Part shown: piece by piece, positions 1 through 64,000 of the stretch | Position numbering within the stretch: the first letter of the stretch is position 1 | Layout: the number at the start of each line of letters is the position of its first letter | Source of the DNA: an uncultured delta proteobacterium | Lineage (GTDB): Bacteria; Desulfobacterota; Desulfuromonadia; Geobacterales; DSM-12255 | Length of the DNA stretch: 64,000 nt | Direction: 5' to 3' | NCBI GenBank assembly: GCA_963787125.1 | Contig: CAWBBV010000007.1 | Location: 160,001 to 224,000 of the forward strand | Program-made: the position numbers and the translations under genes | The notes under the pieces: generated by a model | The model's database searches: none | What the model was told of the DNA's origin: nothing | Seen by the model: the letters and a program-made list of their open reading frames with translations, nothing else

Positions 1-59
1 CAGAGTTAACGGTGGTACGCAGGTTCGGTTATGAGGATTTCAGAAGTCGTCTTTCATAG
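1..59 (+). CDS. nspC: 3' end of probable carboxynorspermidine decarboxylase (partial)
   Basis: Frame from position 3 reads ELTVVRRFGYEDFRSRLS*, resembling the NspC C-terminus; lies directly upstream of speA. Confidence 0.7.
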   Translation, partial: ELTVVRRFGYEDFRSRLS

Positions 60-88
60 ATGATTAGAAGAATAAAAGCATAAATCCA

Positions 89-167
89 ACACAGAGATGC
101 AGAGGCATAGAGAACTGATTTTTGAGCTACGATAAAGTGTTGCCACTGTGCCTCACTGTCTCTGTGT
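89..167. repeat. Imperfect inverted repeat built from short CACAGAG-type units
   Basis: acacagagatgcagaggcatagag ... ctgtgcctcactgtctctgtgt between nspC and speA. Confidence 0.65.
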
Positions 168-183
168 CTAATTGTCTTGAAAG

Positions 184-2100
184 GTGGTTACATTGGAAAA
201 ATGGTCAATCAACGACTCCGCTAAAATCTACAACCTGGACAACTGGGGGGCTGATCTCTTCTCCATAAACAAGAAAGGGAATATCTGCGTTCATCCTTCG
301 TCTAACTCCAAAAGTTCGATCGACCTGCGTGCCCTTATGGACGACCTGATCAAGCGGAAAATAAAACCGCCGATACTTCTCCGTTTCATGGACATCCTTC
401 AGGGACGAATCGCCAGCATCAACAGGGTGTTCAAGAACGCCATTACTGAAAACGCTTATCCTGCCAAGTATCAGACTTTTTACCCAATAAAGGTGAACCA
501 GCAGCGCCAGGTTGTAGAGGCGATTGCTCATTACGGCAAGCGCTACAATATCGGCCTTGAGGTCGGTTCCAAACCTGAACTGGTGGCCGGTATTGCCATT
601 TCCAGCGGCAATAACCTGCCGATAATCTGTAACGGTTACAAGGATACGGAGTACATCGAGACTGTCCTTTATGCTACCAAGATCGGCTATGATATAACTT
701 TGGTTATCGAAAAACTTTTCGAGCTGGAGAAGATTATCGAGTTGGTTAAAAAGACCGGTATTCAGCCCAAGCTGGGGATACGGGTCAAGCTCTCGTCAAA
801 AGGGACCGGCAAGTGGGCGACCTCCGGCGGGGAGGATGCGAAGTTCGGCTTGCGGATGTCTGAAATTATCGGCGCGATCAATCTGCTTGAAGAGAATGGC
901 CTGATAAGCAATGTCAAGCTGCTCCATTTTCATATCGGCAGCCAGATCACCAAAATAGATAAAATAAAGACTGCCCTGATTGAGGGGGCGCGGATTTACA
1001 CCGAACTGCGCAAACTCGGGGTCGGGATTGAGTATGTTGATATCGGCGGAGGTCTCGGCGTCGATTACGACGGCTCCAAGTCCAGCTACTTCTCCAGCGT
1101 CAACTACTCCATCGACGAATATGCCAATGACGTCATCTATCAGATCAAGAACATCTGCGACGATGCCGGGGTGGAATGTCCCAATATCATCTCCGAATCG
1201 GGCCGTGCAACAGTTGCCCACTACTCGGTGCTGGTAACCAACGTGCTCAACACCAACACCCAGCGGCTCACTCCCGACTTTGAAGAAGACCTGGCAACTG
1301 CCGAAAAGCTTGCCCCCACAGTCAAAAAACTGGTGGACATTCATAAAAGCATTGACCGCTATTCGCTGCGCGAAGATTACCACGATACCCAGCAGCTGAT
1401 TCAGGAAGCGGTCAGCCTCTTTAACCTCGGGTATCTGACCCTGCAGGAACGGGCAATGGCAGAGTGGCTCTACGGCAAGATTATCAAAAAGATCAACAGC
1501 ATTGTCGAGAAAATCAAGCCGATCCCCGAGGAGTTGCAGAACTTTCAGCTGGCTCTGCGCCAGACCTACTTTGCCAACTTCTCCCTTTTCCAGTCCATTC
1601 CCGACTCCTGGGCAATTGATCAGCTGTTCCCGATCATGCCGATTCAGCGACTTAACCAGAAACCTGATGTTCTTGCTTCAATTGCCGATATCACCTGTGA
1701 CTCGGACGGTGAAATTACCAGTTTTGTCGGTGAGAACGGCAGAGCCAAGGCGCTGCCGCTGCACAAGATCAAAAAGGATGAGGACTACTACATCGGATTC
1801 TTCCTGATCGGCGCGTATCAGGAGATTCTGGGCGATCTGCACAACCTTTTCGGTGATACCAATGCGGTACATATCACCTTCAATAAACGTACCGGCTACA
1901 TGATCGATACGGTTATCAATGGTGATGCCTGCTGGGAGAGCCTCAAATACGTCCAGTACAAAGGGCCAGAGATCCTCAAAAGAGTCCGTGAACACTTGGA
2001 GAAGGGGGTTGCCCAGAGGAAAGTCTCCATCGAGGAGAGCAGTCATTTTATTGAGCTGCTTGACCGGACTCTCCTGGGATATACCTATCTGGGGGAGTAA
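184..2100 (+). CDS. speA: Biosynthetic arginine decarboxylase (true start may be TTG at 193)
   Basis: YPIKVNQ PLP-lysine motif, GLEVGSKPEL, HFHIGSQ, DITCDSDG, GAYQEILGDLHNLFG. Confidence 0.95.
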   Translation: MVTLEKWSINDSAKIYNLDNWGADLFSINKKGNICVHPSSNSKSSIDLRALMDDLIKRKIKPPILLRFMDILQGRIASINRVFKNAITENAYPAKYQTFYPIKVNQQRQVVEAIAHYGKRYNIGLEVGSKPELVAGIAISSGNNLPIICNGYKDTEYIETVLYATKIGYDITLVIEKLFELEKIIELVKKTGIQPKLGIRVKLSSKGTGKWATSGGEDAKFGLRMSEIIGAINLLEENGLISNVKLLHFHIGSQITKIDKIKTALIEGARIYTELRKLGVGIEYVDIGGGLGVDYDGSKSSYFSSVNYSIDEYANDVIYQIKNICDDAGVECPNIISESGRATVAHYSVLVTNVLNTNTQRLTPDFEEDLATAEKLAPTVKKLVDIHKSIDRYSLREDYHDTQQLIQEAVSLFNLGYLTLQERAMAEWLYGKIIKKINSIVEKIKPIPEELQNFQLALRQTYFANFSLFQSIPDSWAIDQLFPIMPIQRLNQKPDVLASIADITCDSDGEITSFVGENGRAKALPLHKIKKDEDYYIGFFLIGAYQEILGDLHNLFGDTNAVHITFNKRTGYMIDTVINGDACWESLKYVQYKGPEILKRVREHLEKGVAQRKVSIEESSHFIELLDRTLLGYTYLGE

Positions 2101-2106
2101 GATATT

Positions 2107-3711
2107 TTGCAGAGGGTAGCCGCTTTTCTTAAAGACCATCCCGACTATTTCTGTGCAGCGCTGATAGCCGTGCTTGCATTTGGCTTGCGCTACTGGTTTT
2201 TCTGGAACTACCCTTATCCCCTGATGCTTCATGAGCAGGACGGCATCGCCTATATGTCGATTGCGAAAGATATTCTTTCGTTCAGAGTTCCTGCCAACCT
2301 GTTCATGCCGCCATTTTATCCATTTGTTATCGCTATTTTCTCGGTGCTGCCGATAAAGCTTGAGATTGCGGCCAGAGTTGCTGCCATAACCATGGATGCT
2401 CTGACAGTCTTTCCGCTGTATGGCCTGTCAAGGATCATTCTCCCTCGTTCAGCAGCGCTCGCGGTCGTTTTCCTCTGGGCAACATTCGGCTTCTGTCTTT
2501 ACTTTTCAGTATCACCTCTAAGCCAGTCTACTTATCTCTGTATGCTCCTTTTTGGAACATATCTCCTTTATCTGGCACTTCAGGATAGCTCAAAGACGTG
2601 GCTCTTCGGTCTGGCCGGCGCTTTGCTTGCAGCAGCCTACCTTACCCGTCCTGAAAGTGTGGTTGCCATCGGTGCAGGCCTTCTTCTGATCGTGATCGGT
2701 TCGCTGCGTCAAGGTTCTGATCGTCGCGAGCACATGAAAGGGGGGGCGGTTTTACTGCTGGTTTTTTTTGTCACCGCCCTGCCATATCTCCTTTTGCTCA
2801 GGAATCAGCTTGGTTTCTGGACATTTACCGGCAAGACGACCGTGGCGATCAAGGGGATTGACGGTTCGCTAACACTCGGCTCAAGTGGTGGAGCTGTCAA
2901 GAACGGTCTGGCTCTCTGGTTGGAGCAGTTTGGCGGTTTTTCAGGCGGAATTAAATTTATCAGCGGTAATATTTCCGGCTTTCTGCTGGCGCTGAAAAGT
3001 GTATTTCCTGACTGGATGAGTTATTTTGCACTTGGTGGAATTCCTTTTCTCTTGGTGGGGAGAAATTTATTCGGCAGACTCTTTCTGCTCATTCCTTTCA
3101 TTGGAACTCTGCCGGTATTTGTGGCAAATCTTCCCAAAGCTAATTCATATATTTATCCGCTTTATCCGCTTTATATGATCTCTTTCGTTGCAGCACTCCT
3201 TTTTATCGCTACCCTTGCCCGGAAAATAGTCAGAATACTGCCAGTCCCTGAGATTGTCGCAACGATACTGTTTTATGCCCTGCTTTTTGGGGCTCTGCCG
3301 AAGATCGCAATCTACAATTTCAATGAAACAGTAATCACTTTTACCCACCCTCAATATCTGCATCAGGTAAACATGGCCAACAGAGTGATGAAACCCGCGG
3401 CTGAAGACCTTAAGCGTTACTCTGGCGAGAAGGACATTGTGATGACCCGTTGGGGATTGATCTCCTATTTTGCAGAGAGACCCCTTATGATTATGCCCAA
3501 GGGGAGCATAGAGCAGGTGCTTGCAGACGGACGCAATAGCAATGCCAAATTCATCGTCATTGACACTGAATCCGTAGAGACAAGAAGGCAGGAGCTAGCC
3601 CCTTTGCTTGCTCCTCTGTATGGCAGAGCGATAGATCCTCGTTTGGGAATAGATGTCGTGTCAACCTGGCGCTCTGATGTCGGCGGTTATGTTCTTTATC
3701 GCTACAGATGA
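2107..3711 (+). CDS. Polytopic membrane glycosyltransferase, GT-C fold (GT39/PMT/ArnT-like)
   Basis: Many TM segments; EQDG..Y luminal loop, PPFYP, YLTRPE motif. Confidence 0.7.
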   Translation: MQRVAAFLKDHPDYFCAALIAVLAFGLRYWFFWNYPYPLMLHEQDGIAYMSIAKDILSFRVPANLFMPPFYPFVIAIFSVLPIKLEIAARVAAITMDALTVFPLYGLSRIILPRSAALAVVFLWATFGFCLYFSVSPLSQSTYLCMLLFGTYLLYLALQDSSKTWLFGLAGALLAAAYLTRPESVVAIGAGLLLIVIGSLRQGSDRREHMKGGAVLLLVFFVTALPYLLLLRNQLGFWTFTGKTTVAIKGIDGSLTLGSSGGAVKNGLALWLEQFGGFSGGIKFISGNISGFLLALKSVFPDWMSYFALGGIPFLLVGRNLFGRLFLLIPFIGTLPVFVANLPKANSYIYPLYPLYMISFVAALLFIATLARKIVRILPVPEIVATILFYALLFGALPKIAIYNFNETVITFTHPQYLHQVNMANRVMKPAAEDLKRYSGEKDIVMTRWGLISYFAERPLMIMPKGSIEQVLADGRNSNAKFIVIDTESVETRRQELAPLLAPLYGRAIDPRLGIDVVSTWRSDVGGYVLYRYR

Positions 3712-3767
3712 TCTCTACCACCCTTGTTCATTCACCGGAAAGCTTGCATTAAAAGTCAGGGAAGTTT

Positions 3768-4256
3768 ATGGCAAAGGAAAAGACGCCGGTTACTGCGGCA
3801 ATAAGGCAGTTGCGAAGTGAAAGTACAGTTTTCAGCGAGCATCTTTATCAGTATGAAGAGAAAGGTGGCACGGCTGCCTCTGCCCGCGAACTGGAGCTTG
3901 ACGAGCATGCTGTCGTCAAGACCCTTATCATGGCGGACGAGCGGAAAAACCCGCTCATTGTCCTGATGCATGGCGACTGTCAGGTTTCAACAAAAGAGTT
4001 GGCACGCTTCCTAGGAGTAAAACAGATAACCCCATGTTCTCCTGAAACTGCCAATAAGCATACAGGCTATCTTGTGGGCGGCACATCGCCTTTCGGGACG
4101 AAAAAAGCTCTGCCGGTCTACATGGAGGAGAGCATTCTCTGTCTGGAGAAGATCTATCTGAACGGCGGAAAACGCGGTTTTCTGGTGGGGATTACCCCGA
4201 CTGATCTGGTGAGAGTGCTGCGACCAGTTCTTGTTGCGGTGGGGATAAAGAGCTAG
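3768..4256 (+). CDS. ybaK: Cys-tRNA(Pro) deacylase
   Basis: VVKTL, TGYLVGGTSPFG, NGGKRG motifs. Confidence 0.9.
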   Translation: MAKEKTPVTAAIRQLRSESTVFSEHLYQYEEKGGTAASARELELDEHAVVKTLIMADERKNPLIVLMHGDCQVSTKELARFLGVKQITPCSPETANKHTGYLVGGTSPFGTKKALPVYMEESILCLEKIYLNGGKRGFLVGITPTDLVRVLRPVLVAVGIKS

Positions 4257-4290
4257 GATCGAACTGCTGTGTGCAAAAACAGAACTGAAA

Positions 4291-5496
4291 TTACCCTTCC
4301 AGAAACAGCTCTTCCGGCTCTTCCACCAGCTCTTTCACTCTTTTGAGGAACAGTACCGCCTCTTTGCCGTCGATCAGGCGGTGGTCGTAGGAAAGTGCCA
4401 GATACATCATCGGTCTGATGACAATGGCTCCTTCCCTGACGACGGCTCTCTCCTGGATGGCATGCATCCCGAGCACGGCGCTCTGGGGTGGATTGATGAT
4501 CGGGGTGGAGAGCATGGAACCGTAGACGCCGCCGTTGGTGATGGTGAACGTCCCCCCTTCCAGATCGGCTATGGTAATCTGATTCGCTTTGACCTTTTGC
4601 GAAAAATCGGCGATGCCTTTCTCAATCTCCCAGAAGTGCAGTCTGTCCGCCCCCTTCAATACCGGCACGACAAGTCCTTTTTCTCCGCCGACGGCAATGC
4701 CGATATCGTAAAATTCGTGGTAGACGATGTCACTGCCGTCGATCCGGGCATTGACGGCCGGATACTCACGCAGCGCCTCGCAGCAGCTCTTGACAAAGAA
4801 CGACATGAAGCCGAGGGGGGCGCCGTGGCGCTCTTTCATCTGCTCCTTGTGGCGAGAGCGCAGCTCAATAATCCGGCTCATGTCAGCTTCATTAAAGGTA
4901 GTCAGCATGGCGGTCTGCTGCCGTGCCGCCAGCAGCCGCTCGGCGATCCGCTTTCTGATGGGGCTCATGGGGACCCGCCGCTCTCCTGTAACCGCGGGTG
5001 CAGTTACGGCAGGCGCGGCCCGGTATTCAACCGGCTCTTCAGAACGGACAGAACCAACTTTCTCTATGGCAACCTTTTGACCGTCTGTCTCCTCCTGACT
5101 CCTGATCCCTGCCTTAACAATATCCTCCGGAGTTATACGCCCCCCCTTGCCGCTGCCGGCGACGGCTGCCATGTCAACCTTCAGTTCAGCCGCTACTTTA
5201 CGGGCTGATGGCGTCGATGGCGGCGGTAGCTGAGCCTCCCCGGCTGCTGGTGGTAACGAGGCGTCGTCGATCTCGGTGATTTCCCCGATGATCGTGCCGA
5301 TCTTGACGGTCTCACCTTCAGGAACCAGCTGGTGCAAAATGCCTGCAGCATCAGCCTGAAGGTTGAAGGTTATTTTGTCGGTCTCCAGTTCACAGACGGC
5401 TTCGTCCTTTGCCACCATGGCGCCGCTCTCTTTCAGCCATTTGCCGACCAGCGCCTCAACAACCGATTCACCGACAGCTGGGACTTTTATCTCCAT
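4291..5496 (-). CDS. sucB: 2-oxoglutarate dehydrogenase E2, dihydrolipoamide succinyltransferase
   Basis: Lipoyl ETDK, E3-binding [16 protein letters not shown]; start reassigned to ATG 5496 (MEIKVP) with GGAGG SD. Confidence 0.95.
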
Positions 5497-5542
5497 AGAC
5501 TCCTCCTGAGTAGCTTGACAAATATAAACCTTAAAATCGTTT

Positions 5543-5719
5543 GCCACGGATGACACGGATTTACACGGATAAAACCTTAAAGGCAAAATCATTTTCAGGG
5601 TAAACCCTAAAACCGTTTTCAGCTTTTCTCTGCGCCTCTGTGCTTTAGGCCCTGTGGGTCCTCCGTGAGAGACAAAATTTTTAGGGTTTCCATCCGTGTA
5701 AATCCGTGTCATCCGTGGC
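5543..5719. repeat. 177-bp palindromic element with perfect 28-bp terminal inverted repeats made of ACACGGAT units
   Basis: gccacggatgacacggatttacacggat (5543-5570) is the exact reverse complement of 5692-5719. Confidence 0.85.
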
Positions 5720-5728
5720 TAAGATTAT

Positions 5729-8377
5729 TTACAAAAACGCCCCTTTAACTATCCTCTGCTGCTCTTCACCATGAACCCGGTGGGAACCGGTTGCCGGTGC
5801 TGCGGCAGCGGCTCTGCCGACATAAAGCGGCTCACTTCCCAATAGTTTTGCCAGTTCGATTCTTAGCTGAGGCCAGGCACCCATGTTCTCCGGTTCTTCC
5901 TGCACCCAGGCAACAGCTTCAGCCTGTAATACCCCTTCAAGCAGATCGCCGCAGAAAGGGTACAGCTGCTCGATTCTGATTATGGCGACATCATTTCTGC
6001 CGCTCTTGGTCCGCTCTTCCCGCAGCTCATAGTAGATCTTGCCGGAGCAGAGAATGACTTTTGCAGGCTCTTTGACGGCTTCATCACCAATCACCGCCTG
6101 GAACGACCCGCTGGCAAGATCGGCAAGGTCGGATACGCAGACCGGGTTGCGGAGCAGGCTCTTCGGGGTGAAGACGATCAGCGGTTTCCTCAGCGGCTGT
6201 TTTAGCTGGCGGCGGAGCAGATGGAAAATCTGGGCAGGGGTCGATGGTGTGGCAATCTGCAGGTTGTTTTCAGCGCAGAGGGAGAGAAAGCGTTCAATGC
6301 GGGCGCTGGAGTGTTCGGCACCGTTCCCTTCATAACCGTGGGGCAGCAAAAGGACCAGGGCCGACGAGCGGTCCCATTTGCTTTCGCCGGCAGCAATGAA
6401 CTGGTCGATGATCACCTGGGCGCCGTTGGCAAAGTCGCCGAACTGGGCTTCCCAGATCGTCAGATCGTCAAGAGCGGTGACACTGTAGCCGTATTCGAAA
6501 CCGAGCACGGCGTTTTCCGAAAGCATGCTGTCATAGACCCTGAAACGGGCGTTGCCGTCCGCAACCGTTGAAAGGGGCGTAAATGTTGCCGGACTGCTCA
6601 TGTCATGGAGAACCGCATGGCGGTGGTTGAAGGTGCCACGGCGTGAATCCTGCCCGGACAGGCGGACAGAAACCCCTTCGGTAAGGAGGGTGGCAAAGGC
6701 AAGAGCCTCTGCCGTGCCCCAATCAATGCCGCTGCCTGAAGTGATAGCTTCCAGTCTTTTGCTGTAGAGCTGCACCATTTTAGGGTGCGGGTTAAACCCG
6801 TTCGGCAGAGCGGTAATTATTTTTGCCAGCTCTTTGAGGCTCTTTGCAGCGACTGCAGTCTTCTCCGAAAGGCGGGCTTTTGTCAAAAGTTCAGCAGCTC
6901 TTTCCGAGCCCGGCTGGTGATGGGGCAGTTGCCCGGCTGCGGCCCGCTCCAGTGCTTCCCGGTAGCCTGCCAGCATTTTTTCCATGGCGTCACGAGGGAC
7001 GCCTTCAGTCGCAAGTGTCTCAGCGTAGAGAAGGTGCAACTGGCGGCGATTCTTTATCAGCTCATACATAAGTGGCTGGGTGAAGCCCGGTTCATCCCCT
7101 TCATTGTGTCCGTGACGGCGGTAACAGATGATCTCGATAACTACATCCCTGCCAAACTTCTGCCGGTAGGCGAGGGCAAGCCTGGCAACCATGTCGACCG
7201 CTTCCGGTTCCTCGCCATGGACATGGAAGACCGGTATCATCAGCATTCTCGCCACATCGGTTGCGTAGCGGGTCGAGCGGGAATCTTCCGGCAGAGTGGT
7301 AAAACCTATCTGGTTATTGAGGACGATATGGATCGTGCCGCCGGTAGAGTAACCTTCAAGCTGGGAAAGATTAAGAGTTTCCGCGATAATCCCCTGGCCG
7401 GCAAAAGCAGCGTCGCCATGGACCAGCAGGGGGAGGAGACGGGTTTTCCCGTCACCACCAATGGCATCCTGATGGGCGCGACATTTACCCTCGACAACCG
7501 GATCGACCGCTTCAAGATGGCTCGGGTTAAAGGCGAGGGAGAGGTGCAGTCCGCCCACATCGGCTGAATAGCCTTTATGATACTTTACATCGCCGTCACC
7601 GGAGATGCTTTCGCTGCTGTTGTCCTCAAATTCGGAAAATATTGCTGCCAGTGGCTTGCCGAGGATGTTGGCAAGCACATTGAGCCTCCCGCGGTGTGAC
7701 ATACCGATGACTGCCCCTGATATCCCTGCGCTTGCAGCGGAAGATGTTATGGCATCAAGGGCGACAAGGAGCGCCTCACCACCCTCCAGGGAGAATCTTT
7801 TCTGGCCGATAAAGCGGCGATGTAGGAATTCTTCAAAAAGAGTCCCTTGCTGGAGGCGCGAAAGAATTCTCAGTTTTAGCTCCATACCCGGATCCGGCCT
7901 GTTCATGGTCGGCTCCATCCGGTCTATCAGCCACTGGCGCTCGACCGGGTTCTGGATGTACATGAATTCGACGCCGACAGCGTGGCAGTAGGTTCCTTGC
8001 ATGGTCCCGAGGATCTCACGGAGCGTGGCAGTCTCTTTCAGGTAGCGTTTAATATGGAAGTGCTGATCAAGGCTAGCCTCAGACAGCTCAAACGCCGCCA
8101 GATCGAGGAGCGGATGGGAAAGCGGGCAGGGGGAGAGCGGGTCTGTGCAGGCTAGCAGGTGGCCCATGTCACGGTAGCGGTAGATGAGCGACTGGACGGA
8201 TGACTGGAGCATGGCAGCTGGCAGGTCGGGGTGCAGGTCAGCCGGGAGCGGGCTTCTCCCCAGGTCGAAACCGGCAAAGAAGCTTTGCCATTCGGGGTCA
8301 ACACTTTCCCGGCTGGTCTGCCATTTGAAGTACTGCGCTTCGAGCCATTGCGGTGATATGTTCTGCAGAAAAGGCAT
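5729..8377 (-). CDS. sucA: 2-oxoglutarate dehydrogenase E1
   Basis: KRFSLEGGE, GDVKYH, HGDAAFAGQG, WEAQFGDFANGAQ. Confidence 0.95.
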   Translation of the reverse strand: MPFLQNISPQWLEAQYFKWQTSRESVDPEWQSFFAGFDLGRSPLPADLHPDLPAAMLQSSVQSLIYRYRDMGHLLACTDPLSPCPLSHPLLDLAAFELSEASLDQHFHIKRYLKETATLREILGTMQGTYCHAVGVEFMYIQNPVERQWLIDRMEPTMNRPDPGMELKLRILSRLQQGTLFEEFLHRRFIGQKRFSLEGGEALLVALDAITSSAASAGISGAVIGMSHRGRLNVLANILGKPLAAIFSEFEDNSSESISGDGDVKYHKGYSADVGGLHLSLAFNPSHLEAVDPVVEGKCRAHQDAIGGDGKTRLLPLLVHGDAAFAGQGIIAETLNLSQLEGYSTGGTIHIVLNNQIGFTTLPEDSRSTRYATDVARMLMIPVFHVHGEEPEAVDMVARLALAYRQKFGRDVVIEIICYRRHGHNEGDEPGFTQPLMYELIKNRRQLHLLYAETLATEGVPRDAMEKMLAGYREALERAAAGQLPHHQPGSERAAELLTKARLSEKTAVAAKSLKELAKIITALPNGFNPHPKMVQLYSKRLEAITSGSGIDWGTAEALAFATLLTEGVSVRLSGQDSRRGTFNHRHAVLHDMSSPATFTPLSTVADGNARFRVYDSMLSENAVLGFEYGYSVTALDDLTIWEAQFGDFANGAQVIIDQFIAAGESKWDRSSALVLLLPHGYEGNGAEHSSARIERFLSLCAENNLQIATPSTPAQIFHLLRRQLKQPLRKPLIVFTPKSLLRNPVCVSDLADLASGSFQAVIGDEAVKEPAKVILCSGKIYYELREERTKSGRNDVAIIRIEQLYPFCGDLLEGVLQAEAVAWVQEEPENMGAWPQLRIELAKLLGSEPLYVGRAAAAAPATGSHRVHGEEQQRIVKGAFL

Positions 8378-8550
8378 GAAAGGACTCCTGAAACTTTGCA
8401 GGTTAATGTTTAACTATAGCAGATCAGTCGCTAGATGCAATGCTCACATGAGCGCAGAACACTCAACTTTTCTTGACAGTTTTGCGGTTTTGACCGATTG
8501 TTTTGCTGCGCAGGAAAGGCCCTACAGGCCGGTTTCACTATGGAGGTTTC

Positions 8551-10386
8551 TTGAACTTTCTCGAACGGATAAAAGAAGAGGTAATAGTCGGCGACGGTGC
8601 CATCGGCACCATGCTTTACAGCAAAGGGGTCGGCCTTGATGCCAATTTTGAGCACTTAAACCTTGTCAGACCTTCACTGGTTGCCGAGCTGCACCGGGAG
8701 TACCTGGCTGCCGGGGCGAGGGTGATCGAGACCAATACTTTCGGTGCCAATCGCACCCGGCTGGCGCCCATCGGCCTTGAGAAGAAGATTGCCGATCTGA
8801 ACCGCCAGGGGGCGCTCATAGCCAGGCAGGCGGTGATTGATGCCGGACTGGCTGGCAATGCCTATGTGGCCGGATCGATCGGCCCGCTGGCAAAACTAAA
8901 AGGGGACGAACAGGAGCCTGGCGAGGGGGAGATGACGGCGCTCTTCATGGAGCAGGCCGTGCCTCTTGCTGAAGCTGGCATTGATCTCTTCATCCTTGAG
9001 ACATTTTCTGACCTTCTCCAGCTAAAATGCGCTCTGGCGGCGGCTAAAACGTGCGGACTACCTGTGGTGGCAAGCATGGCCTACCTTGAGGGTGGGCGGA
9101 CAGTCGGCGGAGCCGAAGCGACGCGTGTTGCCAGTGAGTTGACCCTTGCCGGAGCCGATCTCATCGGCGCCAACTGCGGGGCCGGTCCCCGTGAAGTCCT
9201 GTTGAGCCTGGAGAAGCTGGCAAAGGGGAGTGCGCTTCCCCTGGCAGCTTTTGCCAATTCGGGCTTCCCGGAATTTGTCGATGGCCGCTACATCTACCGG
9301 ACGACCCCGGACTACTTTGCCGAAAAGGGGCTGGAGATGGTAGCGGCGGGAGCTGTCCTCATCGGCGGCTGCTGCGGCACGACCCCGGAGCATATCAGAC
9401 AACTGGCGCTCCGTCTCGAAGGGGTAAAACCTTCACCGAAGCGGGTCTTTGTCGAGTTCGTCCAGAGTGCCAGCCCTGTTGAAAGCGCAGAGAAGGGTGA
9501 AGGGTTTCTCGCCGACTGGGGTAAGAGGCCGGTCATCACCGTTGAGCTGGATCCGCCCAAGGGGCTCGACTGCAGCAAGGTGCTCACCGGTGCAGCCGCG
9601 CTGCAAGCGGCGGGCGCCGATGCCATCAATCTTGCCGAAAATCCTCTGGCGCGGGTCAGGATGGGTAACATCGCCCTGGCAAGAATTATCCAGGAGAGTG
9701 CCGGGATCGAGGTCATTCCCCATATCACCTGCCGTGACCGGAATCTGCTCGGACTGCAGTCGGATCTCATGGGGGCGAGTCTGCTCGGGATCCGCTCCAT
9801 CCTTGCGGTTACCGGTGACCCGGCCCGGCTTGGTGACCAGAGTGGCGCTTCGTCGGTCTTTGACCTGAACTCCTTCGGGCTGATAAAGCTTCTGGCCGAT
9901 CTTAACAGCGGAGTTAACGGCCTGGGCCAGTCAATTAGCGGCGGGACCGGCTTCAAGATCGGTTGTGCCTTTAACCCCAATACGCCAAAGCTGGATGTTC
10001 AGATTGCCCGGTTGGAAAAAAAGGTGGCGGCCGGGGCCACCTTTGCCCAGACTCAACCTGTTTACGATTCTGAAAAGGTGATTGCCATGATGGAGCGGAC
10101 GGCGTACCTGGAGATTCCGATTCTGTTGGGGATCATGCCGCTGACCGGAGAGCGCAACTGTGAGTATCTGCATAACGAGGTGCCTGGCATAGTCATCCCG
10201 GATGAGGTCAGAGCCAGGATGCGCGGCAAGGAGAAAGCGGCAGGAGCTGCAGAGGGGATACGGATAGCGCTGGAGATGATAGCTTCTGTCAGGGCGGTTG
10301 TCGGTGGTTACTACATTATTGCACCGTTCGGGAGGCATGAGGTGGCTGTGGAGCTGATCAGGGCAATTCGAAAAGAAGCCCACTAA
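8551..10386 (+). CDS. yitJ: Bifunctional homocysteine S-methyltransferase / methylenetetrahydrofolate reductase (YitJ-like)
   Basis: DGAIGT, GANC, GGCCGTTPEHI, then MTHFR half (ELDPPK, HITCRDRN, TGDP); TTG start at 8551 after GGAGG. Confidence 0.88.
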   Translation: MNFLERIKEEVIVGDGAIGTMLYSKGVGLDANFEHLNLVRPSLVAELHREYLAAGARVIETNTFGANRTRLAPIGLEKKIADLNRQGALIARQAVIDAGLAGNAYVAGSIGPLAKLKGDEQEPGEGEMTALFMEQAVPLAEAGIDLFILETFSDLLQLKCALAAAKTCGLPVVASMAYLEGGRTVGGAEATRVASELTLAGADLIGANCGAGPREVLLSLEKLAKGSALPLAAFANSGFPEFVDGRYIYRTTPDYFAEKGLEMVAAGAVLIGGCCGTTPEHIRQLALRLEGVKPSPKRVFVEFVQSASPVESAEKGEGFLADWGKRPVITVELDPPKGLDCSKVLTGAAALQAAGADAINLAENPLARVRMGNIALARIIQESAGIEVIPHITCRDRNLLGLQSDLMGASLLGIRSILAVTGDPARLGDQSGASSVFDLNSFGLIKLLADLNSGVNGLGQSISGGTGFKIGCAFNPNTPKLDVQIARLEKKVAAGATFAQTQPVYDSEKVIAMMERTAYLEIPILLGIMPLTGERNCEYLHNEVPGIVIPDEVRARMRGKEKAAGAAEGIRIALEMIASVRAVVGGYYIIAPFGRHEVAVELIRAIRKEAH

Positions 10387-10461
10387 GTTTAAAAAGTGAG
10401 CCATTACACTGTCAATATTGGTGGTCAGAAATCTACCGGGAACCGATGCTCGGTATCGATT

Positions 10462-11793
10462 TTATTGAATACAGAGATTATCTATCACAACGGTTCCGCT
10501 CACAATTGTCACTGTCCCGGCTACAATCGATTGGCCCGCATAATTCGCAGTATAGTCGCTGTTATAGCCGCCTCTGATGGTTACTGTCTTGACTTGATTG
10601 AAACTGATGGTTTCACTGAACGTTGCTGCTTTGAGCTTCAGGATGCTGTCGGTCAATGCCGCGTTGTAGGCGGACTGTAAAGTGGAATATCCCGTTGAAG
10701 TACCGTTAGGAAAAGCAACTACAGCATTCTGAGCAGAATCGTAAGAGAAATTCGCATCGGCTACAGTGTTACTGGACAGAGTGAATGAGCATGTCCCGGT
10801 GCCAGTACATGCACCGCTCCAATTATTTAACTTATATCCAGGAAGTGGAACCGCCGTTAACGTGATATAAGCGCCAGTGGGGAAAGATTTCGGGTTGCTG
10901 GCACTCCATGATGCGCCAACATTGCTTGTCACAGAACCATATGCGCCAGTCGGGAAGGAAACATCCAATGTCTTAGTAGTGCCGGTTACGCTCAGAAGAA
11001 ACGATTGTCCTCCAAGTAAATATACATTGCCTGCATTTGCAGTGAGATTAACGAATATCGAGCCGTCATTCAGGGACACTCCGGAACCGAAATCAGCGTT
11101 TGTTGTTGAAGTCGTAAACGAGCCGTAATCAAGTCTGACATCTCCTGTCTGAAACAGAACTACTTCAAAGTTGTGGGGTCTGCGCCGTCCTTCGTCGGTA
11201 TATGTCTCAGTCTGCCATTCAATGACTACCCGTTCGGGACTGGTCTTATGCTGGATGAAAACACCACCGGTAAGGTAGGAAGACAGGTCGTTATTCCAGG
11301 CGGCAATAACAGGGCTGCGACCATTGCTGGCAAGGTTGAAGGAGTGAGCAGAACCGGTGCTGCCAAACCAGATGTTGCCATTGGTATCGACGGTTATCTG
11401 ACTAAATGATTGCCCGTAAAATGAGGCAGACCACGGCATGGTATAAGTTACGCTGGATTCATCGCCATAGGTACTGGTGTAATCGGCAGTCGGCAGTTTC
11501 AGGCGGTCTGCATCGGTACCGTCCCAAGCAGTTGTTGTCGATGCAAGCGTGTAATAGGCATCAAAAACACTGACGCTCATAGTGCTTGCTTCTGACTCGG
11601 ACAAAGTGGTTGACATCATTGTGTCAGATTCGAGGGTGGGACTGGAAAGCGATGTGGTCGGGTCGGAACCGTTGGTGGTGTAATAGATGGTTGCCGGTTC
11701 GTTGGCAACGAGGTTTATCGCTTTGGCAGCTGTTGGAAAAGCCATTAACAGCACTCCCAGGAAGAGGGTTCGTTGTGTCAAACTTCTTGACAT
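10462..11793 (-). CDS. Secreted surface protein (chitobiase-C-like stub, nidogen-like domain, bacterial Ig/B-repeat); native start displaced by the IS
   Basis: ATIYYTTNGSDPT, ITVDTNGNIWF..IAAWNNDL, WSGACTGTGTC; first codons of the ORF lie inside the IS end. Confidence 0.7.
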   Translation of the reverse strand: MSRSLTQRTLFLGVLLMAFPTAAKAINLVANEPATIYYTTNGSDPTTSLSSPTLESDTMMSTTLSESEASTMSVSVFDAYYTLASTTTAWDGTDADRLKLPTADYTSTYGDESSVTYTMPWSASFYGQSFSQITVDTNGNIWFGSTGSAHSFNLASNGRSPVIAAWNNDLSSYLTGGVFIQHKTSPERVVIEWQTETYTDEGRRRPHNFEVVLFQTGDVRLDYGSFTTSTTNADFGSGVSLNDGSIFVNLTANAGNVYLLGGQSFLLSVTGTTKTLDVSFPTGAYGSVTSNVGASWSASNPKSFPTGAYITLTAVPLPGYKLNNWSGACTGTGTCSFTLSSNTVADANFSYDSAQNAVVAFPNGTSTGYSTLQSAYNAALTDSILKLKAATFSETISFNQVKTVTIRGGYNSDYTANYAGQSIVAGTVTIVSGTVVIDNLCIQ

Positions 11794-13592
11794 GTCTTTT
11801 TGCTTTTCAGTTCTAATTTCAATGCATTACCAATCAAAGTCTTGCCTCCCCCCGTGATTCTGGTTAAGAATGCCAGTTATGGAGGGCTAGCTCATGTCGT
11901 ACCTATCCAAAACTGCCCGGTTTGTTGTCTGGATTTGCTCCAAGTTTACAAAGACCGAGATTGAACAGATCGTCGTCGGGTTGTCAGATGTCCTCGAAAA
12001 TCGTAATCCTGAAGTTAAGCCAAAGGACGATTTCAAAGAGAAACATCCGAACTACAGAAACTTTATTGTCGATCCCAAGCCGCCACTGACTGAGCCCCCA
12101 AAGTTTAAAAAAAAGACCTCGATCAAAAAGACTACCGGCAACTCCTGATTGAGTACGAAACACTTCACGGAAAGTCTCTTGCTCCGGTCAAGCTCCGGGC
12201 GGGTTCATCACCGGTTCCAGTGCATGTCACCTGTCCCTGCTGCGGAGCGCCAAATACTTATCTCTACTTCAACGACGGAAAGAAGCGCTCTCAAGTTCTC
12301 TGCAAGGTTTGCTCTCAACTCTTCCAACTCCAACAGCGCTTCAGAACCAACAGAAAGTCAAAGCTCTTCTGTCCCCATTGCGGGCTGGCTCTCTTCAGGT
12401 GGAAGTCGCAAAAGGAAGTGACCATCCACAAGTGCCCAAATGATAACTGTCCTCACCGTATCCAGGCGCTTGCCAAGCTCAATAAAGCCGAGAAAGAGCT
12501 GATGAAAAAGAAAAGTTCTCAGTTCAAAATCAACTACCAGTACCGCGAATATCACTACAAACCGGAAGAGTTGGAACTCTCTTCTCCGGACAAACCGCCG
12601 GTCGAACTGGCGAGAATCCATAACAGCGAAAACGTGCTTGGCCTGATTCTGACTTTCTATGTTTCATTCGCCGTTCCGGCCAGAAAAACTGCTCAAATCC
12701 TGCGCGAAGTCTTCTGTATCAAGGTTTCTCATCAGACAGTTCTCAATTATGCCGCTGGCGCCGCCTGGCACTGCCACCGATTCAATCTCAAGCATAAAGG
12801 CCATATCGATAATATCTCTGCAGGTGATGAGACCTACATCAAGATCCTGGGCAAGCACCATTATGTCTTCTTTTTTATCTCGGCAAAGAACCTGAAAATC
12901 TCCGCCTATCACGTGGCCGATAACAGGGGCACTCAGCCTGCCATTATCGCTATGAATGAAGCCATCAGGACTGCTTCTGCCGATCAGCAAATAACCCTTG
13001 TCAGCGACGGAAACCCTTCTTATCCAGCTGGCATTCATTTCATCAATGCCCAGACTGATGATTCCCAGACGATTCAGCACAAAAAGGTTATTGGCCTCCA
13101 AAACCTTGATGCCGAGTCCGAAGAGTACAGATCCTTCAAGCAGCTCGTTGAGCGGCTCAACAGAACCTTCAAGTATCATGTAAGGCCAGCAGCAGGATTC
13201 AACAGCACAAACGGTGCGGTATCTTTAACTACGCTGTTTGTGACCCACTACAACTTCCTCAGGCCTCACATGTCGCTAAAATATCTACCACCGGTGCCTT
13301 TGCAGGAGTTGAAGGCACTGCCGACCATTCAGGCTAGATGGACCAAGATCCTCTCGCTAGCTGCCTGACTTCCCGTCTTCAAAGATCAATTTACTGATTG
13401 TTGTTTTAATCTGACCAACTATCTCACGTGCCTGGTCACAGAGTGGCTTGCCCAAAATTCAAGCCAGTAACCACAAAGTAGTGAAGTCACAGTCTGGACA
13501 GACTCGGAAAAGATGCAGATGAAGGGCATCGTTTACTTTCGAGTACTTTCCATTTCAATATCCCGGCTTTTCATGAAACTTTTGACACTATC
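11771..13592 (+). mobile_element. 1822-bp insertion sequence, DDE transposase (IS6/IS240-like catalytic domain), 8-bp target duplication
   Basis: AGAGGGTT at 11763-11770 and 13593-13600; imperfect terminal IRs cgttGTGTCAAA / TTTGACACtatc; removing the element restores an intact gene. Confidence 0.9.
11894..13368 (+). CDS. Transposase in two frames joined by a probable -1 frameshift (about 490 aa fusion)
   Basis: ORF 11894-12148 has in-frame A_AAA_AAG at 12109-12115; -1 frame is open to 13368 with CxxC fingers, DETY, SDG, VERLNRTFK. Confidence 0.85.
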
Positions 13593-13626
13593 AGAGGGTT
13601 ATTGCCGTTATGCCGGATAATTTCAT
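13593..13626 (-). pseudogene. Orphaned native 5' end (MKLSGITAITL) of the gene ending at 10462
   Basis: ATG 13626 with AAGGAG SD; joins in frame to FLGVLLMAFPTAAKA across the TSD. Confidence 0.85.
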
Positions 13627-13667
13627 CGGTCTGCTCCTTGGTGGAACTATATTCAATGCGCGAAACC

Positions 13668-14999
13668 TCAATGGGAGGTTGTGCCTGAACTTGTTGAACT
13701 TGGTATCGGTGCTGCTGTTCTACTACTACACGGTATAGGCAGAGCTGGCGGAGTTCCTTCGCCAGTGGTAACTGCTGTCATAATGATACCTCCCGGTGAT
13801 GAATTCAAAACATCAAATCTTATTGTAGCAAAAGAACCGTTTCCGAAAATTAATTTGCCACCAATCGTTATTATCAGAACTCCGGGTACAGTGGTATCTG
13901 TGGTCAAATTTGCGCCAGTTGCCAGTCCATCGGCTGTCACTTGCGGATTACTAAGAATTGCGCTGTTGTAAGTTATTCGCAGTTGCGCATTCGCTAGATT
14001 AATCAGATTGCTCCCCCTGAAATCGAATACTCCGTTGCCGGAAGAAACTAGCATTAATACATTTCTCTGCTTAACGGTGACGGTTGCTATGGCACTTTTC
14101 GACGAATCGACCATGCTGGTTGCTTTTACATGGTAGGTTCCTTGCGTCTCAGGGGCACGATAAAGTCCGTTTGAAGTGACCGTGCCGCCGTTCTCTTCAA
14201 TAACGCTCCAGGTCAGCGACTGGTTGCTAACTCCACTAATGACCGCTGTAAATGTGGTTTCCGCATTTGGCTCCAAAGTCTTACTGGCAGGCATGATGGC
14301 GATAGCACCTGCTGCCGGAATCGGGACGGTAATAAGATTCAGCACAGATGAGCTTAAGTGCTCAATGCAAAACTGTTTATGGCTGTTGTCAGTCTTATCA
14401 GTAATTGTCACAATCCCGCTGCCAGTCGAGAAATCAACCATGTCAAAGAGCAGGTCTATTCCCTGGCGATTGGCGACAAATGGGGCATTGATGAAGTCTG
14501 CATTGGTTGCCCCCAGTTTTGTCAGTGTTGGTTGCAGTGCAGTCTTGACAGCAGCAACAGCGCCGGTCAGACTATTCGCTAAAAACAGCATGGTGTGCGG
14601 TGTAGGAGCGGTGTAGAGAGTTGCCAGGTCTTGATTGCCGTATGCCTCTGCAAGTGATAGGTTTGTGAGAGGATTTATATTGGCGATGCCAGGAACTGAA
14701 GCGAATGAATAAAGCGTTACAGTGCGTCCATTTGCCGTCCCGACTGCTTTCAGAAGATAGGGTGCGTTCAGTCCGTTAAGCGTGAAAGAAAACGCCCCAT
14801 CAGCTGCTATGGGAGAAGAAAGTTCCTTTACAGGGTTTGATGAATCCTTCAGATAGACCGTACCGACTAGAGGAGCACCCGAAGCGGCAACTCCCGACAA
14901 TTGTGTATTTGTGCTTGCATCGTTGCCACCGCTACTGCACCCAGCAACCAGAAAGCCAAGCAGTATTATGACGTGATAAAAGAGGCTGCGATTGCTCAT
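13668..14999 (-). CDS. Lipoprotein with Ig-like and cohesin-like domains
   Basis: Lipobox LVAGC after MSNRSLFY; SGVAASGAP, NINPLT, WSV..GGTVT..GLY.AP Ig repeat. Confidence 0.7.
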   Translation of the reverse strand: MSNRSLFYHVIILLGFLVAGCSSGGNDASTNTQLSGVAASGAPLVGTVYLKDSSNPVKELSSPIAADGAFSFTLNGLNAPYLLKAVGTANGRTVTLYSFASVPGIANINPLTNLSLAEAYGNQDLATLYTAPTPHTMLFLANSLTGAVAAVKTALQPTLTKLGATNADFINAPFVANRQGIDLLFDMVDFSTGSGIVTITDKTDNSHKQFCIEHLSSSVLNLITVPIPAAGAIAIMPASKTLEPNAETTFTAVISGVSNQSLTWSVIEENGGTVTSNGLYRAPETQGTYHVKATSMVDSSKSAIATVTVKQRNVLMLVSSGNGVFDFRGSNLINLANAQLRITYNSAILSNPQVTADGLATGANLTTDTTVPGVLIITIGGKLIFGNGSFATIRFDVLNSSPGGIIMTAVTTGEGTPPALPIPCSSRTAAPIPSSTSSGTTSH

Positions 15000-15078
15000 T
15001 TCATATCCTTGATTTTTGTAAGATGTCAGTGCCTGACCCCTGTGGTTAAACGACATATGTGGTTAATCAATTACAATT

Positions 15079-15492
15079 CTACTGAAAAGTAACCGGAAGG
15101 TTATATTGTTGAGCAAATTTACATAACGTAATTAGCCGTAATATAAGGGGTTCACCGTCAACATCAATGAATGACTCATAAAGATTAGTAGGCTCAATTC
15201 CAAGAAGGTTTGCAGTATCTAGCTGCCAATCTGATAGAAACGGTTGTGGAGGCATTTGAGCAAATGCATTTACTATTTCAGTTAATTCTTTTTCAAGATT
15301 AACACAGTCATTCGCTGTCCATTCGCCATCGCAGTCAGAATGCAACATTAGGAGTGGGAACTTACTCCCCTCTATTCCATTTTCGAGTAATTTGCAGATG
15401 GCATTCCTAAATGCTCCAAAATCAGAATAATGACCAACATCAACACCACAAACATCTTTATCAGAATCAAAAATACATAAATACAAACTCAT
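15079..15492 (-). CDS. Predicted immunity protein, Imm70-like
   Basis: VG..SDF..F...I...LE....GSKFPLLM motif; low GC; downstream of the Rhs toxin. Confidence 0.65.
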   Translation of the reverse strand: MSLYLCIFDSDKDVCGVDVGHYSDFGAFRNAICKLLENGIEGSKFPLLMLHSDCDGEWTANDCVNLEKELTEIVNAFAQMPPQPFLSDWQLDTANLLGIEPTNLYESFIDVDGEPLILRLITLCKFAQQYNLPVTFQ

Positions 15493-15493
15493 A

Positions 15494-15775
15494 TTAAACC
15501 TTCCTTATCTGAACCTTGCACCCAACAGATTGCACAAAGTCATTTAATGAAGCATGTATTTTGCATTTAATTGGCACTTGAATAACCAGTTGCATACTGC
15601 TTTCTATCGCACGAAAGCTGAGTAAACGGATTTGGTAGGTAAGGCGTAACTCTGTTACATTTTTAAATAAGTAAATTATATTCCCCTTTTCAGCATCAGC
15701 TAACGCGCCTCGCAATGTTTGAAATTTCGAATATCTGCAATGGTTAATAATGTCTACATATCCATTCGTAGTCAT
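15494..15775 (-). CDS. 93-aa protein resembling the upstream REase-fold toxin domain but lacking the catalytic Glu
   Basis: ATG overlaps the Rhs stop (ATGA); LRG..D..YLFKNV..L..YQIR aligns by eye with toxin LKG..D..LEIK..L..YQLR. Confidence 0.65.
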   Translation of the reverse strand: MTTNGYVDIINHCRYSKFQTLRGALADAEKGNIIYLFKNVTELRLTYQIRLLSFRAIESSMQLVIQVPIKCKIHASLNDFVQSVGCKVQIRKV

Positions 15776-18700
15776 TTGACGTTCACCCCCCAACCAAGTA
15801 GGTAATTTTCAAACGTAGGGTTAATTGGTCGTGTCGTTTGGATAGTTAACGCATTATTTTCTATTACGGAACGATATACTTGCATACGAAGCTGATATGA
15901 CGAGTCTAAAGTGCTGGAGCCTCCCTTTATTTCTAATAACCCATTTTGAGTACTATCTAATATAGTGCCTTTTAAAGCCCCTGTAGGAGTACGTTTCGGC
16001 TCTCCGACAACAATACGAAAAGAAGCACTCTCAGCTTGCGCCGCAGAAGGTCGCCAAACTTTTGTATTTTTTGTAGCGTTAAGTGCAGATAGTTGCTGAG
16101 TTTCAAAAGCTTGACCTGCTGTTAGTTGAGAAGGCGACCCCCCGCACCTTGCTGAAAGGTTGCCTGAATTAATTGATATGCCTCCTCCGCCACTAGGGAA
16201 ACGCGAAATGTTAGCCGGTGTGTCTGGTGTAAATTCGGACAGTCCAAAAGGGTCTATATAGTTTTGTACATTACTCCCAACATACCGGTAAAAGTTGGCA
16301 TCACCAGACTGGAAAGCAATCGGGTCTTTACTGATGAAATTTCCATCAATTAAATCCCGCGTCCTCTCCCGCATATAGAGAGTTCCAGTCTCCCAGTCAT
16401 ATTCCCTTCCGGTATGCTGGTAACTGTTCCTGAAATCGGTGCTTGCTGCTGCCATACCATAAGCATCATAGGTGTAACTCTGCACCGGAAACGGCAGAAA
16501 GCTCTGAACCGTTATGTTCGTAATGCTCCCCAGTCCGTCGGCATGATAATAGAAGTACTGTCCATTTCTCTCCATCGCCAAAGGCTCATCAATGCCATGC
16601 CCGTGAGTGACAAACGTCTTCTCCGTAACGCCTGCCGTGGTGAAATATTCGACAACGATATCTTCCTTATCGTAGACGTAATTGGTCGTTTCCGTCTCAG
16701 TGACGCCGCTCTTGGTCTGAACAAATTTCTTCTCAATCCTTCTGCCAAACGGGTCGTATTTGTATGTGACGGTTTTTACTTCAGTCCCCTTGACTTTCTC
16801 TTCCTTGGTCAGTCGATTATTTAAATCCCATGTGCGTATCCATGTCTTGTCAGTTGCACTGGGGACGGTCTTGGTGGCCTGGTTCCCATGGTTGTCGTAA
16901 CCATAAGTGAGCTTCCGCCCTTGGATTATCTGGTTAGCAGCGTTGCTTTTATAGGTGGTATCGCTTGCACTTGGACCGGTCAGTCTGTTGCCAGCGGCAT
17001 CATAGGTAAACGCTTCCGATTTGGTGGTTGTAACTGAGAGGAGCCGATACAGTTCATCATAGCCGTAGGTCTCATTCACTGTTCCGGTTTTTGTAAGGCG
17101 GTTGCCAACCTGGTCATGGGTGTAATAGTAGGCTGCAAAAGGGTCGTAACTGTAGTAATTCCCTCCAAAGGTTGAGTGATGATAGGTGTTCTTATAATGA
17201 ATTATTGAGGTAAGACGTCCTAGGTCATCGAAGGTCCAATCTGCCCTTGTATAGTTAGGGTAAGTAAGGATATCGCGCCTTCCCAGCGTGTCGTAACTGT
17301 AGGTAAACATTCCAGCGTTAGAATAGATATGCGCCGGGCGGTTGGCGTTGTCGTAGTCGTAGCCGATGCTTCTTTGGTCAGCAGTGCCAGGAAGGTAGGT
17401 AACGCCATTGCGTTGCCCATTTCCATCATACTGGTCATATCTGACAACATTGCTATTGGTATCAGTTACACTCAGAAGGCGTCCATCGTTGTAGTAGGAA
17501 TAAGTGTAGCCAATGTTCTGATTGGAGGCAGTTTCAAGTTGTCCAATTGCAGTATAGGTGTAATGCTCGTATGTGCCGTCAGTAAAGGATTTGTCGGTTA
17601 TCTGCCCTCTATTGTTGTAAGTGTAGGTAACCAGCAATGTCCCCGGTGTAGATGCCGTGGCATCGTACTTTTCCTTGAGCGGACCATTGTCGTAGTAGGT
17701 GTAGTGAAGTTTCTTACCTAGCGGGTCAGTTTCGGCATCGAGGCGTCCCAGATGGTCGTATTGATAGACGGTATGGGGCTGGCTTGTGAACGGGGTATTC
17801 TTGGCTACATTTGCGTCATAAACGGCAACGAGCTTGTCGATGCCGTTCAGTTCGCTGCCGCTGTAAATGAAGATAGTTTCATTCAGTTTGGCATCGATGA
17901 TTTTCTTTACCTGGCGGTTGAAGTTGTACTCGTATTTAGTCTCGTGCTGCTCGGCATCTATGCTGGAGGTGAGGTTGCCAGCAAGGTCGTAGCCATACTG
18001 TGTAACATTGTCAGGGAATGTAGCTGTGGTCTTGGTAACCTTTATTATTCGATTCAGTGCGTCATATTGTTGAGTCGAAGTGAGTTTGATTGCCCCCGAT
18101 GAATCTTTCAACTTAATGATAAGCGAATTGCCATTATTGTCATAGCTTGTGACTGCGGTGTTAATTCCTGCTGGGTCAGTAACTGTACACAGCAGTCCGA
18201 CATAAGGAGCTGTACAGCCAGCAGCACTATTCGGATAGTAGGTAAAACTGGTGGTTTTGGTGTTGGCATCGACAGTCTGACTTATGGAGCCGTTTGAATT
18301 TTTTTTGGTAACGGTGATGTGACTTGTCGTAGTTGTGTAGTTGCCCGGAGTGGAAGTGGCTGTTACGACCTCGCCACCGTTTTCCGTGGAATAGGCAAAG
18401 GATGTGGAAATAGTTGTTGCACCCCGTTTGTCGGCAATATTGTTTATCCGGTCATAATGCCCTGGAAGGTTGTCATAATCATAACTGTAGTGCCGTGCTG
18501 CTTTAATGGGAGGTGTTCTACTTGCCAATGTTGCAACGTCGGTGACAGCATCCGGGTCAATAGCCGGACTGTACGTTGACACGTCAACGGGGTCAGTCTC
18601 TATTTCAAGGTTGCCGTAGGCGTCGAATTTGTAAAAGGTCGTGAGTCTGGTTGCGCCGTCTTTGGGTTCAGTCTTGGCTTTGACCAGACCGTTTGCGTAG

Positions 18701-21612
18701 TAATAGAAGTCGGTAAGCTTGCCGTTCGGGTCGGTTTTCTGTTTGATGACGCCGGTCGTGGAATCGTAGGTGTAAAGCCATTGACCGCCGTCTTTCTCGG
18801 TCAAGGTGGAAGTTCTGAGGGTGTCGCTCGTGGTCGGATAGACGATGGTGCGAGTCCGACCGTTTTGGTCGGTAGCGGTCTGCATCTTCTTGTCGGCATA
18901 ATAGCTGTACTGGGAAATATAGCCGTTCGGGTCGCGCTTGGTTTTAAGGGTGCCGTCGGTATAATACTGGTATTCCCAGTACCCCCGTGTCGCACCATAG
19001 GTGGCTGCTGGGTTCGTCACGCGATACAGGCTATTCCCTTGATAAGAGAAGTTGTACACACTACCAATAGGGTCGGTAACAGTGAGTATCCGGTGGGGAG
19101 TTGTTGACTGGTCATAGCCGATAGTTGCGACTCTCCCCGTCGAATCGGTGATGCTGGTCATGTCGCTGCCGGTATAGCCAATGGAAATTGCATTGCTGTA
19201 ACGGTCAGTAAGCGAGGTAATTTTACCGACAGAATCGAAATTGTATTTCGAACCATCGCGGAAGCTGATTGTATAGCTGTTGTCGCCATTCTTAACGAGC
19301 GTGGAGTAGTCGCCAGTTGGCGAAATATAGGTGCTACCAGATTTCGTGTAGTAGCGTTTGTCGCCGTTGCCGTTCTTGAGAATGACGGAGCCGTCTGCGT
19401 TCAGGGTCAACGAAATATCGTAACTGTGACTCCATCCTGTGCCAAGTGAACCGTTATAGGCGGGAAGACTCTTGTAGAGAAGGCTGATAGCAATATTCTG
19501 CATGCTGCCTTTTGTAGTGAAAAGCTCCTGGTCGTGGTCAACAACACCGGAGATTACGTTGGTGGTTGACAGGGTGCAAACATTTGGGTTGGCTCCTGAA
19601 CTGACACTGACAGGGTTATCGGCGCATTGCTGCATAGCACCGTTGGTGATTGTAGTTGAATACGAGTGAGACGCCGGAGGAGAGTTTTGGGTATCGGTAA
19701 CTTGTGCCATGAAGTTGAACTGCCCGACATCTGCCGGGATTCCGCTCAGCGATCCACTAGAAGATAAAGAAAGCCCCGCTGGAAGTGACCCGGAAATAAC
19801 CGACCATACCGGGTTGCCATTACCCCCTGATGCATACAACTGCTGGCTATAAGCAGTTCCTGACGTTCCGCTTGATATGGAGGGAGTTGTAATTGAAATG
19901 CTGGAGTAAATATCCAGAGACAATGACTGGGTTGTCGTTACAGGAGAACTCTGATTATCAGTTACCCTGACTACTAAGCTATAGTGACCACTGGATGTTG
20001 GGGTGCCGCTGATGGTGCCGTTTGAGTAGAGGGTTGTGTTTGTTGGTAGATTGCCGGCGTCGAGCGACCATGTGTAATTCCCGTTACCGCCTGTTGCTGC
20101 TAACGATTGGTAATAGGAAACGTTGTATGCACCGGCTGGCAGTGAAGTAGTGGTAATCTGCAATTGCGGGTATACATGTATGGTAAAAGGCTTGTTTGTC
20201 GTTATGGACGGGTTGTATTGGTCTGTGACCCTGACAGTGAACGAAGCATCGCCGGAACCCGATATAGTGCCGCTGATTACTCCTGTTGAAGAATTAAGAT
20301 AAAGACCGCTCGGGAGATTCCCTGAGTCCAGAGACCAGGTAAAGTTATTGCTTCCACCAGATGCAGACAAGGTCTGATTGTAGGAACTGCTCACATTCCC
20401 CGCTGGCAGAGAAGCTGTGATGATTGTCACCGAAGAATAAACAGAAATGTAGAACGTGTTATAACCTGTGAGTGGTTGGCTGTCTAGTACTTGAACTCTG
20501 AAATCATAACTGCCAGTGGACGTTGGTGTTCCGCTGATTACCCCTGTTGTGGGGTCTAAGTAGAGACCCGGCGGAAGATTACGAAATTGCCAATAAGCAT
20601 CGCCATTCCAGATAGACCAAGAATAAGGCGTTAATCCACCGTTAGCTTGCAAGGCAGTCGCAAGATATGGCACCCCTAAGTCTGCATTAGGTAAAGAACT
20701 GGTGGTTATGGTGAGAGGGGCCGGTTGCACCACATAGTCAATGACTGTAGTCGCATCATTGTCAACACCAGTCGAAGTCCTCGCAGCTGCTTCAAATTTG
20801 TAGTTTCCAGGGGGAGTGTTTGCAGGCATTGTCCAGTCGCGTACTGTCTGTCCATAGATACATGCGTCCGGACACGACGAACCATATGTGTACCAGTTTG
20901 ACCACCATGAGCCGTAATCCAGCACAGTACTCCAAGAGTTGCCACCATCACTGGAAAGTCTGAATCGATACTGTTTCGGAGTACAACTGCCCGATCCTTG
21001 GGCAGAAAATGTAACATCACTCCCTGCAACATGGGGGCTAGGATTGCCATTGTTGTAAATGTCAACGCTGGTTACGCGGTCTAGCGGGGCACCTGAACTA
21101 AAAAAGGCAGTTACTGTCTTGTCGCTATCCATTCGTACATAACAAATAGCGTTTTTGTAAGAATCGCCACGGTAAGGGGCACATGATCCGCTTGTCGCAT
21201 AGCAGGGGCCAGTCCACCCATTGAAACTTGTATATGGTGGAACAACCGCTTCTATACCCACAGTGGTATCTTCAAGAATTTCTTCCGTGCCAAAGGGTGT
21301 TACTGAACCACTTCCCGTCCCGGATTTATTGACAGTCAAGGAATAATAGATGCCTGAATCTGCGAGGCAAATATATCCATAATTTCCTATACACATCCCC
21401 GAGTCTGTTTCCTGCGTATCGCCATAATTATTTTCGCAAACATAAACGCCATCCCAAGCATTTTGGCATGCCGGGTGATTGGGGTCTCCCCAATAACTCA
21501 AAGGGTAGCGAACCAGCCCGAAACTGACTGAAGCAAAGAGAAAAATGCAAGTAAACATCACGGTGCCGAATATAGATAGTGTCCGTAACTTTTTTAAATC
21601 AATACGCATCAT
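15772..21612 (-). CDS. Rhs/YD-repeat polymorphic toxin with signal peptide, N-terminal Ig-like repeats and C-terminal PD-(D/E)xK nuclease-like tip (Tox-REase-7-like)
   Basis: Four ITT.SLP..GG..WS..G.LP.GL..ISG repeats; YD repeats; YxYDPFGRR, YHADGLGS, TGREYD, YIDPFG; tip G..FE / D / EIK / YQLR. Confidence 0.9.
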   Translation of the reverse strand: MMRIDLKKLRTLSIFGTVMFTCIFLFASVSFGLVRYPLSYWGDPNHPACQNAWDGVYVCENNYGDTQETDSGMCIGNYGYICLADSGIYYSLTVNKSGTGSGSVTPFGTEEILEDTTVGIEAVVPPYTSFNGWTGPCYATSGSCAPYRGDSYKNAICYVRMDSDKTVTAFFSSGAPLDRVTSVDIYNNGNPSPHVAGSDVTFSAQGSGSCTPKQYRFRLSSDGGNSWSTVLDYGSWWSNWYTYGSSCPDACIYGQTVRDWTMPANTPPGNYKFEAAARTSTGVDNDATTVIDYVVQPAPLTITTSSLPNADLGVPYLATALQANGGLTPYSWSIWNGDAYWQFRNLPPGLYLDPTTGVISGTPTSTGSYDFRVQVLDSQPLTGYNTFYISVYSSVTIITASLPAGNVSSSYNQTLSASGGSNNFTWSLDSGNLPSGLYLNSSTGVISGTISGSGDASFTVRVTDQYNPSITTNKPFTIHVYPQLQITTTSLPAGAYNVSYYQSLAATGGNGNYTWSLDAGNLPTNTTLYSNGTISGTPTSSGHYSLVVRVTDNQSSPVTTTQSLSLDIYSSISITTPSISSGTSGTAYSQQLYASGGNGNPVWSVISGSLPAGLSLSSSGSLSGIPADVGQFNFMAQVTDTQNSPPASHSYSTTITNGAMQQCADNPVSVSSGANPNVCTLSTTNVISGVVDHDQELFTTKGSMQNIAISLLYKSLPAYNGSLGTGWSHSYDISLTLNADGSVILKNGNGDKRYYTKSGSTYISPTGDYSTLVKNGDNSYTISFRDGSKYNFDSVGKITSLTDRYSNAISIGYTGSDMTSITDSTGRVATIGYDQSTTPHRILTVTDPIGSVYNFSYQGNSLYRVTNPAATYGATRGYWEYQYYTDGTLKTKRDPNGYISQYSYYADKKMQTATDQNGRTRTIVYPTTSDTLRTSTLTEKDGGQWLYTYDSTTGVIKQKTDPNGKLTDFYYYANGLVKAKTEPKDGATRLTTFYKFDAYGNLEIETDPVDVSTYSPAIDPDAVTDVATLASRTPPIKAARHYSYDYDNLPGHYDRINNIADKRGATTISTSFAYSTENGGEVVTATSTPGNYTTTTSHITVTKKNSNGSISQTVDANTKTTSFTYYPNSAAGCTAPYVGLLCTVTDPAGINTAVTSYDNNGNSLIIKLKDSSGAIKLTSTQQYDALNRIIKVTKTTATFPDNVTQYGYDLAGNLTSSIDAEQHETKYEYNFNRQVKKIIDAKLNETIFIYSGSELNGIDKLVAVYDANVAKNTPFTSQPHTVYQYDHLGRLDAETDPLGKKLHYTYYDNGPLKEKYDATASTPGTLLVTYTYNNRGQITDKSFTDGTYEHYTYTAIGQLETASNQNIGYTYSYYNDGRLLSVTDTNSNVVRYDQYDGNGQRNGVTYLPGTADQRSIGYDYDNANRPAHIYSNAGMFTYSYDTLGRRDILTYPNYTRADWTFDDLGRLTSIIHYKNTYHHSTFGGNYYSYDPFAAYYYTHDQVGNRLTKTGTVNETYGYDELYRLLSVTTTKSEAFTYDAAGNRLTGPSASDTTYKSNAANQIIQGRKLTYGYDNHGNQATKTVPSATDKTWIRTWDLNNRLTKEEKVKGTEVKTVTYKYDPFGRRIEKKFVQTKSGVTETETTNYVYDKEDIVVEYFTTAGVTEKTFVTHGHGIDEPLAMERNGQYFYYHADGLGSITNITVQSFLPFPVQSYTYDAYGMAAASTDFRNSYQHTGREYDWETGTLYMRERTRDLIDGNFISKDPIAFQSGDANFYRYVGSNVQNYIDPFGLSEFTPDTPANISRFPSGGGGISINSGNLSARCGGSPSQLTAGQAFETQQLSALNATKNTKVWRPSAAQAESASFRIVVGEPKRTPTGALKGTILDSTQNGLLEIKGGSSTLDSSYQLRMQVYRSVIENNALTIQTTRPINPTFENYLLGWGVNVK

Positions 21613-21687
21613 TGGAACCTCAATTGCTTAGTCTTGCCAGAACAGGTGTCTATCTTGAATTCTCTGGAAACCAAAGAGTGAAAATTC

Positions 21688-22227
21688 TCAGTGAACCTTT
21701 ATCGGTATGAATTTATCGATTTGCGTTCTTTCACCATGCATTGCTTCACATGGGCTTTCATTTTGGACATCAGTTTTCCCGCAAAAAAGATGGACTACAA
21801 TTTCGTATTGCTTAGTTGTGTCTGTTGGTGCGGAATAAATGACCCGCCAAGCGCGTTTAGTTGTATCGTATACGACTGGTACGCGCTCCCCCTTAATCTT
21901 GGGAAGTGCAAAGAAGGTTGCTGCTACATAAAAGCCATTCTCTTCGGTTACTTCCAATATGTTAGATTTCCCCTGAACATAAAAATTGATTGCTTCCCCC
22001 GCATTATATGTTTCTTGAATCCCGTTAATAGTCAAAAACTCATAGCGTTCAGATGATTTCCATTTATTACGTTCAATCTTCGTAGCCGCAGAGCTAGTTA
22101 CTGTGTTGGGGAGAGATGCCAGAAAATCGCTAGAAAGGGGAGCATGGTCAGGAGCGGCGGCAAGGACGGAGGAATGCGAGGCGATTACAAATAGTGAAAT
22201 GATAAATACCATAATCAACTTTCTCAT
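21688..22227 (-). CDS. Hypothetical exported protein upstream of rhs
   Basis: Signal peptide MRKLIMV..VLA, AAGGAG SD. Confidence 0.6.
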   Translation of the reverse strand: MRKLIMVFIISLFVIASHSSVLAAAPDHAPLSSDFLASLPNTVTSSAATKIERNKWKSSERYEFLTINGIQETYNAGEAINFYVQGKSNILEVTEENGFYVAATFFALPKIKGERVPVVYDTTKRAWRVIYSAPTDTTKQYEIVVHLFCGKTDVQNESPCEAMHGERTQIDKFIPIKVH

Positions 22228-22458
22228 GGGATGCTCCTTGGCTGGAAACTCATTAGATTTTTTGCTATGGGAAATTGTTCAGGTTTGAGATAACAACCGG
22301 GCAGAATACTGTCATGCTTAAAAGTAGCGGTCAGGAAACTGCGGCTGGTTACGTGCATTTCTCTTTTCAAAAACGCCCCCGTTATAACCACCAATTCATT
22401 AAGCACGAGAAATTAGCACAGTAAAATCAACGCATATTTGCATTATGGTAAGTTTGTG

Positions 22459-22710
22459 TCAAGAGATAGCCAGGTGTTGAGTATCTTTGATTAATCTCTT
22501 CTTCGGCACCCTCTGAACCCCAGTCACTCCCCTGATTGTCTCTAACAGAGCTTCACAGCTGAAAGGCTTGCCAATAACTTTTGCGACTCCAGCCCTTTTT
22601 GCCATGAGTGGAATTTCAGATGAAATGTTGCCAGTCATCAGGGCAACTGGCATGTCAGGCGCTAAGACAGCGGCTTGGCTGCGTTTCAGGCTTTCGGAAC
22701 TCGCTGACAA
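22459..22710 (-). pseudogene. C-terminal half of a response-regulator receiver domain
   Basis: PVALMTG...AGVAKVIGKPFS motif; acidic pocket and phospho-Asp half missing. Confidence 0.55.
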
Positions 22711-22872
22711 ATTTCCATCTCAATATCCTGAACTGGAATGGATTAAAGCGGCGTCACTTTATAACTAAAAGGCTAAATCAACAAGCTTAATATATGCTAT
22801 GGCATTATTTTATGATGTATATATATGTCACAGCATATTATATGAAGTCGATTAATCCCGTATGCTCACGGC

Positions 22873-23223
22873 ATGAAAAGTGCTGATTTACTTAAATCTC
22901 TTGGGGGACGGATAAGGACAATCCGGAAAGAGCATAATGTAACGCAAGAGCGCCTTGCGGAGCTGGCGGACTTGAATCTCAGCTACATGAGTGAAATCGA
23001 GAGAGGACATGCAAACGTATCACTCTGTATCGTCAACTCTATAGCTGAAGCTCTTGGAATATCTATTGCGGAGCTATTAGTAGGAATTTCGAATGGTAAA
23101 GCTAGTGAAGACTTTTGGGTGTTGCTCCAGCAGGTACAGACTCTTGATGAAAAACAGCAGCGAATCTTTGTTAAAGCCGCGAGGGGAGTTTTTTCAGGGA
23201 TTCAAGATGTGAGTGTCAATTAA
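22873..23223 (+). CDS. XRE-family HTH transcriptional regulator
   Basis: LGGRIRTIRK..TQERLAE...SYMSEIERG..NVSL. Confidence 0.9.
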   Translation: MKSADLLKSLGGRIRTIRKEHNVTQERLAELADLNLSYMSEIERGHANVSLCIVNSIAEALGISIAELLVGISNGKASEDFWVLLQQVQTLDEKQQRIFVKAARGVFSGIQDVSVN

Positions 23224-23409
23224 TAGCTTTATCTGCGGCCTGCTGAGTTGTAAACCATAAATCCTCCCAGTAAATATCTTCTATTCTAGGCTGTCTCGCT
23301 CTACACCATGTTCAAGAATTAGCCGAAAACAATTGCCAAAGTATATTGTCAGCCTACCTAAAAAAACAACAAGTTATCCGGTTTTGGGTGCTACTTGCTG
23401 CCGAAAAAG

Positions 23410-24240
23410 TTAGCGCCCCTGCGAACGAAAAACTCTTCTCCAGGCCAGCGCCAGTATAAGCAGCACAATATTGAGCATTACGATGACGCCACCGCTGGGG
23501 AGGTTGAGGCTGAACGAGAGAAGGATTCCGCAGAACACGGAGAAGGCGGAAAAGAGTGCTGCGAGGATTATGGTCAGTCTGAAGCTTCTGGCAACCTGGA
23601 GGGCGGTCACCGGCGGGATGATGAGGAGTGCCGACACCAGCAGGATCCCGACCAGTTTCATGGCCAAAACGACTGTCAGCGCCGTTAAAAGCGCCAGGAG
23701 AGAGTTGATCCGCTCGACCTTTATGCCGCTGCTTCTGGCCAGCTCTTCATCAAAGGTTATGGCAAAGAGCCGGTTGTAGTTGACAATGACGGTGGTGATG
23801 ACAATGCAGAAAAGCACTGCTGCTAAAATTGTTTCATTGCTGCTGACGGCGAGAATATTGCCGAACAGGTAACTGAACAGTTCCACATTGAAACCACCGG
23901 TCGCTCCGGCAATGATGATCCCGCCGGCAATCCCTGCCGCAGAAACAATACCGATAGCCGCATCGCCGTAGATCCGCGCTTTTTCAGTCAGCTTGAGGAT
24001 GCCGAGGGAAGAGAGGAGCACCACGGGCAGTGCCGCCAGGGTAACGTATGTCGGCTGGGCTTTGAGTGACAGGGCCAGAGCCACACTGCCGAAAGTGACA
24101 TGGGCCAGGCCGTCTCCGATCAGGGACAGGCGCCGCAGGACCAGAAAAACACCAAGAACTGCGCAGAGAATTCCGACCAGAAGTCCGGAGACCAGCGCCC
24201 GCTGCATGAAGCTGTAGGAAAATATTTCGGTAAGGAGCAT
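23410..24240 (-). CDS. znuB: Zn/Mn ABC transporter permease
   Basis: LRRLSLIGDGLAH, YLFGNIL, VGILLVSALLIIP. Confidence 0.88.
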   Translation of the reverse strand: MLLTEIFSYSFMQRALVSGLLVGILCAVLGVFLVLRRLSLIGDGLAHVTFGSVALALSLKAQPTYVTLAALPVVLLSSLGILKLTEKARIYGDAAIGIVSAAGIAGGIIIAGATGGFNVELFSYLFGNILAVSSNETILAAVLFCIVITTVIVNYNRLFAITFDEELARSSGIKVERINSLLALLTALTVVLAMKLVGILLVSALLIIPPVTALQVARSFRLTIILAALFSAFSVFCGILLSFSLNLPSGGVIVMLNIVLLILALAWRRVFRSQGR

Positions 24241-24353
24241 AAGGTCGAAGTCGATATTCAGTAGTTGGAGTAATTGGAATAATTGGAGAAACAGTTAACC
24301 ATAAAGTGCTGGAAGAAACACGAAGAAAAGCTCAAAGGCTTGCCATCTTGGTT

Positions 24354-24719
24354 TTAAAGTTTATGATTTGCCCCCGGCAGCATTCCAAGGACTTCTGAAA
24401 TTGCCTGATAAACAAGGGCCATTGCCGACTCCTCAAGGCAAAGCAGTGGGCCATCGATCAGGCGTTTATTATCGATGGCGCGGAGTTGATCAACGAGCAG
24501 ATCTGAATCTTTACTTAAGCCATCCCTGGCGGCAATGCGCAAGCGGAGCGGTTCGGCATCATCAATGAGATTGGTAGTGAGGGGGAGAATAAGCGTAGAG
24601 GGGTGCCCGGCATCAAGCAGCGCCTGATTTTGCAGGATCAGGACAGGTCTTGTTTTGCCCGGTTCAGAGCCTCGCCCCGGGTTAAGGTTGGCCAGCCAGA
24701 CTTCGCCATGATTAAGCAT
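24354..24719 (-). CDS. MazF/PemK-family toxin
   Basis: GEVWLANLNPGRGSEPGKTRPVLILQ, PLTT, DQLRAIDNKRL. Confidence 0.9.
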   Translation of the reverse strand: MLNHGEVWLANLNPGRGSEPGKTRPVLILQNQALLDAGHPSTLILPLTTNLIDDAEPLRLRIAARDGLSKDSDLLVDQLRAIDNKRLIDGPLLCLEESAMALVYQAISEVLGMLPGANHKL

Positions 24720-24948
24720 GGGGTGCGTCCTCTATTTTGCTGAACTCGGCATTTACCCGCATGCTTTCAGCCCGTACCTTCAAGCTGACCTCCATGAGTC
24801 TTGCCCGGCGACGCTGGGCGGCAACTGTCATGTTCATCTGCTCCAGGGCTTTGCGCACGTAAGCCGCCCTCGGGATCTGCATCTCACCGGCATACATGTC
24901 AATCTCATGCAGCAGTTCATCAGGAAGTCGTAACGATAGCGTAGTCAT
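24712..24948 (-). CDS. RHH/CopG antitoxin of the MazF toxin
   Basis: MTTLSLRLPDELL RHH start; overlaps the toxin. Confidence 0.85.
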   Translation of the reverse strand: MTTLSLRLPDELLHEIDMYAGEMQIPRAAYVRKALEQMNMTVAAQRRRARLMEVSLKVRAESMRVNAEFSKIEDAPHA

Positions 24949-25170
24949 GTGTGTAGTCCTTTTTGTAGCTCACAATCAAATACTAAGGCAACTACATGAT
25001 TATGTCAATTCTACGTTACAGTCATCAATACGGTTCAAAGCTGACCTCTTTAACTTTATTTGCTGACGAGGAGATCATGAGCCACCGGCTTCAAATCGAT
25101 CTTATAAATCAGTTGACCAGTCTGGATGAGGCGTTATAATGAAAAGCAAGAATAATAAAGGAGTTTTTAC

Positions 25171-25404
25171 ATGGCTGTACATAAAACGCGGTTAACTTAT
25201 AATGATGTAGTCGCAACCTTGCCAACCTTGGCGCCTGACGAACAATTAAATTTGCTTGAGCTTTTGTCGTCTGTTTTGAAGAAGGCGATGCAACCCAGAG
25301 TGAAGCGGCATACTCTCCTTGAACTTGAGGGTTTGGGAGCTGATATGTGGTCAAAAGTGAATGTTGTGGATTATGTCCGTCAGGAACGTGACTCATGGAA
25401 TTAA
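25171..25404 (+). CDS. Putative antitoxin of the PIN toxin
   Basis: 77 aa, ends LEGLGADMW..YVRQERDSW, overlaps the PIN gene. Confidence 0.75.
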   Translation: MAVHKTRLTYNDVVATLPTLAPDEQLNLLELLSSVLKKAMQPRVKRHTLLELEGLGADMWSKVNVVDYVRQERDSWN

Positions 25405-25868
25405 GCAAGCTGTTGCGGGGAAAGATCATTTTTCTTGATACAGCGCCGTTGATTTACTTCATCGAAAAAAACATCCGCTACATTGAGGTCGTAAAGCCGA
25501 TAATTGCACTTATCGATTCCCAGCAAGCAAAAGGAATGACCTCAACTATTACTTTGCTGGAGGTATTAGTCCTTCCTCTGCGTGAGGGAAACAAAAAGCT
25601 TGCTGATAAATACAAAACCATACTGCTTTCATCAAGTGATCTTGAAACTTGCGAGATTTCTAACGCTATTTCTGAGCGAGCTGCTGTTATTCGAGCAAAA
25701 TACGGATTCAAGACGCCAGACTCTATCCAACTTGCAACGGCAATCTTTCGCAAGGCAGATTATTTCCTGACCAATGATACTGCTTTGAAACAGTTAAAGG
25801 AAATCAAGGTCATCGTCCTTGAAGATTATCTGGCAAGCAACCTCTCCAGACCCTCCCGAAAAGAGTAA
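25395..25868 (+). CDS. vapC: PIN-domain (VapC) toxin
   Basis: FLDTAPLIY, TLLE, PDSIQLATA, TND. Confidence 0.88.
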   Translation: MELSKLLRGKIIFLDTAPLIYFIEKNIRYIEVVKPIIALIDSQQAKGMTSTITLLEVLVLPLREGNKKLADKYKTILLSSSDLETCEISNAISERAAVIRAKYGFKTPDSIQLATAIFRKADYFLTNDTALKQLKEIKVIVLEDYLASNLSRPSRKE

Positions 25869-26218
25869 ATATTCATCCACAAATACAGTATAAAAATTGC
25901 GCCGGTCAGATTGCACATTTATTCACTTATTGAGACAAATGCCCCCCCCGCGTCAAGCGATCCCCACAGTATTCATTCCAAGAACACCTGCACCTGTCTG
26001 TCCCCGATTTCAATCATGAACTCGCGACATAGCTTCCTCGCTGAATCTTATGGTTGAGGATAGTCATATAGTCATGACAATGATTCTGTAAAGACATTCA
26101 ACAGTTTTTTGGGTAAGGTAGAGAGCTTGATTCTGCTTGTTGATAAGTGCCGCAGCAGAGGCGAACATTTTCCCCCGTGAAGATTTCTAATAAACGCATT
26201 CAGTTCCAGGAGGGTTTA

Positions 26219-27874
26219 ATGGGAGAGTTGGTGAAAGCGGGATCGCTCGGGTCTATCCTTTTGAATTCACAGATAATTACCGAGGAACATATTGCTGCAG
26301 CTCTTGCGGAACAGCAGCGCGGCAGCTGCCGGTTTGGCGAGGCGCTTGTAAGATTGGGCGTCGTTGCACAGGAGGATATCGATTGGGCGCTTTCCAATCA
26401 GCTCAATATCCCCTATGTAAGGCTGAAGCGGGAGCTGATTGACCCTGCTGCAGTTGAGCTGCTCCCCGGGAATATCTGCCGCCGTTATGGAATCATGCCG
26501 ATTATCTGTTGCGGTAATGAACTTTCCGTTGCCATGACCGATCCGTTGAATCAAGAAGCCATCAACGCCATAGAGGAGCTCACCGGCTGTACTGTTTCCG
26601 TTTCTGTTGCCCTGATCAGAGAGTTGCGGGAGATGCAGGCCTTTTTTTACGGGCCGCTGGAAGACGGCGAATCGCTGGAATTCTGTTCGGAACTTTTCCC
26701 TGAAGCTGCCAGGGTCAATATCAATGCAGATCTCACCGGCGCAAAGCTGATTGATTACCTGCTTGGCTATATGGTGCAGCAGAATCTTGCCGCGCTGTCA
26801 TTGCAGCCGGTGGGAGTAGTCTGCCGAATCATGGCCAGAAAGAAAAAGGGGGGGCGCGAGGTAGGATCATTTCCGCTGGATCGACTCCCACCGATACAAC
26901 AGCGCCTGCGGCGCATGGCAGGGGTGGACGGGTCGGTCAGATCAGGCAGCGGCACGCTCTCCTGCCACTATCGGGGGACGGAGTTGGCAACCCAGGCTCT
27001 TTTCCTCGCCGTGGCCGGCGGAGATATGATCACCATCCGCCGCCAGGTGTTGGCAACTTTTCCTGCCACCATCGATGATTTTATCACCAGCGATGAAGAC
27101 AGGCGTTTGCTGCGCGAGTTAATATCACTTGATCGCGGCATCGTTCTTTGTGCTGCCAGCGATACGATTGATCGCGACCGGCTGATAGATCTTTATCTTG
27201 ATGAGCACGGGTCCAAGGGGCAGGGGGTGATGCTCTTTGGAGCGGGGATTGGCAGGGGACGGCTCCAGTTTCCACGGATCGAAGGAAAAGATCTGCCGTC
27301 GAGCGACTTCTCCTCGCTTTTGGCGACAATTCTGGAACACGATCCGGACGTCATTGCCATTGAAGATGCTGGTGATGAGCAGCTGATGCTGGGAGCAGGC
27401 AAAGCCGCTCTCAGAGGGAAACTGGTGGTGGCAGGAGTCCCGGGCAGCGACCTTGCGACCCTGTTTGACTACCTTGGTCATCTTTGGCGGCAGCACCACT
27501 TTATACCCGATTATCTGTCAGGGATCATTACCTGTCGCGGAGTTTTGCTGCTCTGCCCCGATTGTCGGGAACAGTACACCCCTTCTGCTGAAGAGATGAT
27601 TGCCATGGGTTTGGCTAAGTTGCCGCAGGAGTTTTTTAAAGCAACCGGCTGCAGTGCGTGCGGTCATACCGGATTTGCCGCCAGGAAATATCTGCTGGAG
27701 GTTATCCCTTTGTCCGCCGATATCCTCGACTGTCTGGAAAGAGCTCGTGATGGCCGGGAGATGGTACAGTTTCTGAATGACAGGGGGCTCAGGGATGTCC
27801 GCACGATGGGACTTGCTCTCCTTGATTCCGGCGAGATATCGCCGCCCGAGTTCATTTCGTCACTGGTTCTCTGA
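26219..27874 (+). CDS. PilB/GspE-like protein with MshEN-type N-terminus and degenerate ATPase motifs
   Basis: LGSILL..Q / RFGEALV..G repeats, AMTDP, HDPDVIAI, CPDC..CSAC; no GxxGxGK(T/S). Confidence 0.8.
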   Translation: MGELVKAGSLGSILLNSQIITEEHIAAALAEQQRGSCRFGEALVRLGVVAQEDIDWALSNQLNIPYVRLKRELIDPAAVELLPGNICRRYGIMPIICCGNELSVAMTDPLNQEAINAIEELTGCTVSVSVALIRELREMQAFFYGPLEDGESLEFCSELFPEAARVNINADLTGAKLIDYLLGYMVQQNLAALSLQPVGVVCRIMARKKKGGREVGSFPLDRLPPIQQRLRRMAGVDGSVRSGSGTLSCHYRGTELATQALFLAVAGGDMITIRRQVLATFPATIDDFITSDEDRRLLRELISLDRGIVLCAASDTIDRDRLIDLYLDEHGSKGQGVMLFGAGIGRGRLQFPRIEGKDLPSSDFSSLLATILEHDPDVIAIEDAGDEQLMLGAGKAALRGKLVVAGVPGSDLATLFDYLGHLWRQHHFIPDYLSGIITCRGVLLLCPDCREQYTPSAEEMIAMGLAKLPQEFFKATGCSACGHTGFAARKYLLEVIPLSADILDCLERARDGREMVQFLNDRGLRDVRTMGLALLDSGEISPPEFISSLVL

Positions 27875-27903
27875 TAATAACTACGACTGGAGATCTTATT
27901 CAT

Positions 27904-28986
27904 ATGGCAAAAATAGACGCGCTTTTCAAAATGCTGCAGGAACAGGGGGCTTCCGACCTGCATCTTTCCTCAGGCAACCCTCCGATATTCCGCCTTCATG
28001 GCGAGATAGTCAGGCTTAACTTCAAGTCGCTGACCAACGAGGATTTGAAAAGCATCCTCTTTGAAATTCTTACCGAACCGCAAAGAGCTCAGTTCGAAGA
28101 AAAGAAAGATCTTGATTTTGCTTATGCCGTGCCGGGTCTGGCACGGTTTCGCGGCAATTACATGATGCAACATCGCGGTATCGCTGCAGTCTTCAGGATA
28201 ATACCGTCAAAAATACTTTCTGCCGACGATCTCCATCTGCCTGAAGGTGTCAGGAGCATGACCCGATTCAAAAAGGGGATGGTGCTGGTTACCGGACCGA
28301 CCGGTTCGGGGAAGTCCACAACTCTGGCTGCAATGATCGACCTGATTAATTCAACCCGCAAGGAGCATATCCTGACGCTGGAGGATCCGCTGGAGTTCAT
28401 TCATGAAAACAAGCTGTCTTTGATGAACCAGCGGCAGATCGGTGAACATACCGCCAGTTTCACTTCAGCTCTGCGAGCAGCCTTGCGGGAGGATCCGGAT
28501 ATCATTCTCGTCGGTGAAATGAGGGATCTGGAAACTATCCAGCTTGCCATGAGTGCTGCTGAAACCGGGCATCTTGTCTTCGGCACCCTGCACACCAATA
28601 CGGCGGCCAAAACCATCGACCGGATTATTGATGTTTTTCCTCCCGACCAGCAGGTGCAGATTCGGGCGATGCTGTCAGAATCACTAAAAGGGGTTGTCTG
28701 TCAGCAACTACTCCGCACGGCCGATGGCAAAGGCAGAGTTGCTGCTCTGGAGATCATGCTGGGAACATCGGCAATCAGTAATCTCATCAGGGAGGGAAAG
28801 ACTTTTCAGATAGCATCCATCATCCAGACTGCCAAAAAGGACGGCATGCAGCTCATGGATCAGCATCTGCTCGATCTTCTCAAGTCAAAGAAAATCAGTG
28901 CTGAAGAGGCCTATCGCTGCGCCATCGACAAAAAACAGTTTGAACAGTACCTGCCGAATCAAGCTCCCGGTCAGATGCAGATGTGA
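27904..28986 (+). CDS. pilT: Type IV pilus retraction ATPase
   Basis: GASDLHL, GPTGSGKSTT, EDPLE, LREDPDIILVGEMRD, TLHT. Confidence 0.93.
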   Translation: MAKIDALFKMLQEQGASDLHLSSGNPPIFRLHGEIVRLNFKSLTNEDLKSILFEILTEPQRAQFEEKKDLDFAYAVPGLARFRGNYMMQHRGIAAVFRIIPSKILSADDLHLPEGVRSMTRFKKGMVLVTGPTGSGKSTTLAAMIDLINSTRKEHILTLEDPLEFIHENKLSLMNQRQIGEHTASFTSALRAALREDPDIILVGEMRDLETIQLAMSAAETGHLVFGTLHTNTAAKTIDRIIDVFPPDQQVQIRAMLSESLKGVVCQQLLRTADGKGRVAALEIMLGTSAISNLIREGKTFQIASIIQTAKKDGMQLMDQHLLDLLKSKKISAEEAYRCAIDKKQFEQYLPNQAPGQMQM

Positions 28987-29005
28987 TAAGGGACTTGGAA
29001 TTTAG

Positions 29006-29758
29006 TTAATGCCGATGGCAGATGAGGTGCTGAGCGTGTTCGCCAAAAAATGCCGTCATCTCGTCTGAATGGCAGAAGTCATCGAAGTTGCCGTCAAAGA
29101 TGATCTTCTTGTCAATATAAAGGAAACGGCTGGCGTATTTGCCGATGCTCCAGGTGTCGTGGGTAACAAGGATGACAGTTGTCCCTGCATCCCTGTTGAC
29201 CCCCTCGACCAGTGAGTAGAAATGCTCTCTGGTTTCAGGATCCAGCGCTGTTGTCGGCTCGTCAAGGATCAGGATGTCTGGCCGGTTTACCATTGCCCGG
29301 GCAAGGAGCACCCGCTGCTGCTGGCCGCCGGAGAGATCGCCGATAAGTCTTTTTTTGAGGTGCGCAATACCCATCATCTCCAAAGCCACCTCAATTGAAG
29401 CCCGGCAATTAAGTGGGGAATCTGGTTTTCTTGCCCCTTCTGTCATGAGCCCGAGTTTTACTATCTCTTCGACAGTGCCCGGAAAGTTTGGATTGAAAAG
29501 TTTTATCCTTTGCGGCAGATAGCCGAGCCTGTGCCACTCTGCGAAGGAGCTCAGGGGGGAGCCGAAAAGGGAGATTGCACCGGCGTCAGAGCCCATCAAT
29601 CCGAGAATGGCTCTGATGAGGGTGCTTTTGCCAGAGCCGTTGGGTCCGACAATGCCGATATAATCTCCTGCCGCTACGTTAAAAGAGATGTTGCTCAGCA
29701 CCTCCATGCCGTTATAGCTACAGTTCAGATCGTTTATCTCAAGTATTCCTAGCGACAC
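29006..29758 (-). CDS. znuC: Zn/Mn ABC transporter ATP-binding subunit
   Basis: GPNGSGKST, LSGGQQQRV, LDEPT, His-rich C-terminus. Confidence 0.88.
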   Translation of the reverse strand: MSLGILEINDLNCSYNGMEVLSNISFNVAAGDYIGIVGPNGSGKSTLIRAILGLMGSDAGAISLFGSPLSSFAEWHRLGYLPQRIKLFNPNFPGTVEEIVKLGLMTEGARKPDSPLNCRASIEVALEMMGIAHLKKRLIGDLSGGQQQRVLLARAMVNRPDILILDEPTTALDPETREHFYSLVEGVNRDAGTTVILVTHDTWSIGKYASRFLYIDKKIIFDGNFDDFCHSDEMTAFFGEHAQHLICHRH

Positions 29759-30705
29759 TCAAGCCCCTTTTTCAATGCGGCCAGATTCTTTTCCATCAGG
29801 CCGATATAGGTTGCCCCACTGTCAAACTCCTGCTTTTCCAGGTTGTGAAGGCCGTGAAGTTTTATTAGTGATGCTCCTGTCTCTGCGGCAACACTCCTGG
29901 CAACCGCCGGAGAGAGCAGCTCTTCGTAAAAGACGCTTTTAAGTTTATGTTTGCGGATAGTGTCGATAAGTTCCACCATCTTGCGAGGTGACGGCTCACT
30001 GTCTGCGGAAACTCCATAAGCAGAGAGATAGTTGAGGTTGTAGCGCTCGGCAAGATAGGCAAACGCGTAATGCCCGCCATGAATGAACTCTTTTGTGGTG
30101 CAATTGGTCAGCTCAGAGCGGAAGCGGTTATCCAGGGCTTGGAGCCGCTCTTTATAGGCAGCAGCATTTGCCATGAACAGCTCTTTTTTTGCAGGAGACT
30201 GGCTGGCAAGGGCTTCGGCTATATTGTCGACCATTAACCCGGCGTTGACCAGGTCAAGCCAAATATGCGGGTCACGGGAGCCCTCCTGATGTTTGTCGCC
30301 ATGGTGCTCGTCGATTGTGGCTGACGCTGTGCCTATGTAGCGGGCTCCTGCTCCTGCTTCGACCTTCAGCGGTTTATTGTTGCGGGTTACACTACTGACG
30401 AGTTTTTCGGCCCAAGGCTCCATCTCACGGTTTGTGTAGATGAAAATGTCAGCTTTGGCGACAGTCATAATTTCTTCGGGTCTCGGTTCAAAGTTGTGGG
30501 GCTCAACTCCTGGCGGAAGCAGCAGGGAGATCTGGACATTTTCACCGCCGACTGTCCTGGCAAAGTCGTAAAGCGGAAAAAGGGTCGTCACGATCTTCAG
30601 CTTGTCTGAAACGTTGCTCTGCTTCGGTTTTGAGCAGGCGGGCAGCAACGTGAGGATCATTGTGATTATCAGTAGTCTGCAGTATAAAGTTTTGATAAAG
30701 TTCAA
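29749..30705 (-). CDS. znuA: Zn/Mn ABC transporter substrate-binding lipoprotein
   Basis: Lipobox LPAC, EPHNFEP, His loop, DPHIWL, HYAF.Y. Confidence 0.88.
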   Translation of the reverse strand: MNFIKTLYCRLLIITMILTLLPACSKPKQSNVSDKLKIVTTLFPLYDFARTVGGENVQISLLLPPGVEPHNFEPRPEEIMTVAKADIFIYTNREMEPWAEKLVSSVTRNNKPLKVEAGAGARYIGTASATIDEHHGDKHQEGSRDPHIWLDLVNAGLMVDNIAEALASQSPAKKELFMANAAAYKERLQALDNRFRSELTNCTTKEFIHGGHYAFAYLAERYNLNYLSAYGVSADSEPSPRKMVELIDTIRKHKLKSVFYEELLSPAVARSVAAETGASLIKLHGLHNLEKQEFDSGATYIGLMEKNLAALKKGLECR

Positions 30706-30892
30706 GTCGGACGCCTCGGATTTAAAGTATTGCCTGCTGTTAAAATAGCGGTGAAACGGCTCAAGTCAAGGGAAAAGACCTGCTTAAAGTCAATCCGCCC
30801 GGGAATTATCAAAGCGATTGTCTTAACAGTATGGAAATCTTTCAGAATTAATATATAATGCCTCATTCAATGTATGGCCAGAAGGAGAGACA

Positions 30893-32611
30893 ATGTTACG
30901 GAGTCTACGTGCCGGCGCGAGCCTGATGCGCTATTTTCAGATTTTATCGCTGCTGTTTGCAGTCGGAGGCAGCATTTATGCCGGAATATTCATGCAGAGT
31001 GACGTTGCTCCCGAGGTGCAAGGCTTTGTCCGGATAGTGCTGGTAATGTTCTTCCTGATTGCGTTGATGCTGGCCGCCTCAATCTGGATGCTTTCCAGAA
31101 GAAATCTTGCCAGGCGGATAAAAAGTCTTTCCAAAACTCTCGATCTGGTGACTGCCGGAGATTTGACTGCCAGGGTAATTACCAAGTCCGTTGATGAGAT
31201 GGATCATCTAAGCGAAAACCTGAACACCATGCTTGATAAATTTGAAGCTCTTATCATCAATATAAACGTCATCTCAACCGAATTGACAAATATCTCGCAG
31301 CAGAACAGTGAGGCAGTCGGACGGGTGCTTACTGCGGCACATATTCAGTCGGACGGCGTTGAAAAGACCTCTTTGGCCGTAAATGGCATAATCGGCTCCG
31401 TTGACATGGTGAGCGCCGGAGTCGTCAATCTTACCGGCTCGGCGGAGATAAACAGTGCGTCAATCACCGAGATTTCCGGAAGTATCGCTAACGTGCAAAA
31501 AAATGTCATGATTCAGAGCGAATCGATTGATGAAGTCTCTTCTTCCATTGTGGAGATGGCCGCTGTTATGGAGCAGATCGGTGCAAACGTCAGGAGCCTG
31601 ATGGAAGCGTCTGCCAGCACCACCTCTTCCGTTGCCGAGATGGATGCTTCTAATAAACAGGTTGAGGAGAATGCGCGCGAGACGGCTGCCATTTCAGGGG
31701 AGGTACTGAAGGACGCAGAGCAGGGAAGGGCGGCGGTAGAGGCGACGATTGCCGGCATTAACGAAATCCGTAACTCTTCGGGAAGAACCTTTTCCTCCAT
31801 AAACGCACTTTCTGAAAGGGTTGCGGCCATCGGTAGCATTCTTTCTGTTATTGATGATATAGCTGAACAGACTAATCTGCTGGCGCTGAATTCAGCCATC
31901 ATAGCTGCCCAGGCTGGTGAACATGGCAGAGGCTTTGCCATTGTGGCAGGAGAGATCAAGGGTCTTGCAACCAGGACGAGGCAGTCGACGATGGAAATCT
32001 CGGCGCTTATTGAAGGGGTCCAGGAAGAGACAGCCAAGGCATCAGCCGCTGTCCGCCAGACCGAGGAGAAGGTCCAGGAAGGGGAGCATCTCTCCCGGCG
32101 TTCCGGAGATGCGCTCGGCAAAATTCTCTCCGGTGTGCGGATGGCGTCGACAAGAGTAAACGAAATTGCCAGGGCGACTGTTGAGCAGGCGCAGGGCGGT
32201 CAATTCATTCATGGCGCCATGAGGCACGTGGCAGAGATGGTGGAGCAGATTGCCCGTTCATGCCAGGAATCGGGCCGAACAAATAGATCGATAATGACCG
32301 CTGTCGAGCGAATGAAGGGATTTACTTCCCAGGTTAACAGCTCGGCTGCAAGCCAGCAGCAGATTGGAGATGAGATTGCAAAGTTTACGGATCAGATGGC
32401 GGCTGACATAAAAAGCATCAAGGATGCGTGTGGTGAACAGTCTGAATGGAGCATGCAGATCTACAGCTCTATCGACACAGTCCGTGATTCAACTCAGAGC
32501 AATCTGGATTCGGCCAGAATAATGGAAACCGGGGTGGAGAATCTGCTTTCCCAGATTAGCAAACTTAAAAAAGAGATTGTGCAGTTGCAGGTTTCAGACA
32601 AAAAAGGGTGA
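30893..32611 (+). CDS. Methyl-accepting chemotaxis protein
   Basis: Two TM, HAMP, IAEQTNLLALNSAIIAAQAGEHGRGFAIVA. Confidence 0.93.
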   Translation: MLRSLRAGASLMRYFQILSLLFAVGGSIYAGIFMQSDVAPEVQGFVRIVLVMFFLIALMLAASIWMLSRRNLARRIKSLSKTLDLVTAGDLTARVITKSVDEMDHLSENLNTMLDKFEALIININVISTELTNISQQNSEAVGRVLTAAHIQSDGVEKTSLAVNGIIGSVDMVSAGVVNLTGSAEINSASITEISGSIANVQKNVMIQSESIDEVSSSIVEMAAVMEQIGANVRSLMEASASTTSSVAEMDASNKQVEENARETAAISGEVLKDAEQGRAAVEATIAGINEIRNSSGRTFSSINALSERVAAIGSILSVIDDIAEQTNLLALNSAIIAAQAGEHGRGFAIVAGEIKGLATRTRQSTMEISALIEGVQEETAKASAAVRQTEEKVQEGEHLSRRSGDALGKILSGVRMASTRVNEIARATVEQAQGGQFIHGAMRHVAEMVEQIARSCQESGRTNRSIMTAVERMKGFTSQVNSSAASQQQIGDEIAKFTDQMAADIKSIKDACGEQSEWSMQIYSSIDTVRDSTQSNLDSARIMETGVENLLSQISKLKKEIVQLQVSDKKG

Positions 32612-32614
32612 CAA

Positions 32615-33067
32615 ATGAATAGTATGAGTGACGCTGCGCTGGCTCAGCAGTTGGAAGAGATAGCCGCGAGCATGGTTTGCAAGGATTATGTGACTGCGTT
32701 TGCGAATCTGCAGAAGGTACCTTTGCAGTCAAGAACTCCGCTGGTGCTTTCAGCGCTTGCTCTTTGTATGGCGGAAGTTAAAGGCGCCGGCAAGAGTGTT
32801 GTTAATCTCTGTCATGAGGCCATTAAAAAAGACCCGAAAAATCCTGAACATTATTATCGGCAAGGGCGGATACTTTTTCTTGCCGGCAGGAAAAAAGATG
32901 CCATATGGGTGCTGAGAATGGGGCTAAGGTACGGCAAGCACAGAGGCATAATAGAGGCACTTGGTGCAATGGGAGTCAGAAGGTCACCGCCGCTGGGTTT
33001 TCTGCCGCGCAGTAATCCGTTGAATAAATATCTGGGAATACTGCTTACAAAAATAAATCTGAGATGA
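32615..33067 (+). CDS. TPR-like hypothetical protein
   Basis: AIKKDPKNPEHYYRQGRI TPR-like segment. Confidence 0.6.
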   Translation: MNSMSDAALAQQLEEIAASMVCKDYVTAFANLQKVPLQSRTPLVLSALALCMAEVKGAGKSVVNLCHEAIKKDPKNPEHYYRQGRILFLAGRKKDAIWVLRMGLRYGKHRGIIEALGAMGVRRSPPLGFLPRSNPLNKYLGILLTKINLR

Positions 33068-33126
33068 ACAAGGGGCAGTGCGGGAGTTGTCGCGTTCTCA
33101 GGCACCGTTGCCAAAATAATTTCTTC

Positions 33127-33465
33127 TCAGCGCAACTCCAACTTCTCAAAGAGTTTCAAGTATTCCGCTTCACCGCTGATGAAGCGGGTTATTCTTACTC
33201 CCATGCCGCTTTTCTTGACCAGATGAATCATCTGCGGCGGCACCTTTTTTGCCCACATTACCAGCGCCTCAAAGGTAACAGTTGTGGCCTCGTCCAGCAG
33301 CAACTCTACAACCACAGCTTTGCCGGGGTTACAGATATTGGTTGTCTTGATAAAGAGCCCGGTGGTGGAGATGTCCTCGGTAAAGGCGAGTCGGGTCGCT
33401 TCACCAATCCCGAAGCGTAACGAAAATCTTTTCCGGTGCCGCCCAAGATCTCTCTTTTCAGCCAA
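33127..33465 (-). CDS. PilZ-domain protein
   Basis: EKR...RHRKR and DISTTGLF motifs. Confidence 0.85.
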   Translation of the reverse strand: MAEKRDLGRHRKRFSLRFGIGEATRLAFTEDISTTGLFIKTTNICNPGKAVVVELLLDEATTVTFEALVMWAKKVPPQMIHLVKKSGMGVRITRFISGEAEYLKLFEKLELR

Positions 33466-33492
33466 TTTAAGCCTCCAGCAAAAGTGTAAATG

Positions 33493-33537
33493 GCCTGAAT
33501 ACGACAGTTTTAAGCTGCCGTATTCAGGCTTTTTTTT
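33493..33537 (+). terminator. Intrinsic terminator hairpin, possibly bidirectional
   Basis: gcctgaatacg..cgtattcaggc followed by T8. Confidence 0.7.
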
Positions 33538-34840
33538 AAGAGTTTAGATATTCCCTGATCTTCTCCGCCAGAATCCCGTAGACTCTGCCGCATTCGCTCT
33601 CATCCCGCTCAAGCAGTGTAACCCTGAAACCCTGCAAGGATGTATTGAACGAAGAGAGCGGCACGATGCAGATGCCGGTTGCTGCAAGGGTATAGTAGAC
33701 AAAACGCTTGTCAGGGGAGACGTTGGCCCCGCTGACAAGTTTCTCCACAAGTTCCCTTACTTCAGGTTTATCTATCGGCAAGGACTGGCTGCTGTTAAGC
33801 AGCCCATCCTTGAAAGCTACCGACATGTAGAATGCCCCGTTCGTTCTGTTGACGGTCAGGCCGGGCACATCCTTAAGGAAGTTGTAAGTGATGCTGCTCA
33901 TCTTCTCGTATCTTCTGGTCCGTTCCTCAAGATAGACCGGATACTGCGGGTGCTTCATGATTGGCGGTATACATTTTTGCGGCAGGGTCGTTGAGCAGAC
34001 CTCGTTCATCTTCAGGGTCAAAATGGCGTTAACGTACTTCTGAAAAGCAGCGTCTTTGTCAAAGTTATAAGTCTCTATCCAACCGCATCTGGAGCCGGGC
34101 CAAGGGAACTCCTTGGAGATCCCCTTGAGAGCGATTGCCGGAACATCACCGATAATGTCAGAAATCGGTACTGTGCTCTGACCGTTGTAAACGATGTTGT
34201 TATAAACCTCATCAGCAATAATGAAGAGGTCGAACTCCTTTGCCAGAGCAACAATTTTCTCCAGGGTCTCTTTTGGATAGACCATGCCGGTAGGGTTGTC
34301 CGGATTTATCAGCATAATCGCGGCCACGCCCGGATTATCGATTATCTGACAACGCATCTCTTCAAGGTCAGGAAACCAGTTGTCCTCTGCTTTCAGCCGG
34401 TAGCAGACCGGCTTTGCACCTGAGTTTGCAGATTCGGCCAGTGTGTGTGTCGTGTATGTGGGGGAGGGGACAAGTACTCTGGTTGCGGAATCGAGGCAGC
34501 CGTATATTTTGGCAATGGCATCGCCGAGTCCGTTAAAAAAGATAATGTCATCCGGAGTTATCTGCGTCCCGCCACGACCGTTGGTCAGCTCGCAGATGAA
34601 CTCTCTGGTTTCGAGCAGCCCGCGGGTATGACAGTAGCCCCAGGAGTCGTTTTCCATTGCTTCAGCAGCGACAATCTCCTTCATCCACACCGGGATCTGC
34701 TCCCCCTTGACAATCGGGTCACCGATATTCTCCCAGTTGATCTTTACTCCGCATTTCTGCAGTTTTTCGGCAACATTGACAATATTCCTGATTTCATAAG
34801 TCATCTCGCCAACGCCTGGGCTAACCAGATCTGTTCTCAT
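33536..34840 (-). CDS. PLP-dependent aminotransferase class I/II (alanine aminotransferase-like)
   Basis: YEIR, NIGDP, INPDNPTG, ADEVY, GISK..PWPGSRCGW. Confidence 0.85.
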   Translation of the reverse strand: MRTDLVSPGVGEMTYEIRNIVNVAEKLQKCGVKINWENIGDPIVKGEQIPVWMKEIVAAEAMENDSWGYCHTRGLLETREFICELTNGRGGTQITPDDIIFFNGLGDAIAKIYGCLDSATRVLVPSPTYTTHTLAESANSGAKPVCYRLKAEDNWFPDLEEMRCQIIDNPGVAAIMLINPDNPTGMVYPKETLEKIVALAKEFDLFIIADEVYNNIVYNGQSTVPISDIIGDVPAIALKGISKEFPWPGSRCGWIETYNFDKDAAFQKYVNAILTLKMNEVCSTTLPQKCIPPIMKHPQYPVYLEERTRRYEKMSSITYNFLKDVPGLTVNRTNGAFYMSVAFKDGLLNSSQSLPIDKPEVRELVEKLVSGANVSPDKRFVYYTLAATGICIVPLSSFNTSLQGFRVTLLERDESECGRVYGILAEKIREYLNS

Positions 34841-34858
34841 TTTCGCCTCCGAGGTAAT

Positions 34859-34888
34859 AAAAAAGCCGTGGGTTTGTCACCCACGGCT
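34859..34888 (-). terminator. Terminator in the 5' leader of the aminotransferase (attenuator candidate)
   Basis: AGCCGTGGG-tgacaaa-CCCACGGCT-TTTTT ending about 18 nt before the start codon. Confidence 0.8.
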
Positions 34889-34918
34889 AAACTTTCTAAA
34901 AAAGTGCTGAAACTCTAT

Positions 34919-34999
34919 TCAGCAAGCAGCGGGGAGCAAGGCGGCTGGTGATGCCGCTGTGATAATCGCTCGTGCTGCTATGTTGGCTGAATTAATCAT
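34919..34999 (-). CDS. Putative Ala-rich leader peptide MINSANIAARAIITAASPAALLPAAC
   Basis: 26 codons, 10 Ala; lies between a TTGACT promoter-like sequence and the leader terminator. Confidence 0.65.
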   Translation of the reverse strand: MINSANIAARAIITAASPAALLPAAC

Positions 35000-35043
35000 G
35001 TTGTTTCGAATAGCATATCAAAAGGCTGCAAGTCAATAACTAA

Positions 35044-35628
35044 TCAGAGATTGAAAGCGATCACCAGCCGTCCGTTCTCATCCCGCCAGCGTAGCCAGCC
35101 TTGCGTCTGTGAATCAGTGGTTACCCTGATCCAGTCGCCATCAAGTTGCAAAGAGATAACCATGCTCCCTTTTGCCAGAGTTTCAAGCGTCGCGGAATTG
35201 CTATCGGCGCTACTGCGCAGCTGATAAAACTCTTTTCTCAGCCCCCCAAGCAGCACTACCTGTCTATTTACAAGCAGCTCTTGCCAGCCGTAAAACCGGT
35301 ACGTAGAGCGACCCTCTACCCACCCTTCGCGTTCGCCATCATCATAGATGATCCGGAACCACCCTGATCTTTTAGAGGTGACTATGGCGGGAATTAGCCC
35401 ATCCGGCGAAGAGATAGATTGTGACAGCGCCGGGAGCCTGGCCGCATCGAGCGCGGTTATCCGCCCAAGTGACGGCTCTTTATAGATGAGGATCACGGGG
35501 CGCTCTGCAGTTGATGTTTTGCTGAGAAGAAGAATCCCCGTTCCGCCCGGAATCCTTGCTTTTACAGGGGCTGCGGCAGCGGCTGAGGCAAAGGCGATGA
35601 GCAGTGCTAACAGGAGTACCCTGAGCAT
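35044..35628 (-). CDS. Exported SH3-domain protein
   Basis: Signal peptide; GWFRI..EGWV and DWIRV..QGWL SH3-like repeats. Confidence 0.7.
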   Translation of the reverse strand: MLRVLLLALLIAFASAAAAAPVKARIPGGTGILLLSKTSTAERPVILIYKEPSLGRITALDAARLPALSQSISSPDGLIPAIVTSKRSGWFRIIYDDGEREGWVEGRSTYRFYGWQELLVNRQVVLLGGLRKEFYQLRSSADSNSATLETLAKGSMVISLQLDGDWIRVTTDSQTQGWLRWRDENGRLVIAFNL

Positions 35629-35630
35629 GA

Positions 35631-36098
35631 TCAGGCGGAGAACTCTTTTTTCAAGTCAAAAAGGTACTTTGCGGCCATAGCTCCATCTTCCGGGGCCCAG
35701 ACAGGCTTCTCGCTTTCTGTCAACGGTACATAAGGCCCGGCCTTTGCTTCGAAGAAAATAGTCCCTTCAGCAAGACTGACCGCTGTATGGAAAACTCCCG
35801 ACGGAATATCCGCGCCGATGTTTTCACCGTCAGCATCAAGCAGCAACTTTTCAGTTACGCCGCCGTTATCGTCAAAAATAAGTATGCCGAGCCGACCGCG
35901 AACGATCATGAACGTCTCATCTTTGAGCGGATCCAGATGCCGGTGCGGCCGGATGTATGATGCCGGTTCCATGGCATTAAGCAGGCGGTGAGCAGGGAAA
36001 TTGTCGCTTGGGTGAATGTTCCAGTTTTTCCGCAGGCGCGGATTTTCTTTAGCCGCAGCTGTAATCTCGTTCAGTAGTTGCCCGTTTATGATTTTCAT
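35631..36098 (-). CDS. WbuC-family cupin
   Basis: PRLRKNWNIH, YIRPHRH, FHT, EAKAGPY. Confidence 0.85.
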   Translation of the reverse strand: MKIINGQLLNEITAAAKENPRLRKNWNIHPSDNFPAHRLLNAMEPASYIRPHRHLDPLKDETFMIVRGRLGILIFDDNGGVTEKLLLDADGENIGADIPSGVFHTAVSLAEGTIFFEAKAGPYVPLTESEKPVWAPEDGAMAAKYLFDLKKEFSA

Positions 36099-36099
36099 T

Positions 36100-36453
36100 C
36101 TATCTGTCCACCAGTGCGATCTGGTTGCCATCCGGGTCTGCCACCACTGCCATCTTCCCCCAGGGGGATGCCTCCAGCGGTTCGGTAAATATCACCCCGG
36201 CAGTTGTCAGTTCGCGGCAGAGAGCGACGATGTCCTTGGTGGTCAGAGTTATGCCGGTATGTCTGCCGACAAGCGGCATGGCTGCTTCATGCATCGCCAG
36301 CGCCACACCGAATTTTGTCCCCTCGCCCGGGAAAAATTCCAGCATCATCTGGGTCTCCTGGACGAGCGGCAGTCCAAGTTGCTCGACGTAGAATTTTTTC
36401 GCAATTGCCAGGTCACGGACAAAAATCACGACATTTTTCATGCTGATGTTCAT
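36100..36453 (-). CDS. VOC/glyoxalase-family protein
   Basis: VRDL..AKKFY..LG; PWG..DPDGN. Confidence 0.88.
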   Translation of the reverse strand: MNISMKNVVIFVRDLAIAKKFYVEQLGLPLVQETQMMLEFFPGEGTKFGVALAMHEAAMPLVGRHTGITLTTKDIVALCRELTTAGVIFTEPLEASPWGKMAVVADPDGNQIALVDR

Positions 36454-36593
36454 TTTCAGATTACTCCTTTAAAATAAGTCACCCGTCTTGATAGCAGAGG
36501 AGCATTGAGCTTTCAAGGGATTTCGTTGCCATGCTTGACTTGCTCCCGCGTGCCGCTATAGTGTGAGGCAGACCAACCGTTAGGAGCATTCAA

Positions 36594-39500
36594 ATGTCAC
36601 GCCGCCGTAAAATAGCCATTATCACCGCTTCAGCCATTATCGCGCTGCTGATTTTCACCGCTTTTGTCCTGCCATACATTGTCAGAAGCCAACTTGAAAA
36701 GCAGATTGCCGTGGCCACCGACCGCAGCTGCACGGTAGCCAAAGTTTATATCAATCCTCTTAACTGGTCAGCCGAAGTTGTAGGGGTAAAGTTGGCCGAA
36801 AAGAGTTCGCCCGCTACCTTTGTCTCTTTCAGCAGCCTGAAGCTGAAGGTCAGCCCGACCTCTGTCTGGAGAATGGCGCCGGTGGTTTCATCCTTGAAGA
36901 TCAGTTCACCATACGTGCATCTTCTGCGCGATTCGCCCAACAGTTACAATTTCAGCGATATCCTGGCAAAATTGCCAAAAAAGAAGGGTGGTGAGCCGGC
37001 ACGGTTCTCGCTCAACAATATAGTGATTGAAAATGGCAAAATTGAATTTGACGACAACGCTCTCGCAGCGCCCCAACGCCACACTGTCGCACAACTTTCT
37101 CTCCAGGTCCCCTTTATCAGCAGCATCGCTTATTTTGCTGACAGATACGTGGATCCGCAGCTCTCAGCTGTTGTTAATGGCGCGCCGCTAATTTTTGCAG
37201 GCAAGGTCAAGCCATTTGAAAAAGGACTGACCGCGACGCTCAATATTGATCTCAAAGGGGTTGACATCCCTTCCTATGCGGCTTATTTCCCGAAAAAACT
37301 TCCAGTCAGGATTACCAACGGCTCGCTTGTCGCAAACATAAGAATTGATCATCATCTGATTCGTGGTGGAAAGCCTGATATCAATATTTCTGGTCTGATC
37401 GGGGTGAAAAATCTGGCTATAACTGAAAATTCCGGCGTGCCACTCTTTTCACTCGGTCTGTTTTCTGTAGAAATGCGCAAGTTGGCACTCCTGACGGGTC
37501 GTTATGAGTTTGATAAACTTTCACTGGAGAATCCACAGTTGGCAGTGACAGCAGACAGGCAGGGTGTCTGGAACCTGCTCCGGCTCAAAGGCAAAGCAGC
37601 AGGTGATGGTGCTGACAAGAAGATTCCGGCTGAGACTAAGAAGCCGGATATTTCCATAAGTAAGCTGCAGATAATTGAAGGGATTGTGAATATTAAAGAT
37701 TATCACCCCTCTGGCGGAAGCTCTGTCGAGCTTAAGAATATCGCCTTTTCCCTGGATAATTTTGCCAGCAGAGGCGAAGTGCCGGCACCATACACACTTT
37801 CGTTAGTAACAGGCAGGAAAGAGAAAGCCACTGCATCCGGAAATATTTCTCTGGAACCCCTTGCCGTTTCGGCGCGGATTAACCTGGCAGATATCGTTCT
37901 CGAAGCTACTTACCTGTCAGCACTGTTAAACGATCCAGTCCGCGGAAGAGGTGATTTTGGCGGAGACCTTGCTTTCAGCAGTGAGCAGGGGTTGACAATC
38001 GATCGGGCCCAGCTCCGGCTCAAGGACGTCCGCGTCCCATTTGGCAAGAGTGATGGTGTTTCATTGCCGTTGTTGGTGGCTGAAGGCGGGCGCCTCAATC
38101 TCAAAGAGAGGGCGTTTTTTCTGGAAAAGATAACTACGTCTGGCGGCAAAGTGGCAATTTCTCGCGATCTGACCGGAAAACTCTCGACATCTCTGCTGAT
38201 AAAACCGAAAAATGCTTTAGCTAAAGCACCGGCGGTTGTTCCAGTAACAGAAAAACCATTTTCATGGAAGATCGGCAAAGTGGCTCTGAATGGTTTGCAC
38301 GCTACATTTCAGGATTATCTGAAAGAGGAGCAGCCGAGGTTCGAGCTGGCGGATATAAAGGCGGAGCTCTCACTCATCAACGGGCCGCAACTGACGGAGA
38401 TGCCTGTTGCTGTTGCTGCAAAGTACGCAAAAGGCTCGATCACGTTCGGTGGCAGGGTTAATCCTGCGCCATTTCGTTTTAAAGGGGATATTATCTGCAA
38501 GAACTTCCCCTTTGCCGAGTTTGATCCATATCTGCCGAACGGGTTTAACATTGCCCTTGTCGACGGGAAACTGGATACAAAACTTACCCTTGATGTTGCC
38601 GTGAAAGAAGGCAAACCACAGGGCAGTTTCCATGGTGAAGCCGGGATAAGGGACTTCCACGTAATCGATGCAGATGAGGATGATCTCCTTAAATGGGAGA
38701 GTTTTCTTCTGGATAAATTCAGCGGGACGCTTGAGCCGTTTACTCTGGCCATGAGCGGTCTGAGCCTGAACAACTACTATGCGAAACTTATAGTCAATAA
38801 GAATGGCCGAATTAATTTACAGGATATTTACAAGGCTCCGGCGAAAGAGACGGACGTTGCGGTAGCCGTGGCACCGAAAGCTGCCAGTAACAGGAATATC
38901 CGCATCGACACCATTACGCTCTCTTCCGGCACACTTGATTTCAGCGATCATCATTTGAATCGAGACTTTGCCACGACAATGCTGAATATGGGGGGTAGAA
39001 TCAGCGGTCTCAGCTCTGACGCTGCTTCAGCTGCAGATATTGATTTGCGTGGCAACCTGGAAAATCACTCGCCGCTGAAAATATCCGGCAAAGTGAACCC
39101 TTTGGCCAGCGAGCTTTTCCTCGATATGCAGATCAATTTCAGCGATATCGAGCTCTCGCCGCTAACCCCCTATTCAGGTACATATCTTGGCTATGTAATT
39201 GACAAGGGCAAGCTCTCGCTCGGCATGAAGTACAAGATCGAAAAAAAGAGCCTGACAGCGGAGAACAAGGTTTTTATCGACCAGTTTACCTTTGGGGACA
39301 AGGTTGAGAGCAGCAAGGCAACTGCTCTGCCGGTTAGGCTTGCCGTTGCACTGTTAAAAGACAAGAACGGCGAGATTCATCTTGATCTGCCGGTTTCCGG
39401 AAGGACAGACTCTCCTAAATTCAGTATTTGGGGGGTTGTCGGCCAGGTGCTGAAGAACCTGCTGGTAAAGGCAGCCACATCGCCTTTCGCGCTTTTACAG

Positions 39501-40097
39501 GCAAGTTTCGGTGGTGGCACCGATTTTAGCAGTATAACTTTTTCATCCGGCTCAAGCAGGTTGTCAGCTGCCGAAGAGGAGAAGCTGCGTGCCCTGGCAA
39601 AGGCACTTGGCGAGCGCCCCGGCATCAGACTTGAAATTACCGGTTTTTCTGATAGGGAGCGCGATCCAGAGGGGTATAGAGGTGAACTGCTGCTCAAGAA
39701 GATGAAGAATGAAAAATTACTTTTTCTGGCAAAAGAGAAACGCGATCATAGCAGCGTACAGCATGAAGCAGTAGAAATCCTTCCAGCTGAGTATTCTAGA
39801 TGGCTTAAAACAGTTTATGAAAAAGAAAAATTCCCCAAGCCGAGGACAGCTATCGGGGCAGTCAAGGCCCTGCCTGATGATGAGATGAAAAAGCTGATCC
39901 TTGCCAACACGGCTGTGACAGAGCAGCAGCTGCGGGGCCTGGCAAGAGAGCGTACTCTTGCCACAATGAATTTCCTGCTGAAAGAGGGCAGTTTGCCGCA
40001 AGAGCGGCTTTTTGAGAAGAGCGGCGATCCCTTTGCCAGCGCCGACAAAGGGGGCATAGTCGGTGGGAGGGTTGAGTTTGGCGTAGTAGCCAGATAA
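36594..40097 (+). CDS. DUF748/AsmA-like envelope protein with C-terminal OmpA-like segment
   Basis: N-terminal TM, YNFSDIL, PYSGTYLGY..KGKLSL, LLKD.NGEI.LDLPVSG. Confidence 0.8.
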   Translation: MSRRRKIAIITASAIIALLIFTAFVLPYIVRSQLEKQIAVATDRSCTVAKVYINPLNWSAEVVGVKLAEKSSPATFVSFSSLKLKVSPTSVWRMAPVVSSLKISSPYVHLLRDSPNSYNFSDILAKLPKKKGGEPARFSLNNIVIENGKIEFDDNALAAPQRHTVAQLSLQVPFISSIAYFADRYVDPQLSAVVNGAPLIFAGKVKPFEKGLTATLNIDLKGVDIPSYAAYFPKKLPVRITNGSLVANIRIDHHLIRGGKPDINISGLIGVKNLAITENSGVPLFSLGLFSVEMRKLALLTGRYEFDKLSLENPQLAVTADRQGVWNLLRLKGKAAGDGADKKIPAETKKPDISISKLQIIEGIVNIKDYHPSGGSSVELKNIAFSLDNFASRGEVPAPYTLSLVTGRKEKATASGNISLEPLAVSARINLADIVLEATYLSALLNDPVRGRGDFGGDLAFSSEQGLTIDRAQLRLKDVRVPFGKSDGVSLPLLVAEGGRLNLKERAFFLEKITTSGGKVAISRDLTGKLSTSLLIKPKNALAKAPAVVPVTEKPFSWKIGKVALNGLHATFQDYLKEEQPRFELADIKAELSLINGPQLTEMPVAVAAKYAKGSITFGGRVNPAPFRFKGDIICKNFPFAEFDPYLPNGFNIALVDGKLDTKLTLDVAVKEGKPQGSFHGEAGIRDFHVIDADEDDLLKWESFLLDKFSGTLEPFTLAMSGLSLNNYYAKLIVNKNGRINLQDIYKAPAKETDVAVAVAPKAASNRNIRIDTITLSSGTLDFSDHHLNRDFATTMLNMGGRISGLSSDAASAADIDLRGNLENHSPLKISGKVNPLASELFLDMQINFSDIELSPLTPYSGTYLGYVIDKGKLSLGMKYKIEKKSLTAENKVFIDQFTFGDKVESSKATALPVRLAVALLKDKNGEIHLDLPVSGRTDSPKFSIWGVVGQVLKNLLVKAATSPFALLQASFGGGTDFSSITFSSGSSRLSAAEEEKLRALAKALGERPGIRLEITGFSDRERDPEGYRGELLLKKMKNEKLLFLAKEKRDHSSVQHEAVEILPAEYSRWLKTVYEKEKFPKPRTAIGAVKALPDDEMKKLILANTAVTEQQLRGLARERTLATMNFLLKEGSLPQERLFEKSGDPFASADKGGIVGGRVEFGVVAR

Positions 40098-40110
40098 CGG
40101 CCTGTTGCTT

Positions 40111-40140
40111 TGTAGAGACGCAAAATCTTGCGTCCCTACA
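40111..40140. repeat. GTAG-type REP-like palindrome
   Basis: tGTAGagacgcaa-aatc-ttgcgtccCTACa just after a stop codon. Confidence 0.7.
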
Positions 40141-40238
40141 ATTTTTCTCTTGCCGACTGGAAATCCTCCTTGAGTCAGTTATAATAAAGGCTAACACTTC
40201 TCCACCCCCGTTCAGATGAAGATTTACAGAGGTGCTGC

Positions 40239-41807
40239 GTGATGCTGAATAAAGAGTTAATCTCCGAACTTCGCAATAGCGACAGTCTGTTTGCACAGAT
40301 AATAAACTCTGCGGCTGAGGGGATTATCTGTCTGGACCCACTGGGGAACTGCACCTTTGTGAACAAGGCCTGCCTGTCAATCCTCGATTATGACCTGGCT
40401 TCTGACTTTCTCGGCAAGAATCTCCATGACTTTGTCTACTGCGCTGCCAGTGCCAGGGAACACACTGACAAACTGCCAGAGTGCAGAGTCATGGCGACTA
40501 TTGCAAAAAATGAAGAGTACTTTAATGCGGATGAACAGTTGATCCGTGCTGACGGCAGCTTTATCAGGACGGTGTACAGAGGTCGTCCGCTGCTTGCAGC
40601 GGATGGCAGTATTGTTGGCGCTGTGATCACTTTCTGCGACATCTCTCAGCTTAAGTGCCTTGAAGAGCAGTTGCGTCAGTCACAGAAGCTGGAGGCAATA
40701 GGAACGCTTGCGGGAGGAGTGGCGCACGACTTCAATAATATTCTGACGGCGATCATCGGTTTTGGAAGTTTGATAGAGATGAAGATGGCTGAGGATGATC
40801 CGATGATGAGGAGTCTGCAGCAGATACTCGCCGCTGCAGACAGAGCTTCCGATCTTACCCGCTCCCTGCTGGCATTCACCAGAAAACAGCTGACAGATAT
40901 GCGGATAAGTAATCTAAACAGGATAGTTCAGAACCTGGAAAAAATGCTGAAAAGAGTTCTCCGTGAAGATATTGAGCTTTGCGTCAACCTTTGTCAGGAC
41001 GAGACCGTTGTAATGGCTGATGCGGAACAGATCGAGCAGGTTATGCTAAACCTTGCAACCAACGCCAGAGACGCATTGCCAAAAGGCGGTGAGATAATAG
41101 TCGCTACTTCCAGGTGCATGCTTGATGACGATTTTGTGAAAAAAAACGGGCTTTCAACATCCGGCGCCTACATGATGCTCTCATTTGCCGATAACGGTAC
41201 GGGCATGGACGAGGCGGAAGCTGCCAGAGTTTTTGAGCCGTTTTATACCACCAAGTCTGAAGGCGAGAGTACGGGGTTGGGTCTTTCGGTCTGTTACGGC
41301 ATTATCAGAAACCATAACGGCTATATAGAGTGTCATTCAGAAAAAAGTGTCGGAACGGTCTTTAGAATTTACCTTCCGGAGGTAGCTCCTGATCAGCACC
41401 TTACTGAACGGAGTGCTGTCACGCTCACACATCTGCAAGGGACTGAGACTGTGCTTCTGGCCGAAGATGATCAGGCGGTAAGGGCATTGAGCAGAAAGAT
41501 GCTTGAACAGTTTGGTTACCGGGTTATCGAAGCGACAGATGGTGTTGAAGCTGTTGATCTTTACAAGCAGAACAGCCAGCTTATCAACCTAAGTATTCTT
41601 GATGTTATTATGCCGAAAAAAAGCGGAGTCGCAGCATATCATGAAATATTAAAAGTGAATCCTCAGGCAGCATTCATCTTTATCAGTGGGTATTCAGAGG
41701 ACTTTTTGAAGAAACAGGATCTTCCTGTCGGGGCGATAATTATAAAAAAGCCTGTTGCACCGGTTAGATTCCTGGAAGCGATCAGGAACGAATTGAACAA
41801 AATTTAA
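40239..41807 (+). CDS. PAS-domain hybrid histidine kinase / receiver
   Basis: AHDFNN, NARDA, FEPFYTTK, GLGL, EDD..LDVIMP. Confidence 0.92.
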   Translation: MMLNKELISELRNSDSLFAQIINSAAEGIICLDPLGNCTFVNKACLSILDYDLASDFLGKNLHDFVYCAASAREHTDKLPECRVMATIAKNEEYFNADEQLIRADGSFIRTVYRGRPLLAADGSIVGAVITFCDISQLKCLEEQLRQSQKLEAIGTLAGGVAHDFNNILTAIIGFGSLIEMKMAEDDPMMRSLQQILAAADRASDLTRSLLAFTRKQLTDMRISNLNRIVQNLEKMLKRVLREDIELCVNLCQDETVVMADAEQIEQVMLNLATNARDALPKGGEIIVATSRCMLDDDFVKKNGLSTSGAYMMLSFADNGTGMDEAEAARVFEPFYTTKSEGESTGLGLSVCYGIIRNHNGYIECHSEKSVGTVFRIYLPEVAPDQHLTERSAVTLTHLQGTETVLLAEDDQAVRALSRKMLEQFGYRVIEATDGVEAVDLYKQNSQLINLSILDVIMPKKSGVAAYHEILKVNPQAAFIFISGYSEDFLKKQDLPVGAIIIKKPVAPVRFLEAIRNELNKI

Positions 41808-41829
41808 GAACAAACAAGAGGAGAGAGAA

Positions 41830-42408
41830 ATGAGTAAGTCAGTAAAAGGGACAAAGACAGAGCAGAATCTGCTGAAATCGTTTGCCGGAGAGAGTCAGGC
41901 CCGCAATCGCTACACCTTTTTTGCCGGGGTTGCCAAAAAGGAGGGGTATGTCCAGATTGCCGACATTTTCGAAGAGACTGCAAATCAAGAGAAAGAGCAC
42001 GCCAAGCGATTTTTCAAGTTTCTTGAAGGTGGCGATCTGGAGATAACTGCGTGCTTCCCTGCCGGTATTATCGGCACTACCGCCCAGAATCTTCTCGCTT
42101 CAGCCAATGGCGAGCATGAAGAACATAGCGAGCTTTATCCGTCATTTGCTGCAATTGCAAAAGAGGAGGGCTTTCCGGGTATCGCAGCCGCATGGAACGC
42201 AATTTCAGTAGCCGAGAAGCAGCATGAGAAGCGCTATCGTGACCTGTATGAAAACATCGGGGCAGAGCGTGTTTTCAAGCGTGACCAGCCGGAAGTCTGG
42301 CGCTGCCGTAACTGTGGCTATCTGCACGCAGGCAGTGAGGCTCCTGATCTCTGTGCCGCCTGTCTCCATCCCAAGGCTCACTTCGAGCTTCTTGGCGAAA
42401 ACTGGTAA
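41830..42408 (+). CDS. rbr: Rubrerythrin
   Basis: GESQARNRY, EKEHA, EKQHE, CRNC..CAAC. Confidence 0.93.
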   Translation: MSKSVKGTKTEQNLLKSFAGESQARNRYTFFAGVAKKEGYVQIADIFEETANQEKEHAKRFFKFLEGGDLEITACFPAGIIGTTAQNLLASANGEHEEHSELYPSFAAIAKEEGFPGIAAAWNAISVAEKQHEKRYRDLYENIGAERVFKRDQPEVWRCRNCGYLHAGSEAPDLCAACLHPKAHFELLGENW

Positions 42409-42426
42409 GAACTACAGAGAGGTCAA

Positions 42427-44946
42427 TTGAACTGGGACAGTTTGAAAGTGAAGATTATCCTGTTGGTATCTCTGCCGCTCCTGGCGACAGCAGGGGCTAT
42501 TTTTGTTCTGTCTCTTTTCAGGACCCTTCACAATCATTTCACTATTTTCTCAGCGCTGGTTTTATTCGGTTCAATTTTTACCGCCGGCTCTGCCTGGTGT
42601 CTCACGAAGCTGATCGATGAGCGGCAGAAAGAGCAGGCGCAGCAGCTCGGATTCCTGCAAATACTTATCGATACCATTCCTAACCCCATTTATTACAAGG
42701 ATTCCGCAGGGCTCTATCTCGGTTGTAACCGGGCATTTGAAAATGCTACCGGCGCTGCCAGAAAAGATGTGATTGGTAAGCAGGCACACGATTTCTTTGT
42801 TCAGGAGCTTGCAGATATCTACTGCCGTGGAGATGAAGAGCTGTTAGCTCGAGGTGGCGAACAGCTCTTCGGCAGCGTTGCCCCGTATGCTGATGGAACT
42901 CTCCGTAATGTAATCTTTCATAAAGCAACTTTTGCCGCGGTGGATGGAGCACTTGGTGGCCTTGTCGGTATCTATATGGATGTTACCGAACAGAAGCGTG
43001 CTCAGGATGCTCTTGCCATGGAGAAAAACTTCACTGTCAGCCTTCTTCAGGGTTCTGCCACAGCTACCTTCGTTATTGACTGTGACCATAATCTGCTTTT
43101 TTGGAATCGGGCCTGTGAGGCGTTGACGGGGATTGCAGCTGAAGATCTTGTCGGGACAGACAGGCACTGGAGTGCATTTTATCATGAGAAAACACCGTGC
43201 CTTGCCGATCTACTGATGGATCGGGTAATCCCCTTCGAGACAAAGGAGTTCAGTCGCTCAGATATAATAAGTGAAGGGGTTCAAGGGGAGAAGTGGGTGA
43301 CAGTTGCCGGCAGGAAACGGTATCTTTTTTTCAATGCCGCGCCGGTTCTGAATGACAAGGGGGAAGTGGTTGCTGCTGTTGAGACTCTGGAGGATATCAC
43401 GGAACGGAAACTCCTGGAAGAGGAGTTGGTGAAGCTGACCTACGCAGTTACCCAGAGTCCGATCGGAATCATAATTACTGACAATAACGGTGTTATCGAG
43501 TATGTGAACCCGCGCTTTACCGAGATAAGTGGTTATCAACTGGCAGATGTTCAGGGTGAGCAATCATCCATGTTCAAATGGGTGGACGCGTCTGCAAAGA
43601 CCTATCGCGAGCTGATAAAAACTATTCGTGACGGCGGGGAATGGCGGGGGAGGTTTCATAACAGGAAGAAAAACGGCGAACTTTACTGGGAAGACGCTCT
43701 TATCGCGCCGATAAAAAATTCAGCAGGGGAAATAACCCACTTTATTGCGATGAAGGAAGATATCACTGAACGGGTGAGACTTGAAGAGCAGCTCCAGTAC
43801 TCCCAGAAAATGGATTCAATCGGTCGCATGGCTGGAGGTCTGGCTCACGATTTCAATAACATCCTGACGGCTATAGCCGGCTATGTCGGGATAATGGAGT
43901 TCTATACTGCCGAAGATTCGCCGTTGACATCATCTCTAACGCAGATAAGAAACTCGGTGGACAGGGCTGCAACACTGGTCCAGGGTCTGCTCGACTTCAG
44001 CCGCAGGCAGCGGACAAATCCTCTGGCGGTAAACCTTAACGACATTGTCATCAGAGTCGGCAAGCTTCTCTCCAGTCTTATTGGTGAAGATATAACTCTG
44101 CATAACTTCCTGAGTGAAGCCCCCCTTGAGATCCTGGCAGACACCGTCCAGATCGAGCAGCTAATCATGCATCTGGTGAATAATGCCCGTGATGCCATGC
44201 CAAATGGCGGGGAACTTTGGATAGGAACCAGGCGCGCGACCCTGGATAACGATTTTGTCAGGCGTTATGGCTACGGCAGTGTGGGTGATTATGCCCTTTT
44301 GACCTTGACTGACAATGGTGTCGGCATGGACGCCGCAACTCTGGAAAATATTTATGAACCTTTTTTCAGTACCAAGGGCGTCGGCAAAGGGAGTGGCCTG
44401 GGGCTTTCAGTTGTCTACGGATGCGTCAAACAGCACAAGGGGTTTCTTACCTGCTATAGTGAGCCCGGCAAGGGGACGCAGTTTAATATCTATCTGCCAC
44501 TGCTTCAGGATGATAGCGAGTACGAAGCAGACGAGCCGAAGCCAGCTGCGAAGTTATCGACAAGTGGGCAGCTTAGGGGAGATGAAACTCTTTTGCTTGT
44601 AGAGGACGATGAAGAGGTTCTGGGAATTATAAAGAGCCTGCTGGAAGAGTTCGGCTATACTGTTATGGTGGCAAAAAACGGCAACAAGGCAGTTGAGCTT
44701 TTCAAGGAGAACGCCCGGACGATAAGCCTGGTAATCCTTGACGCAATTATGCCGCAAAAGAGCGGCTGGGAGACTTTTCTGGAGATAAAAGCAGAAGCCC
44801 CTTGGGTAAAGGCCCTTTTTATCAGTGGCTATACCAGAGAGGCGCTGATTGATAAAGGGATGCTGGAAGATAGCTCCACTTTTCTGCCTAAACCGCTTGC
44901 GCCACTCGATCTTCTCAGGACAGTCAAAGAGGTTATAACGCGATGA
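42427..44946 (+). CDS. Membrane-bound multi-PAS hybrid histidine kinase / receiver
   Basis: Two TM, three [17 protein letters not shown], receiver. Confidence 0.92.
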
Positions 44947-46013
44947 AAAATGAGAACGGAAAGATTGTTTTGGTAGATGACGACCAGTATGTCCTTGACA
45001 GCACCTCTACACTGCTCCGTATCTCCGGATTTGACGTGACCGCGGTAGATTCAGGAGAAAAGGCTCTGGCGGCGCTTATGGCAGAGAAGTTTGACCTGGT
45101 TCTTACTGATGTCAATATGCCGGCGATGACCGGAATAGAGCTGCTCCGACAGATTCATGCAAGAGATGAAGAGTTGCCGGTCATCCTCATGACAGCTTAT
45201 GCAGAACTTAATATAGCTGTCTCAGCTGTGAAAGAGGGGGCTTTTGATTTTATAATCAAGCCCTATTCACCCGCCCATCTTATCCATGCCGTTGAAAAGG
45301 GGATTCGCTTCGGCAACCTGAAACAACTTGAAAATAACTACAAAAGTGAACTTGAGATGACCGTTGCCAAGAGAACAGCAGAACTGGCGGCGGCCCTCAC
45401 GCAGCTACGCGGTTTGAGCGAAGAGACAATCGTCAGGCTTACCAATGCTGCTGAACTTCGTGACGAAGATACGGGCAAGCATATTTCCCGAATAGGGATT
45501 TATGCCGGGCGACTGGCTGAGGCTGTGGGTGCTGCTCCGGAATTTGTGACCATGATTCGCATTGCCAGCGCCATGCATGATGTTGGTAAAATCGGTATTC
45601 CTGATTCAGTATTGCTTAAAGAAGGCCCGCTGACAGCAGATGAGTTTATGTTGATGAAAACACATACTGAAGTGGGAGAGAAGATCCTTGCAGGGTCAAG
45701 CTTCCCGATGCTGCAGATGGCCGCATCAATAGCCATAACACACCATGAACGCTGGGATGGCACCGGTTATCCACGAGGGATTAAAGGCGCAGAAACACCG
45801 CTTGAAGGGCGGATCGTCATGCTGGTTGATCAGTATGATGCGTTGCGGAGCAAAAGGGTCTATAAGCCGGCATTCAGTCATGAAAAAACCTGCTCAATAA
45901 TTCTGGACGGGGATGGCCGCACAATGCCGGCTCACTTTGACCCGGAGATATACGAAGCGTTCAGGCGTGTAACAGCAGATTTTGAAGAGATCTATGCAGC
46001 CAACAGTGATTGA
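44943..46013 (+). CDS. Response regulator with HD-GYP phosphodiesterase domain (RpfG-like)
   Basis: Receiver, [18 protein letters not shown]. Confidence 0.92.
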
Positions 46014-46083
46014 ACTCACTTGGCCTGTTTATCAGGGCTATGGAGATGATAGCGGCTAAATATGTTTTGACAGGAGGGCGAAA

Positions 46084-46758
46084 GTGATGATGAGAATTTT
46101 GTCGGTTTTTGTGGTTTTTCTGGCGCTGACGAATTTTGCGGCGGCGGGCTCGGTCGATGATACGTTTAACCAGGTGAACAAGCATCTCTATGGCATCGGG
46201 GAAGATGTGCGCGAAGCGAGCCCTGCGCAGCAGGATGAACCCGTGCCTCCTCCTGAGCCGAAAACCAGGGTAAAGAAACGCTCTGCACCACCTGCTGAAG
46301 AGCAGGCACCGGAACAAGACTCTGGTTTTTCAGCCGGAAACGGTGTGGATGACGACCATTTTATTCAGAGTGATGACTATTTTGTGCAAAAGCACGATCT
46401 TAGCGGTCACGCCTGGATATGGGTGGAGCTTGCCAAGGTTGTTACCCCTCCCGGCGCTGATACCAAAGGGGAAGGGGAGTTTATGAAGGTGCGGGACGGC
46501 GAGAATTACTGGACAAAGTACTACTGGCGAACTCGCATCGCTGACCGGTCCGAACTGAAACTGGGTATGCATGTAATCGCGTTTAATGATAACCATCGCG
46601 GTGATATTTACCAGGCTCCGGAAAAAAAGGATCGTGCCAGAGGTGGTGGCTGGTTTTACGCTAAAATCACGGACATGTCTGATCTTTATAAAGGGTATGT
46701 AACTGTTTCAGGAAATTACAAGGTCGGCCTGGGGAATTTGCGGGTAATCAGGCGCTGA
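46084..46758 (+). CDS. Hypothetical exported protein
   Basis: Signal peptide, Pro-rich linker, aromatic C-terminal domain; followed by a terminator. Confidence 0.7.
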   Translation: MMMRILSVFVVFLALTNFAAAGSVDDTFNQVNKHLYGIGEDVREASPAQQDEPVPPPEPKTRVKKRSAPPAEEQAPEQDSGFSAGNGVDDDHFIQSDDYFVQKHDLSGHAWIWVELAKVVTPPGADTKGEGEFMKVRDGENYWTKYYWRTRIADRSELKLGMHVIAFNDNHRGDIYQAPEKKDRARGGGWFYAKITDMSDLYKGYVTVSGNYKVGLGNLRVIRR

Positions 46759-46790
46759 TAGTAGTTGGCTGAGCAGCTGCTGGTTGACCC

Positions 46791-46823
46791 CCCCGGGAAC
46801 TTGTTTTTCCCGGGGGATTTTTA
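46791..46823 (+). terminator. Intrinsic terminator
   Basis: ccccgggaa..ttcccgggg then attttt. Confidence 0.7.
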
Positions 46824-46947
46824 TGTACACTGGCATGTATCCTGGTTGTCAGGGTCGGGACTGTTTGCCAGGCGACAATACCAGTAAGTTTTTTCAGCTT
46901 GGATTTAATCGGAGCATAGGGTAGTTTAACGCAATCAGAAATATGGA

Positions 46948-47343
46948 GTGTTCATGAACCGTTTTATAAATGTAAACCTTGTGATTGCAGTACAGCTGAC
47001 TACCCCGGCTGAAAACCCTCTGGTTACCGATAGCAGCCGGATGATGGATGTCTGGTTTGGCGGTGCTACCGTCAGGAAGCAGCTTTTCAAGAAGGTGACC
47101 AAAGGTGAGCAGGAATTTATGACAGAGACTCTGAAGACCAGAGACTTCATCCAGTCCGGTAATCTCCTGATTGACCCGGCAGCAGTTCTTTTTGCAGAGA
47201 TGGAGAATCAATTCTTAGGGGGCTTCGTTACCATAGGTTATCAGGAAAACGGAAAACCGGTCGAACTTAAACTCGGCGGTAAGGCTTTCAATGAGCTCTG
47301 CGCCAGACTTTCCACTCTTCCAGGTGGCGGCGCTCTAGGATGA
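46948..47343 (+). CDS. Hypothetical protein
   Basis: 131-aa ORF with GGAG SD, co-directional with neighbours. Confidence 0.6.
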   Translation: MFMNRFINVNLVIAVQLTTPAENPLVTDSSRMMDVWFGGATVRKQLFKKVTKGEQEFMTETLKTRDFIQSGNLLIDPAAVLFAEMENQFLGGFVTIGYQENGKPVELKLGGKAFNELCARLSTLPGGGALG

Positions 47344-47391
47344 TTGAATTAATTTTGTTTGCTGCGATTTGTCAGTGACAGGGAGAAACAG

Positions 47392-48048
47392 GTGAAACCA
47401 GCAATGCTGACAAACGGGGAAACCCTCGCAATCGGTAAAATACTCTGCATTGGCAGAAACTACGTCGATCATATAAAAGAGCTGGGGAATGAAGTGTCCG
47501 GGACCCCGGTCATTTTCATGAAGCCGGCAAGTTCTGTAATAGACGATGGTGAAGAGGTCATAATCCCTTCATATTCTGCCAACTGCCATCATGAAGCCGA
47601 ACTTGCGCTGCTGGTCGGTAAAAAATGCAAAAACATTCCGGAAGCTGATGCGCTCTCATGTCTTAGCGGCTATGGAGTCGCCATTGACCTGACGCTAAGG
47701 GATGTTCAGGATGAGCTCAAGAAAAAAGGGCTGCCGTGGGATATTGCCAAAGGTTTTGACACGGCCTGTCCATTATCGGTTTTCGTGCCCGCTGCAAGGA
47801 TTCAGGACCCACAGAGCCTGACTATCACCATGACAGTCAACGGAGAGCTGCGGCAGAACGGCAGTACCGGGCTCATGATTCATACCGCGGCCAAAATCAT
47901 TAGCCACCTGTCGACAATTTTCACTCTTGAACCAGGGGATATAATACTGACAGGAACACCGGCTGGCGTAGGCCGAGTAGTGGCGGGTGACAGGTTATCT
48001 GCTGAAATAGGCGGGGTCGGCAAGGTAACGGTTTCTGTCGCTAATTAG
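47392..48048 (+). CDS. Fumarylacetoacetate hydrolase family protein
   Basis: CIGRNYVDH, HHEAEL, AKGFDT, TGTPAGVG. Confidence 0.9.
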   Translation: MKPAMLTNGETLAIGKILCIGRNYVDHIKELGNEVSGTPVIFMKPASSVIDDGEEVIIPSYSANCHHEAELALLVGKKCKNIPEADALSCLSGYGVAIDLTLRDVQDELKKKGLPWDIAKGFDTACPLSVFVPAARIQDPQSLTITMTVNGELRQNGSTGLMIHTAAKIISHLSTIFTLEPGDIILTGTPAGVGRVVAGDRLSAEIGGVGKVTVSVAN

Positions 48049-48057
48049 TCAACGTCC

Positions 48058-48777
48058 TTAGTAGTTTCCGCCGGTCAGCACTGCTGTCACACTCCCGACT
48101 GTTACCTTGGTTTGCGCTTTGACCGGGATCCTCCTGGCGTCATCAGTCAACCAGATATACGCCCCCCGCTTCCCTTCGAAAACACCTTCCGCTTTGACCA
48201 TAGGCTCCAAAACTATCGTGTCAAACTCCCCTGCAGGCACTTTTATCCGCTCTCTTCTCAGTACGCGGATTTCGATTCGGTGTAGCTGCTTACTGTCCAG
48301 AATATTAATATAGAGCGACTTTCCAGGCTCCAGAGTCTGGTAGCGGACATAATAGAAGCTTGAATAAATATCAAAGGTTTCTGTTTCAAGCGGGATGAAG
48401 AGATGCTCGCCGTTTTTCTTGTCAAAAAAATGGGCGGTCTTCTCCGTAGGGTTGAAGCTAATCTCCCGATTCCTGACACGAGACCCCTCCTTGAAAAGCA
48501 TCTTGAAGTTTCTGGTCGTTCCGGGGAACTCTCCCTGTTTTTCTAGAATGCTCTCAGTTCGGTCATCAACTGGAAAGAATGTGGAAAGCCAGTCGTTGGA
48601 TCTGGCGGTTGAGAGAATCTTCCGGACCTCACCTTCGTCAACTATTTCCTGCGTCGCAACGCCGACAGGAATACCTGTCCAACTGAGGCTGTAGATGAGT
48701 TTTTCAGGTATCTTAGGCTCGGCGAAGGAGGGGGTAGCTGCGAGAAGAATTATGAGGAGCGGGAAGATTAGTTTCAT
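48058..48777 (-). CDS. DUF3108-like exported protein
   Basis: Signal peptide, E.L.Y..SW.G, VPAGEF, WLTDD.RRIPV. Confidence 0.75.
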   Translation of the reverse strand: MKLIFPLLIILLAATPSFAEPKIPEKLIYSLSWTGIPVGVATQEIVDEGEVRKILSTARSNDWLSTFFPVDDRTESILEKQGEFPGTTRNFKMLFKEGSRVRNREISFNPTEKTAHFFDKKNGEHLFIPLETETFDIYSSFYYVRYQTLEPGKSLYINILDSKQLHRIEIRVLRRERIKVPAGEFDTIVLEPMVKAEGVFEGKRGAYIWLTDDARRIPVKAQTKVTVGSVTAVLTGGNY

Positions 48778-48795
48778 ATAGTCAGACAATAGTAG

Positions 48796-49003
48796 TCAGG
48801 AGTCAGTCTTCAGCTAGGAGACTGTCGGAATTAGAATAAATCTGCTGCAAATCCGTCTGAACGGTCCATATTTATCCGCTTTCTTGGTCAATAGGACGAC
48901 TATTGACCTGCAAAATCGACTAAATCTGTCCTCGTCCAGCCGAATTTTCGCTTTTATTTCCTAAGTCCGACAGACTCCTGAAAAGCTTTATTCTGACTCC
49001 TGA
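48796..49003. mobile_element. MITE-like element (48816-48979) nested inside an 11-bp inverted repeat
   Basis: Inner IRs aggagactgtcggaattag / ctaagtccgacagactcct; central hairpin ggtcaatag-gacga-ctattgacc; outer tcaggagtcag / ctgactcctga. Confidence 0.7.
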
Positions 49004-49010
49004 ATGCCGG

Positions 49011-51296
49011 CTACTGTTTTGCCTCCTGCTTTTTCTCCTGAGTCGAATATTCACAACCTTCTTTCGGACATTTCAAGAACTCACCTGTCCGTTTGTAAAC
49101 CTTTTTCACCAGGAGTGGAAAGCCGCATTGCGGGCAGGGCTGTTCGATCGGCAGATCCCAGAGAGCAAACTTGCACTGCGGATAGCGGTTGCAGGAGTAG
49201 AACATTTTGCCGTAGCGGGATTTCTTTTCGATCAGCTCGCCTTCCTTGCATTCAGGGCAGACTACGCCTGTCCCTTTTGGCTTGTTAAGCGGTTGAATGT
49301 TCTTGCAGGCAGGATAGCCGGAACATGCGAGGTATTTGCCGTAGCGACCATCTTTTATCAACATCGGTTGGTCGCACTTTTCACATTTCTCTTCCGACAG
49401 TACCGGTTCGGCAACTTCGCTGCCATCCTGCACAAGCGGCCGGGTGTAGCGACAGCCTTCCCGATAACCACTACAGGCAATGAATTTGCCCCGCTTACCG
49501 AGTTTGACGGCAAGTTGTTGCCCACACTCGGGACAGTTTTCGGCCAGTGCCTCGGTTGTCAGCTCTTCTTTGCTGACTTCCCCTTCCTTTTGCTTCAAGA
49601 GTGCCGCAAAAGGGGTCCAGAACTCCTCTACCAACGGTTTCCACTGCTTCTCCCCCCGGGAGATCTGATCAAGCTCTTCTTCGAGTCCGGCAGTGAAGTT
49701 GTAATCAACGTATCTGGTAAAGTGAGTTGTCAAAAGATCACTCACAATCATACCGATATCTTCCGGGAAGAAACGTTTCTTGTCGAGACGGCAGTATTTG
49801 CGTTCAACCAGGGTGTTCATGGTGCTGGCATAGGTTGACGGTCTGCCGATGCCGTACTCTTCGAGAGTTTTGACCAGTGTTGCCTCAGTATAGCGTGGCG
49901 GTGGCTGAGTGAAATGCTGTTCCGGCAGAAGTTCCTGCAGCGGCAACTGATCCCCCTCTGTCAGCGGCGGCAAGGTGCCTTCACGTTCTTCTGTTTCATC
50001 ATCAATCCCCTCAGTGTAGAGCTTCATAAAGCCGGCAAAGCGAACAACGGTGCCAGCGGCACGGAAGGTGTATCCTTTGCCCGCAGAGATATCAACCGAA
50101 GTCTGATCCAGCAGCGCCTCTGCCATTTGACAGGCAACGGTTCTCTTCCAGATAAGATCATAAAGCTTGAACAGGTCAGGGGAGAGATATTTTTTCAATT
50201 CAAGCGGAGTCTTGGAAATGTAGGTCGGCCTGACCGCTTCGTGAGCCTCCTGGGCATTTTTGGATTTATTTTTGTAAAATCGCGGCTTTGCCAAAGCATA
50301 ATCTTTGCCGTAAAGAGAGGTTATCACCTCTTTCGCCTCATCCAGCGCTTGATTGGAGAGGGCAACACTGTCAGTACGCATATAGGTGATAAGACCGACA
50401 GTCCCTTCGCCGACATCAATCCCCTCGTAAAGTTTCTGGGCAGTTGACATGGTTTTCTTAGCAGAATAGCCGAGCTTTCTGGAAGCCTCCTGCTGGAGCG
50501 TCGAGGTAGTGAATGGCGGGGAGGGCTGCCGCTTGCGCTCGCTCTTTGTTACTTTATCGACCCTGTAAGCTGCTGGTGCAAGGGTTGCAACAAGCCCGTC
50601 AGCAGCCGCTTTGTCCGGAATGTCAAACTTGGCCAGCTTCTTTCCCGCCGCTTCGATGAGATTTGCCTTGAACGGCTGTTCGCCTTTACCGGAAAGTTTC
50701 GCTCCGATGGTCCAATACTCCTGTTCGATGAACGCCAGAATCTCCTTTTCCCGTTCACAGACAAGCCGCAAAGCCACCGACTGCACCCGCCCGGCAGAAA
50801 GCCCGTAACGGATTTTTTTCCAGAGAAAGGGAGATAGATTAAAACCTACCAGATAGTCCAGAACTGACCTGGCTTGTTGGGCATCAACCAGATCGATGGC
50901 AATGTCGCGCGGGTTTTCTACCGCTTCTATGATCGCCCCTTTGGTGATTTCGTGGAATACTACCCGCTTGATCGGAATGGTGCTCTTTTTGCCGGTCAGT
51001 CCCAGCGCTGCCAGAAGATGCCAGGAAATCGCCTCACCCTCCCGGTCGGGGTCAGTTGCAAGGAGAAGAGTGTCGGCGTCTTTCAGCGCTTTTTTGATGG
51101 CGTCGAGATGTTTTTTGCTTTCCGGCAGGACAGCATATTTCGGTTCAAATCCGTTTTCGATATCGACCGAACCCTGCTTGCTCGGCAGTGCCCGAACATG
51201 CCCGAAAGAAGCGAGGACCTGATAACCCGGCCCCAGGAATTTCTCAATGGTTTTCGCCTTTGCCGGCGACTCGACGATGACAAGTTTGTTTGACAT
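49011..51296 (-). CDS. topA: DNA topoisomerase I
   Basis: VESPAKAKTI, DPDREGE, ITYMRTDS, GIGRPSTY, C4 zinc ribbons. Confidence 0.97.
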   Translation of the reverse strand: MSNKLVIVESPAKAKTIEKFLGPGYQVLASFGHVRALPSKQGSVDIENGFEPKYAVLPESKKHLDAIKKALKDADTLLLATDPDREGEAISWHLLAALGLTGKKSTIPIKRVVFHEITKGAIIEAVENPRDIAIDLVDAQQARSVLDYLVGFNLSPFLWKKIRYGLSAGRVQSVALRLVCEREKEILAFIEQEYWTIGAKLSGKGEQPFKANLIEAAGKKLAKFDIPDKAAADGLVATLAPAAYRVDKVTKSERKRQPSPPFTTSTLQQEASRKLGYSAKKTMSTAQKLYEGIDVGEGTVGLITYMRTDSVALSNQALDEAKEVITSLYGKDYALAKPRFYKNKSKNAQEAHEAVRPTYISKTPLELKKYLSPDLFKLYDLIWKRTVACQMAEALLDQTSVDISAGKGYTFRAAGTVVRFAGFMKLYTEGIDDETEEREGTLPPLTEGDQLPLQELLPEQHFTQPPPRYTEATLVKTLEEYGIGRPSTYASTMNTLVERKYCRLDKKRFFPEDIGMIVSDLLTTHFTRYVDYNFTAGLEEELDQISRGEKQWKPLVEEFWTPFAALLKQKEGEVSKEELTTEALAENCPECGQQLAVKLGKRGKFIACSGYREGCRYTRPLVQDGSEVAEPVLSEEKCEKCDQPMLIKDGRYGKYLACSGYPACKNIQPLNKPKGTGVVCPECKEGELIEKKSRYGKMFYSCNRYPQCKFALWDLPIEQPCPQCGFPLLVKKVYKRTGEFLKCPKEGCEYSTQEKKQEAKQ

Positions 51297-51333
51297 ATGT
51301 ACCTGTTATTATAGTTTTATTTTAATAATGCGT

Positions 51334-52419
51334 TCATGATAGTGAAAACAACTTCCCCGGAATCTGCATAACAGCGCCTTGCAGCTCAAGGCGAAGGAGC
51401 ATAACGGAAACAGCTGCGACTGTCAATCCGCTCCGGACGGTCAGCTCATCGATATGCAGAGGTTTATCGGCTAGTAATCGACACATCTGCTCTTCATCAG
51501 CACTGAAACTGAACCCCTGATTTTGAGCCCACAGGGGAAGATTAACGCTCTCCGGCGGGAGTTCTCCCATAATATCGGCGACGGTTTCAACAAGTTTCGC
51601 CCCCTGTTTTATGAGGCTATTCGTGCCACGGCTTGCCCGGAAGTTAATGTTCCCGGGGACAGCAAAGACCTCCCGTCCCTGTTCCAGGGCGAATCGGGCA
51701 GTTATGAGCGAACCGCTCTTTTCTGCGGCTTCAACAACAAGCACTCCTCTCGACATGCCGCTGATAATTCTGTTGCGCCGGGGAAAGTTGCTGGCATCCG
51801 GCTGGGTGCCGGGGGGGAATTCGCTGACAATGGCAGCTTTTTCCTCCATCTGCCGGTAAAGCTGCCGGTTCTCGGCAGGATAAACGAGATCAATGCCGCA
51901 GCCAAGCACCCCGACAGTGGCGCCGGACACCTGCAGCGCGCCTTTATGTGCGGCAGCATCAACCCCCATTGCCAGGCCTGAAACAATTGTTACCCCTTGT
52001 TCGGCCAGCTCACGAGCAAATTTTGCGGTAACAGACAGGCCGTAATCCGATGCCCGGCGGGAGCCGACAATAGCAATCGCTGTTTTTGCAGCCGGGAGCT
52101 TGCCTTTCAGGTAAAGGTATGGAGGCGGATCGGAAATCTCTTTTAGCAGCACGGGGTAGTCGTCATCAAGCAGCGTCACCAGTTTTGCACCGCTTTTGTT
52201 AAGAGCAGCGGCGGCGAGCTCTGCTTCCCGGCTGTAATCATGATTGATTAGCGAGAGTGCGGCCGAGGAATTTACCCCTTTAATACGGGATATCTCGTCA
52301 AGCGATGCCGCCAAAGCTTTGGCCGGTGAACCGAAATGTTCAATCAGACGTCGATAGGTTACATTCCCCACCAGCGGCACTGAGCGCAGCGCAAACCAGT
52401 AAAAAGGATCATCAGTCAT
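51334..52419 (-). CDS. dprA: DNA processing protein
   Basis: IVGSR, SGLAMGVD, FPRRNRIISG, SGSLITA. Confidence 0.95.
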   Translation of the reverse strand: MTDDPFYWFALRSVPLVGNVTYRRLIEHFGSPAKALAASLDEISRIKGVNSSAALSLINHDYSREAELAAAALNKSGAKLVTLLDDDYPVLLKEISDPPPYLYLKGKLPAAKTAIAIVGSRRASDYGLSVTAKFARELAEQGVTIVSGLAMGVDAAAHKGALQVSGATVGVLGCGIDLVYPAENRQLYRQMEEKAAIVSEFPPGTQPDASNFPRRNRIISGMSRGVLVVEAAEKSGSLITARFALEQGREVFAVPGNINFRASRGTNSLIKQGAKLVETVADIMGELPPESVNLPLWAQNQGFSFSADEEQMCRLLADKPLHIDELTVRSGLTVAAVSVMLLRLELQGAVMQIPGKLFSLS

Positions 52420-52440
52420 TTATCGTTATAGCCAAAAATA

Positions 52441-53514
52441 TCAGCGCCCCTTCTTCATCTCCAGCCTGTCGCCCTTATAGATGGTATCAATACTTTTTAT
52501 TACAAGGGCAGTTGACGTATTTTCGGCTGTAGCAACTATAAGCAGTGCCCCGATAACATCAACAGGCAGGTCGTAATCTGATTTGGAAAAGTAATCTATC
52601 TCTACCTTCACCTTACGCACAACATAGAGAATGTTGCCGGGCTGCACACCCTGGCGGCTCCCAAGGTCGATATAGGCAATATCACCGGCAGCTACAGCCT
52701 GAATGCCGGTTCTGGTTTCCACTATATATCCCGAAAGATCAACTTCAGGAGCTTTAAGCACGATTTCCTTTTTCCCGCTCTTATATGGCAAAAGGACAGC
52801 TCCTGGCTCAATCTCCAGGAAAGTCTCGGTGATAAGTCCCTTGGAGCTTTTGTCAGCCATTTCGGTCAGCTGGATAACCCCTAAAGGGATTGCTTTGTAG
52901 CCCAGGATCTGATTTGTTACCGGATGGCTTATCTGTGAATGCCGCTTGTAGACATTGAAGCGATCACCGGCCTTAACCCCCTGCCTGCGGCCCATGTCAG
53001 TGTAGATAACATCATCAACGGCAAAGATCTGCCGGTTGTGCTGACCGGCTATAACAATGCCGACAGGTTTGAAGTCATCACCGGCTATAAAACCTTCACC
53101 GCCATTGAGCGTGAAGTAGCGTTCTTCTGTTGTCTGTTCCGGCGCTGCAGCAAATTGTGGAGATGCACCCACCGGAGCAGCCTTTGGTGCCCCGGAGCTT
53201 GCTGCCGCTTCTGCTTGAGGCTGAGCAGCCGTCTCTTTTCTCACGGTCTCAATCTCGATTCTGTCAGGGTAAACTTTCAGTTTCTGACCTGGAAAGATAA
53301 AATGGGGATTCAAAATCTTGTTGGGATTACGAGCCCAGAGGTCAGGCCAGTAGTGCGGATCTTTCATGAAGCGTTCTGAAAGCCCCCAAAGAGTATCCCC
53401 TTTTTTGACGATATAAACTGTCGGCTCACCATTCTGGCCGGCATATCCGGCTCCGCAGACAAAAAGTGTTGAAACTAGAGCAGCCGCAGCTGCCAGGCAT
53501 CTGAAGAATCTCAT
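52441..53514 (-). CDS. LysM peptidoglycan-binding protein
   Basis: YIVKKGDTLWGLS..WPDLW..NPHFIFPGQ; typical dprA neighbour. Confidence 0.9.
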   Translation of the reverse strand: MRFFRCLAAAAALVSTLFVCGAGYAGQNGEPTVYIVKKGDTLWGLSERFMKDPHYWPDLWARNPNKILNPHFIFPGQKLKVYPDRIEIETVRKETAAQPQAEAAASSGAPKAAPVGASPQFAAAPEQTTEERYFTLNGGEGFIAGDDFKPVGIVIAGQHNRQIFAVDDVIYTDMGRRQGVKAGDRFNVYKRHSQISHPVTNQILGYKAIPLGVIQLTEMADKSSKGLITETFLEIEPGAVLLPYKSGKKEIVLKAPEVDLSGYIVETRTGIQAVAAGDIAYIDLGSRQGVQPGNILYVVRKVKVEIDYFSKSDYDLPVDVIGALLIVATAENTSTALVIKSIDTIYKGDRLEMKKGR

Positions 53515-53533
53515 ATACAACCTCGCTAACTCT

Positions 53534-54253
53534 CTATTTCCCGTCAAGCTGTTGTTTAGCTCTAACTGCGGCATCACTTCCAGGATATTGCTCCATAACC
53601 TGCCGCAAGACGGCAGCCCCTTTTGCTCCGGAATCGAGACGATACCACGCCATGCCGATACGCAGCAGTGCCTCAGAACTTCTCTTTTGGGGAGGATTCA
53701 TCTCAAGAACCCTGGTGAAAGAGTCTATTGCCTCTTTATAGCGACCCTCACTGAAATGGCACTCGCCCAACCAGTAGCGGGCATTTGCCGCATATTCACT
53801 CTCCGGATATGCGGCAATAAAAGAGTTGAATGCCTCGGCAGCTTCCCTGTAGTTGTTAGCGCTAAAAAGGCCAAAAGCCTTCATGTAGGCGGCCTGGACA
53901 GACTCTTCACGCCCGGCGGCAATGCTCTCCTGATTTACAAGCTCGATAGTAGCTGACTGCCGGGTTGACGCTTCAAGCTGGGCGAGCCTGTTTGAGAGAA
54001 TCTTCACCCGCCCCTGCAGTGCGTCATATTGCAACTGCAGTTCCTTTTCAGCTATGACCCGCTTGAGCGACTGCTCCTTAAGTTCATGAATCTGAACGTT
54101 AGCGGCAGTAAGTTCAGCCTTGGCGCTATTGTGAGCCTGCATAACCTGCTCCAGCCGCCCCTCCAGACTGCTCTGCCGCTGGACAATCAGATCATTGCCG
54201 GCACATCCGGTTAAACCGGTAAAGAGAAACAGAAAGGGAGCGATTCGCCGCAC
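53534..54253 (-). CDS. cpoB: Tol-Pal TPR lipoprotein
   Basis: Lipobox LTGC, coiled coil, YPES.YA.NA.YWLGE. Confidence 0.82.
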   Translation of the reverse strand: MRRIAPFLFLFTGLTGCAGNDLIVQRQSSLEGRLEQVMQAHNSAKAELTAANVQIHELKEQSLKRVIAEKELQLQYDALQGRVKILSNRLAQLEASTRQSATIELVNQESIAAGREESVQAAYMKAFGLFSANNYREAAEAFNSFIAAYPESEYAANARYWLGECHFSEGRYKEAIDSFTRVLEMNPPQKRSSEALLRIGMAWYRLDSGAKGAAVLRQVMEQYPGSDAAVRAKQQLDGK

Positions 54254-54333
54254 AGGGGTCTCCTTGAAGTAACTGCTGGACTTTTGCAAAATCATCTAAA
54301 TCAAGGACAATTAAAGCCTTTCACCCGCTTTTG

Positions 54334-55065
54334 TCAAGGAGAAAGCCGCAGGAAAGCAAGCGATTTGAGCGTTCTGCCGGTATTTGCAAAAATGAAGGCA
54401 TCAAGGAAACGGTTCACTGCAATGATTTCATCAGCATCGAAATGAACATGCCCGAATCTGCCGGTTTTCATCGCTTCAAGCAGGAGCGAGATACTTGTCC
54501 CCCCGAGTCTTTCCCCCCCTCGGCAGCAGCGTTGACAGTGTATCCCGTGACTACCACCATTTTGCCAGAAGCCGCCTGTAACTGCCAGCGTCACGCCACA
54601 GTCTGCGCAGCTTTCCAGTGGCGGTCGGTACCCCAGGATGTTGAGCAGATTGATTTCGAAGAAATGCCGGTCGGAAGGGACAACAGGGTGGAGGTCAAGC
54701 TGTTCAAGGTAGCTGCTTAAAAGTCTGAAGACTCTTTTGTTGGCAAGATTTTCCGGTGTTATAGCTGAAACCAGTTCAGCGGCATAGCCGGCATGAGCAA
54801 TCCGCGCAAAGTCCTGGCGAATGCCGGGATAGATCGTCACAGCCTCGGCATCCCTGATAGTGACAAGGCCTTCGGCAGGGATGAAGTTGACAGCAAGACG
54901 GGCAAAGAGTTCAAAAACGCCGCCGAAGCGTTTAACGCTGCTCCTGGCGCCGCGGGCGATACCGCTGATCCTGCCATGCTCTTTCGTATAAAGATGAATA
55001 ATCTTGTCGGTCTCGCGATAATCCATCATGCCGACAACGAGCGCTTCATCGGTAAGGCTTTTCAT
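54334..55065 (-). CDS. recO: DNA repair protein RecO
   Basis: DYRETDKII, ARGARSS.KRF, LGYRP..C..C zinc motif. Confidence 0.92.
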   Translation of the reverse strand: MKSLTDEALVVGMMDYRETDKIIHLYTKEHGRISGIARGARSSVKRFGGVFELFARLAVNFIPAEGLVTIRDAEAVTIYPGIRQDFARIAHAGYAAELVSAITPENLANKRVFRLLSSYLEQLDLHPVVPSDRHFFEINLLNILGYRPPLESCADCGVTLAVTGGFWQNGGSHGIHCQRCCRGGERLGGTSISLLLEAMKTGRFGHVHFDADEIIAVNRFLDAFIFANTGRTLKSLAFLRLSP

Positions 55066-55592
55066 GCTGTAATTGCCGTGTTCAGCGGAGCTTTTCTTCT
55101 GAGCTGGATAAAGTCGGCAGGTGGATCAAAAGAGATGCGCTCCCTTGCAATCTCCTCGAAATCTTCCGCATCGATACAAGGGAAAAAAGAGTCTCCCTCA
55201 AGTTCAAGATCGACAACTGTCAGGTAAATTTTTTCCGCAAAAGGCAGCGCCCGCGTATAAACCTCGCCGCCGCCACAGATAAAGACCTCGCCATCCGCCT
55301 CTGCCAGCCGCAGTGCAGCTGCAACAGAAGCGGTTACCAGCGTTCCTGCCGGAGCATAATCGGGCTGTCTGCTTACCACGATGGTCTTTCGGCCCGGCAG
55401 CGGCCTGCCGATACTCTCGAACGTTTTTCGCCCCATAATAACGGTATGCCCAAAAGTAAGCTCCCGAAACCTGCTCATATCCGCCGGGATACTCCAGGGG
55501 ATAGCACCATCTCTGCCGATGACCCGATTTCTGCTCATTGCCGCAATAATTGAAACAGTCACAATCCCGTTCCCGCCCTTGTTTTCAGCCAT
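55062..55592 (-). CDS. folA: Dihydrofolate reductase
   Basis: NRVIG..IPW..P.D, MGRKTFESIGRPLPGR, GGGEVY, GDSFFP; start reassigned because the ORF-track extension runs through repeat R1. Confidence 0.93.
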   Translation of the reverse strand: MAENKGGNGIVTVSIIAAMSRNRVIGRDGAIPWSIPADMSRFRELTFGHTVIMGRKTFESIGRPLPGRKTIVVSRQPDYAPAGTLVTASVAAALRLAEADGEVFICGGGEVYTRALPFAEKIYLTVVDLELEGDSFFPCIDAEDFEEIARERISFDPPADFIQLRRKAPLNTAITA

Positions 55593-55656
55593 TCCTGTCC
55601 AGCCCTTAAAAACCTTTACAATTCCCAGTTCCCGCCTTTCTTTACCTCTACCTGTA

Positions 55657-55715
55657 CCTGATTTTCCTTCCCAGCCAGCGCAAAGGTTTGGTGATCCGCC
55701 AGGAGAGAGAGGAAT
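55657..55715 (-). repeat. Direct repeat R1 (glycosyltransferase-tail repeat)
   Basis: Core gccagcgcaaaggtttggtgatccgcc at 55674-55700; minus strand reads SSLSWRITKPLRWLGRKIRYR*. Confidence 0.95.
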
Positions 55716-55826
55716 CAACTACATTACTGATGACTCAATAGTCTTTCGTACCCGAATCAATAAAACTTTATCAAATAAATCCGACATGCTATACAGTAAT
55801 ATAAAAGTAACCTTGGAGTAATAAAT

Positions 55827-56114
55827 ATGCCACAGGTCACGCCTTTCGATAAAACCATTATCAATTTCATGTCCAGCCATGGAGTATCTCAAATTGCCGT
55901 CTTCGGTTCGTATGCACGCGGTGAAGCTCGTCCCGACAGCGATCTAGACCTATTAGTCCGTTTTTCGGAACAAAAAAGCCTCCTCGGAGTGATCCGCCTG
56001 GAGCGCGAGTTATCGGAACTGCTTGGAGTCAAAATTGACCTGTTAACCGAACAGGCTATCAGCCCATACCTTATTGACCGGATCAGGAAGGAACTCAAGG
56101 TAATTGCCTTATGA
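55827..56114 (+). CDS. Minimal nucleotidyltransferase antitoxin (MNT), copy 1
   Basis: FGSYARGE..DSDLD. Confidence 0.9.
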   Translation: MPQVTPFDKTIINFMSSHGVSQIAVFGSYARGEARPDSDLDLLVRFSEQKSLLGVIRLERELSELLGVKIDLLTEQAISPYLIDRIRKELKVIAL

Positions 56115-56440
56115 TCCGCGACGACAGGGTCTATCTGTCACACATCATTGATGCTCTTCAACAGATTAGCGAATATACTAAAAACCTCGATTACGATGGT
56201 TTTAACGCAGCCCGCATTATTCAGGATGCTGTTATACGGCAATTCGAGATCATTGGCGAAGCTACAAAAAATCTTTCCGAAGAGTTTCGAATGAAACAGC
56301 CGGATATTCCGTGGAAAGACCTGGCAGGGTTCCGTGACAAGCTGATTCATCAATATTTCGGCGTCGACATCTCCATTGTATGGCGCTCAGTAGTCGATGA
56401 TATGCCTGTTTTACTGAAAGAATTCGGGGAGATTAAATAA
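56111..56440 (+). CDS. HEPN/DUF86 RNase toxin (HepT-like), copy 1
   Basis: EIIGEA, RDKLIHQY (RX4HXY). Confidence 0.9.
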   Translation: MIRDDRVYLSHIIDALQQISEYTKNLDYDGFNAARIIQDAVIRQFEIIGEATKNLSEEFRMKQPDIPWKDLAGFRDKLIHQYFGVDISIVWRSVVDDMPVLLKEFGEIK

Positions 56441-56518
56441 ACCCTGAGACTGCGTTCAGACACCCTCTCGACATGGCCCGATTCACCCTTCACCCTTCAC
56501 GTCTCACCAGATTCCCCC

Positions 56519-56560
56519 GCCAGCGCAAAGGTTTGGTGATCCGCCCGGAGAGGGAGGAAT
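56519..56560 (-). repeat. Direct repeat R2
   Basis: Same 27-bp core at 56519-56545; minus strand reads KPLHSSLSGRITKPLRW. Confidence 0.95.
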
Positions 56561-56689
56561 GTAGGGGCTTCATGTAAGGACAGATCTTATTAATAATAAA
56601 TTGTCCCCGAAACTCCCTAACAGAAAAACCCACTCTGGATTCTCCTGCAGCTGAGACTATCCGCCCATGGTTCCTGCATTTCCTCAGGA

Positions 56690-57004
56690 TCATGCAGCCT
56701 TGAGCAGTGGCACTTCGTCCAACTCTTTCAAATGATCCCTTTCCACTTTCCAAAGATCAACCGCCAACTGTGCATTCATCCAGAACTGGGCACTATTGCC
56801 AAAAAGCCGTGACAAGCGAAGCGCCATAAGCGGTGTTAATGCACGCCTCCCGTTCAGAAGTTCATTTACACTCTGTCGTGACACCTTGAGAGCAGCAGCC
56901 AGAGAGGAGACTGTGAGAGAATAGTCCGGCATAAACTCTTCGCGAAGAAGAGACCCTGGGTGGGTTGGTGCAATCATACGACTCTTTAAATTAGTTATGG
57001 ACAT
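56690..57004 (-). CDS. higA: HigA antitoxin
   Basis: PTHPGSLLREEF, ALRLSRLFG..AQFWMNAQ. Confidence 0.92.
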   Translation of the reverse strand: MSITNLKSRMIAPTHPGSLLREEFMPDYSLTVSSLAAALKVSRQSVNELLNGRRALTPLMALRLSRLFGNSAQFWMNAQLAVDLWKVERDHLKELDEVPLLKAA

Positions 57005-57017
57005 GGTAACCCTCTTT

Positions 57018-57299
57018 TTAGTGGTAGTCGGTAATTTCAACGTCATAGGCATCGCCGTCTTTAAAGATGAAACATATACGCCACTGCGCATTGATTGAAA
57101 TGGAGTATTGACCAGACCTGTCATCTATTAAAGCATGGAGACGATTACTTGGAGGGACTTTTAAATCTTCAATTGTGACGGCATAAGTCAGAAATTCAAG
57201 CCGCCGTATTGCTCGCTGGACAAGGTTTGGTGGCAGGTTACGCGAGCGTCCGGTCAGATAAAGAAACTCGGTTTGCTTGTCTGCAAAGGTCCTGATCAT
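57018..57299 (-). CDS. higB: HigB/RelE-family toxin
   Basis: MIRTFADK, PPSNRLH.L, SISIN.QWRICF, DYH. Confidence 0.92.
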   Translation of the reverse strand: MIRTFADKQTEFLYLTGRSRNLPPNLVQRAIRRLEFLTYAVTIEDLKVPPSNRLHALIDDRSGQYSISINAQWRICFIFKDGDAYDVEITDYH

Positions 57300-57305
57300 G
57301 GAGGA

Positions 57306-57334
57306 AGTGTAATATGTAACGTGACAAGTGTCAA
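57306..57334 (-). promoter_or_regulatory. Sigma70-type promoter of higBA
   Basis: TTGACA-17 nt-TACACT, 6 nt upstream of the higB ATG. Confidence 0.75.
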
Positions 57335-57388
57335 TAGCTTGCCATCCTTCCCCGTACCTACCGTAAATTCCATATTCTTCGCGCCTTT

Positions 57389-57516
57389 CTTCTACCTTTC
57401 CTAGTCCCCCGCACCTCAAATCTCAAACTTGATCCCCGATCCCAATTCCCAGATCACGACTTGACTCAAAACAGTTCCCAGTTCCCGCCTTTGCTTCACA
57501 ACAGTTCCCTGATCCC
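57389..57516. repeat. 128-bp spacer block S, copy 1
   Basis: Near-identical to 60451-60578. Confidence 0.9.
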
Positions 57517-57637
57517 AGATCCCGCCTTTCAGCCTTTGCGTATCTACAGTCTAAGGCCTTTTCACCTGTTTGCTTCCGCAGTCAATCTGCTGTAAAGTAT
57601 TGGCATTATCAAAATATTATCCCTTCAAGGTATAGAG

Positions 57638-57910
57638 GTGGACATGAAATCTGCAAACGCTACAACACTTGATCTCTCCAGCCTCCCGGAACAGGCACGA
57701 CAGGAAGTCACCGACTTCTACAATTTCCTGAAAACAAAATATCGCCAACGTACCGCACCGCTAAAAACATCTATTAAGAATAAATCATCAGCAACAACCT
57801 TGCTGACCGATTCAAAATTTATTGGTATGTGGAGCGACCGTCCGGAAATGAACGACCCTACAAAATGGGTAAGTGAATTAAGACAAAACTCTTGGAGTCG
57901 CCATGAGTAG
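57638..57910 (+). CDS. DUF2281-like antitoxin
   Basis: LPEQARQEV.DF..FL; FIGMWSDR..WV.ELR; overlaps the PIN gene. Confidence 0.78.
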   Translation: MDMKSANATTLDLSSLPEQARQEVTDFYNFLKTKYRQRTAPLKTSIKNKSSATTLLTDSKFIGMWSDRPEMNDPTKWVSELRQNSWSRHE

Positions 57911-58289
57911 CAACCAACTCCTGGGCACCGACATACTTGTTAATATTGCCCGAGGCAATCTTGCTGCCATAGCACACTTAAACAACCTCTTATCAGATGG
58001 TAGAGTTCATGTCAGCGCTGTGACTGAAATGGAACTTGTCGTCGGTTGTCGTAACAAATCAGAACTACGTGAACTCTCCCGGCTTCTCAAGCAGATGACT
58101 ATAATCCCGATCACCCCTGAAATCACAACAACTGCGATAAAACTGTTACATACATATCGCTTGAGCCACGGACTCCTTATTGCTGATGCGATTATTGCTG
58201 CCACTGCCATAGTCAGCAAACGCATCCTCTTAAGCGGAAATGCAAAACATTTCTCAATGATCGAGGCATTACAATTCAAGGCAAATTAA
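57903..58289 (+). CDS. vapC: PIN-domain (VapC) toxin, first catalytic Asp replaced by Gly
   Basis: LLGTDIL (canonical DT), TEME, ADAIIAATA, N.KHF. Confidence 0.82.
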   Translation: MSSNQLLGTDILVNIARGNLAAIAHLNNLLSDGRVHVSAVTEMELVVGCRNKSELRELSRLLKQMTIIPITPEITTTAIKLLHTYRLSHGLLIADAIIAATAIVSKRILLSGNAKHFSMIEALQFKAN

Positions 58290-58408
58290 CTTACCTTCTC
58301 CGATTCCCGCCTCTACTTTCTCGCCTCTGCCTTTGCGTCTCTACAGTTCCCAATTCCCGCTTTTGCTTCACAACAGTTCCCTGACCCCGCCTTTCTTTAT
58401 CTTTACCT

Positions 58409-58603
58409 CTATCTGTACCTGATTTTTCTTCCCAGCCAGCGCAAAGGTTTGGTGATCCGCCAGGGTAGGGAGGAATGAAGGGCTTTAAGTCGAGCAGTTT
58501 TCGTCTTGAGCTCAACCAGCAGTTTATCCCGGCTCTCTGCCTCGGCCAGGTTTGCAGAGCTTATCTTAAGCAGGTACTGAAAGGTCTCTTCAGTTGAGGC
58601 CAT
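58409..58603 (-). pseudogene. Orphan coiled-coil plus WRITKPLR tail, containing repeat R3 (core 58435-58461)
   Basis: ..DKLLVELKTKTARLKALHSSLPWRITKPLRWLGRKIRYR* parallels the GT2 C-terminus. Confidence 0.7.
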
Positions 58604-58626
58604 GAGGTTTGGTGAGCTGACCTGCC

Positions 58627-59136
58627 TTAAGGTTTGACCAGTTGCGCCAGATCCTTTAGCAGCAGAAAAAGGTGGTATGGATCTGTAGGACTGGGCTCAA
58701 AGCCCCATCTCAGATACCAATTCCGGGCTGCATCATCCTTCGCATGGATGAGCATTGCTCGAATCCCGGCAATATCAGCCGCCTGCAAGGTTCGGAGCAT
58801 GGCATCCTTCAACAGGGCACGACCCAGACCGCCCCCATGATGATTCCGATCAACCGCAAGACGAGCCAGAATCATTACCGGTACCGGATGCCTGGCCAAC
58901 CCCTTGACGACACGTCCTGCTGCCGTCGCCGGTTCGACGCTGCCCACAACCAGAGTGTAAAAACCCACTACATTGCCGCTCTGGCCGCAAACGTAGGTTT
59001 GCGAGCTGTTGGCTTTCTGACTGGTCAGGGCAAAACGCAGTAAAAACTGGTTCAGAGCCGGCTGACCGCAATCAAACGAATTGACATTGTCGGCTACTTC
59101 AAGTTTGCGGACAGTATCATAAGAGAATAGGCTCAC
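58627..59136 (-). CDS. GNAT acetyltransferase toxin (TacT/AtaT-like)
   Basis: FDCG..LN.FL, VPVMILARLAVD..G.G.G, AKDD.A..WY..GF. Confidence 0.9.
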   Translation of the reverse strand: MSLFSYDTVRKLEVADNVNSFDCGQPALNQFLLRFALTSQKANSSQTYVCGQSGNVVGFYTLVVGSVEPATAAGRVVKGLARHPVPVMILARLAVDRNHHGGGLGRALLKDAMLRTLQAADIAGIRAMLIHAKDDAARNWYLRWGFEPSPTDPYHLFLLLKDLAQLVKP

Positions 59137-59411
59137 CCCAGAACCCCAGGTTCAGTGAGCAAGCGTTTCAGGCGGGGATATGATTGTACCGGGCGGTCGA
59201 GAGCCTGCTGGAATGCCTGCCACTCGGCATCATTCAGCTCAAAGCGGCGGCGTTCGGCAAGAGTTTGGTTAGCAGCACTTATCCCGGCATCCAAAAGAAA
59301 TTCGCTGACGCTCTTGTGGCAAGATCGTGCCGCCTCCTGCAGCAACTGCTTGACAGACAGGTTGGCACGGACATCAATCCGCTCTGTTTTTGAAATGGTC
59401 AAAGTAGGCAT
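59133..59411 (-). CDS. DUF1778 RHH antitoxin (TacA-like)
   Basis: KTERIDVR, AA....SVSEF, F..ALD.P. Confidence 0.88.
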   Translation of the reverse strand: MPTLTISKTERIDVRANLSVKQLLQEAARSCHKSVSEFLLDAGISAANQTLAERRRFELNDAEWQAFQQALDRPVQSYPRLKRLLTEPGVLG

Positions 59412-59615
59412 TGGGTGCTCCTTTAATATCATATGTGTCAACTATATCGTACGGACAATGTACTGACAATAAAATTATTTTGACGGGAGCCTCTCCCCAT
59501 AAACTCCCCAGCTACTCAACCATTCAGCTCTTTCCTTTGCGTCTCTACAGTTCCCAGTTCCCGCCTCTGCCTTAAAACAGTTCCCTGACCCCGCCTTTCT
59601 TTACCTTTACCTCTA

Positions 59616-59674
59616 CCTGATTTTCCTTCCCAGCCAGCGCAAAGGTTTGGTGATCCGCCAGGAGAGGGAGGAAT
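59616..59674 (-). repeat. Direct repeat R4
   Basis: Core at 59633-59659. Confidence 0.95.
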
Positions 59675-59786
59675 CAACGACATTACTGATGACATAATAG
59701 TCTTTCGTACCCGAATCAATAAAACTTTATCAAATAAATCCGACATGCTATACAGTAATATAAAAGTAACCTTGGAGTAATTAAAT

Positions 59787-60074
59787 ATGCCACAGGTCAC
59801 GCCTTTCGATAAAACCATTATCAATTTCATGTCCAGCCATGGAGTATCTCAAATTGCCGTCTTCGGTTCGTATGCACGCGGTGAAGCTCGTCCCGACAGC
59901 GATCTAGACCTATTAGTCCGTTTTTCGGAACAAAAAAGCCTCCTCGGAGTGATCCGCCTCGAGCGCGAGTTATCGGAACTGCTTGGAGTCAAAATTGACC
60001 TGTTAACCGAACAGGCTATCAGCCCATACCTTATTGACCGGATCAGGAAGGAACTCAAGGTAATTGCCTTATGA
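59787..60074 (+). CDS. MNT antitoxin, copy 2
   Basis: Protein identical to copy 1. Confidence 0.9.
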   Translation: MPQVTPFDKTIINFMSSHGVSQIAVFGSYARGEARPDSDLDLLVRFSEQKSLLGVIRLERELSELLGVKIDLLTEQAISPYLIDRIRKELKVIAL

Positions 60075-60400
60075 TCCGCGACGACAGGGTCTATCTGTCA
60101 CACATCATTGATGCTCTTCGACAGATTAGCGAATATACTAAAAACCTCGATTACGATGGTTTTAACGCAGCCCGCATTATTCAGGATGCTGTTATACGGC
60201 AATTCGAGATCATTGGCGAAGCTACAAAAAATCTTTCCGAAGAGTTTCGAATGAAACAGCCGGATATTCCGTGGAAAGACTTGGCAGGGTTCCGTGACAA
60301 GCTGATTCATCAATATTTCGGCGTCGACATCTCCATTGTATGGCGCTCAGTAGTCGATGATGTGCCTGTTTTACTGAAAGAATTCGGGGAGATTAAATAA
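60071..60400 (+). CDS. HEPN/DUF86 toxin, copy 2
   Basis: Differs from copy 1 by Q>R and M>V. Confidence 0.9.
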   Translation: MIRDDRVYLSHIIDALRQISEYTKNLDYDGFNAARIIQDAVIRQFEIIGEATKNLSEEFRMKQPDIPWKDLAGFRDKLIHQYFGVDISIVWRSVVDDVPVLLKEFGEIK

Positions 60401-60450
60401 ACCCTGAGACTGCGTTCAGACACCCTCTCGACAAGACCCGATTCACCCTT

Positions 60451-60578
60451 CTTCTACCTTTCCTAGTCCCCCGCACCTCAAATCTCAAACTTGATCCCCG
60501 ATCCCAATTCCCAGATCACGACTTGCCTTAAAACAGTTCCCAGTTCCCGCCTTTGCTTCACAACAGCTCCCTGACCCC
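60451..60578. repeat. Spacer block S, copy 2
   Basis: Near-identical to 57389-57516. Confidence 0.9.
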
Positions 60579-60604
60579 GCCTTTCTTTACCTTTACCTCT
60601 ACCT

Positions 60605-61810
60605 CTACCTGATTTTCCTTCCCAGCCAGCGCAAAGGTTTGGTGATCCGCCAGGAGAGGGAGGATTCAAGGGCATCTACTCGTAGTTGTAAATATTGAAT
60701 CATTTCGTCTTTTTCCGATTTGGATAAAGAATTGACTGATTGAGCAGCTAACATGTCAGTACTTTTTGTTGTTACAATCAATCTTGATCTATCACGACAT
60801 ACTTTTGAGCCTTGCCAAAAAGTAAAAATTTGCCACTTTATATAATCATATCTACTGCGCAATTTGATTATTGCCAAAAGCTTACCGAATTGATAATGAG
60901 CCTCTGTTGCCTTTAATGAACCTTCAATTTCGCGATGCAAAAACAACAACTCCATGTATCTGTTTTGATATGAGTCTATTATTGAGCGTGCATCTGCGAT
61001 CCAAGCATTATTAAAATCAGGGGCATAATCAGGTTTCGAGTTAAAAAATTCTCTATAAGTGCCTAAAACGACTTCAGACGCACCGAAGCCCCCGTGCAAT
61101 TTTTTTAGATATCTCCATGTAAGTCTGAACGTGGGGAGGTAATGATAATAAGAAAGTCTTTCATCGTACCAGAGTCGCCAGCCAAAACATCTAAGCGCAA
61201 AACAAATTTCGGAATCTTCCCCTGAACTCAGGTTCGTGCCATGTCTACCAGAAAGGGTAAAGGTAAAACCATTATTGATGATTTCTTCCCACGCTGACTT
61301 TCTGATGCTCAGCCCAGCTCCCCACAGGTACCCTCTCGAGTCTGCTACATATCCGGTAGTTTCCGATTGAGGGCCAACAGCGTAGCACCCTTTGAATTGT
61401 TCAAACCATGGCGGGGCAACCGTCTCAAAGCTTGGCAATCCTAAACCACCACATGCTCCCACGTCAGGGTGTGCAGACATAATTTTATAAACGATATCAA
61501 TCCATTCAGGACAAATCCAGTTGTCATCGTCAATAAAGCAAATGTATTCGTATTGAGATTCAGCAATACCTCTAAGTCTGGCATTTTTAAGGCCTAACTC
61601 GTGTTCGGTTATGATCTTGGTGACTTGTTTGAGATGATAAGAGAAGAGATTATCTGCGATTTGAGAAGTTTCGTCAGTAGAGGCATTATCTACTAGTATT
61701 ACTTCAAACTGAATGTAATTAGGAATTATAAGATTATTGACATGATATATTGTTTGAGGCAATTTTTCTGCGCTATTATGACAGCAAATGATTAGGCTGA
61801 CGCCGTTCAT
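60605..61810 (-). CDS. Family 2 glycosyltransferase with short coiled-coil and SWRITKPLR tail (contains repeat R5, core 60625-60651)
   Basis: SLIICCHN, VDNASTD, FIDDD, GED; AT-rich body switching to the GC-rich repeat at its 3' end. Confidence 0.9.
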   Translation of the reverse strand: MNGVSLIICCHNSAEKLPQTIYHVNNLIIPNYIQFEVILVDNASTDETSQIADNLFSYHLKQVTKIITEHELGLKNARLRGIAESQYEYICFIDDDNWICPEWIDIVYKIMSAHPDVGACGGLGLPSFETVAPPWFEQFKGCYAVGPQSETTGYVADSRGYLWGAGLSIRKSAWEEIINNGFTFTLSGRHGTNLSSGEDSEICFALRCFGWRLWYDERLSYYHYLPTFRLTWRYLKKLHGGFGASEVVLGTYREFFNSKPDYAPDFNNAWIADARSIIDSYQNRYMELLFLHREIEGSLKATEAHYQFGKLLAIIKLRSRYDYIKWQIFTFWQGSKVCRDRSRLIVTTKSTDMLAAQSVNSLSKSEKDEMIQYLQLRVDALESSLSWRITKPLRWLGRKIR

Positions 61811-61852
61811 GAAGTTACCGATATCCCAATAAAATAATCGTATTAATTTGGC

Positions 61853-62608
61853 TTAAAACCCTGACAATAAACATAGTTTTTCATAAACATACCTGTATTT
61901 ATTGTCGACAGATTCACTGGAACTTGTCCTTTTTAATTTAATGTCTGGAAATGATCTGTCGGTTTTGGCATTTGTTAATGTTTCAATCCTATCAAGTCCT
62001 TCGGTACTTACAATCTGGTCATAATGAATGAATAACCATTCACCTTGACTCATATGTGATTCTAATATGTTAGTATATATTGAGTGCCAAACTTCCAATG
62101 CATATTTATAACTCATGGTTAGGGAGTGTAAATATTCCATGTCTTTGCATTCTTTAACTATGCTAAGTGCAGTGATTGATGGCTCCCTGAAAACGCAAAT
62201 AAATACCGTGTTTTCCAGAAAAGGTCGCCAGAAAGGAAGAGTGAAACTGAACCTTGGATCTTTATAGCAAAAAGGGGATTTGTCTACGGCAATAGATATC
62301 TTGTTTTCTATGCTTTTTGAAGGATAAAGCTGTGTTCCTATGGGCATAATTTCTAGCCATCTTTGCCCATCTGAAAACTTTCTTCCAGAAATTAACCTTT
62401 TGATTCTGTCATTTAATTTGAAACGCACATTTGATAAAATTTGCTCATTTATTCCGTTAATAAAGGGATCCTCGAAAAACCCCTTGGGATTACTCTGGCG
62501 AGGAGGCAGCAAATTGTCCCCCATAAAATAGCCAGACTTAGCCAAGGTGCCAGCCACCATGCTCGTGCCGCTTCTACCGGACCCAAGGATTATACAATTG
62601 CGCATCAT
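61853..62608 (-). CDS. Sulfotransferase-family P-loop protein
   Basis: GSGRSGTS, NPKGFFED, KDPR, REP, YD.I. Confidence 0.8.
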   Translation of the reverse strand: MMRNCIILGSGRSGTSMVAGTLAKSGYFMGDNLLPPRQSNPKGFFEDPFINGINEQILSNVRFKLNDRIKRLISGRKFSDGQRWLEIMPIGTQLYPSKSIENKISIAVDKSPFCYKDPRFSFTLPFWRPFLENTVFICVFREPSITALSIVKECKDMEYLHSLTMSYKYALEVWHSIYTNILESHMSQGEWLFIHYDQIVSTEGLDRIETLTNAKTDRSFPDIKLKRTSSSESVDNKYRYVYEKLCLLSGF

Positions 62609-62612
62609 TGTC

Positions 62613-63857
62613 TCACAGTAATATTTTGCAATTCTCAGGAAGTTCTTGCTGATATTTTTCGGCTAAATCTCTTATCGCCTCTGGATTATACAATATGTTG
62701 GTCCAGTTCTGTGGGGATGTGCTATTTACACCATGTTTATCAGCAAAATACTTTTCAGTTCCATGATGTACGACAAATTTGTACAAAAAATGGTTAACAT
62801 AACTAGGATTAGCATTATGATTAATATCATTAATCAATTTCCGCGTTAGTGACCTGTCTTGCTCTGTTTGGTCAGGATAGCAAAATATATACTGTGCCAT
62901 TACGTTTATATTATTATCAGTAAGTTCTTTAACGAAGGCTACTATCAACTCATTGCTAACATTAGGTTTGTTCATACTATTACGTTCTCTGATCGAACCT
63001 GATTCAATGCCTATCCTGACCTCTTTAACGCCAGACTTGGCCATCAAGTTTACGTACATCCCGTAATCGCTTTTTATCTGTAATCCGAAAATATGGCCGT
63101 AAGGCTTATTACTTATACCAGAAAGCGCTTCGAACAACATTTTAGTCCGGTTACTATTTACATTCAAGTTTGAATCGTTAAACATAACCATTTTAACGTC
63201 TTTTATCGACTCAATTTGATCAACAACAGATTCAATGTCGTGATAATAGTACGTGTGATTCTGTGTGCAGAAATTACAATTATTAGGACAGCCTCTTGTA
63301 GTTATTACAGGCAGTATGCCGTTATAATCTGATAAATCCATTTGACTATAATCAGGGACGTATTTTTTTGAAGCAATTAATGGCTCTGTAATGATTCCCT
63401 TATTAGTTATTGCAGCCAAGATACCTTCTTCTCCATAACCGCTAACAACTGTATCAAATATGTTCAACTCTAATAATTCTTTCTCATTGTATGAAGCGCA
63501 AGGGCCACCAGCAATACACCTCACATGTTTACATAATCTTAAAGCCATTTCTTTTGAATATCTAAACGTTGGATAAGAAAGATGAAAACCGACAAGATCC
63601 GGATTCATATCCAATATTCTAGTGCAATAATTATCCATCTCTCCATAGGCAAAATGATAAACATCGTTGTGTGAATCAATTTCAAAGTCTCTATTATATG
63701 CAATAGAATCTGGATATTTTTTATTCAATTCCACATTGAAATCAATTATATGAATCTCATGCCCTGCGTTTTTTAATTCTGTTGACAGATATGCAAGGCC
63801 AACAGGAGGGCCAGATCTTGTATTTATAAACGGAGCTCTAATCAACACAATTTTCAC
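62613..63857 (-). CDS. B12-binding-domain radical SAM protein
   Basis: PPVGLAYL..L...GH, GGP, RGCPNNCNFC, GIESGS. Confidence 0.88.
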   Translation of the reverse strand: MKIVLIRAPFINTRSGPPVGLAYLSTELKNAGHEIHIIDFNVELNKKYPDSIAYNRDFEIDSHNDVYHFAYGEMDNYCTRILDMNPDLVGFHLSYPTFRYSKEMALRLCKHVRCIAGGPCASYNEKELLELNIFDTVVSGYGEEGILAAITNKGIITEPLIASKKYVPDYSQMDLSDYNGILPVITTRGCPNNCNFCTQNHTYYYHDIESVVDQIESIKDVKMVMFNDSNLNVNSNRTKMLFEALSGISNKPYGHIFGLQIKSDYGMYVNLMAKSGVKEVRIGIESGSIRERNSMNKPNVSNELIVAFVKELTDNNINVMAQYIFCYPDQTEQDRSLTRKLINDINHNANPSYVNHFLYKFVVHHGTEKYFADKHGVNSTSPQNWTNILYNPEAIRDLAEKYQQELPENCKILL

Positions 63858-64000
63858 AAAACCAACTCCTCCAACTGAGAATGATTCACTTGAGCGCTAA
63901 AGCAGTACCGAATGAATATTTAGGTTCAAGGTATTTAAGGAAATCAGTTATGATTTATCCATGATCAGCTGTTCTTTCGGTGAAAAAATATCTTGCCAAT

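Follow-up and report, generated by a model that had tools for sequence, protein, structure and literature searches.

Toxin–antitoxin operons among repeated copies of a glycosyltransferase gene tail at the border of a surface-glycan locus

How do toxin–antitoxin (TA) operons come to be stacked at one chromosomal border, among copies of the 3' end of a neighbouring glycosyltransferase gene? To our knowledge, the movement of chromosomal TA operons without mobility genes is still poorly explained. The window, the whole 64,000-nt stretch of DNA analysed here, lies on contig C7 of a 30-contig draft genome (G000) and catches such operons at a recurrent place, where a short conserved coding patch borders a variable glycan locus and reciprocal junctions mark the exchange point. 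We compared this genome with 238 others of its order.

Anatomy of the array

The array and its neighbours comprise the following features.

55062..55592, minus strand: folA, dihydrofolate reductase (Pfam DHFR_1, E 4e-54), the conserved core-genome edge of the array
55616..55721, minus strand: repeat copy 1, a bare tail (core 55674-55700) with a short spacer, directly upstream of folA; junction X-O-S
55827..56440, plus strand: MNT-HEPN TA operon, copy 1 (Pfam NTP_transf_2 and HepT-like)
56515..56566, minus strand: repeat copy 2, tail only (core 56519-56545), Trp replaced by Gly; junction B*-O-Y
56690..57299, minus strand: HigB-like toxin (57018-57299) and HTH antitoxin (56690-57004) (Pfam HigB-like_toxin, HTH_3)
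57384..57550, minus strand: sixth copy, spacer only and core-less; 57384-57516 is 96% identical to 60446-60578 (133 nt)
57644..58289, plus strand: DUF2281-like antitoxin and PIN toxin (57903-58289; Pfam PIN, E 3.5e-14)
58291..58483, minus strand: repeat copy 3, spacer and tail (core 58435-58461), 92% identical to copy 5 over 141 nt; junction B*-O-S
58409..58625, minus strand: 64-codon stump of an older terminal glycosyltransferase, bearing tail copy 3 (match to the L067 gene end)
58627..59411, minus strand: TacT-like GNAT toxin (58627-59136) and TacA/DUF1778 antitoxin (59133-59411) (Pfam Acetyltransf_7, TacA1)
59530..59685, minus strand: repeat copy 4, a bare tail (core 59633-59659) with spacer; junction X-O-S
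59787..60400, plus strand: MNT-HEPN TA operon, copy 2 (Pfam), inside an 875-nt duplication of 98% identity
60446..60680, minus strand: repeat copy 5, the live GT2 3' end (core 60625-60651) with the full spacer; hexamer and heptamer sub-repeats
60605..61810, minus strand: GT2 glycosyltransferase (Pfam Glycos_transf_2), terminal gene of a low-GC glycan island
61853..63857, minus strand: sulfotransferase and B12-binding radical SAM genes (Pfam), in the low-GC island (34-41% GC)

The five TA operons that the initial annotation had placed between folA and GT2 are borne out by Pfam matches, with one partner, the DUF2281 of the PIN toxin, scoring 23.3 bits, under the Pfam cut-off of 26.5 bits. All are predicted to be type II systems, each pairing adjacent small genes of a toxin family and an antitoxin family. 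Between the repeats, the ORF list and Pfam give TA genes or the glycosyltransferase stump and nothing else. The 875-nt duplication (55618-56491 = 59577-60451) takes in both MNT-HEPN units, and the core-less spacer copy divides a 1.9-kb interval into a HigBA cassette and a PIN cassette.

The repeat itself consists of the last ~17 codons of the terminal glycosyltransferase, which encode a conserved ...SLSWR[IL]TxPLR... tail, and a G-rich downstream spacer. Its 27-nt core, GCCAGCGCAAAGGTTTGGTGATCCGCC, occurs as five exact plus-strand copies, at 55674, 56519, 58435, 59633 and 60625. Exact matching and 100 dinucleotide shuffles of the window uphold the earlier description of five identical 27-bp cores in one orientation, the shuffles giving a mean of 0.00 copies and never reaching five, even with up to 3 mismatches allowed. 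The 40-60 bp first given for the whole repeat proves too short: about 46-52 nt of gene tail are followed by up to ~180 nt of spacer, and related spacer DNA (55-180 nt) is present on four of the five copies, at 87-92% identity (102-158 nt aligned). Of the five, one forms the live end of GT2, another closes the stump and the remaining three are bare. The extent of the repeated DNA varies on both sides of the core, and in copy 2, where the Trp codon TGG has become GGG, similarity ends at the 3' edge of the core. A hand count on the alignment of the window copies gives 0 variable sites in 27 for the core against 6 in 34 for the shared flanks (chance about 0.005).

In a draft genome with repeats of 50-230 nt and one unit duplicated at 98% identity, and with the array present in no public sequencing run, the misjoining of repeats during assembly has to be weighed, but it is a most improbable origin for the array. 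Flanks and substitutions are peculiar to each copy, independent genomes share the design, and single cassettes as well as spacer/core junctions are matched at 93-100% identity by short contigs from other samples. Assemblers, moreover, collapse repeats and do not create them.

The glycan-locus border in related genomes

The last core copy is, as first proposed, the real coding end of GT2 (...SSLSWRITKPLRWLGRKIR*), and the GC contrast reported within this gene also holds, with 55.9% in the tail and 39.5% in the body. GT2 is thus chimeric, its low-GC body being joined to a resident tail, which fits the idea that the site is used for swapping glycan loci as well.

Near-identical tail pairs on the same strand, at most 6 kb apart, occur in four of the 23 genomes of the family (G000, G012, G013 and G016, from three of seven genera) and in none of the 216 genomes from the remaining families of the order. 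The idea that a TA stack with tail repeats would be found beside glycan loci in related genomes is thereby supported for G012, G013 and G016. The junction is constant, running from the end of the glycan locus through the TA stack to cysD, SBP or folA. In G013 the stack has the terminal glycan gene on one side and cysD on the other, and that of G012 runs to an SBP gene, an order that rests on a 36-nt contig overlap. G015 presents the empty site, in which the tail gene is followed by cysD; G010 has a single Phd antitoxin gene at the junction, and G003 has at the same border a lone out-of-frame tail remnant without a TA operon. Several different gene bodies end in the common tail at this junction: GT2 in G000 and G016, GT4 in G015 and unnamed genes in G012 and G013. 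We conclude that TA operons accrete in this region, where a fixed border separates a swappable surface-glycan locus from core genes (cysD/cysNC/SBP in the relatives, folA here). The TA operons probably persist there because they are resistant to loss.

Among the sequences searched, the exact repeat is unique to the folA-GT2 locus. There is no further copy in the genome and no exact core in two public contig collections, and in the 238 other genomes of the order the only occurrence, with 3 mismatches, is at an ordinary gene end. The possibility that the exact repeat flanks TA or defence genes elsewhere therefore falls away within this set of sequences, as does that of over-conserved synonymous sites, which vary freely over 75 other loci, each of them single copy and sharing 20-26 of the 27 bases. 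The cores differ among genera, encoding ITKPLRW, ITGPLRW or LTAPLRK, yet the copies within one genome are near-identical (27/27 in G000 and 26/27, by hand count, in G012; likewise in G013 and G016). This implies that identity between partners matters, not one particular sequence, and from these comparisons partner identity looks to be the requirement for exchange.

The point of exchange and its possible causes

Junctions in the congeners G013 and G016 indicate where the exchange takes place. An X arm is common to the G013 orphan 2697 and the G016 orphan 6019 (149 nt, 91.3%), an S' arm to the G013 orphan 4305 and the same G016 orphan 6019 (151 nt, 96.7%), and a B arm to the G013 live tail and orphan 4305 (67 nt, 80.6%), giving the reciprocal junction types X-O-S', B*-O-S' and X-O-B'. 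These shared arms imply exchange inside the ~30-nt tail core; judged from the sequences, we count this crossover position as established, along with the anatomy of the array and its recurrence in relatives. The window offers a parallel, in that copies 2 (B*-O-Y) and 1 (X-O-S) flank the first MNT-HEPN operon. The original proposal that the tail DNA serves as a recombination point thus stands as far as the accumulation of TA cassettes, the recurrence in relatives and the reciprocal junctions are concerned, but the dedicated integron-like attachment system that it envisaged was not found.

What, then, drives the exchange? The best explanation, to which we give an even chance, is that homology-driven recombination at the conserved coding patch builds the array. 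Each incoming terminal glycan gene, and each resident copy, would bear the same short patch, so that general homology-dependent recombination could repeatedly cross over there. Circularised fragments with a TA operon and a tail copy would insert in Campbell fashion, copies would recombine with one another by unequal crossing-over, and the glycan locus would be replaced through one crossover in the tail; every event would add a same-orientation tail copy, and sometimes the stump of a former terminal gene. We infer that the enzyme is host RecA-type recombination and not a dedicated recombinase. The 875-nt unit and the variable extent of the repeats are as expected from unequal crossing-over, and in all four array genomes the partners are identical or nearly so at the exchange point, whatever the sequence, as expected of homology. 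Against this, the patch common to all copies spans just 27-46 nt, close to the minimum that RecA needs to recombine efficiently, and still four genomes have used this point repeatedly. The single orientation of all copies, a core more uniform than its shared flanks, and integron-type integrases that could act in trans in G000 (C4, C23) and G013 (C10) also count against it.

These last features suit a different reading, in which the tail core is a true attachment site and a recombinase encoded elsewhere, the C4/C23 integron-type integrases or XerC/D, inserts and excises ~1-kb TA cassettes, each with a core copy; the locus would then work as a platform of integron type whose att site is coding and which lacks attC hairpins. 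The five cores are identical while their flanks differ, orientation is strictly the same and units are ~1 kb, and the junction sets in the window and in G013/G016 resemble attL, attR and attP. Integrase target duplications at the 3' ends of genes, besides, typically share a core of ~30-46 nt. Integrase genes matching TIGR02249 above cut-off are present, two in G000 (C4 and C23 only) and one in G013, but G012 and G016 have arrays without any such match. The co-occurring recombinase that the initial annotation called for was not located on the array contigs: none of the five carries a tyrosine recombinase gene, and C7 has no PF00589 match, no serine recombinase and no Y1 transposase. Hairpins were likewise absent, the eight folds (four copies, both strands, DNA parameters) being less stable than shuffles (z +0.47 to +1.58). 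The attC boxes have the consensus RYYYAAC (R'') and GTTRRRY (R'); no R''/R' pair 50-150 nt apart occurs on either strand of 55590-60700, and 15 control regions of equal size gave none in 14 and two in one. Nor does the array lie at the replication terminus, the expected place of dif, since cumulative GC skew climbs monotonically over the 605-kb C7 with no turning point nearby. The change of core between genera, the variable repeat boundaries and the lack of an exact core in any other genome or contig collection searched also speak against an attachment site, which we regard as possible but doubtful. The wider claim, that the tail codons are an att-like site for such a trans recombinase and that the family owns a hairpin-less, protein-coding 'integron' that stockpiles TA cassettes and doubles as a glycan swap point, seems unlikely. 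The lack of dedicated machinery on the array contigs, of hairpins and of box pairs supports homology-driven recombination instead.

The glycosyltransferase stump introduces a further alternative. It matches the 3' end of a full-length GT2-family gene on metagenome contig L067 (74% amino-acid identity over 62 aa, 84% DNA identity over 200 nt), and a homologous stump stands behind a PIN TA operon of G012. Together with the 67 nt of gene body retained by G013 orphan 4305, and with the lone G003 remnant, these stumps would be expected if the array were stratified leftovers and not duplications: replacements of the glycan locus that ended imprecisely on the right would have left the old tail and spacer and brought their own tail and TA neighbours, with gene conversion evening out the tails. 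Upstream of the tail, however, three of the five window copies retain ~25 nt at most, and decay alone would not produce the reciprocal X and S' arms of G013 and G016, which call for a crossover in the core. Conversion tracts of 27-46 nt would, moreover, themselves amount to recombination at the core, and we consider this origin quite improbable.

If plain homologous recombination is responsible, a conserved protein motif of ~30-46 nt would suffice for integron-like stacks and for surface-glycan gene swaps, whereas a trans-acting recombinase would make this a gene-capture platform of a new kind. In both cases the locus offers a concrete, testable substrate in sediment bacteria of a non-pathogenic group.

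Comparison with known systems

The closest likenesses are to sedentary chromosomal integrons and to CALINs, which are clusters of attC sites without an integrase (Cury et al. 2016, PMC4889954; Richard et al. 2024, PMC13108822). The shared features are ordered ~1-kb cassettes with same-orientation repeats between them, no integrase adjoining the array, and a richness in TA operons of mixed orientation with their own promoters. The differences are that the repeats here consist of a neighbouring gene's coding 3' end and not of attC, with neither hairpin nor R''/R' boxes, and that the cassettes are solely TA operons at one fixed syntenic junction.

Tyrosine integrases make tandem genomic islands at tRNA or gene 3' ends. 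The array resembles these in the duplication of a target gene 3' end as direct repeats (the five GT2 tails), in its stacked units and in its attL/attR/attP-like junctions, but its units are only ~1 kb and none carries an integrase, nor do the five array contigs. Small modules that lack a recombinase of their own and stack at a short repeated site through a host enzyme are also known, as Xer-dependent elements (IMEX) and as pdif modules on Acinetobacter plasmids, TA genes being found in some; a dif-type site has 28 nt, with two ~11-nt inverted arms and a 6-nt centre. In contrast to these, the copies here are direct repeats and not alternating inverted ones, the array is off the terminus, and the window core has, by eye, no 11-6-11 dyad.

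O-antigen and capsule loci swap by homologous recombination in conserved flanks. In chromosomal integrons, natural transformation shuffles cassettes (PMC12614218). The array shares with these processes a variable glycan locus next to conserved genes, a chimeric border gene and short conserved repeats that provide homology. It differs in that the homology patch is a ~46-nt coding tail within the last gene of the locus itself, and as this patch is used, tail copies accumulate in a row, with TA operons in between.

Two minor observations may be added. By eye, the core of genus g7 has the form GGCGC-N6-GCGCC. At the other edge of the array, the TPR-recO-folA synteny is kept in five congeners, and the true folA start may lie some codons further in, to judge from the FolA of G003, which begins MIAIIAAMSRN.

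Structure of the array

The 27-nt core is found five times in the window as exact matches on the plus strand, at 55674, 56519, 58435, 59633 and 60625 (copies 1 to 5), and none of 100 shuffles of the window contained any match, even with up to three mismatches tolerated. The five identical, same-orientation copies described in the initial annotation are thus borne out, and its gene content agrees with the Pfam and ORF calls:

55062-55592, minus strand, folA
55827-56440, plus strand, first MNT/HepT pair
56690-57299, minus strand, HTH antitoxin and HigB
57644-58289, plus strand, weak DUF2281 match and PIN
58627-59411, minus strand, GNAT toxin and TacA
59787-60400, plus strand, second MNT/HepT pair
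60605-61810, minus strand, GT2 glycosyltransferase gene with the C-terminal end ...SSLSWRITKPLRWLGRKIR and stop

The five operons between folA and GT2 are predicted toxin-antitoxin (TA) operons. Past GT2 lie a sulfotransferase gene and a B12-radical-SAM gene, and here the GC content is as low as 34-41%, compared with 50.8% genome-wide. The GT2 gene itself has the GC-rich tail on an AT-rich body that had been noted earlier, at 55.9% for the last 68 nt and 39.5% for the body. No Rfam family matched window 54000-64000 at E ≤ 1.

Read on the minus strand, that of the gene, the repeat unit comprises a tail of ∼46-52 nt, the stop codon and then a spacer rich in G and composed of hexamer and heptamer sub-repeats (AGGTAG/AGGTAA and GGCGGGAACTGGGAACTGT). 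Copies 3, 4 and 5 have 141-158 nt in common, with 87-92% identity; for copy 1 the shared stretch is 102 nt long, and for copy 2 it is the tail alone. Variable sites in the stretch common to all copies, counted by hand from the alignment, number 0 of 27 in the core, 5 of 15 to its left and 1 of 19 to its right. A spacer copy that lacks the core (57384-57516) and matches 60446-60578 at 96% identity parts the HigBA cassette from the PIN cassette, and an 875-nt unit of spacer, tail and MNT-HEPN is present twice with 98% identity.

The gene-side junctions differ from copy to copy. Copy 5 is joined to the live GT2 gene and copy 3 to a stump of 64 codons, ∼20 nt of which are kept in copy 2, while at copies 1 and 4 unrelated DNA begins directly at the tail. 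Copies 2 (stump-core-Y) and 1 (X-core-spacer), where X and Y are distinct arms, therefore bracket the first MNT-HEPN pair, an arrangement like that of inserted elements with their attL and attR sites.

The stump on copy 3 aligns with the end of a gene of the GT2 family, >450 residues long, on metagenome contig L067 (74% amino acid identity over 62 residues and 84% DNA identity over 200 nt). The L067 core has 26 of 27 bases equal to that of the window, its spacer likewise contains AGCGGGAACCGGGAACTG, and a 5'-truncated cysNC comes after. Since copy 3 matches the end of a full-length gene, it can be recognised from these alignments as the leftover of an earlier terminal glycosyltransferase. Directly behind the GT tail, L067 also carries an insert of ∼340 nt (1380-1740), bracketed by the direct repeat CAGGTTCGAGGTG and followed by the truncated cysNC, with one small reverse ORF that has no Pfam match.

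Recurrence at the glycan border

The order TPR-recO-folA is kept in five congeners, among which the DNA upstream of folA varies. The arrangements seen at the border in relatives, all of them draft genomes with one genome per species, are as follows.

Gene order at the glycan border in related genomes (orphan, tail copy without a live gene)
G003: glycan genes; GT4-like gene with an out-of-frame tail remnant; SBP-ABC-cysD-cysNC-folA
G015: empty state, with GT4 tail, about 90 nt, then cysD
G010: tail; Phd antitoxin gene; cysD
G012: live tail (326-residue gene) and orphan tail 1.1 kb apart, with a PIN operon between
G013: GT2; tail-bearing terminal gene; HTH, PIN_3, antitoxin, RHH/ParE; first orphan tail; ParE and PIN operons; second orphan tail; cysD
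G016: live tail; DUF4160 and another pair; orphan tail; ParE, PIN, MNT/HepT, DUF2281/PIN and RelB/PIN operons

In G012 the live and orphan tails have 26 of 27 core bases in common, and the orphan rides on a frameshifted stump homologous to that of the window (161 nt, 70.8%). The contig joins another, on which lie seven further pairs of TA type along with the SBP gene, a join supported by one exact, low-complexity overlap of 36 nt. Near-identical tail pairs on the same strand and ≤6 kb apart were found by a motif-pattern scan in 4 of 23 family genomes, and in none of 216 genomes from the order's other four families. As a layout, the recurrence beside glycan loci envisaged in the initial annotation is therefore real in this family. 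In G016 (L129, C39:11500-17000) two tail motifs are found 146 nt apart on the minus strand, at 2823 and 2677, one of which terminates a long ORF; the other lies near the start of the next ORF (833-2752), which looks like a tail copy absorbed by the following gene.

The exact DNA, which had been expected to recur elsewhere, is unique to this locus within the genome, order and contig collections searched. No further core copy was found in the 4.2-Mb genome with up to three mismatches allowed, nor by blastn; a search of the order's 238 other species genomes gave one, in G010, which has three mismatches and lies at an ordinary gene end; and exact 23-mers were absent from both the species-genome and the metagenome contig collections. 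DNA encoding the peptide WRITKPLRW, sought by a degenerate scan, is present at 26 loci among 185,579 species genomes and at 49 loci in metagenome contigs, with one copy at each, and falls within the final 45 codons of an open frame in 17 of the 26 and 33 of the 49. The peptide thus occurs commonly as a C-terminal motif. Its synonymous sites, whose possible over-conservation had been raised earlier, vary freely, with 20-26 of 27 bases equal to the window core across the 75 loci, and the source genome has the motif at four more gene ends, encoded by different DNA. Literature searches gave no relevant paper for the motif as a string and, for TA operons flanked by direct repeats, nothing similar among the matches listed.

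Recombination at the core

Where exchange took place can be seen in g7, the genus of G013 and G016. The G016 orphan reads X-core-S', and the inner orphan of G013 stump-core-S', the two S' arms matching over 151 nt at 96.7%. The outer orphan of G013 reads X-core-B'; its X arm is 91.3% identical to that of G016 across 149 nt, while 27-28 nt of its B' arm match the live tail at 75-78%. These are reciprocal products, so that the crossover in the g7 arrays is placed, by comparison of the arms, within the core of roughly 30 nt.

What process would act there? The best explanation would be recombination driven by homology within a conserved stretch of coding sequence, to which we give an even chance, because the cores match within a genome yet differ between genera, the extents of the repeats vary, one entire unit is duplicated and the terminal genes are chimeric. 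A site-specific enzyme supplied in trans and acting at the core is less likely, but is kept in play by the shortness of the patch, the repeated use of one point, the strict orientation of the copies and flanks that are less uniform than the core. The initial annotation saw no integrase, and indeed no PF00589 domain was detected on the array contigs of G000 (the source genome), G003, G012, G013 or G016, and no resolvase or Y1 transposase on C7, the contig of the window. The integron-integrase model TIGR02249 scores above its cut-off twice in G000 (C4:161732-162667 and C23:106715-107650; 341 and 338 bits; frames of 467 and 470 aa) and once in G013, with no such match in G012 or G016. A shallow search for direct repeats in the 20 kb around each G000 gene revealed no evident cassette array; the C23 gene has four tandem repeats of 44 nt ∼1 kb upstream.

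Two specific identities for the repeats were rejected. They are not attC sites, as 8 of 8 folds were less stable than shuffles, with no R''/R' box pairs, and a dif/Xer position at the terminus is ruled out by GC skew. The local skew is negative over window 47600-64000 while the cumulative skew of the contig is still rising, which fits a run of minus-strand genes and indicates no replication landmark.

Besides homology-driven exchange, the copies could have arisen as stratified leftovers with conversion alone, which we think improbable. An assembly artefact is highly improbable. No public sequencing run contains more than 14% of the sampled words, and the contigs obtained from four runs were all short and of low depth, with single cassettes and tail-like pieces. 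Runs X1 and X5 contain short sediment-metagenome contigs with the DUF2281/PIN cassette (93-99% identity), which gives way to dissimilar sequence precisely where the cassette ends (window 57501, 57526 and 58290), and in runs X2 and X3 a 130-nt contig fuses spacer (57466-57514) to tail and stump (58430-58496). The plasmid collection gave weak TA-gene similarity only, and the phage collection no matches.

Spacer families and other TA loci

Low-complexity hexamer and heptamer repeats are frequent between genes in the genomes examined. The hexamer tandem repeats (AGGTAA/AGGTAG and complement) are a multicopy intergenic family in G000, often as inverted pairs, with sites at window 60582-60621 and at C1:72402, C4:43901, C14:17840, C16:139768, C17:7025, C20:29832, C21:23657, C23:112258, C24:24028 and C26:61714; heptamer arrays (GGGAACT, GGGCTCA and others) lie behind gene stops, in relatives too. 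Comparable multicopy elements are described for Geobacter metallireducens (PMC2700814). As general carriers of TA genes these spacers are ruled out, since only 1 of 24 other TA toxin genes in G000 lies near a tandem repeat of period 5-8, whether within 600 or 1000 nt, compared with 3.4% and 5.0% of random segments.

Four of the first five TA homologue loci in relatives lacked both a tail motif within 1.5 kb and notable direct repeats. In L057 (G024:C1) two genes of the polyamine pathway enclose an MNT-HEPN operon, and a 122-nt element (4540-4661 and 7711-7832; palindrome CGTAGCGCTGCTACG) stands upstream of both speA and a saccharopine-dehydrogenase-like gene, so its copies bracket these genes and the operon between them. 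They were rejected as cassette ends, being copies of a polyamine-gene leader element, the multicopy leader element described for G. metallireducens (PMC2700814).

The low-GC glycan island also contains Wzt, a methyltransferase and a second radical SAM gene. Its far edge (G000:C7:230000-234000; L108 6000-9800) has a MNT/HepT-like TA operon (L108 8040-8794), a PD-(D/E)XK_3 gene, three tandem repeats of ∼128 nt (6321-6945) and two of ∼262 nt (9153-9558), followed by thiC.

Follow-up and report, generated by a model that had tools for sequence, protein, structure and literature searches.

A predicted toxin–antitoxin cassette array punctuated by copies of the 3′ end of an adjacent glycosyltransferase gene

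Results

Gene-family annotation of the window, the whole 64,000-nucleotide stretch of DNA that was analysed, predicts that its 55.6–60.7 kb region is an array of five type II/VII toxin–antitoxin (TA) cassettes, in the order MNT/HepT, HigBA, VapB-like/PIN, TacA/GNAT and a second MNT/HepT. On one side the array borders on folA; on the other it abuts a low-GC, Wzt-type glycan cluster, whose terminal gene, for a GT2 glycosyltransferase, it follows directly. Two features are put forward as new: the repeat R that punctuates the array is the 3′ end of the adjacent GT2 gene extended by a polar, purine-rich tail, and all five cassettes belong to a single array, whose site is a conserved hot spot shared with related genomes.

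On its core-genome side the array is bordered by folA (dihydrofolate reductase; 55062–55592, minus strand; Pfam DHFR_1, 8.3e-54), which starts at either ATG 55592 or GTG 55562 and whose upstream neighbour varies among genomes of the same genus. On the other side lies the GT2 glycosyltransferase gene (60605–61810, minus strand; Pfam Glycos_transf_2, 4.6e-27), the last gene of the glycan cluster, with a product ending in ESSLSWRITKPLRWLGRKIR immediately before the stop codon. The cluster has a GC content of 35–40% against 50–54% for the core genome and is located at a synteny breakpoint.

Family profiles assigned the small paired genes to known toxin and antitoxin families, and the names MNT/HEPN, higBA and DUF2281/PIN that a sequence-only reading had proposed were borne out by Pfam, with DUF2281 (1e-4) falling below its cut-off. 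Copy A of the MNT/HepT module (55827–56440, plus strand) comprises an MntA-like gene at 55827–56114 (NTP_transf_2, 2.9e-18) and HepT at 56111–56440 (HepT-like, 1.4e-27), the NCBIfam MntA/HepT models being below cut-off, while copy B (59787–60400, plus strand) encodes an identical MNT protein and a HepT that differs by Q17R and M98V. The higBA module (56690–57299, minus strand) consists of higB at 57299–57018 (HigB-like, 1.5e-15) and higA at 57004–56690 (HTH_3; TIGR02607 above its cut-off at 99.9 bits). The VapB-like(DUF2281)/PIN module, recognised by Pfam and NCBIfam, occupies 57638–58289 on the plus strand (PIN, 3.5e-14), and the fifth module, which that reading had left unnamed, a TacA with a TacT-like GNAT toxin (58627–59441, minus strand; Pfam TacA1, 8.5e-24; Acetyltransf_7, 1e-9), lies between the two duplicated units A and B described below.

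The core of R corresponds to the last ~50 nt of the GT2 gene, encoding the C-terminus SSLSWRITKPLRW, and it is in frame with that C-terminus in all five copies, which a search of the 4.2-Mb genome located at the array and nowhere else. A 27-nt stretch is invariant in 5/5 copies; all are direct repeats sharing one direction irrespective of the orientation of the cassettes, and the same constancy of polarity was seen in each of the four arrays examined. All the array repeats given here read on the minus strand. R1 (55593–55721) has a purine-rich tail at 55593–55669 and a core at 55670–55721, an in-frame remnant VVDSSLSWRITKPLRWLGRKIRYR ending at the stop codon, with further stop codons just upstream. 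R2 (56515–56566) is core only (44–52 nt), followed by a short tail of GAAGGGT heptamers in place of the long one, and a tail-like spacer lacking the R core (57384–57516) is made up of block S′ (57384–57470) and the left copy of a 46-nt repeat (57471–57516). R3 (58343–58603) combines a tail at 58343–58430, which includes the right 46-nt copy (58343–58388), a core at 58431–58482 and a remnant ORF (58409–58603) for a 64-aa coiled coil; the remnant protein is 50% identical to the glycosyltransferase C-terminus, the core and tail have ~92% DNA identity, and the step falls at the core edge. R4 (59541–59680) has its tail at 59541–59628 and its core at 59629–59680, and the last segment (60446–60672) is composed of block S (60446–60532), the R5 tail (60533–60620) and the R5 core (60621–60672), R5 being the true 3′ end of the GT2 gene.

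R1, R3, R4 and R5 have in common a non-coding tail of ~100 nt at 89–96% identity, and no gene-like sequence was found in R1 and R4 upstream of the 20-codon remnant. The tails are polar, purine-rich and REP-like, and the spacers are composed of heptamer-like repeats with 65–78% C+T. The tail motif CAGTTCCCGCCTTT gave 33 matches in the same-genus genome G001 against 2 for a reversed control, in intergenic, inverted tandem sets between housekeeping genes; the host genome gave 12 against 6, the motif being practically limited to the array, where its single cluster has 10 sub-units. Two spacer modules, AAAGGCGGGAAC and GTGAAGGGTGAAG, are common to purine-rich spacers across genera. Y1 transposase homologues are present in the genome but not near the array.

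When 55500–58620 was compared with 59440–60800 by blastn, unit A (55618–58483) and unit B (59577–60673) were found to share three collinear blocks of ~98%, 96% and 92% identity, confirming the earlier claim that they differ by whole TA modules; the E values of repeats at this locus (1e-14 to 1e-75) are far beyond chance. Block 1 pairs A 55618–56491 with B 59577–60451 (98.06%; 16 mismatches and 1 gap in 875), block 2 pairs A 57384–57516 with B 60446–60578 (96.2%) and block 3 pairs A 58343–58483 with B 60533–60673 (92.2%). In B the first two blocks share 6 nt (60446–60451), and A therefore carries 898 bp extra, namely higBA and R2, joined at an exact microhomology of 3 nt, or 6/8 within an imperfect 8-mer, in agreement with the few bases first noticed. 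Blocks 2 and 3 overlap in B by 46 nt, and the direct repeats around the PIN module of A, first reported as 42 bp with two mismatches, extend to 46 nt with three (57471–57516 and 58343–58388; 93.5%). The lone 46-nt repeat of B matches the left copy of A in its left part and the right copy in its right part, the mosaic that a crossover inside the repeat predicts. Both junction kinds behind the proposal of two routes of movement thus exist: a 46-nt direct repeat and a 3–6 nt microhomology. Ragged breakpoints inside genes had been named as a refuting outcome; all breakpoints proved intergenic, 51–124 nt from the nearest ORF end.

The two copies of the MNT/HepT unit show 17 differences, 13 in the non-coding flanks and 4 in coding sequence at exactly the positions originally listed (56000, 56160, 56321 and 56402; two synonymous plus Q17R and M98V in HepT); the coding parts diverge by 0.65% and the flanking parts by about 5%. 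In G012, a genome of another genus, the homologous cassette has two GAAGGGT heptamers in its 3′ flank as in copy A, where B has one, which hints that the B junction may be the derived state.

The sequence-only reading also held that cassettes move as discrete, self-promoted units, and each part of this fared differently. Discreteness holds: modules consist of a promoter region, two genes and a 40–120 nt flank; the MNT/HepT cassette of G012 has only the promoter, the genes and ~40 nt of 3′ flank in common with the present one; and a PIN cassette 93–95% identical in a sediment metagenome stops matching at 57526 and 58290, beyond which the flanks differ. Movement is another matter, since deletion from an ancestor resembling A would account for both A/B differences just as well; that cassettes have moved, and in which direction each gain or loss ran, is something we infer from sequence comparison. 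As for self-promotion, the promoter scan placed sigma-70-like sites matching 10/12 directly upstream of higB (57334–57306) and tacA (59469–59441), but promoter-like sites overall were not above chance (5 found against 7.8 expected).

At the same site in related genomes, with cassettes counted from the R-bearing gene as far as the next core gene, there are none in G003, G014 and G015, one in G010, five in the present genome and at least seven in each of G012 and G016, and G019 has an ATPase only. Outside the host's genus, three genera have comparable arrays after the corresponding gene, with one, at least seven and at least seven cassettes. Copies of the resident-gene core bracket TA cassettes over 44–52 nt here, 38 nt at 95% identity in G012 and 32 nt at 94% in G016, against only 63–75% for neighbouring paralogous motifs. 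The G016 array contains internal duplications of at least 300 nt that are 100% identical, and a near-identical metagenome contig differs from G010 solely by one 13-nt spacer unit.

No inverted repeats were found in the array region, and none of the six R/tail units showed a better fold than shuffled sequences did (z +0.07 to +1.30). A search for the 11-6-11 palindrome form at 8/11 or better gave no dif-like site at the boundaries; the six imperfect palindromes in 55500–60800 all lie within genes. The genome contains eight tyrosine-recombinase matches and one serine-recombinase match, none on the 605-kb contig of the array. Contigs C4 and C23 encode two integron-integrase-like proteins, which score 340.9 and 337.8 bits and exceed the TIGR02249 cut-off. 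Among 18 neighbouring ORFs no member of a recombinase or transposase family was recognised; the scan covered the large ORFs of 46084–55065 and ten of the 13 ORFs that reach at least 150 aa over the following 16 kb, the other three being two antisense frames that overlap and the last one, cut by the end of that stretch. No recombinase stands beside the R gene in any of eight loci, a small genome sample (the present locus, G003, G010, G012, G014, G015, G016 and G019).

Discussion

It is known that TA pairs cluster and that mobile elements carry them along; to our knowledge, the gain and loss of solitary chromosomal TA pairs is less well documented. The present locus is an unusually clean natural record, with two diverged copies of a unit that differ by one whole cassette for each junction type, and with the same site empty, singly or heavily occupied in related genera.

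We give about an even chance to the favoured explanation, that host recombination between the punctuating repeats, together with joins at microhomologies, has remodelled a TA island at a conserved hot spot. The two MNT/HepT units are diverged copies of one segment, the PIN-module difference would go back to recombination in such repeats, the crossover lying in the 46-nt repeat, and the higBA/R2 difference to a join at 3–6 nt of microhomology; general recombination and replication slippage of the host, not an element-encoded enzyme, would most likely have carried out these events. The mosaic 46-nt repeat of B, the varied occupancy of the site in relatives, the dispersed intergenic tail motif of G001 and the absence of attC-like, dif-like and nearby-recombinase features count for this, and the spacers appear to be recombination-prone, judging from their heptamer-like repeats, the 13-nt unit change and the G016 duplications. 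Counting against host recombination are the identity step of R3 at the core edge, the single polarity of repeats in 4/4 arrays and the inefficiency of homologous recombination on 32–50 nt; moreover, the core-limited gene-end copies in three genera resemble an att core, or else a long duplication of the target, more than the outcome of random homologous exchange.

Site-specific accretion is possible rather than probable. The glycosyltransferase gene would carry an att site, the R core, in its 3′ end, to which integrase-less units resembling cis-mobilizable elements (CIMEs) were added serially by a recombinase encoded elsewhere or since lost, or else the system would be a new hairpin-less analogue of integron cassettes. 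Such a site would suit the 27-nt invariant stretch in five direct copies, the R or tail copy that comes after each cassette when the array is read in the direction of the gene, the core-limited duplicates flanking TA cassettes in three genera (94–95% against 63–75% for paralogous motifs), the sharp step at R3 and the eight tyrosine-recombinase matches, two of them integron-integrase-like. The lack of a recombinase, both on the 605-kb contig and next to the R gene at the eight loci examined, weighs on the other side, as do the heterogeneous breakpoints (R core, tail repeat and microhomology) and the bracketing of the PIN cassette by tail sequence instead of R core. Furthermore, the sequence between R core and cassette differs between the two MNT/HepT copies, so that these do not represent a single element inserted twice in the same way, and R is nearer to the resident gene (91–98%) than to R of other genomes (77–90%), which argues for local duplication and not for import with an element. 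Rather unlikely, and offered tentatively, is an integron-like, hairpin-less system in a Geobacter-related family, with TA cassettes, each accompanied by a polar purine-rich spacer, inserted serially and the core duplicated each time by a putative trans-acting recombinase; its recombination site would be the last 11–12 codons (SLSWRxTxPLR) of the terminal gene of an O-antigen-type cluster.

It is decidedly doubtful that the glycan cluster was exchanged again and again for versions from related strains and that each R copy is what remained of a former terminal gene, with gene conversion later homogenising the conserved motif and TA cassettes simply accumulating at the junction. The low GC of the cluster, its position at a synteny breakpoint and the retention in R3 of 64 codons for a C-terminal coiled coil that has diverged to 50% identity are consistent with such relics; clusters of relatives often hold 2–3 consecutive motif-ending genes, and the near-identical core edges coincide with the edges of a conserved protein motif. 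The shared tail of ~100 nt at 89–96% in R1, R3, R4 and R5 is nevertheless unexpected for old paralog relics, and R1 and R4 have nothing gene-like beyond their 20 codons.

Very improbable is an assembly artefact behind the duplication. The best-matching sequencing run does contain only 0.13 of the sampled words, but the units lie inside a 605-kb contig, and other, independent assemblies also contain comparable arrays that have internal repeats; for the correctness of the assembly itself, the support consists of the 17 differences between the copies and their distinct flanks on both sides. It is hardly credible that the locus is a CALIN, an integron cassette array that lacks an integrase close by, in which R or the spacers act as attC sites: two integron-integrase-like proteins exceed the TIGR02249 cut-off and TA cassettes are common in chromosomal integrons, as far as the available text of PMC13108822 and PMC4889954 goes, but those integrases are on other contigs, cassettes run in both orientations, inverted repeats are absent from the array region, 6/6 units fold no better than shuffles, and spacers of 65–78% pyrimidine on one strand make self-pairing impossible.

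Should host recombination alone explain the array, the locus is a good example of repeat-mediated turnover of a TA island, with no new principle. Were the gene-end repeat a true recombination site, it would represent a new cassette-capture system beside integrons and dif modules, in which addiction or defence modules are physically linked to a variable surface-glycan locus.

Comparison with known systems

REP-like intergenic repeats mediate tandem duplication, and the present tails resemble them in their heptamer-like units, in varying copy number and in a motif that is dispersed and intergenic in G001. Multicopy heptanucleotide repeats are likewise described in Geobacter genomes, in the accessible part of PMC2700814. 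Unlike REP sequences, the repeats here lie in one array, are fused to a gene-end remnant, keep one polarity and form no hairpin pairs.

The dif (pdif) modules of Acinetobacter plasmids, in the portions available of PMC6449649 and PMC13141974, are TA pairs bounded by short recombination sites, and the present cassettes resemble them in behaving as discrete modules that appear to shuffle between contexts. Here, in contrast to the 28-nt XerC-spacer-XerD sites of pdif modules, no boundary site of the 11-6-11 XerC/D type was found, the array is chromosomal, and its repeats are direct instead of alternating. Chromosomal integrons and CALINs (PMC4889954 and PMC13108822, to the extent of the text available) share small self-contained cassettes, many of them TA, and a repeat of constant polarity; they differ in that the present repeat lacks an attC-like hairpin and an adjacent IntI, derives from the end of a protein-coding gene and accompanies cassettes facing both ways.

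CIMEs differ in three respects: here no integrase-bearing partner (ICE or IME) occurs at the site in any genome examined, the units measure only 0.8–1.0 kb (one TA pair), and some boundaries fall in tail repeats or microhomology and not in a core. Yet the tandem accretion of CIMEs and ICESt1-type elements at a gene 3′ end, as described in the available part of PMC5704250, resembles the present array in its tandem units beside an intact gene, and the gene-end character extends to 5/5 R copies, which encode the glycosyltransferase C-terminus in frame and carry the 27-nt invariant stretch.

Gene content of the array and its surroundings

The locus is established here as an array of toxin-antitoxin (TA) cassettes, each one TA pair, at a conserved hot spot; direct repeats that derive from the 3' end of the adjoining gene and from a REP-like tail punctuate it. 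Five cassettes were identified with Pfam and NCBIfam: MNT/HepT copy A (55827-56440, plus strand), HigB/HigA (57299-56690, minus strand), VapB-like (DUF2281)/PIN (57638-58289, plus strand), TacA with its GNAT toxin (59441-58627, minus strand) and MNT/HepT copy B (59787-60400, plus strand). One border is formed by folA (55062-55592, minus strand), with recO and other core genes on that side, and the opposite border by a GT2 glycosyltransferase gene (60605-61810, minus strand), beyond which lie genes for sulfotransferases, radical-SAM enzymes, a methyltransferase and a Wzt ABC-transporter protein. GC content falls from 50-54% in the core part through 43-53% across the array to 35-40% within the glycan cluster. 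In PADLOC, the MNT protein alone matched a candidate system, PDC-S09.

The sequence-only reading had described the cassettes as self-promoted. Sigma-70-like sites (10/12) do lie directly upstream of tacA and higB, although the promoter-like sites total five against a shuffled expectation of 7.8, so the description holds in part. The -10 hexamer of the higB site (57334-57297, minus strand) ends 6 nt before the ATG, which would mean either a leaderless mRNA or a spurious site.

Comparison of the two duplicated units

Alignment of 55500-58620 against 59440-60800 with blastn resolved unit A (55618-58483) and unit B (59577-60673) into three collinear blocks, namely 55618-56491 with 59577-60451 (98.06%; 16 mismatches and one gap in 875), 57384-57516 with 60446-60578 (96.2%) and 58343-58483 with 60533-60673 (92.2%). 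Unit A is therefore unit B with two extra segments, and all breakpoints are intergenic, none falling inside a gene. The 898-bp segment with R2 and higBA that had been read as an addition to A sits between blocks 1 and 2, and the few bases of microhomology claimed for its junction were recovered as a 6-nt block overlap in B, exact over 3 nt within an imperfect 8-mer (6/8). The second segment is the VapB-like/PIN module, for which flanking direct repeats had likewise been proposed; they measure 46 nt (57471-57516 and 58343-58388) and are 93.5% identical. In the lone 46-nt repeat of B, the left side matches the left copy in A and the right side the right copy, a hybrid make-up to be expected of a crossover within the repeat in either direction.

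Block 1 holds 17 differences, all but four in non-coding flanks. The four coding differences reported earlier (56000, 56160, 56321 and 56402) proved exact in position; those at 56000 and 56321 are synonymous, and those at 56160 and 56402 change HepT (Q17R and M98V). An MNT/HepT homologue (76%) in G012, a genome of another genus, has the promoter region, both genes and the 3' flank in common with these copies. GAAGGGT heptamers in that flank number two in G012, two in copy A and one in copy B; because the G012 flank agrees with copy A, the sequences mildly favour the junction of B as the derived one.

Repeat R and its tail

The five R cores, each of 52 nt and read on the minus strand, lie at 55670-55721 (R1), 56515-56566 (R2), 58431-58482 (R3), 59629-59680 (R4) and 60621-60672 (R5), and share a 27-nt stretch that is invariant in all copies. 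Every copy is in frame on that strand and encodes SSL(S/P)(W/G)RITKPLRW. The GT2 gene itself ends in R5; R1 and R4 are remnants of 20 codons preceded directly by stop codons, R2 is the core alone, and R3 keeps a 64-codon open reading frame whose upstream part has 50% protein identity to the glycosyltransferase C-terminus, its core and tail being about 92% identical to R5 at the DNA level. In the GT2 protein (401 aa), no Pfam family at E<=0.01 matches past residue ~253, and none covers the C-terminal motif.

After the core, R1, R3, R4 and R5 share a tail of ~100 nt, built of 30-nt sub-units and purine-rich on the gene's sense strand, past which the copies diverge. Since the R1 tail adjoins the start of folA, the simplest ancestral state is glycosyltransferase, R, tail and folA in that order. 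Identity among the R copies is 91-98%, and with those of other genomes it is 77-90%. A whole-genome search found no R core elsewhere in the source genome; confinement of the core to this locus rules out R as a genome-wide REP. The tail sub-unit motif likewise forms a single cluster genome-wide, at the array, with 10 of the 11 cluster matches being array copies.

The same site in relatives

Eight related loci were inspected by eye. Of the 239 genomes searched in the order, five, the source genome counted, have a degenerate DNA pattern of core plus SLS prefix, and all five belong to the window's own family. The less specific core pattern matched 17 loci of the species collection, one match each, in diverse phyla and without arrays, and such scattered single sites mark the C-terminal motif as a general protein feature rather than mobile sequence. 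These SWRITKPLRW loci (L045-L061, from one degenerate DNA pattern) are glycan-related and come from Variovorax, Cyanobium, Synechococcus, Comamonas, Acidobacteriota and others.

Within the family, the motif gene is the last of the glycan cluster and the downstream content varies. The site is empty in G003 (same genus), G014 and G015, where cysD or an ABC-transporter gene follows; an AAA_14/DUF4143 ATPase gene follows in G019, one Phd/ParE pair in G010, five cassettes in the source genome, and at least seven cassettes in each of G012 and G016. The G012 array involves contig C225, whose last 36 nt are identical, in reverse complement, to the end of contig C59, a low-complexity overlap to be treated with care. 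In G012 a PIN pair has the resident gene end on one side and, on the other, a 38-nt copy of that gene's core (95% identity), and a paralogous motif in the preceding gene reaches 63% identity only. In G016 the gene end is followed 1.9 kb downstream by a 32-nt core copy (94%); another copy reaches 75%.

Three further loci may be recorded. At L018 (G003, contig C13, 8631-8682), an R-like motif is out of frame with a preceding 383-aa ORF and directly follows stop codons, being either a remnant or an assembly frameshift. L043, a TA island on contig C39 of G016 (3745-4479 and 6486-6785 / 8350-8795), has 100% identical internal duplications and two copies of a DUF4143 ATPase gene 3' remnant, a second case of gene-end remnants in such an array. 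At L019 in G010, a second purine-rich tract (7613-7759) follows cysD ahead of a 117-aa ORF and may represent another small insertion with a like spacer.

Spacers between cassettes

Low-complexity spacers separate the cassettes in all four arrays and, whichever way a cassette points, their purine-rich strand is the one that is sense for the R gene. Those of the source array have a C+T share of 65-78% on the plus strand, where the whole region has 53%, and four of the genome's 27 purine-rich tracts of at least 100 nt fall within this 5-kb array; the empty sites of G003 and G015 have no such tracts (by sequence reading, and for G003 a tract scan). Short modules GAAAGGCGG and CGTGAAGGGTGAAG are common to the spacers of three genera. 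The G012 spacers comprise direct-repeat families of 5-12 copies, G016 contains internal duplications, 100% identical over at least 300 nt, and a metagenome contig equals G010 save for one 13-nt spacer unit. The tail motif is a repeat common in intergenic DNA of the same-genus genome G001 (33 matches versus 2 for a reversed control), where it forms inverted tandem sets that lie between housekeeping genes.

An element (GGTAAAGG)n / (CCTTTACC)n occurs at window 60579-60621, at L022 (contig C23 of the source genome, 12259-12315) and at many sites in relatives; elsewhere in the source genome and in relatives it forms hairpin pairs, and the array has the pyrimidine arm only. Most of the 23 matches to the R5 query in G016 fall on this tail part, several as adjacent plus/minus pairs. 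Spacers 55593-55669, 56441-56514, 58290-58430 and 60401-60620 are 36-42% C and 8-15% G on the plus strand. One may speculate that such C-rich, G-poor spacers resemble Rho-utilisation sites and could serve to end antisense transcription into the glycan operon.

Searches outside the genome

A PIN cassette 93-95% identical to that of the array was found in a sediment metagenome, where the likeness ends at 57526 and 58290 and gives way to different pyrimidine-rich flanks. TacAT and PIN homologues occur in other TA islands of G016 and G020. The whole array gave six weak matches among plasmids, all to TA coding parts. The exact 24-nt core had no match in metagenomes, and the degenerate core had one, a near-copy of G010. 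The best of 12 sequencing runs contained a fraction of 0.13 of the sampled words, and the four of the 12 that were aligned yielded Logan contigs, short ones only. A 130-nt contig (two runs, one study) joins 57514 to 58430 with five other letters between, and a 256-nt contig suggests a join of 58493 to 60626; neither was accepted as a junction variant of this strain, given their shortness and divergence (6 mismatches in 58-67 nt).

Origin of the array and comparison with known systems

The junctions are of at least three kinds: R core, tail repeat and microhomology. Such heterogeneity, together with locally derived repeats, visibly unstable spacers and the failure to find any site type or recombinase, leads us to favour remodelling of the array by host recombination and slippage, to which we give about an even chance. 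The recombinase survey found eight tyrosine-recombinase matches and one serine-recombinase match in the source genome, none of them on the 605-kb contig C7, of which the window is positions 160001-224000, and no recombinase or transposase family among 18 neighbouring ORFs scanned.

Site-specific accretion, in the manner of cis-mobilizable elements (CIMEs), is a possible but distinctly less probable origin. Duplicates limited to the core in three genera, constant polarity and an identity step at the core edge speak for it. A history of gene relics followed by gene conversion is possible, at a low probability.

Integron, dif and artefact readings are unlikely. The attC/integron reading was rejected on folding and inverted-repeat tests (no inverted repeats in the array region; of six R/tail units modelled as single-stranded DNA, none outdid its shuffled controls in folding, z +0.07 to +1.30), and Xer/dif modules were rejected for the lack of a dif-like 11-6-11 palindrome at any boundary, the six weak ones all lying within genes. 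Two integron-integrase-like genes above the TIGR02249 cut-off are present on contigs C23 (106715-107650; L022 6715-7650) and C4 (161732-162667; L023), and their open frames measure 467-470 aa; iterons of ~20 nt lie ahead of each gene as a set (L022 5626-5816, L023 10640-10772), and no obvious cassette array was seen beside either. A diversity-generating retroelement, considered because such elements have a repeat pair at a gene's 3' end, was dropped, with no reverse transcriptase family among 31 neighbouring and array ORFs scanned; no adenine-specific pattern was seen in the R-copy differences on reading the alignments by eye. Rfam (cmscan, 55000-61000, E up to 1) returned no known RNA family.

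A narrow search of literature on Geobacter heptanucleotide repeats and toxins or on TA integration hotspots found no description of such an array. Among known systems, multicopy heptanucleotide repeats of unknown function are described for Geobacter genomes in PMC2700814, and a scheme for CIME-like accretion is set out in PMC5704250.
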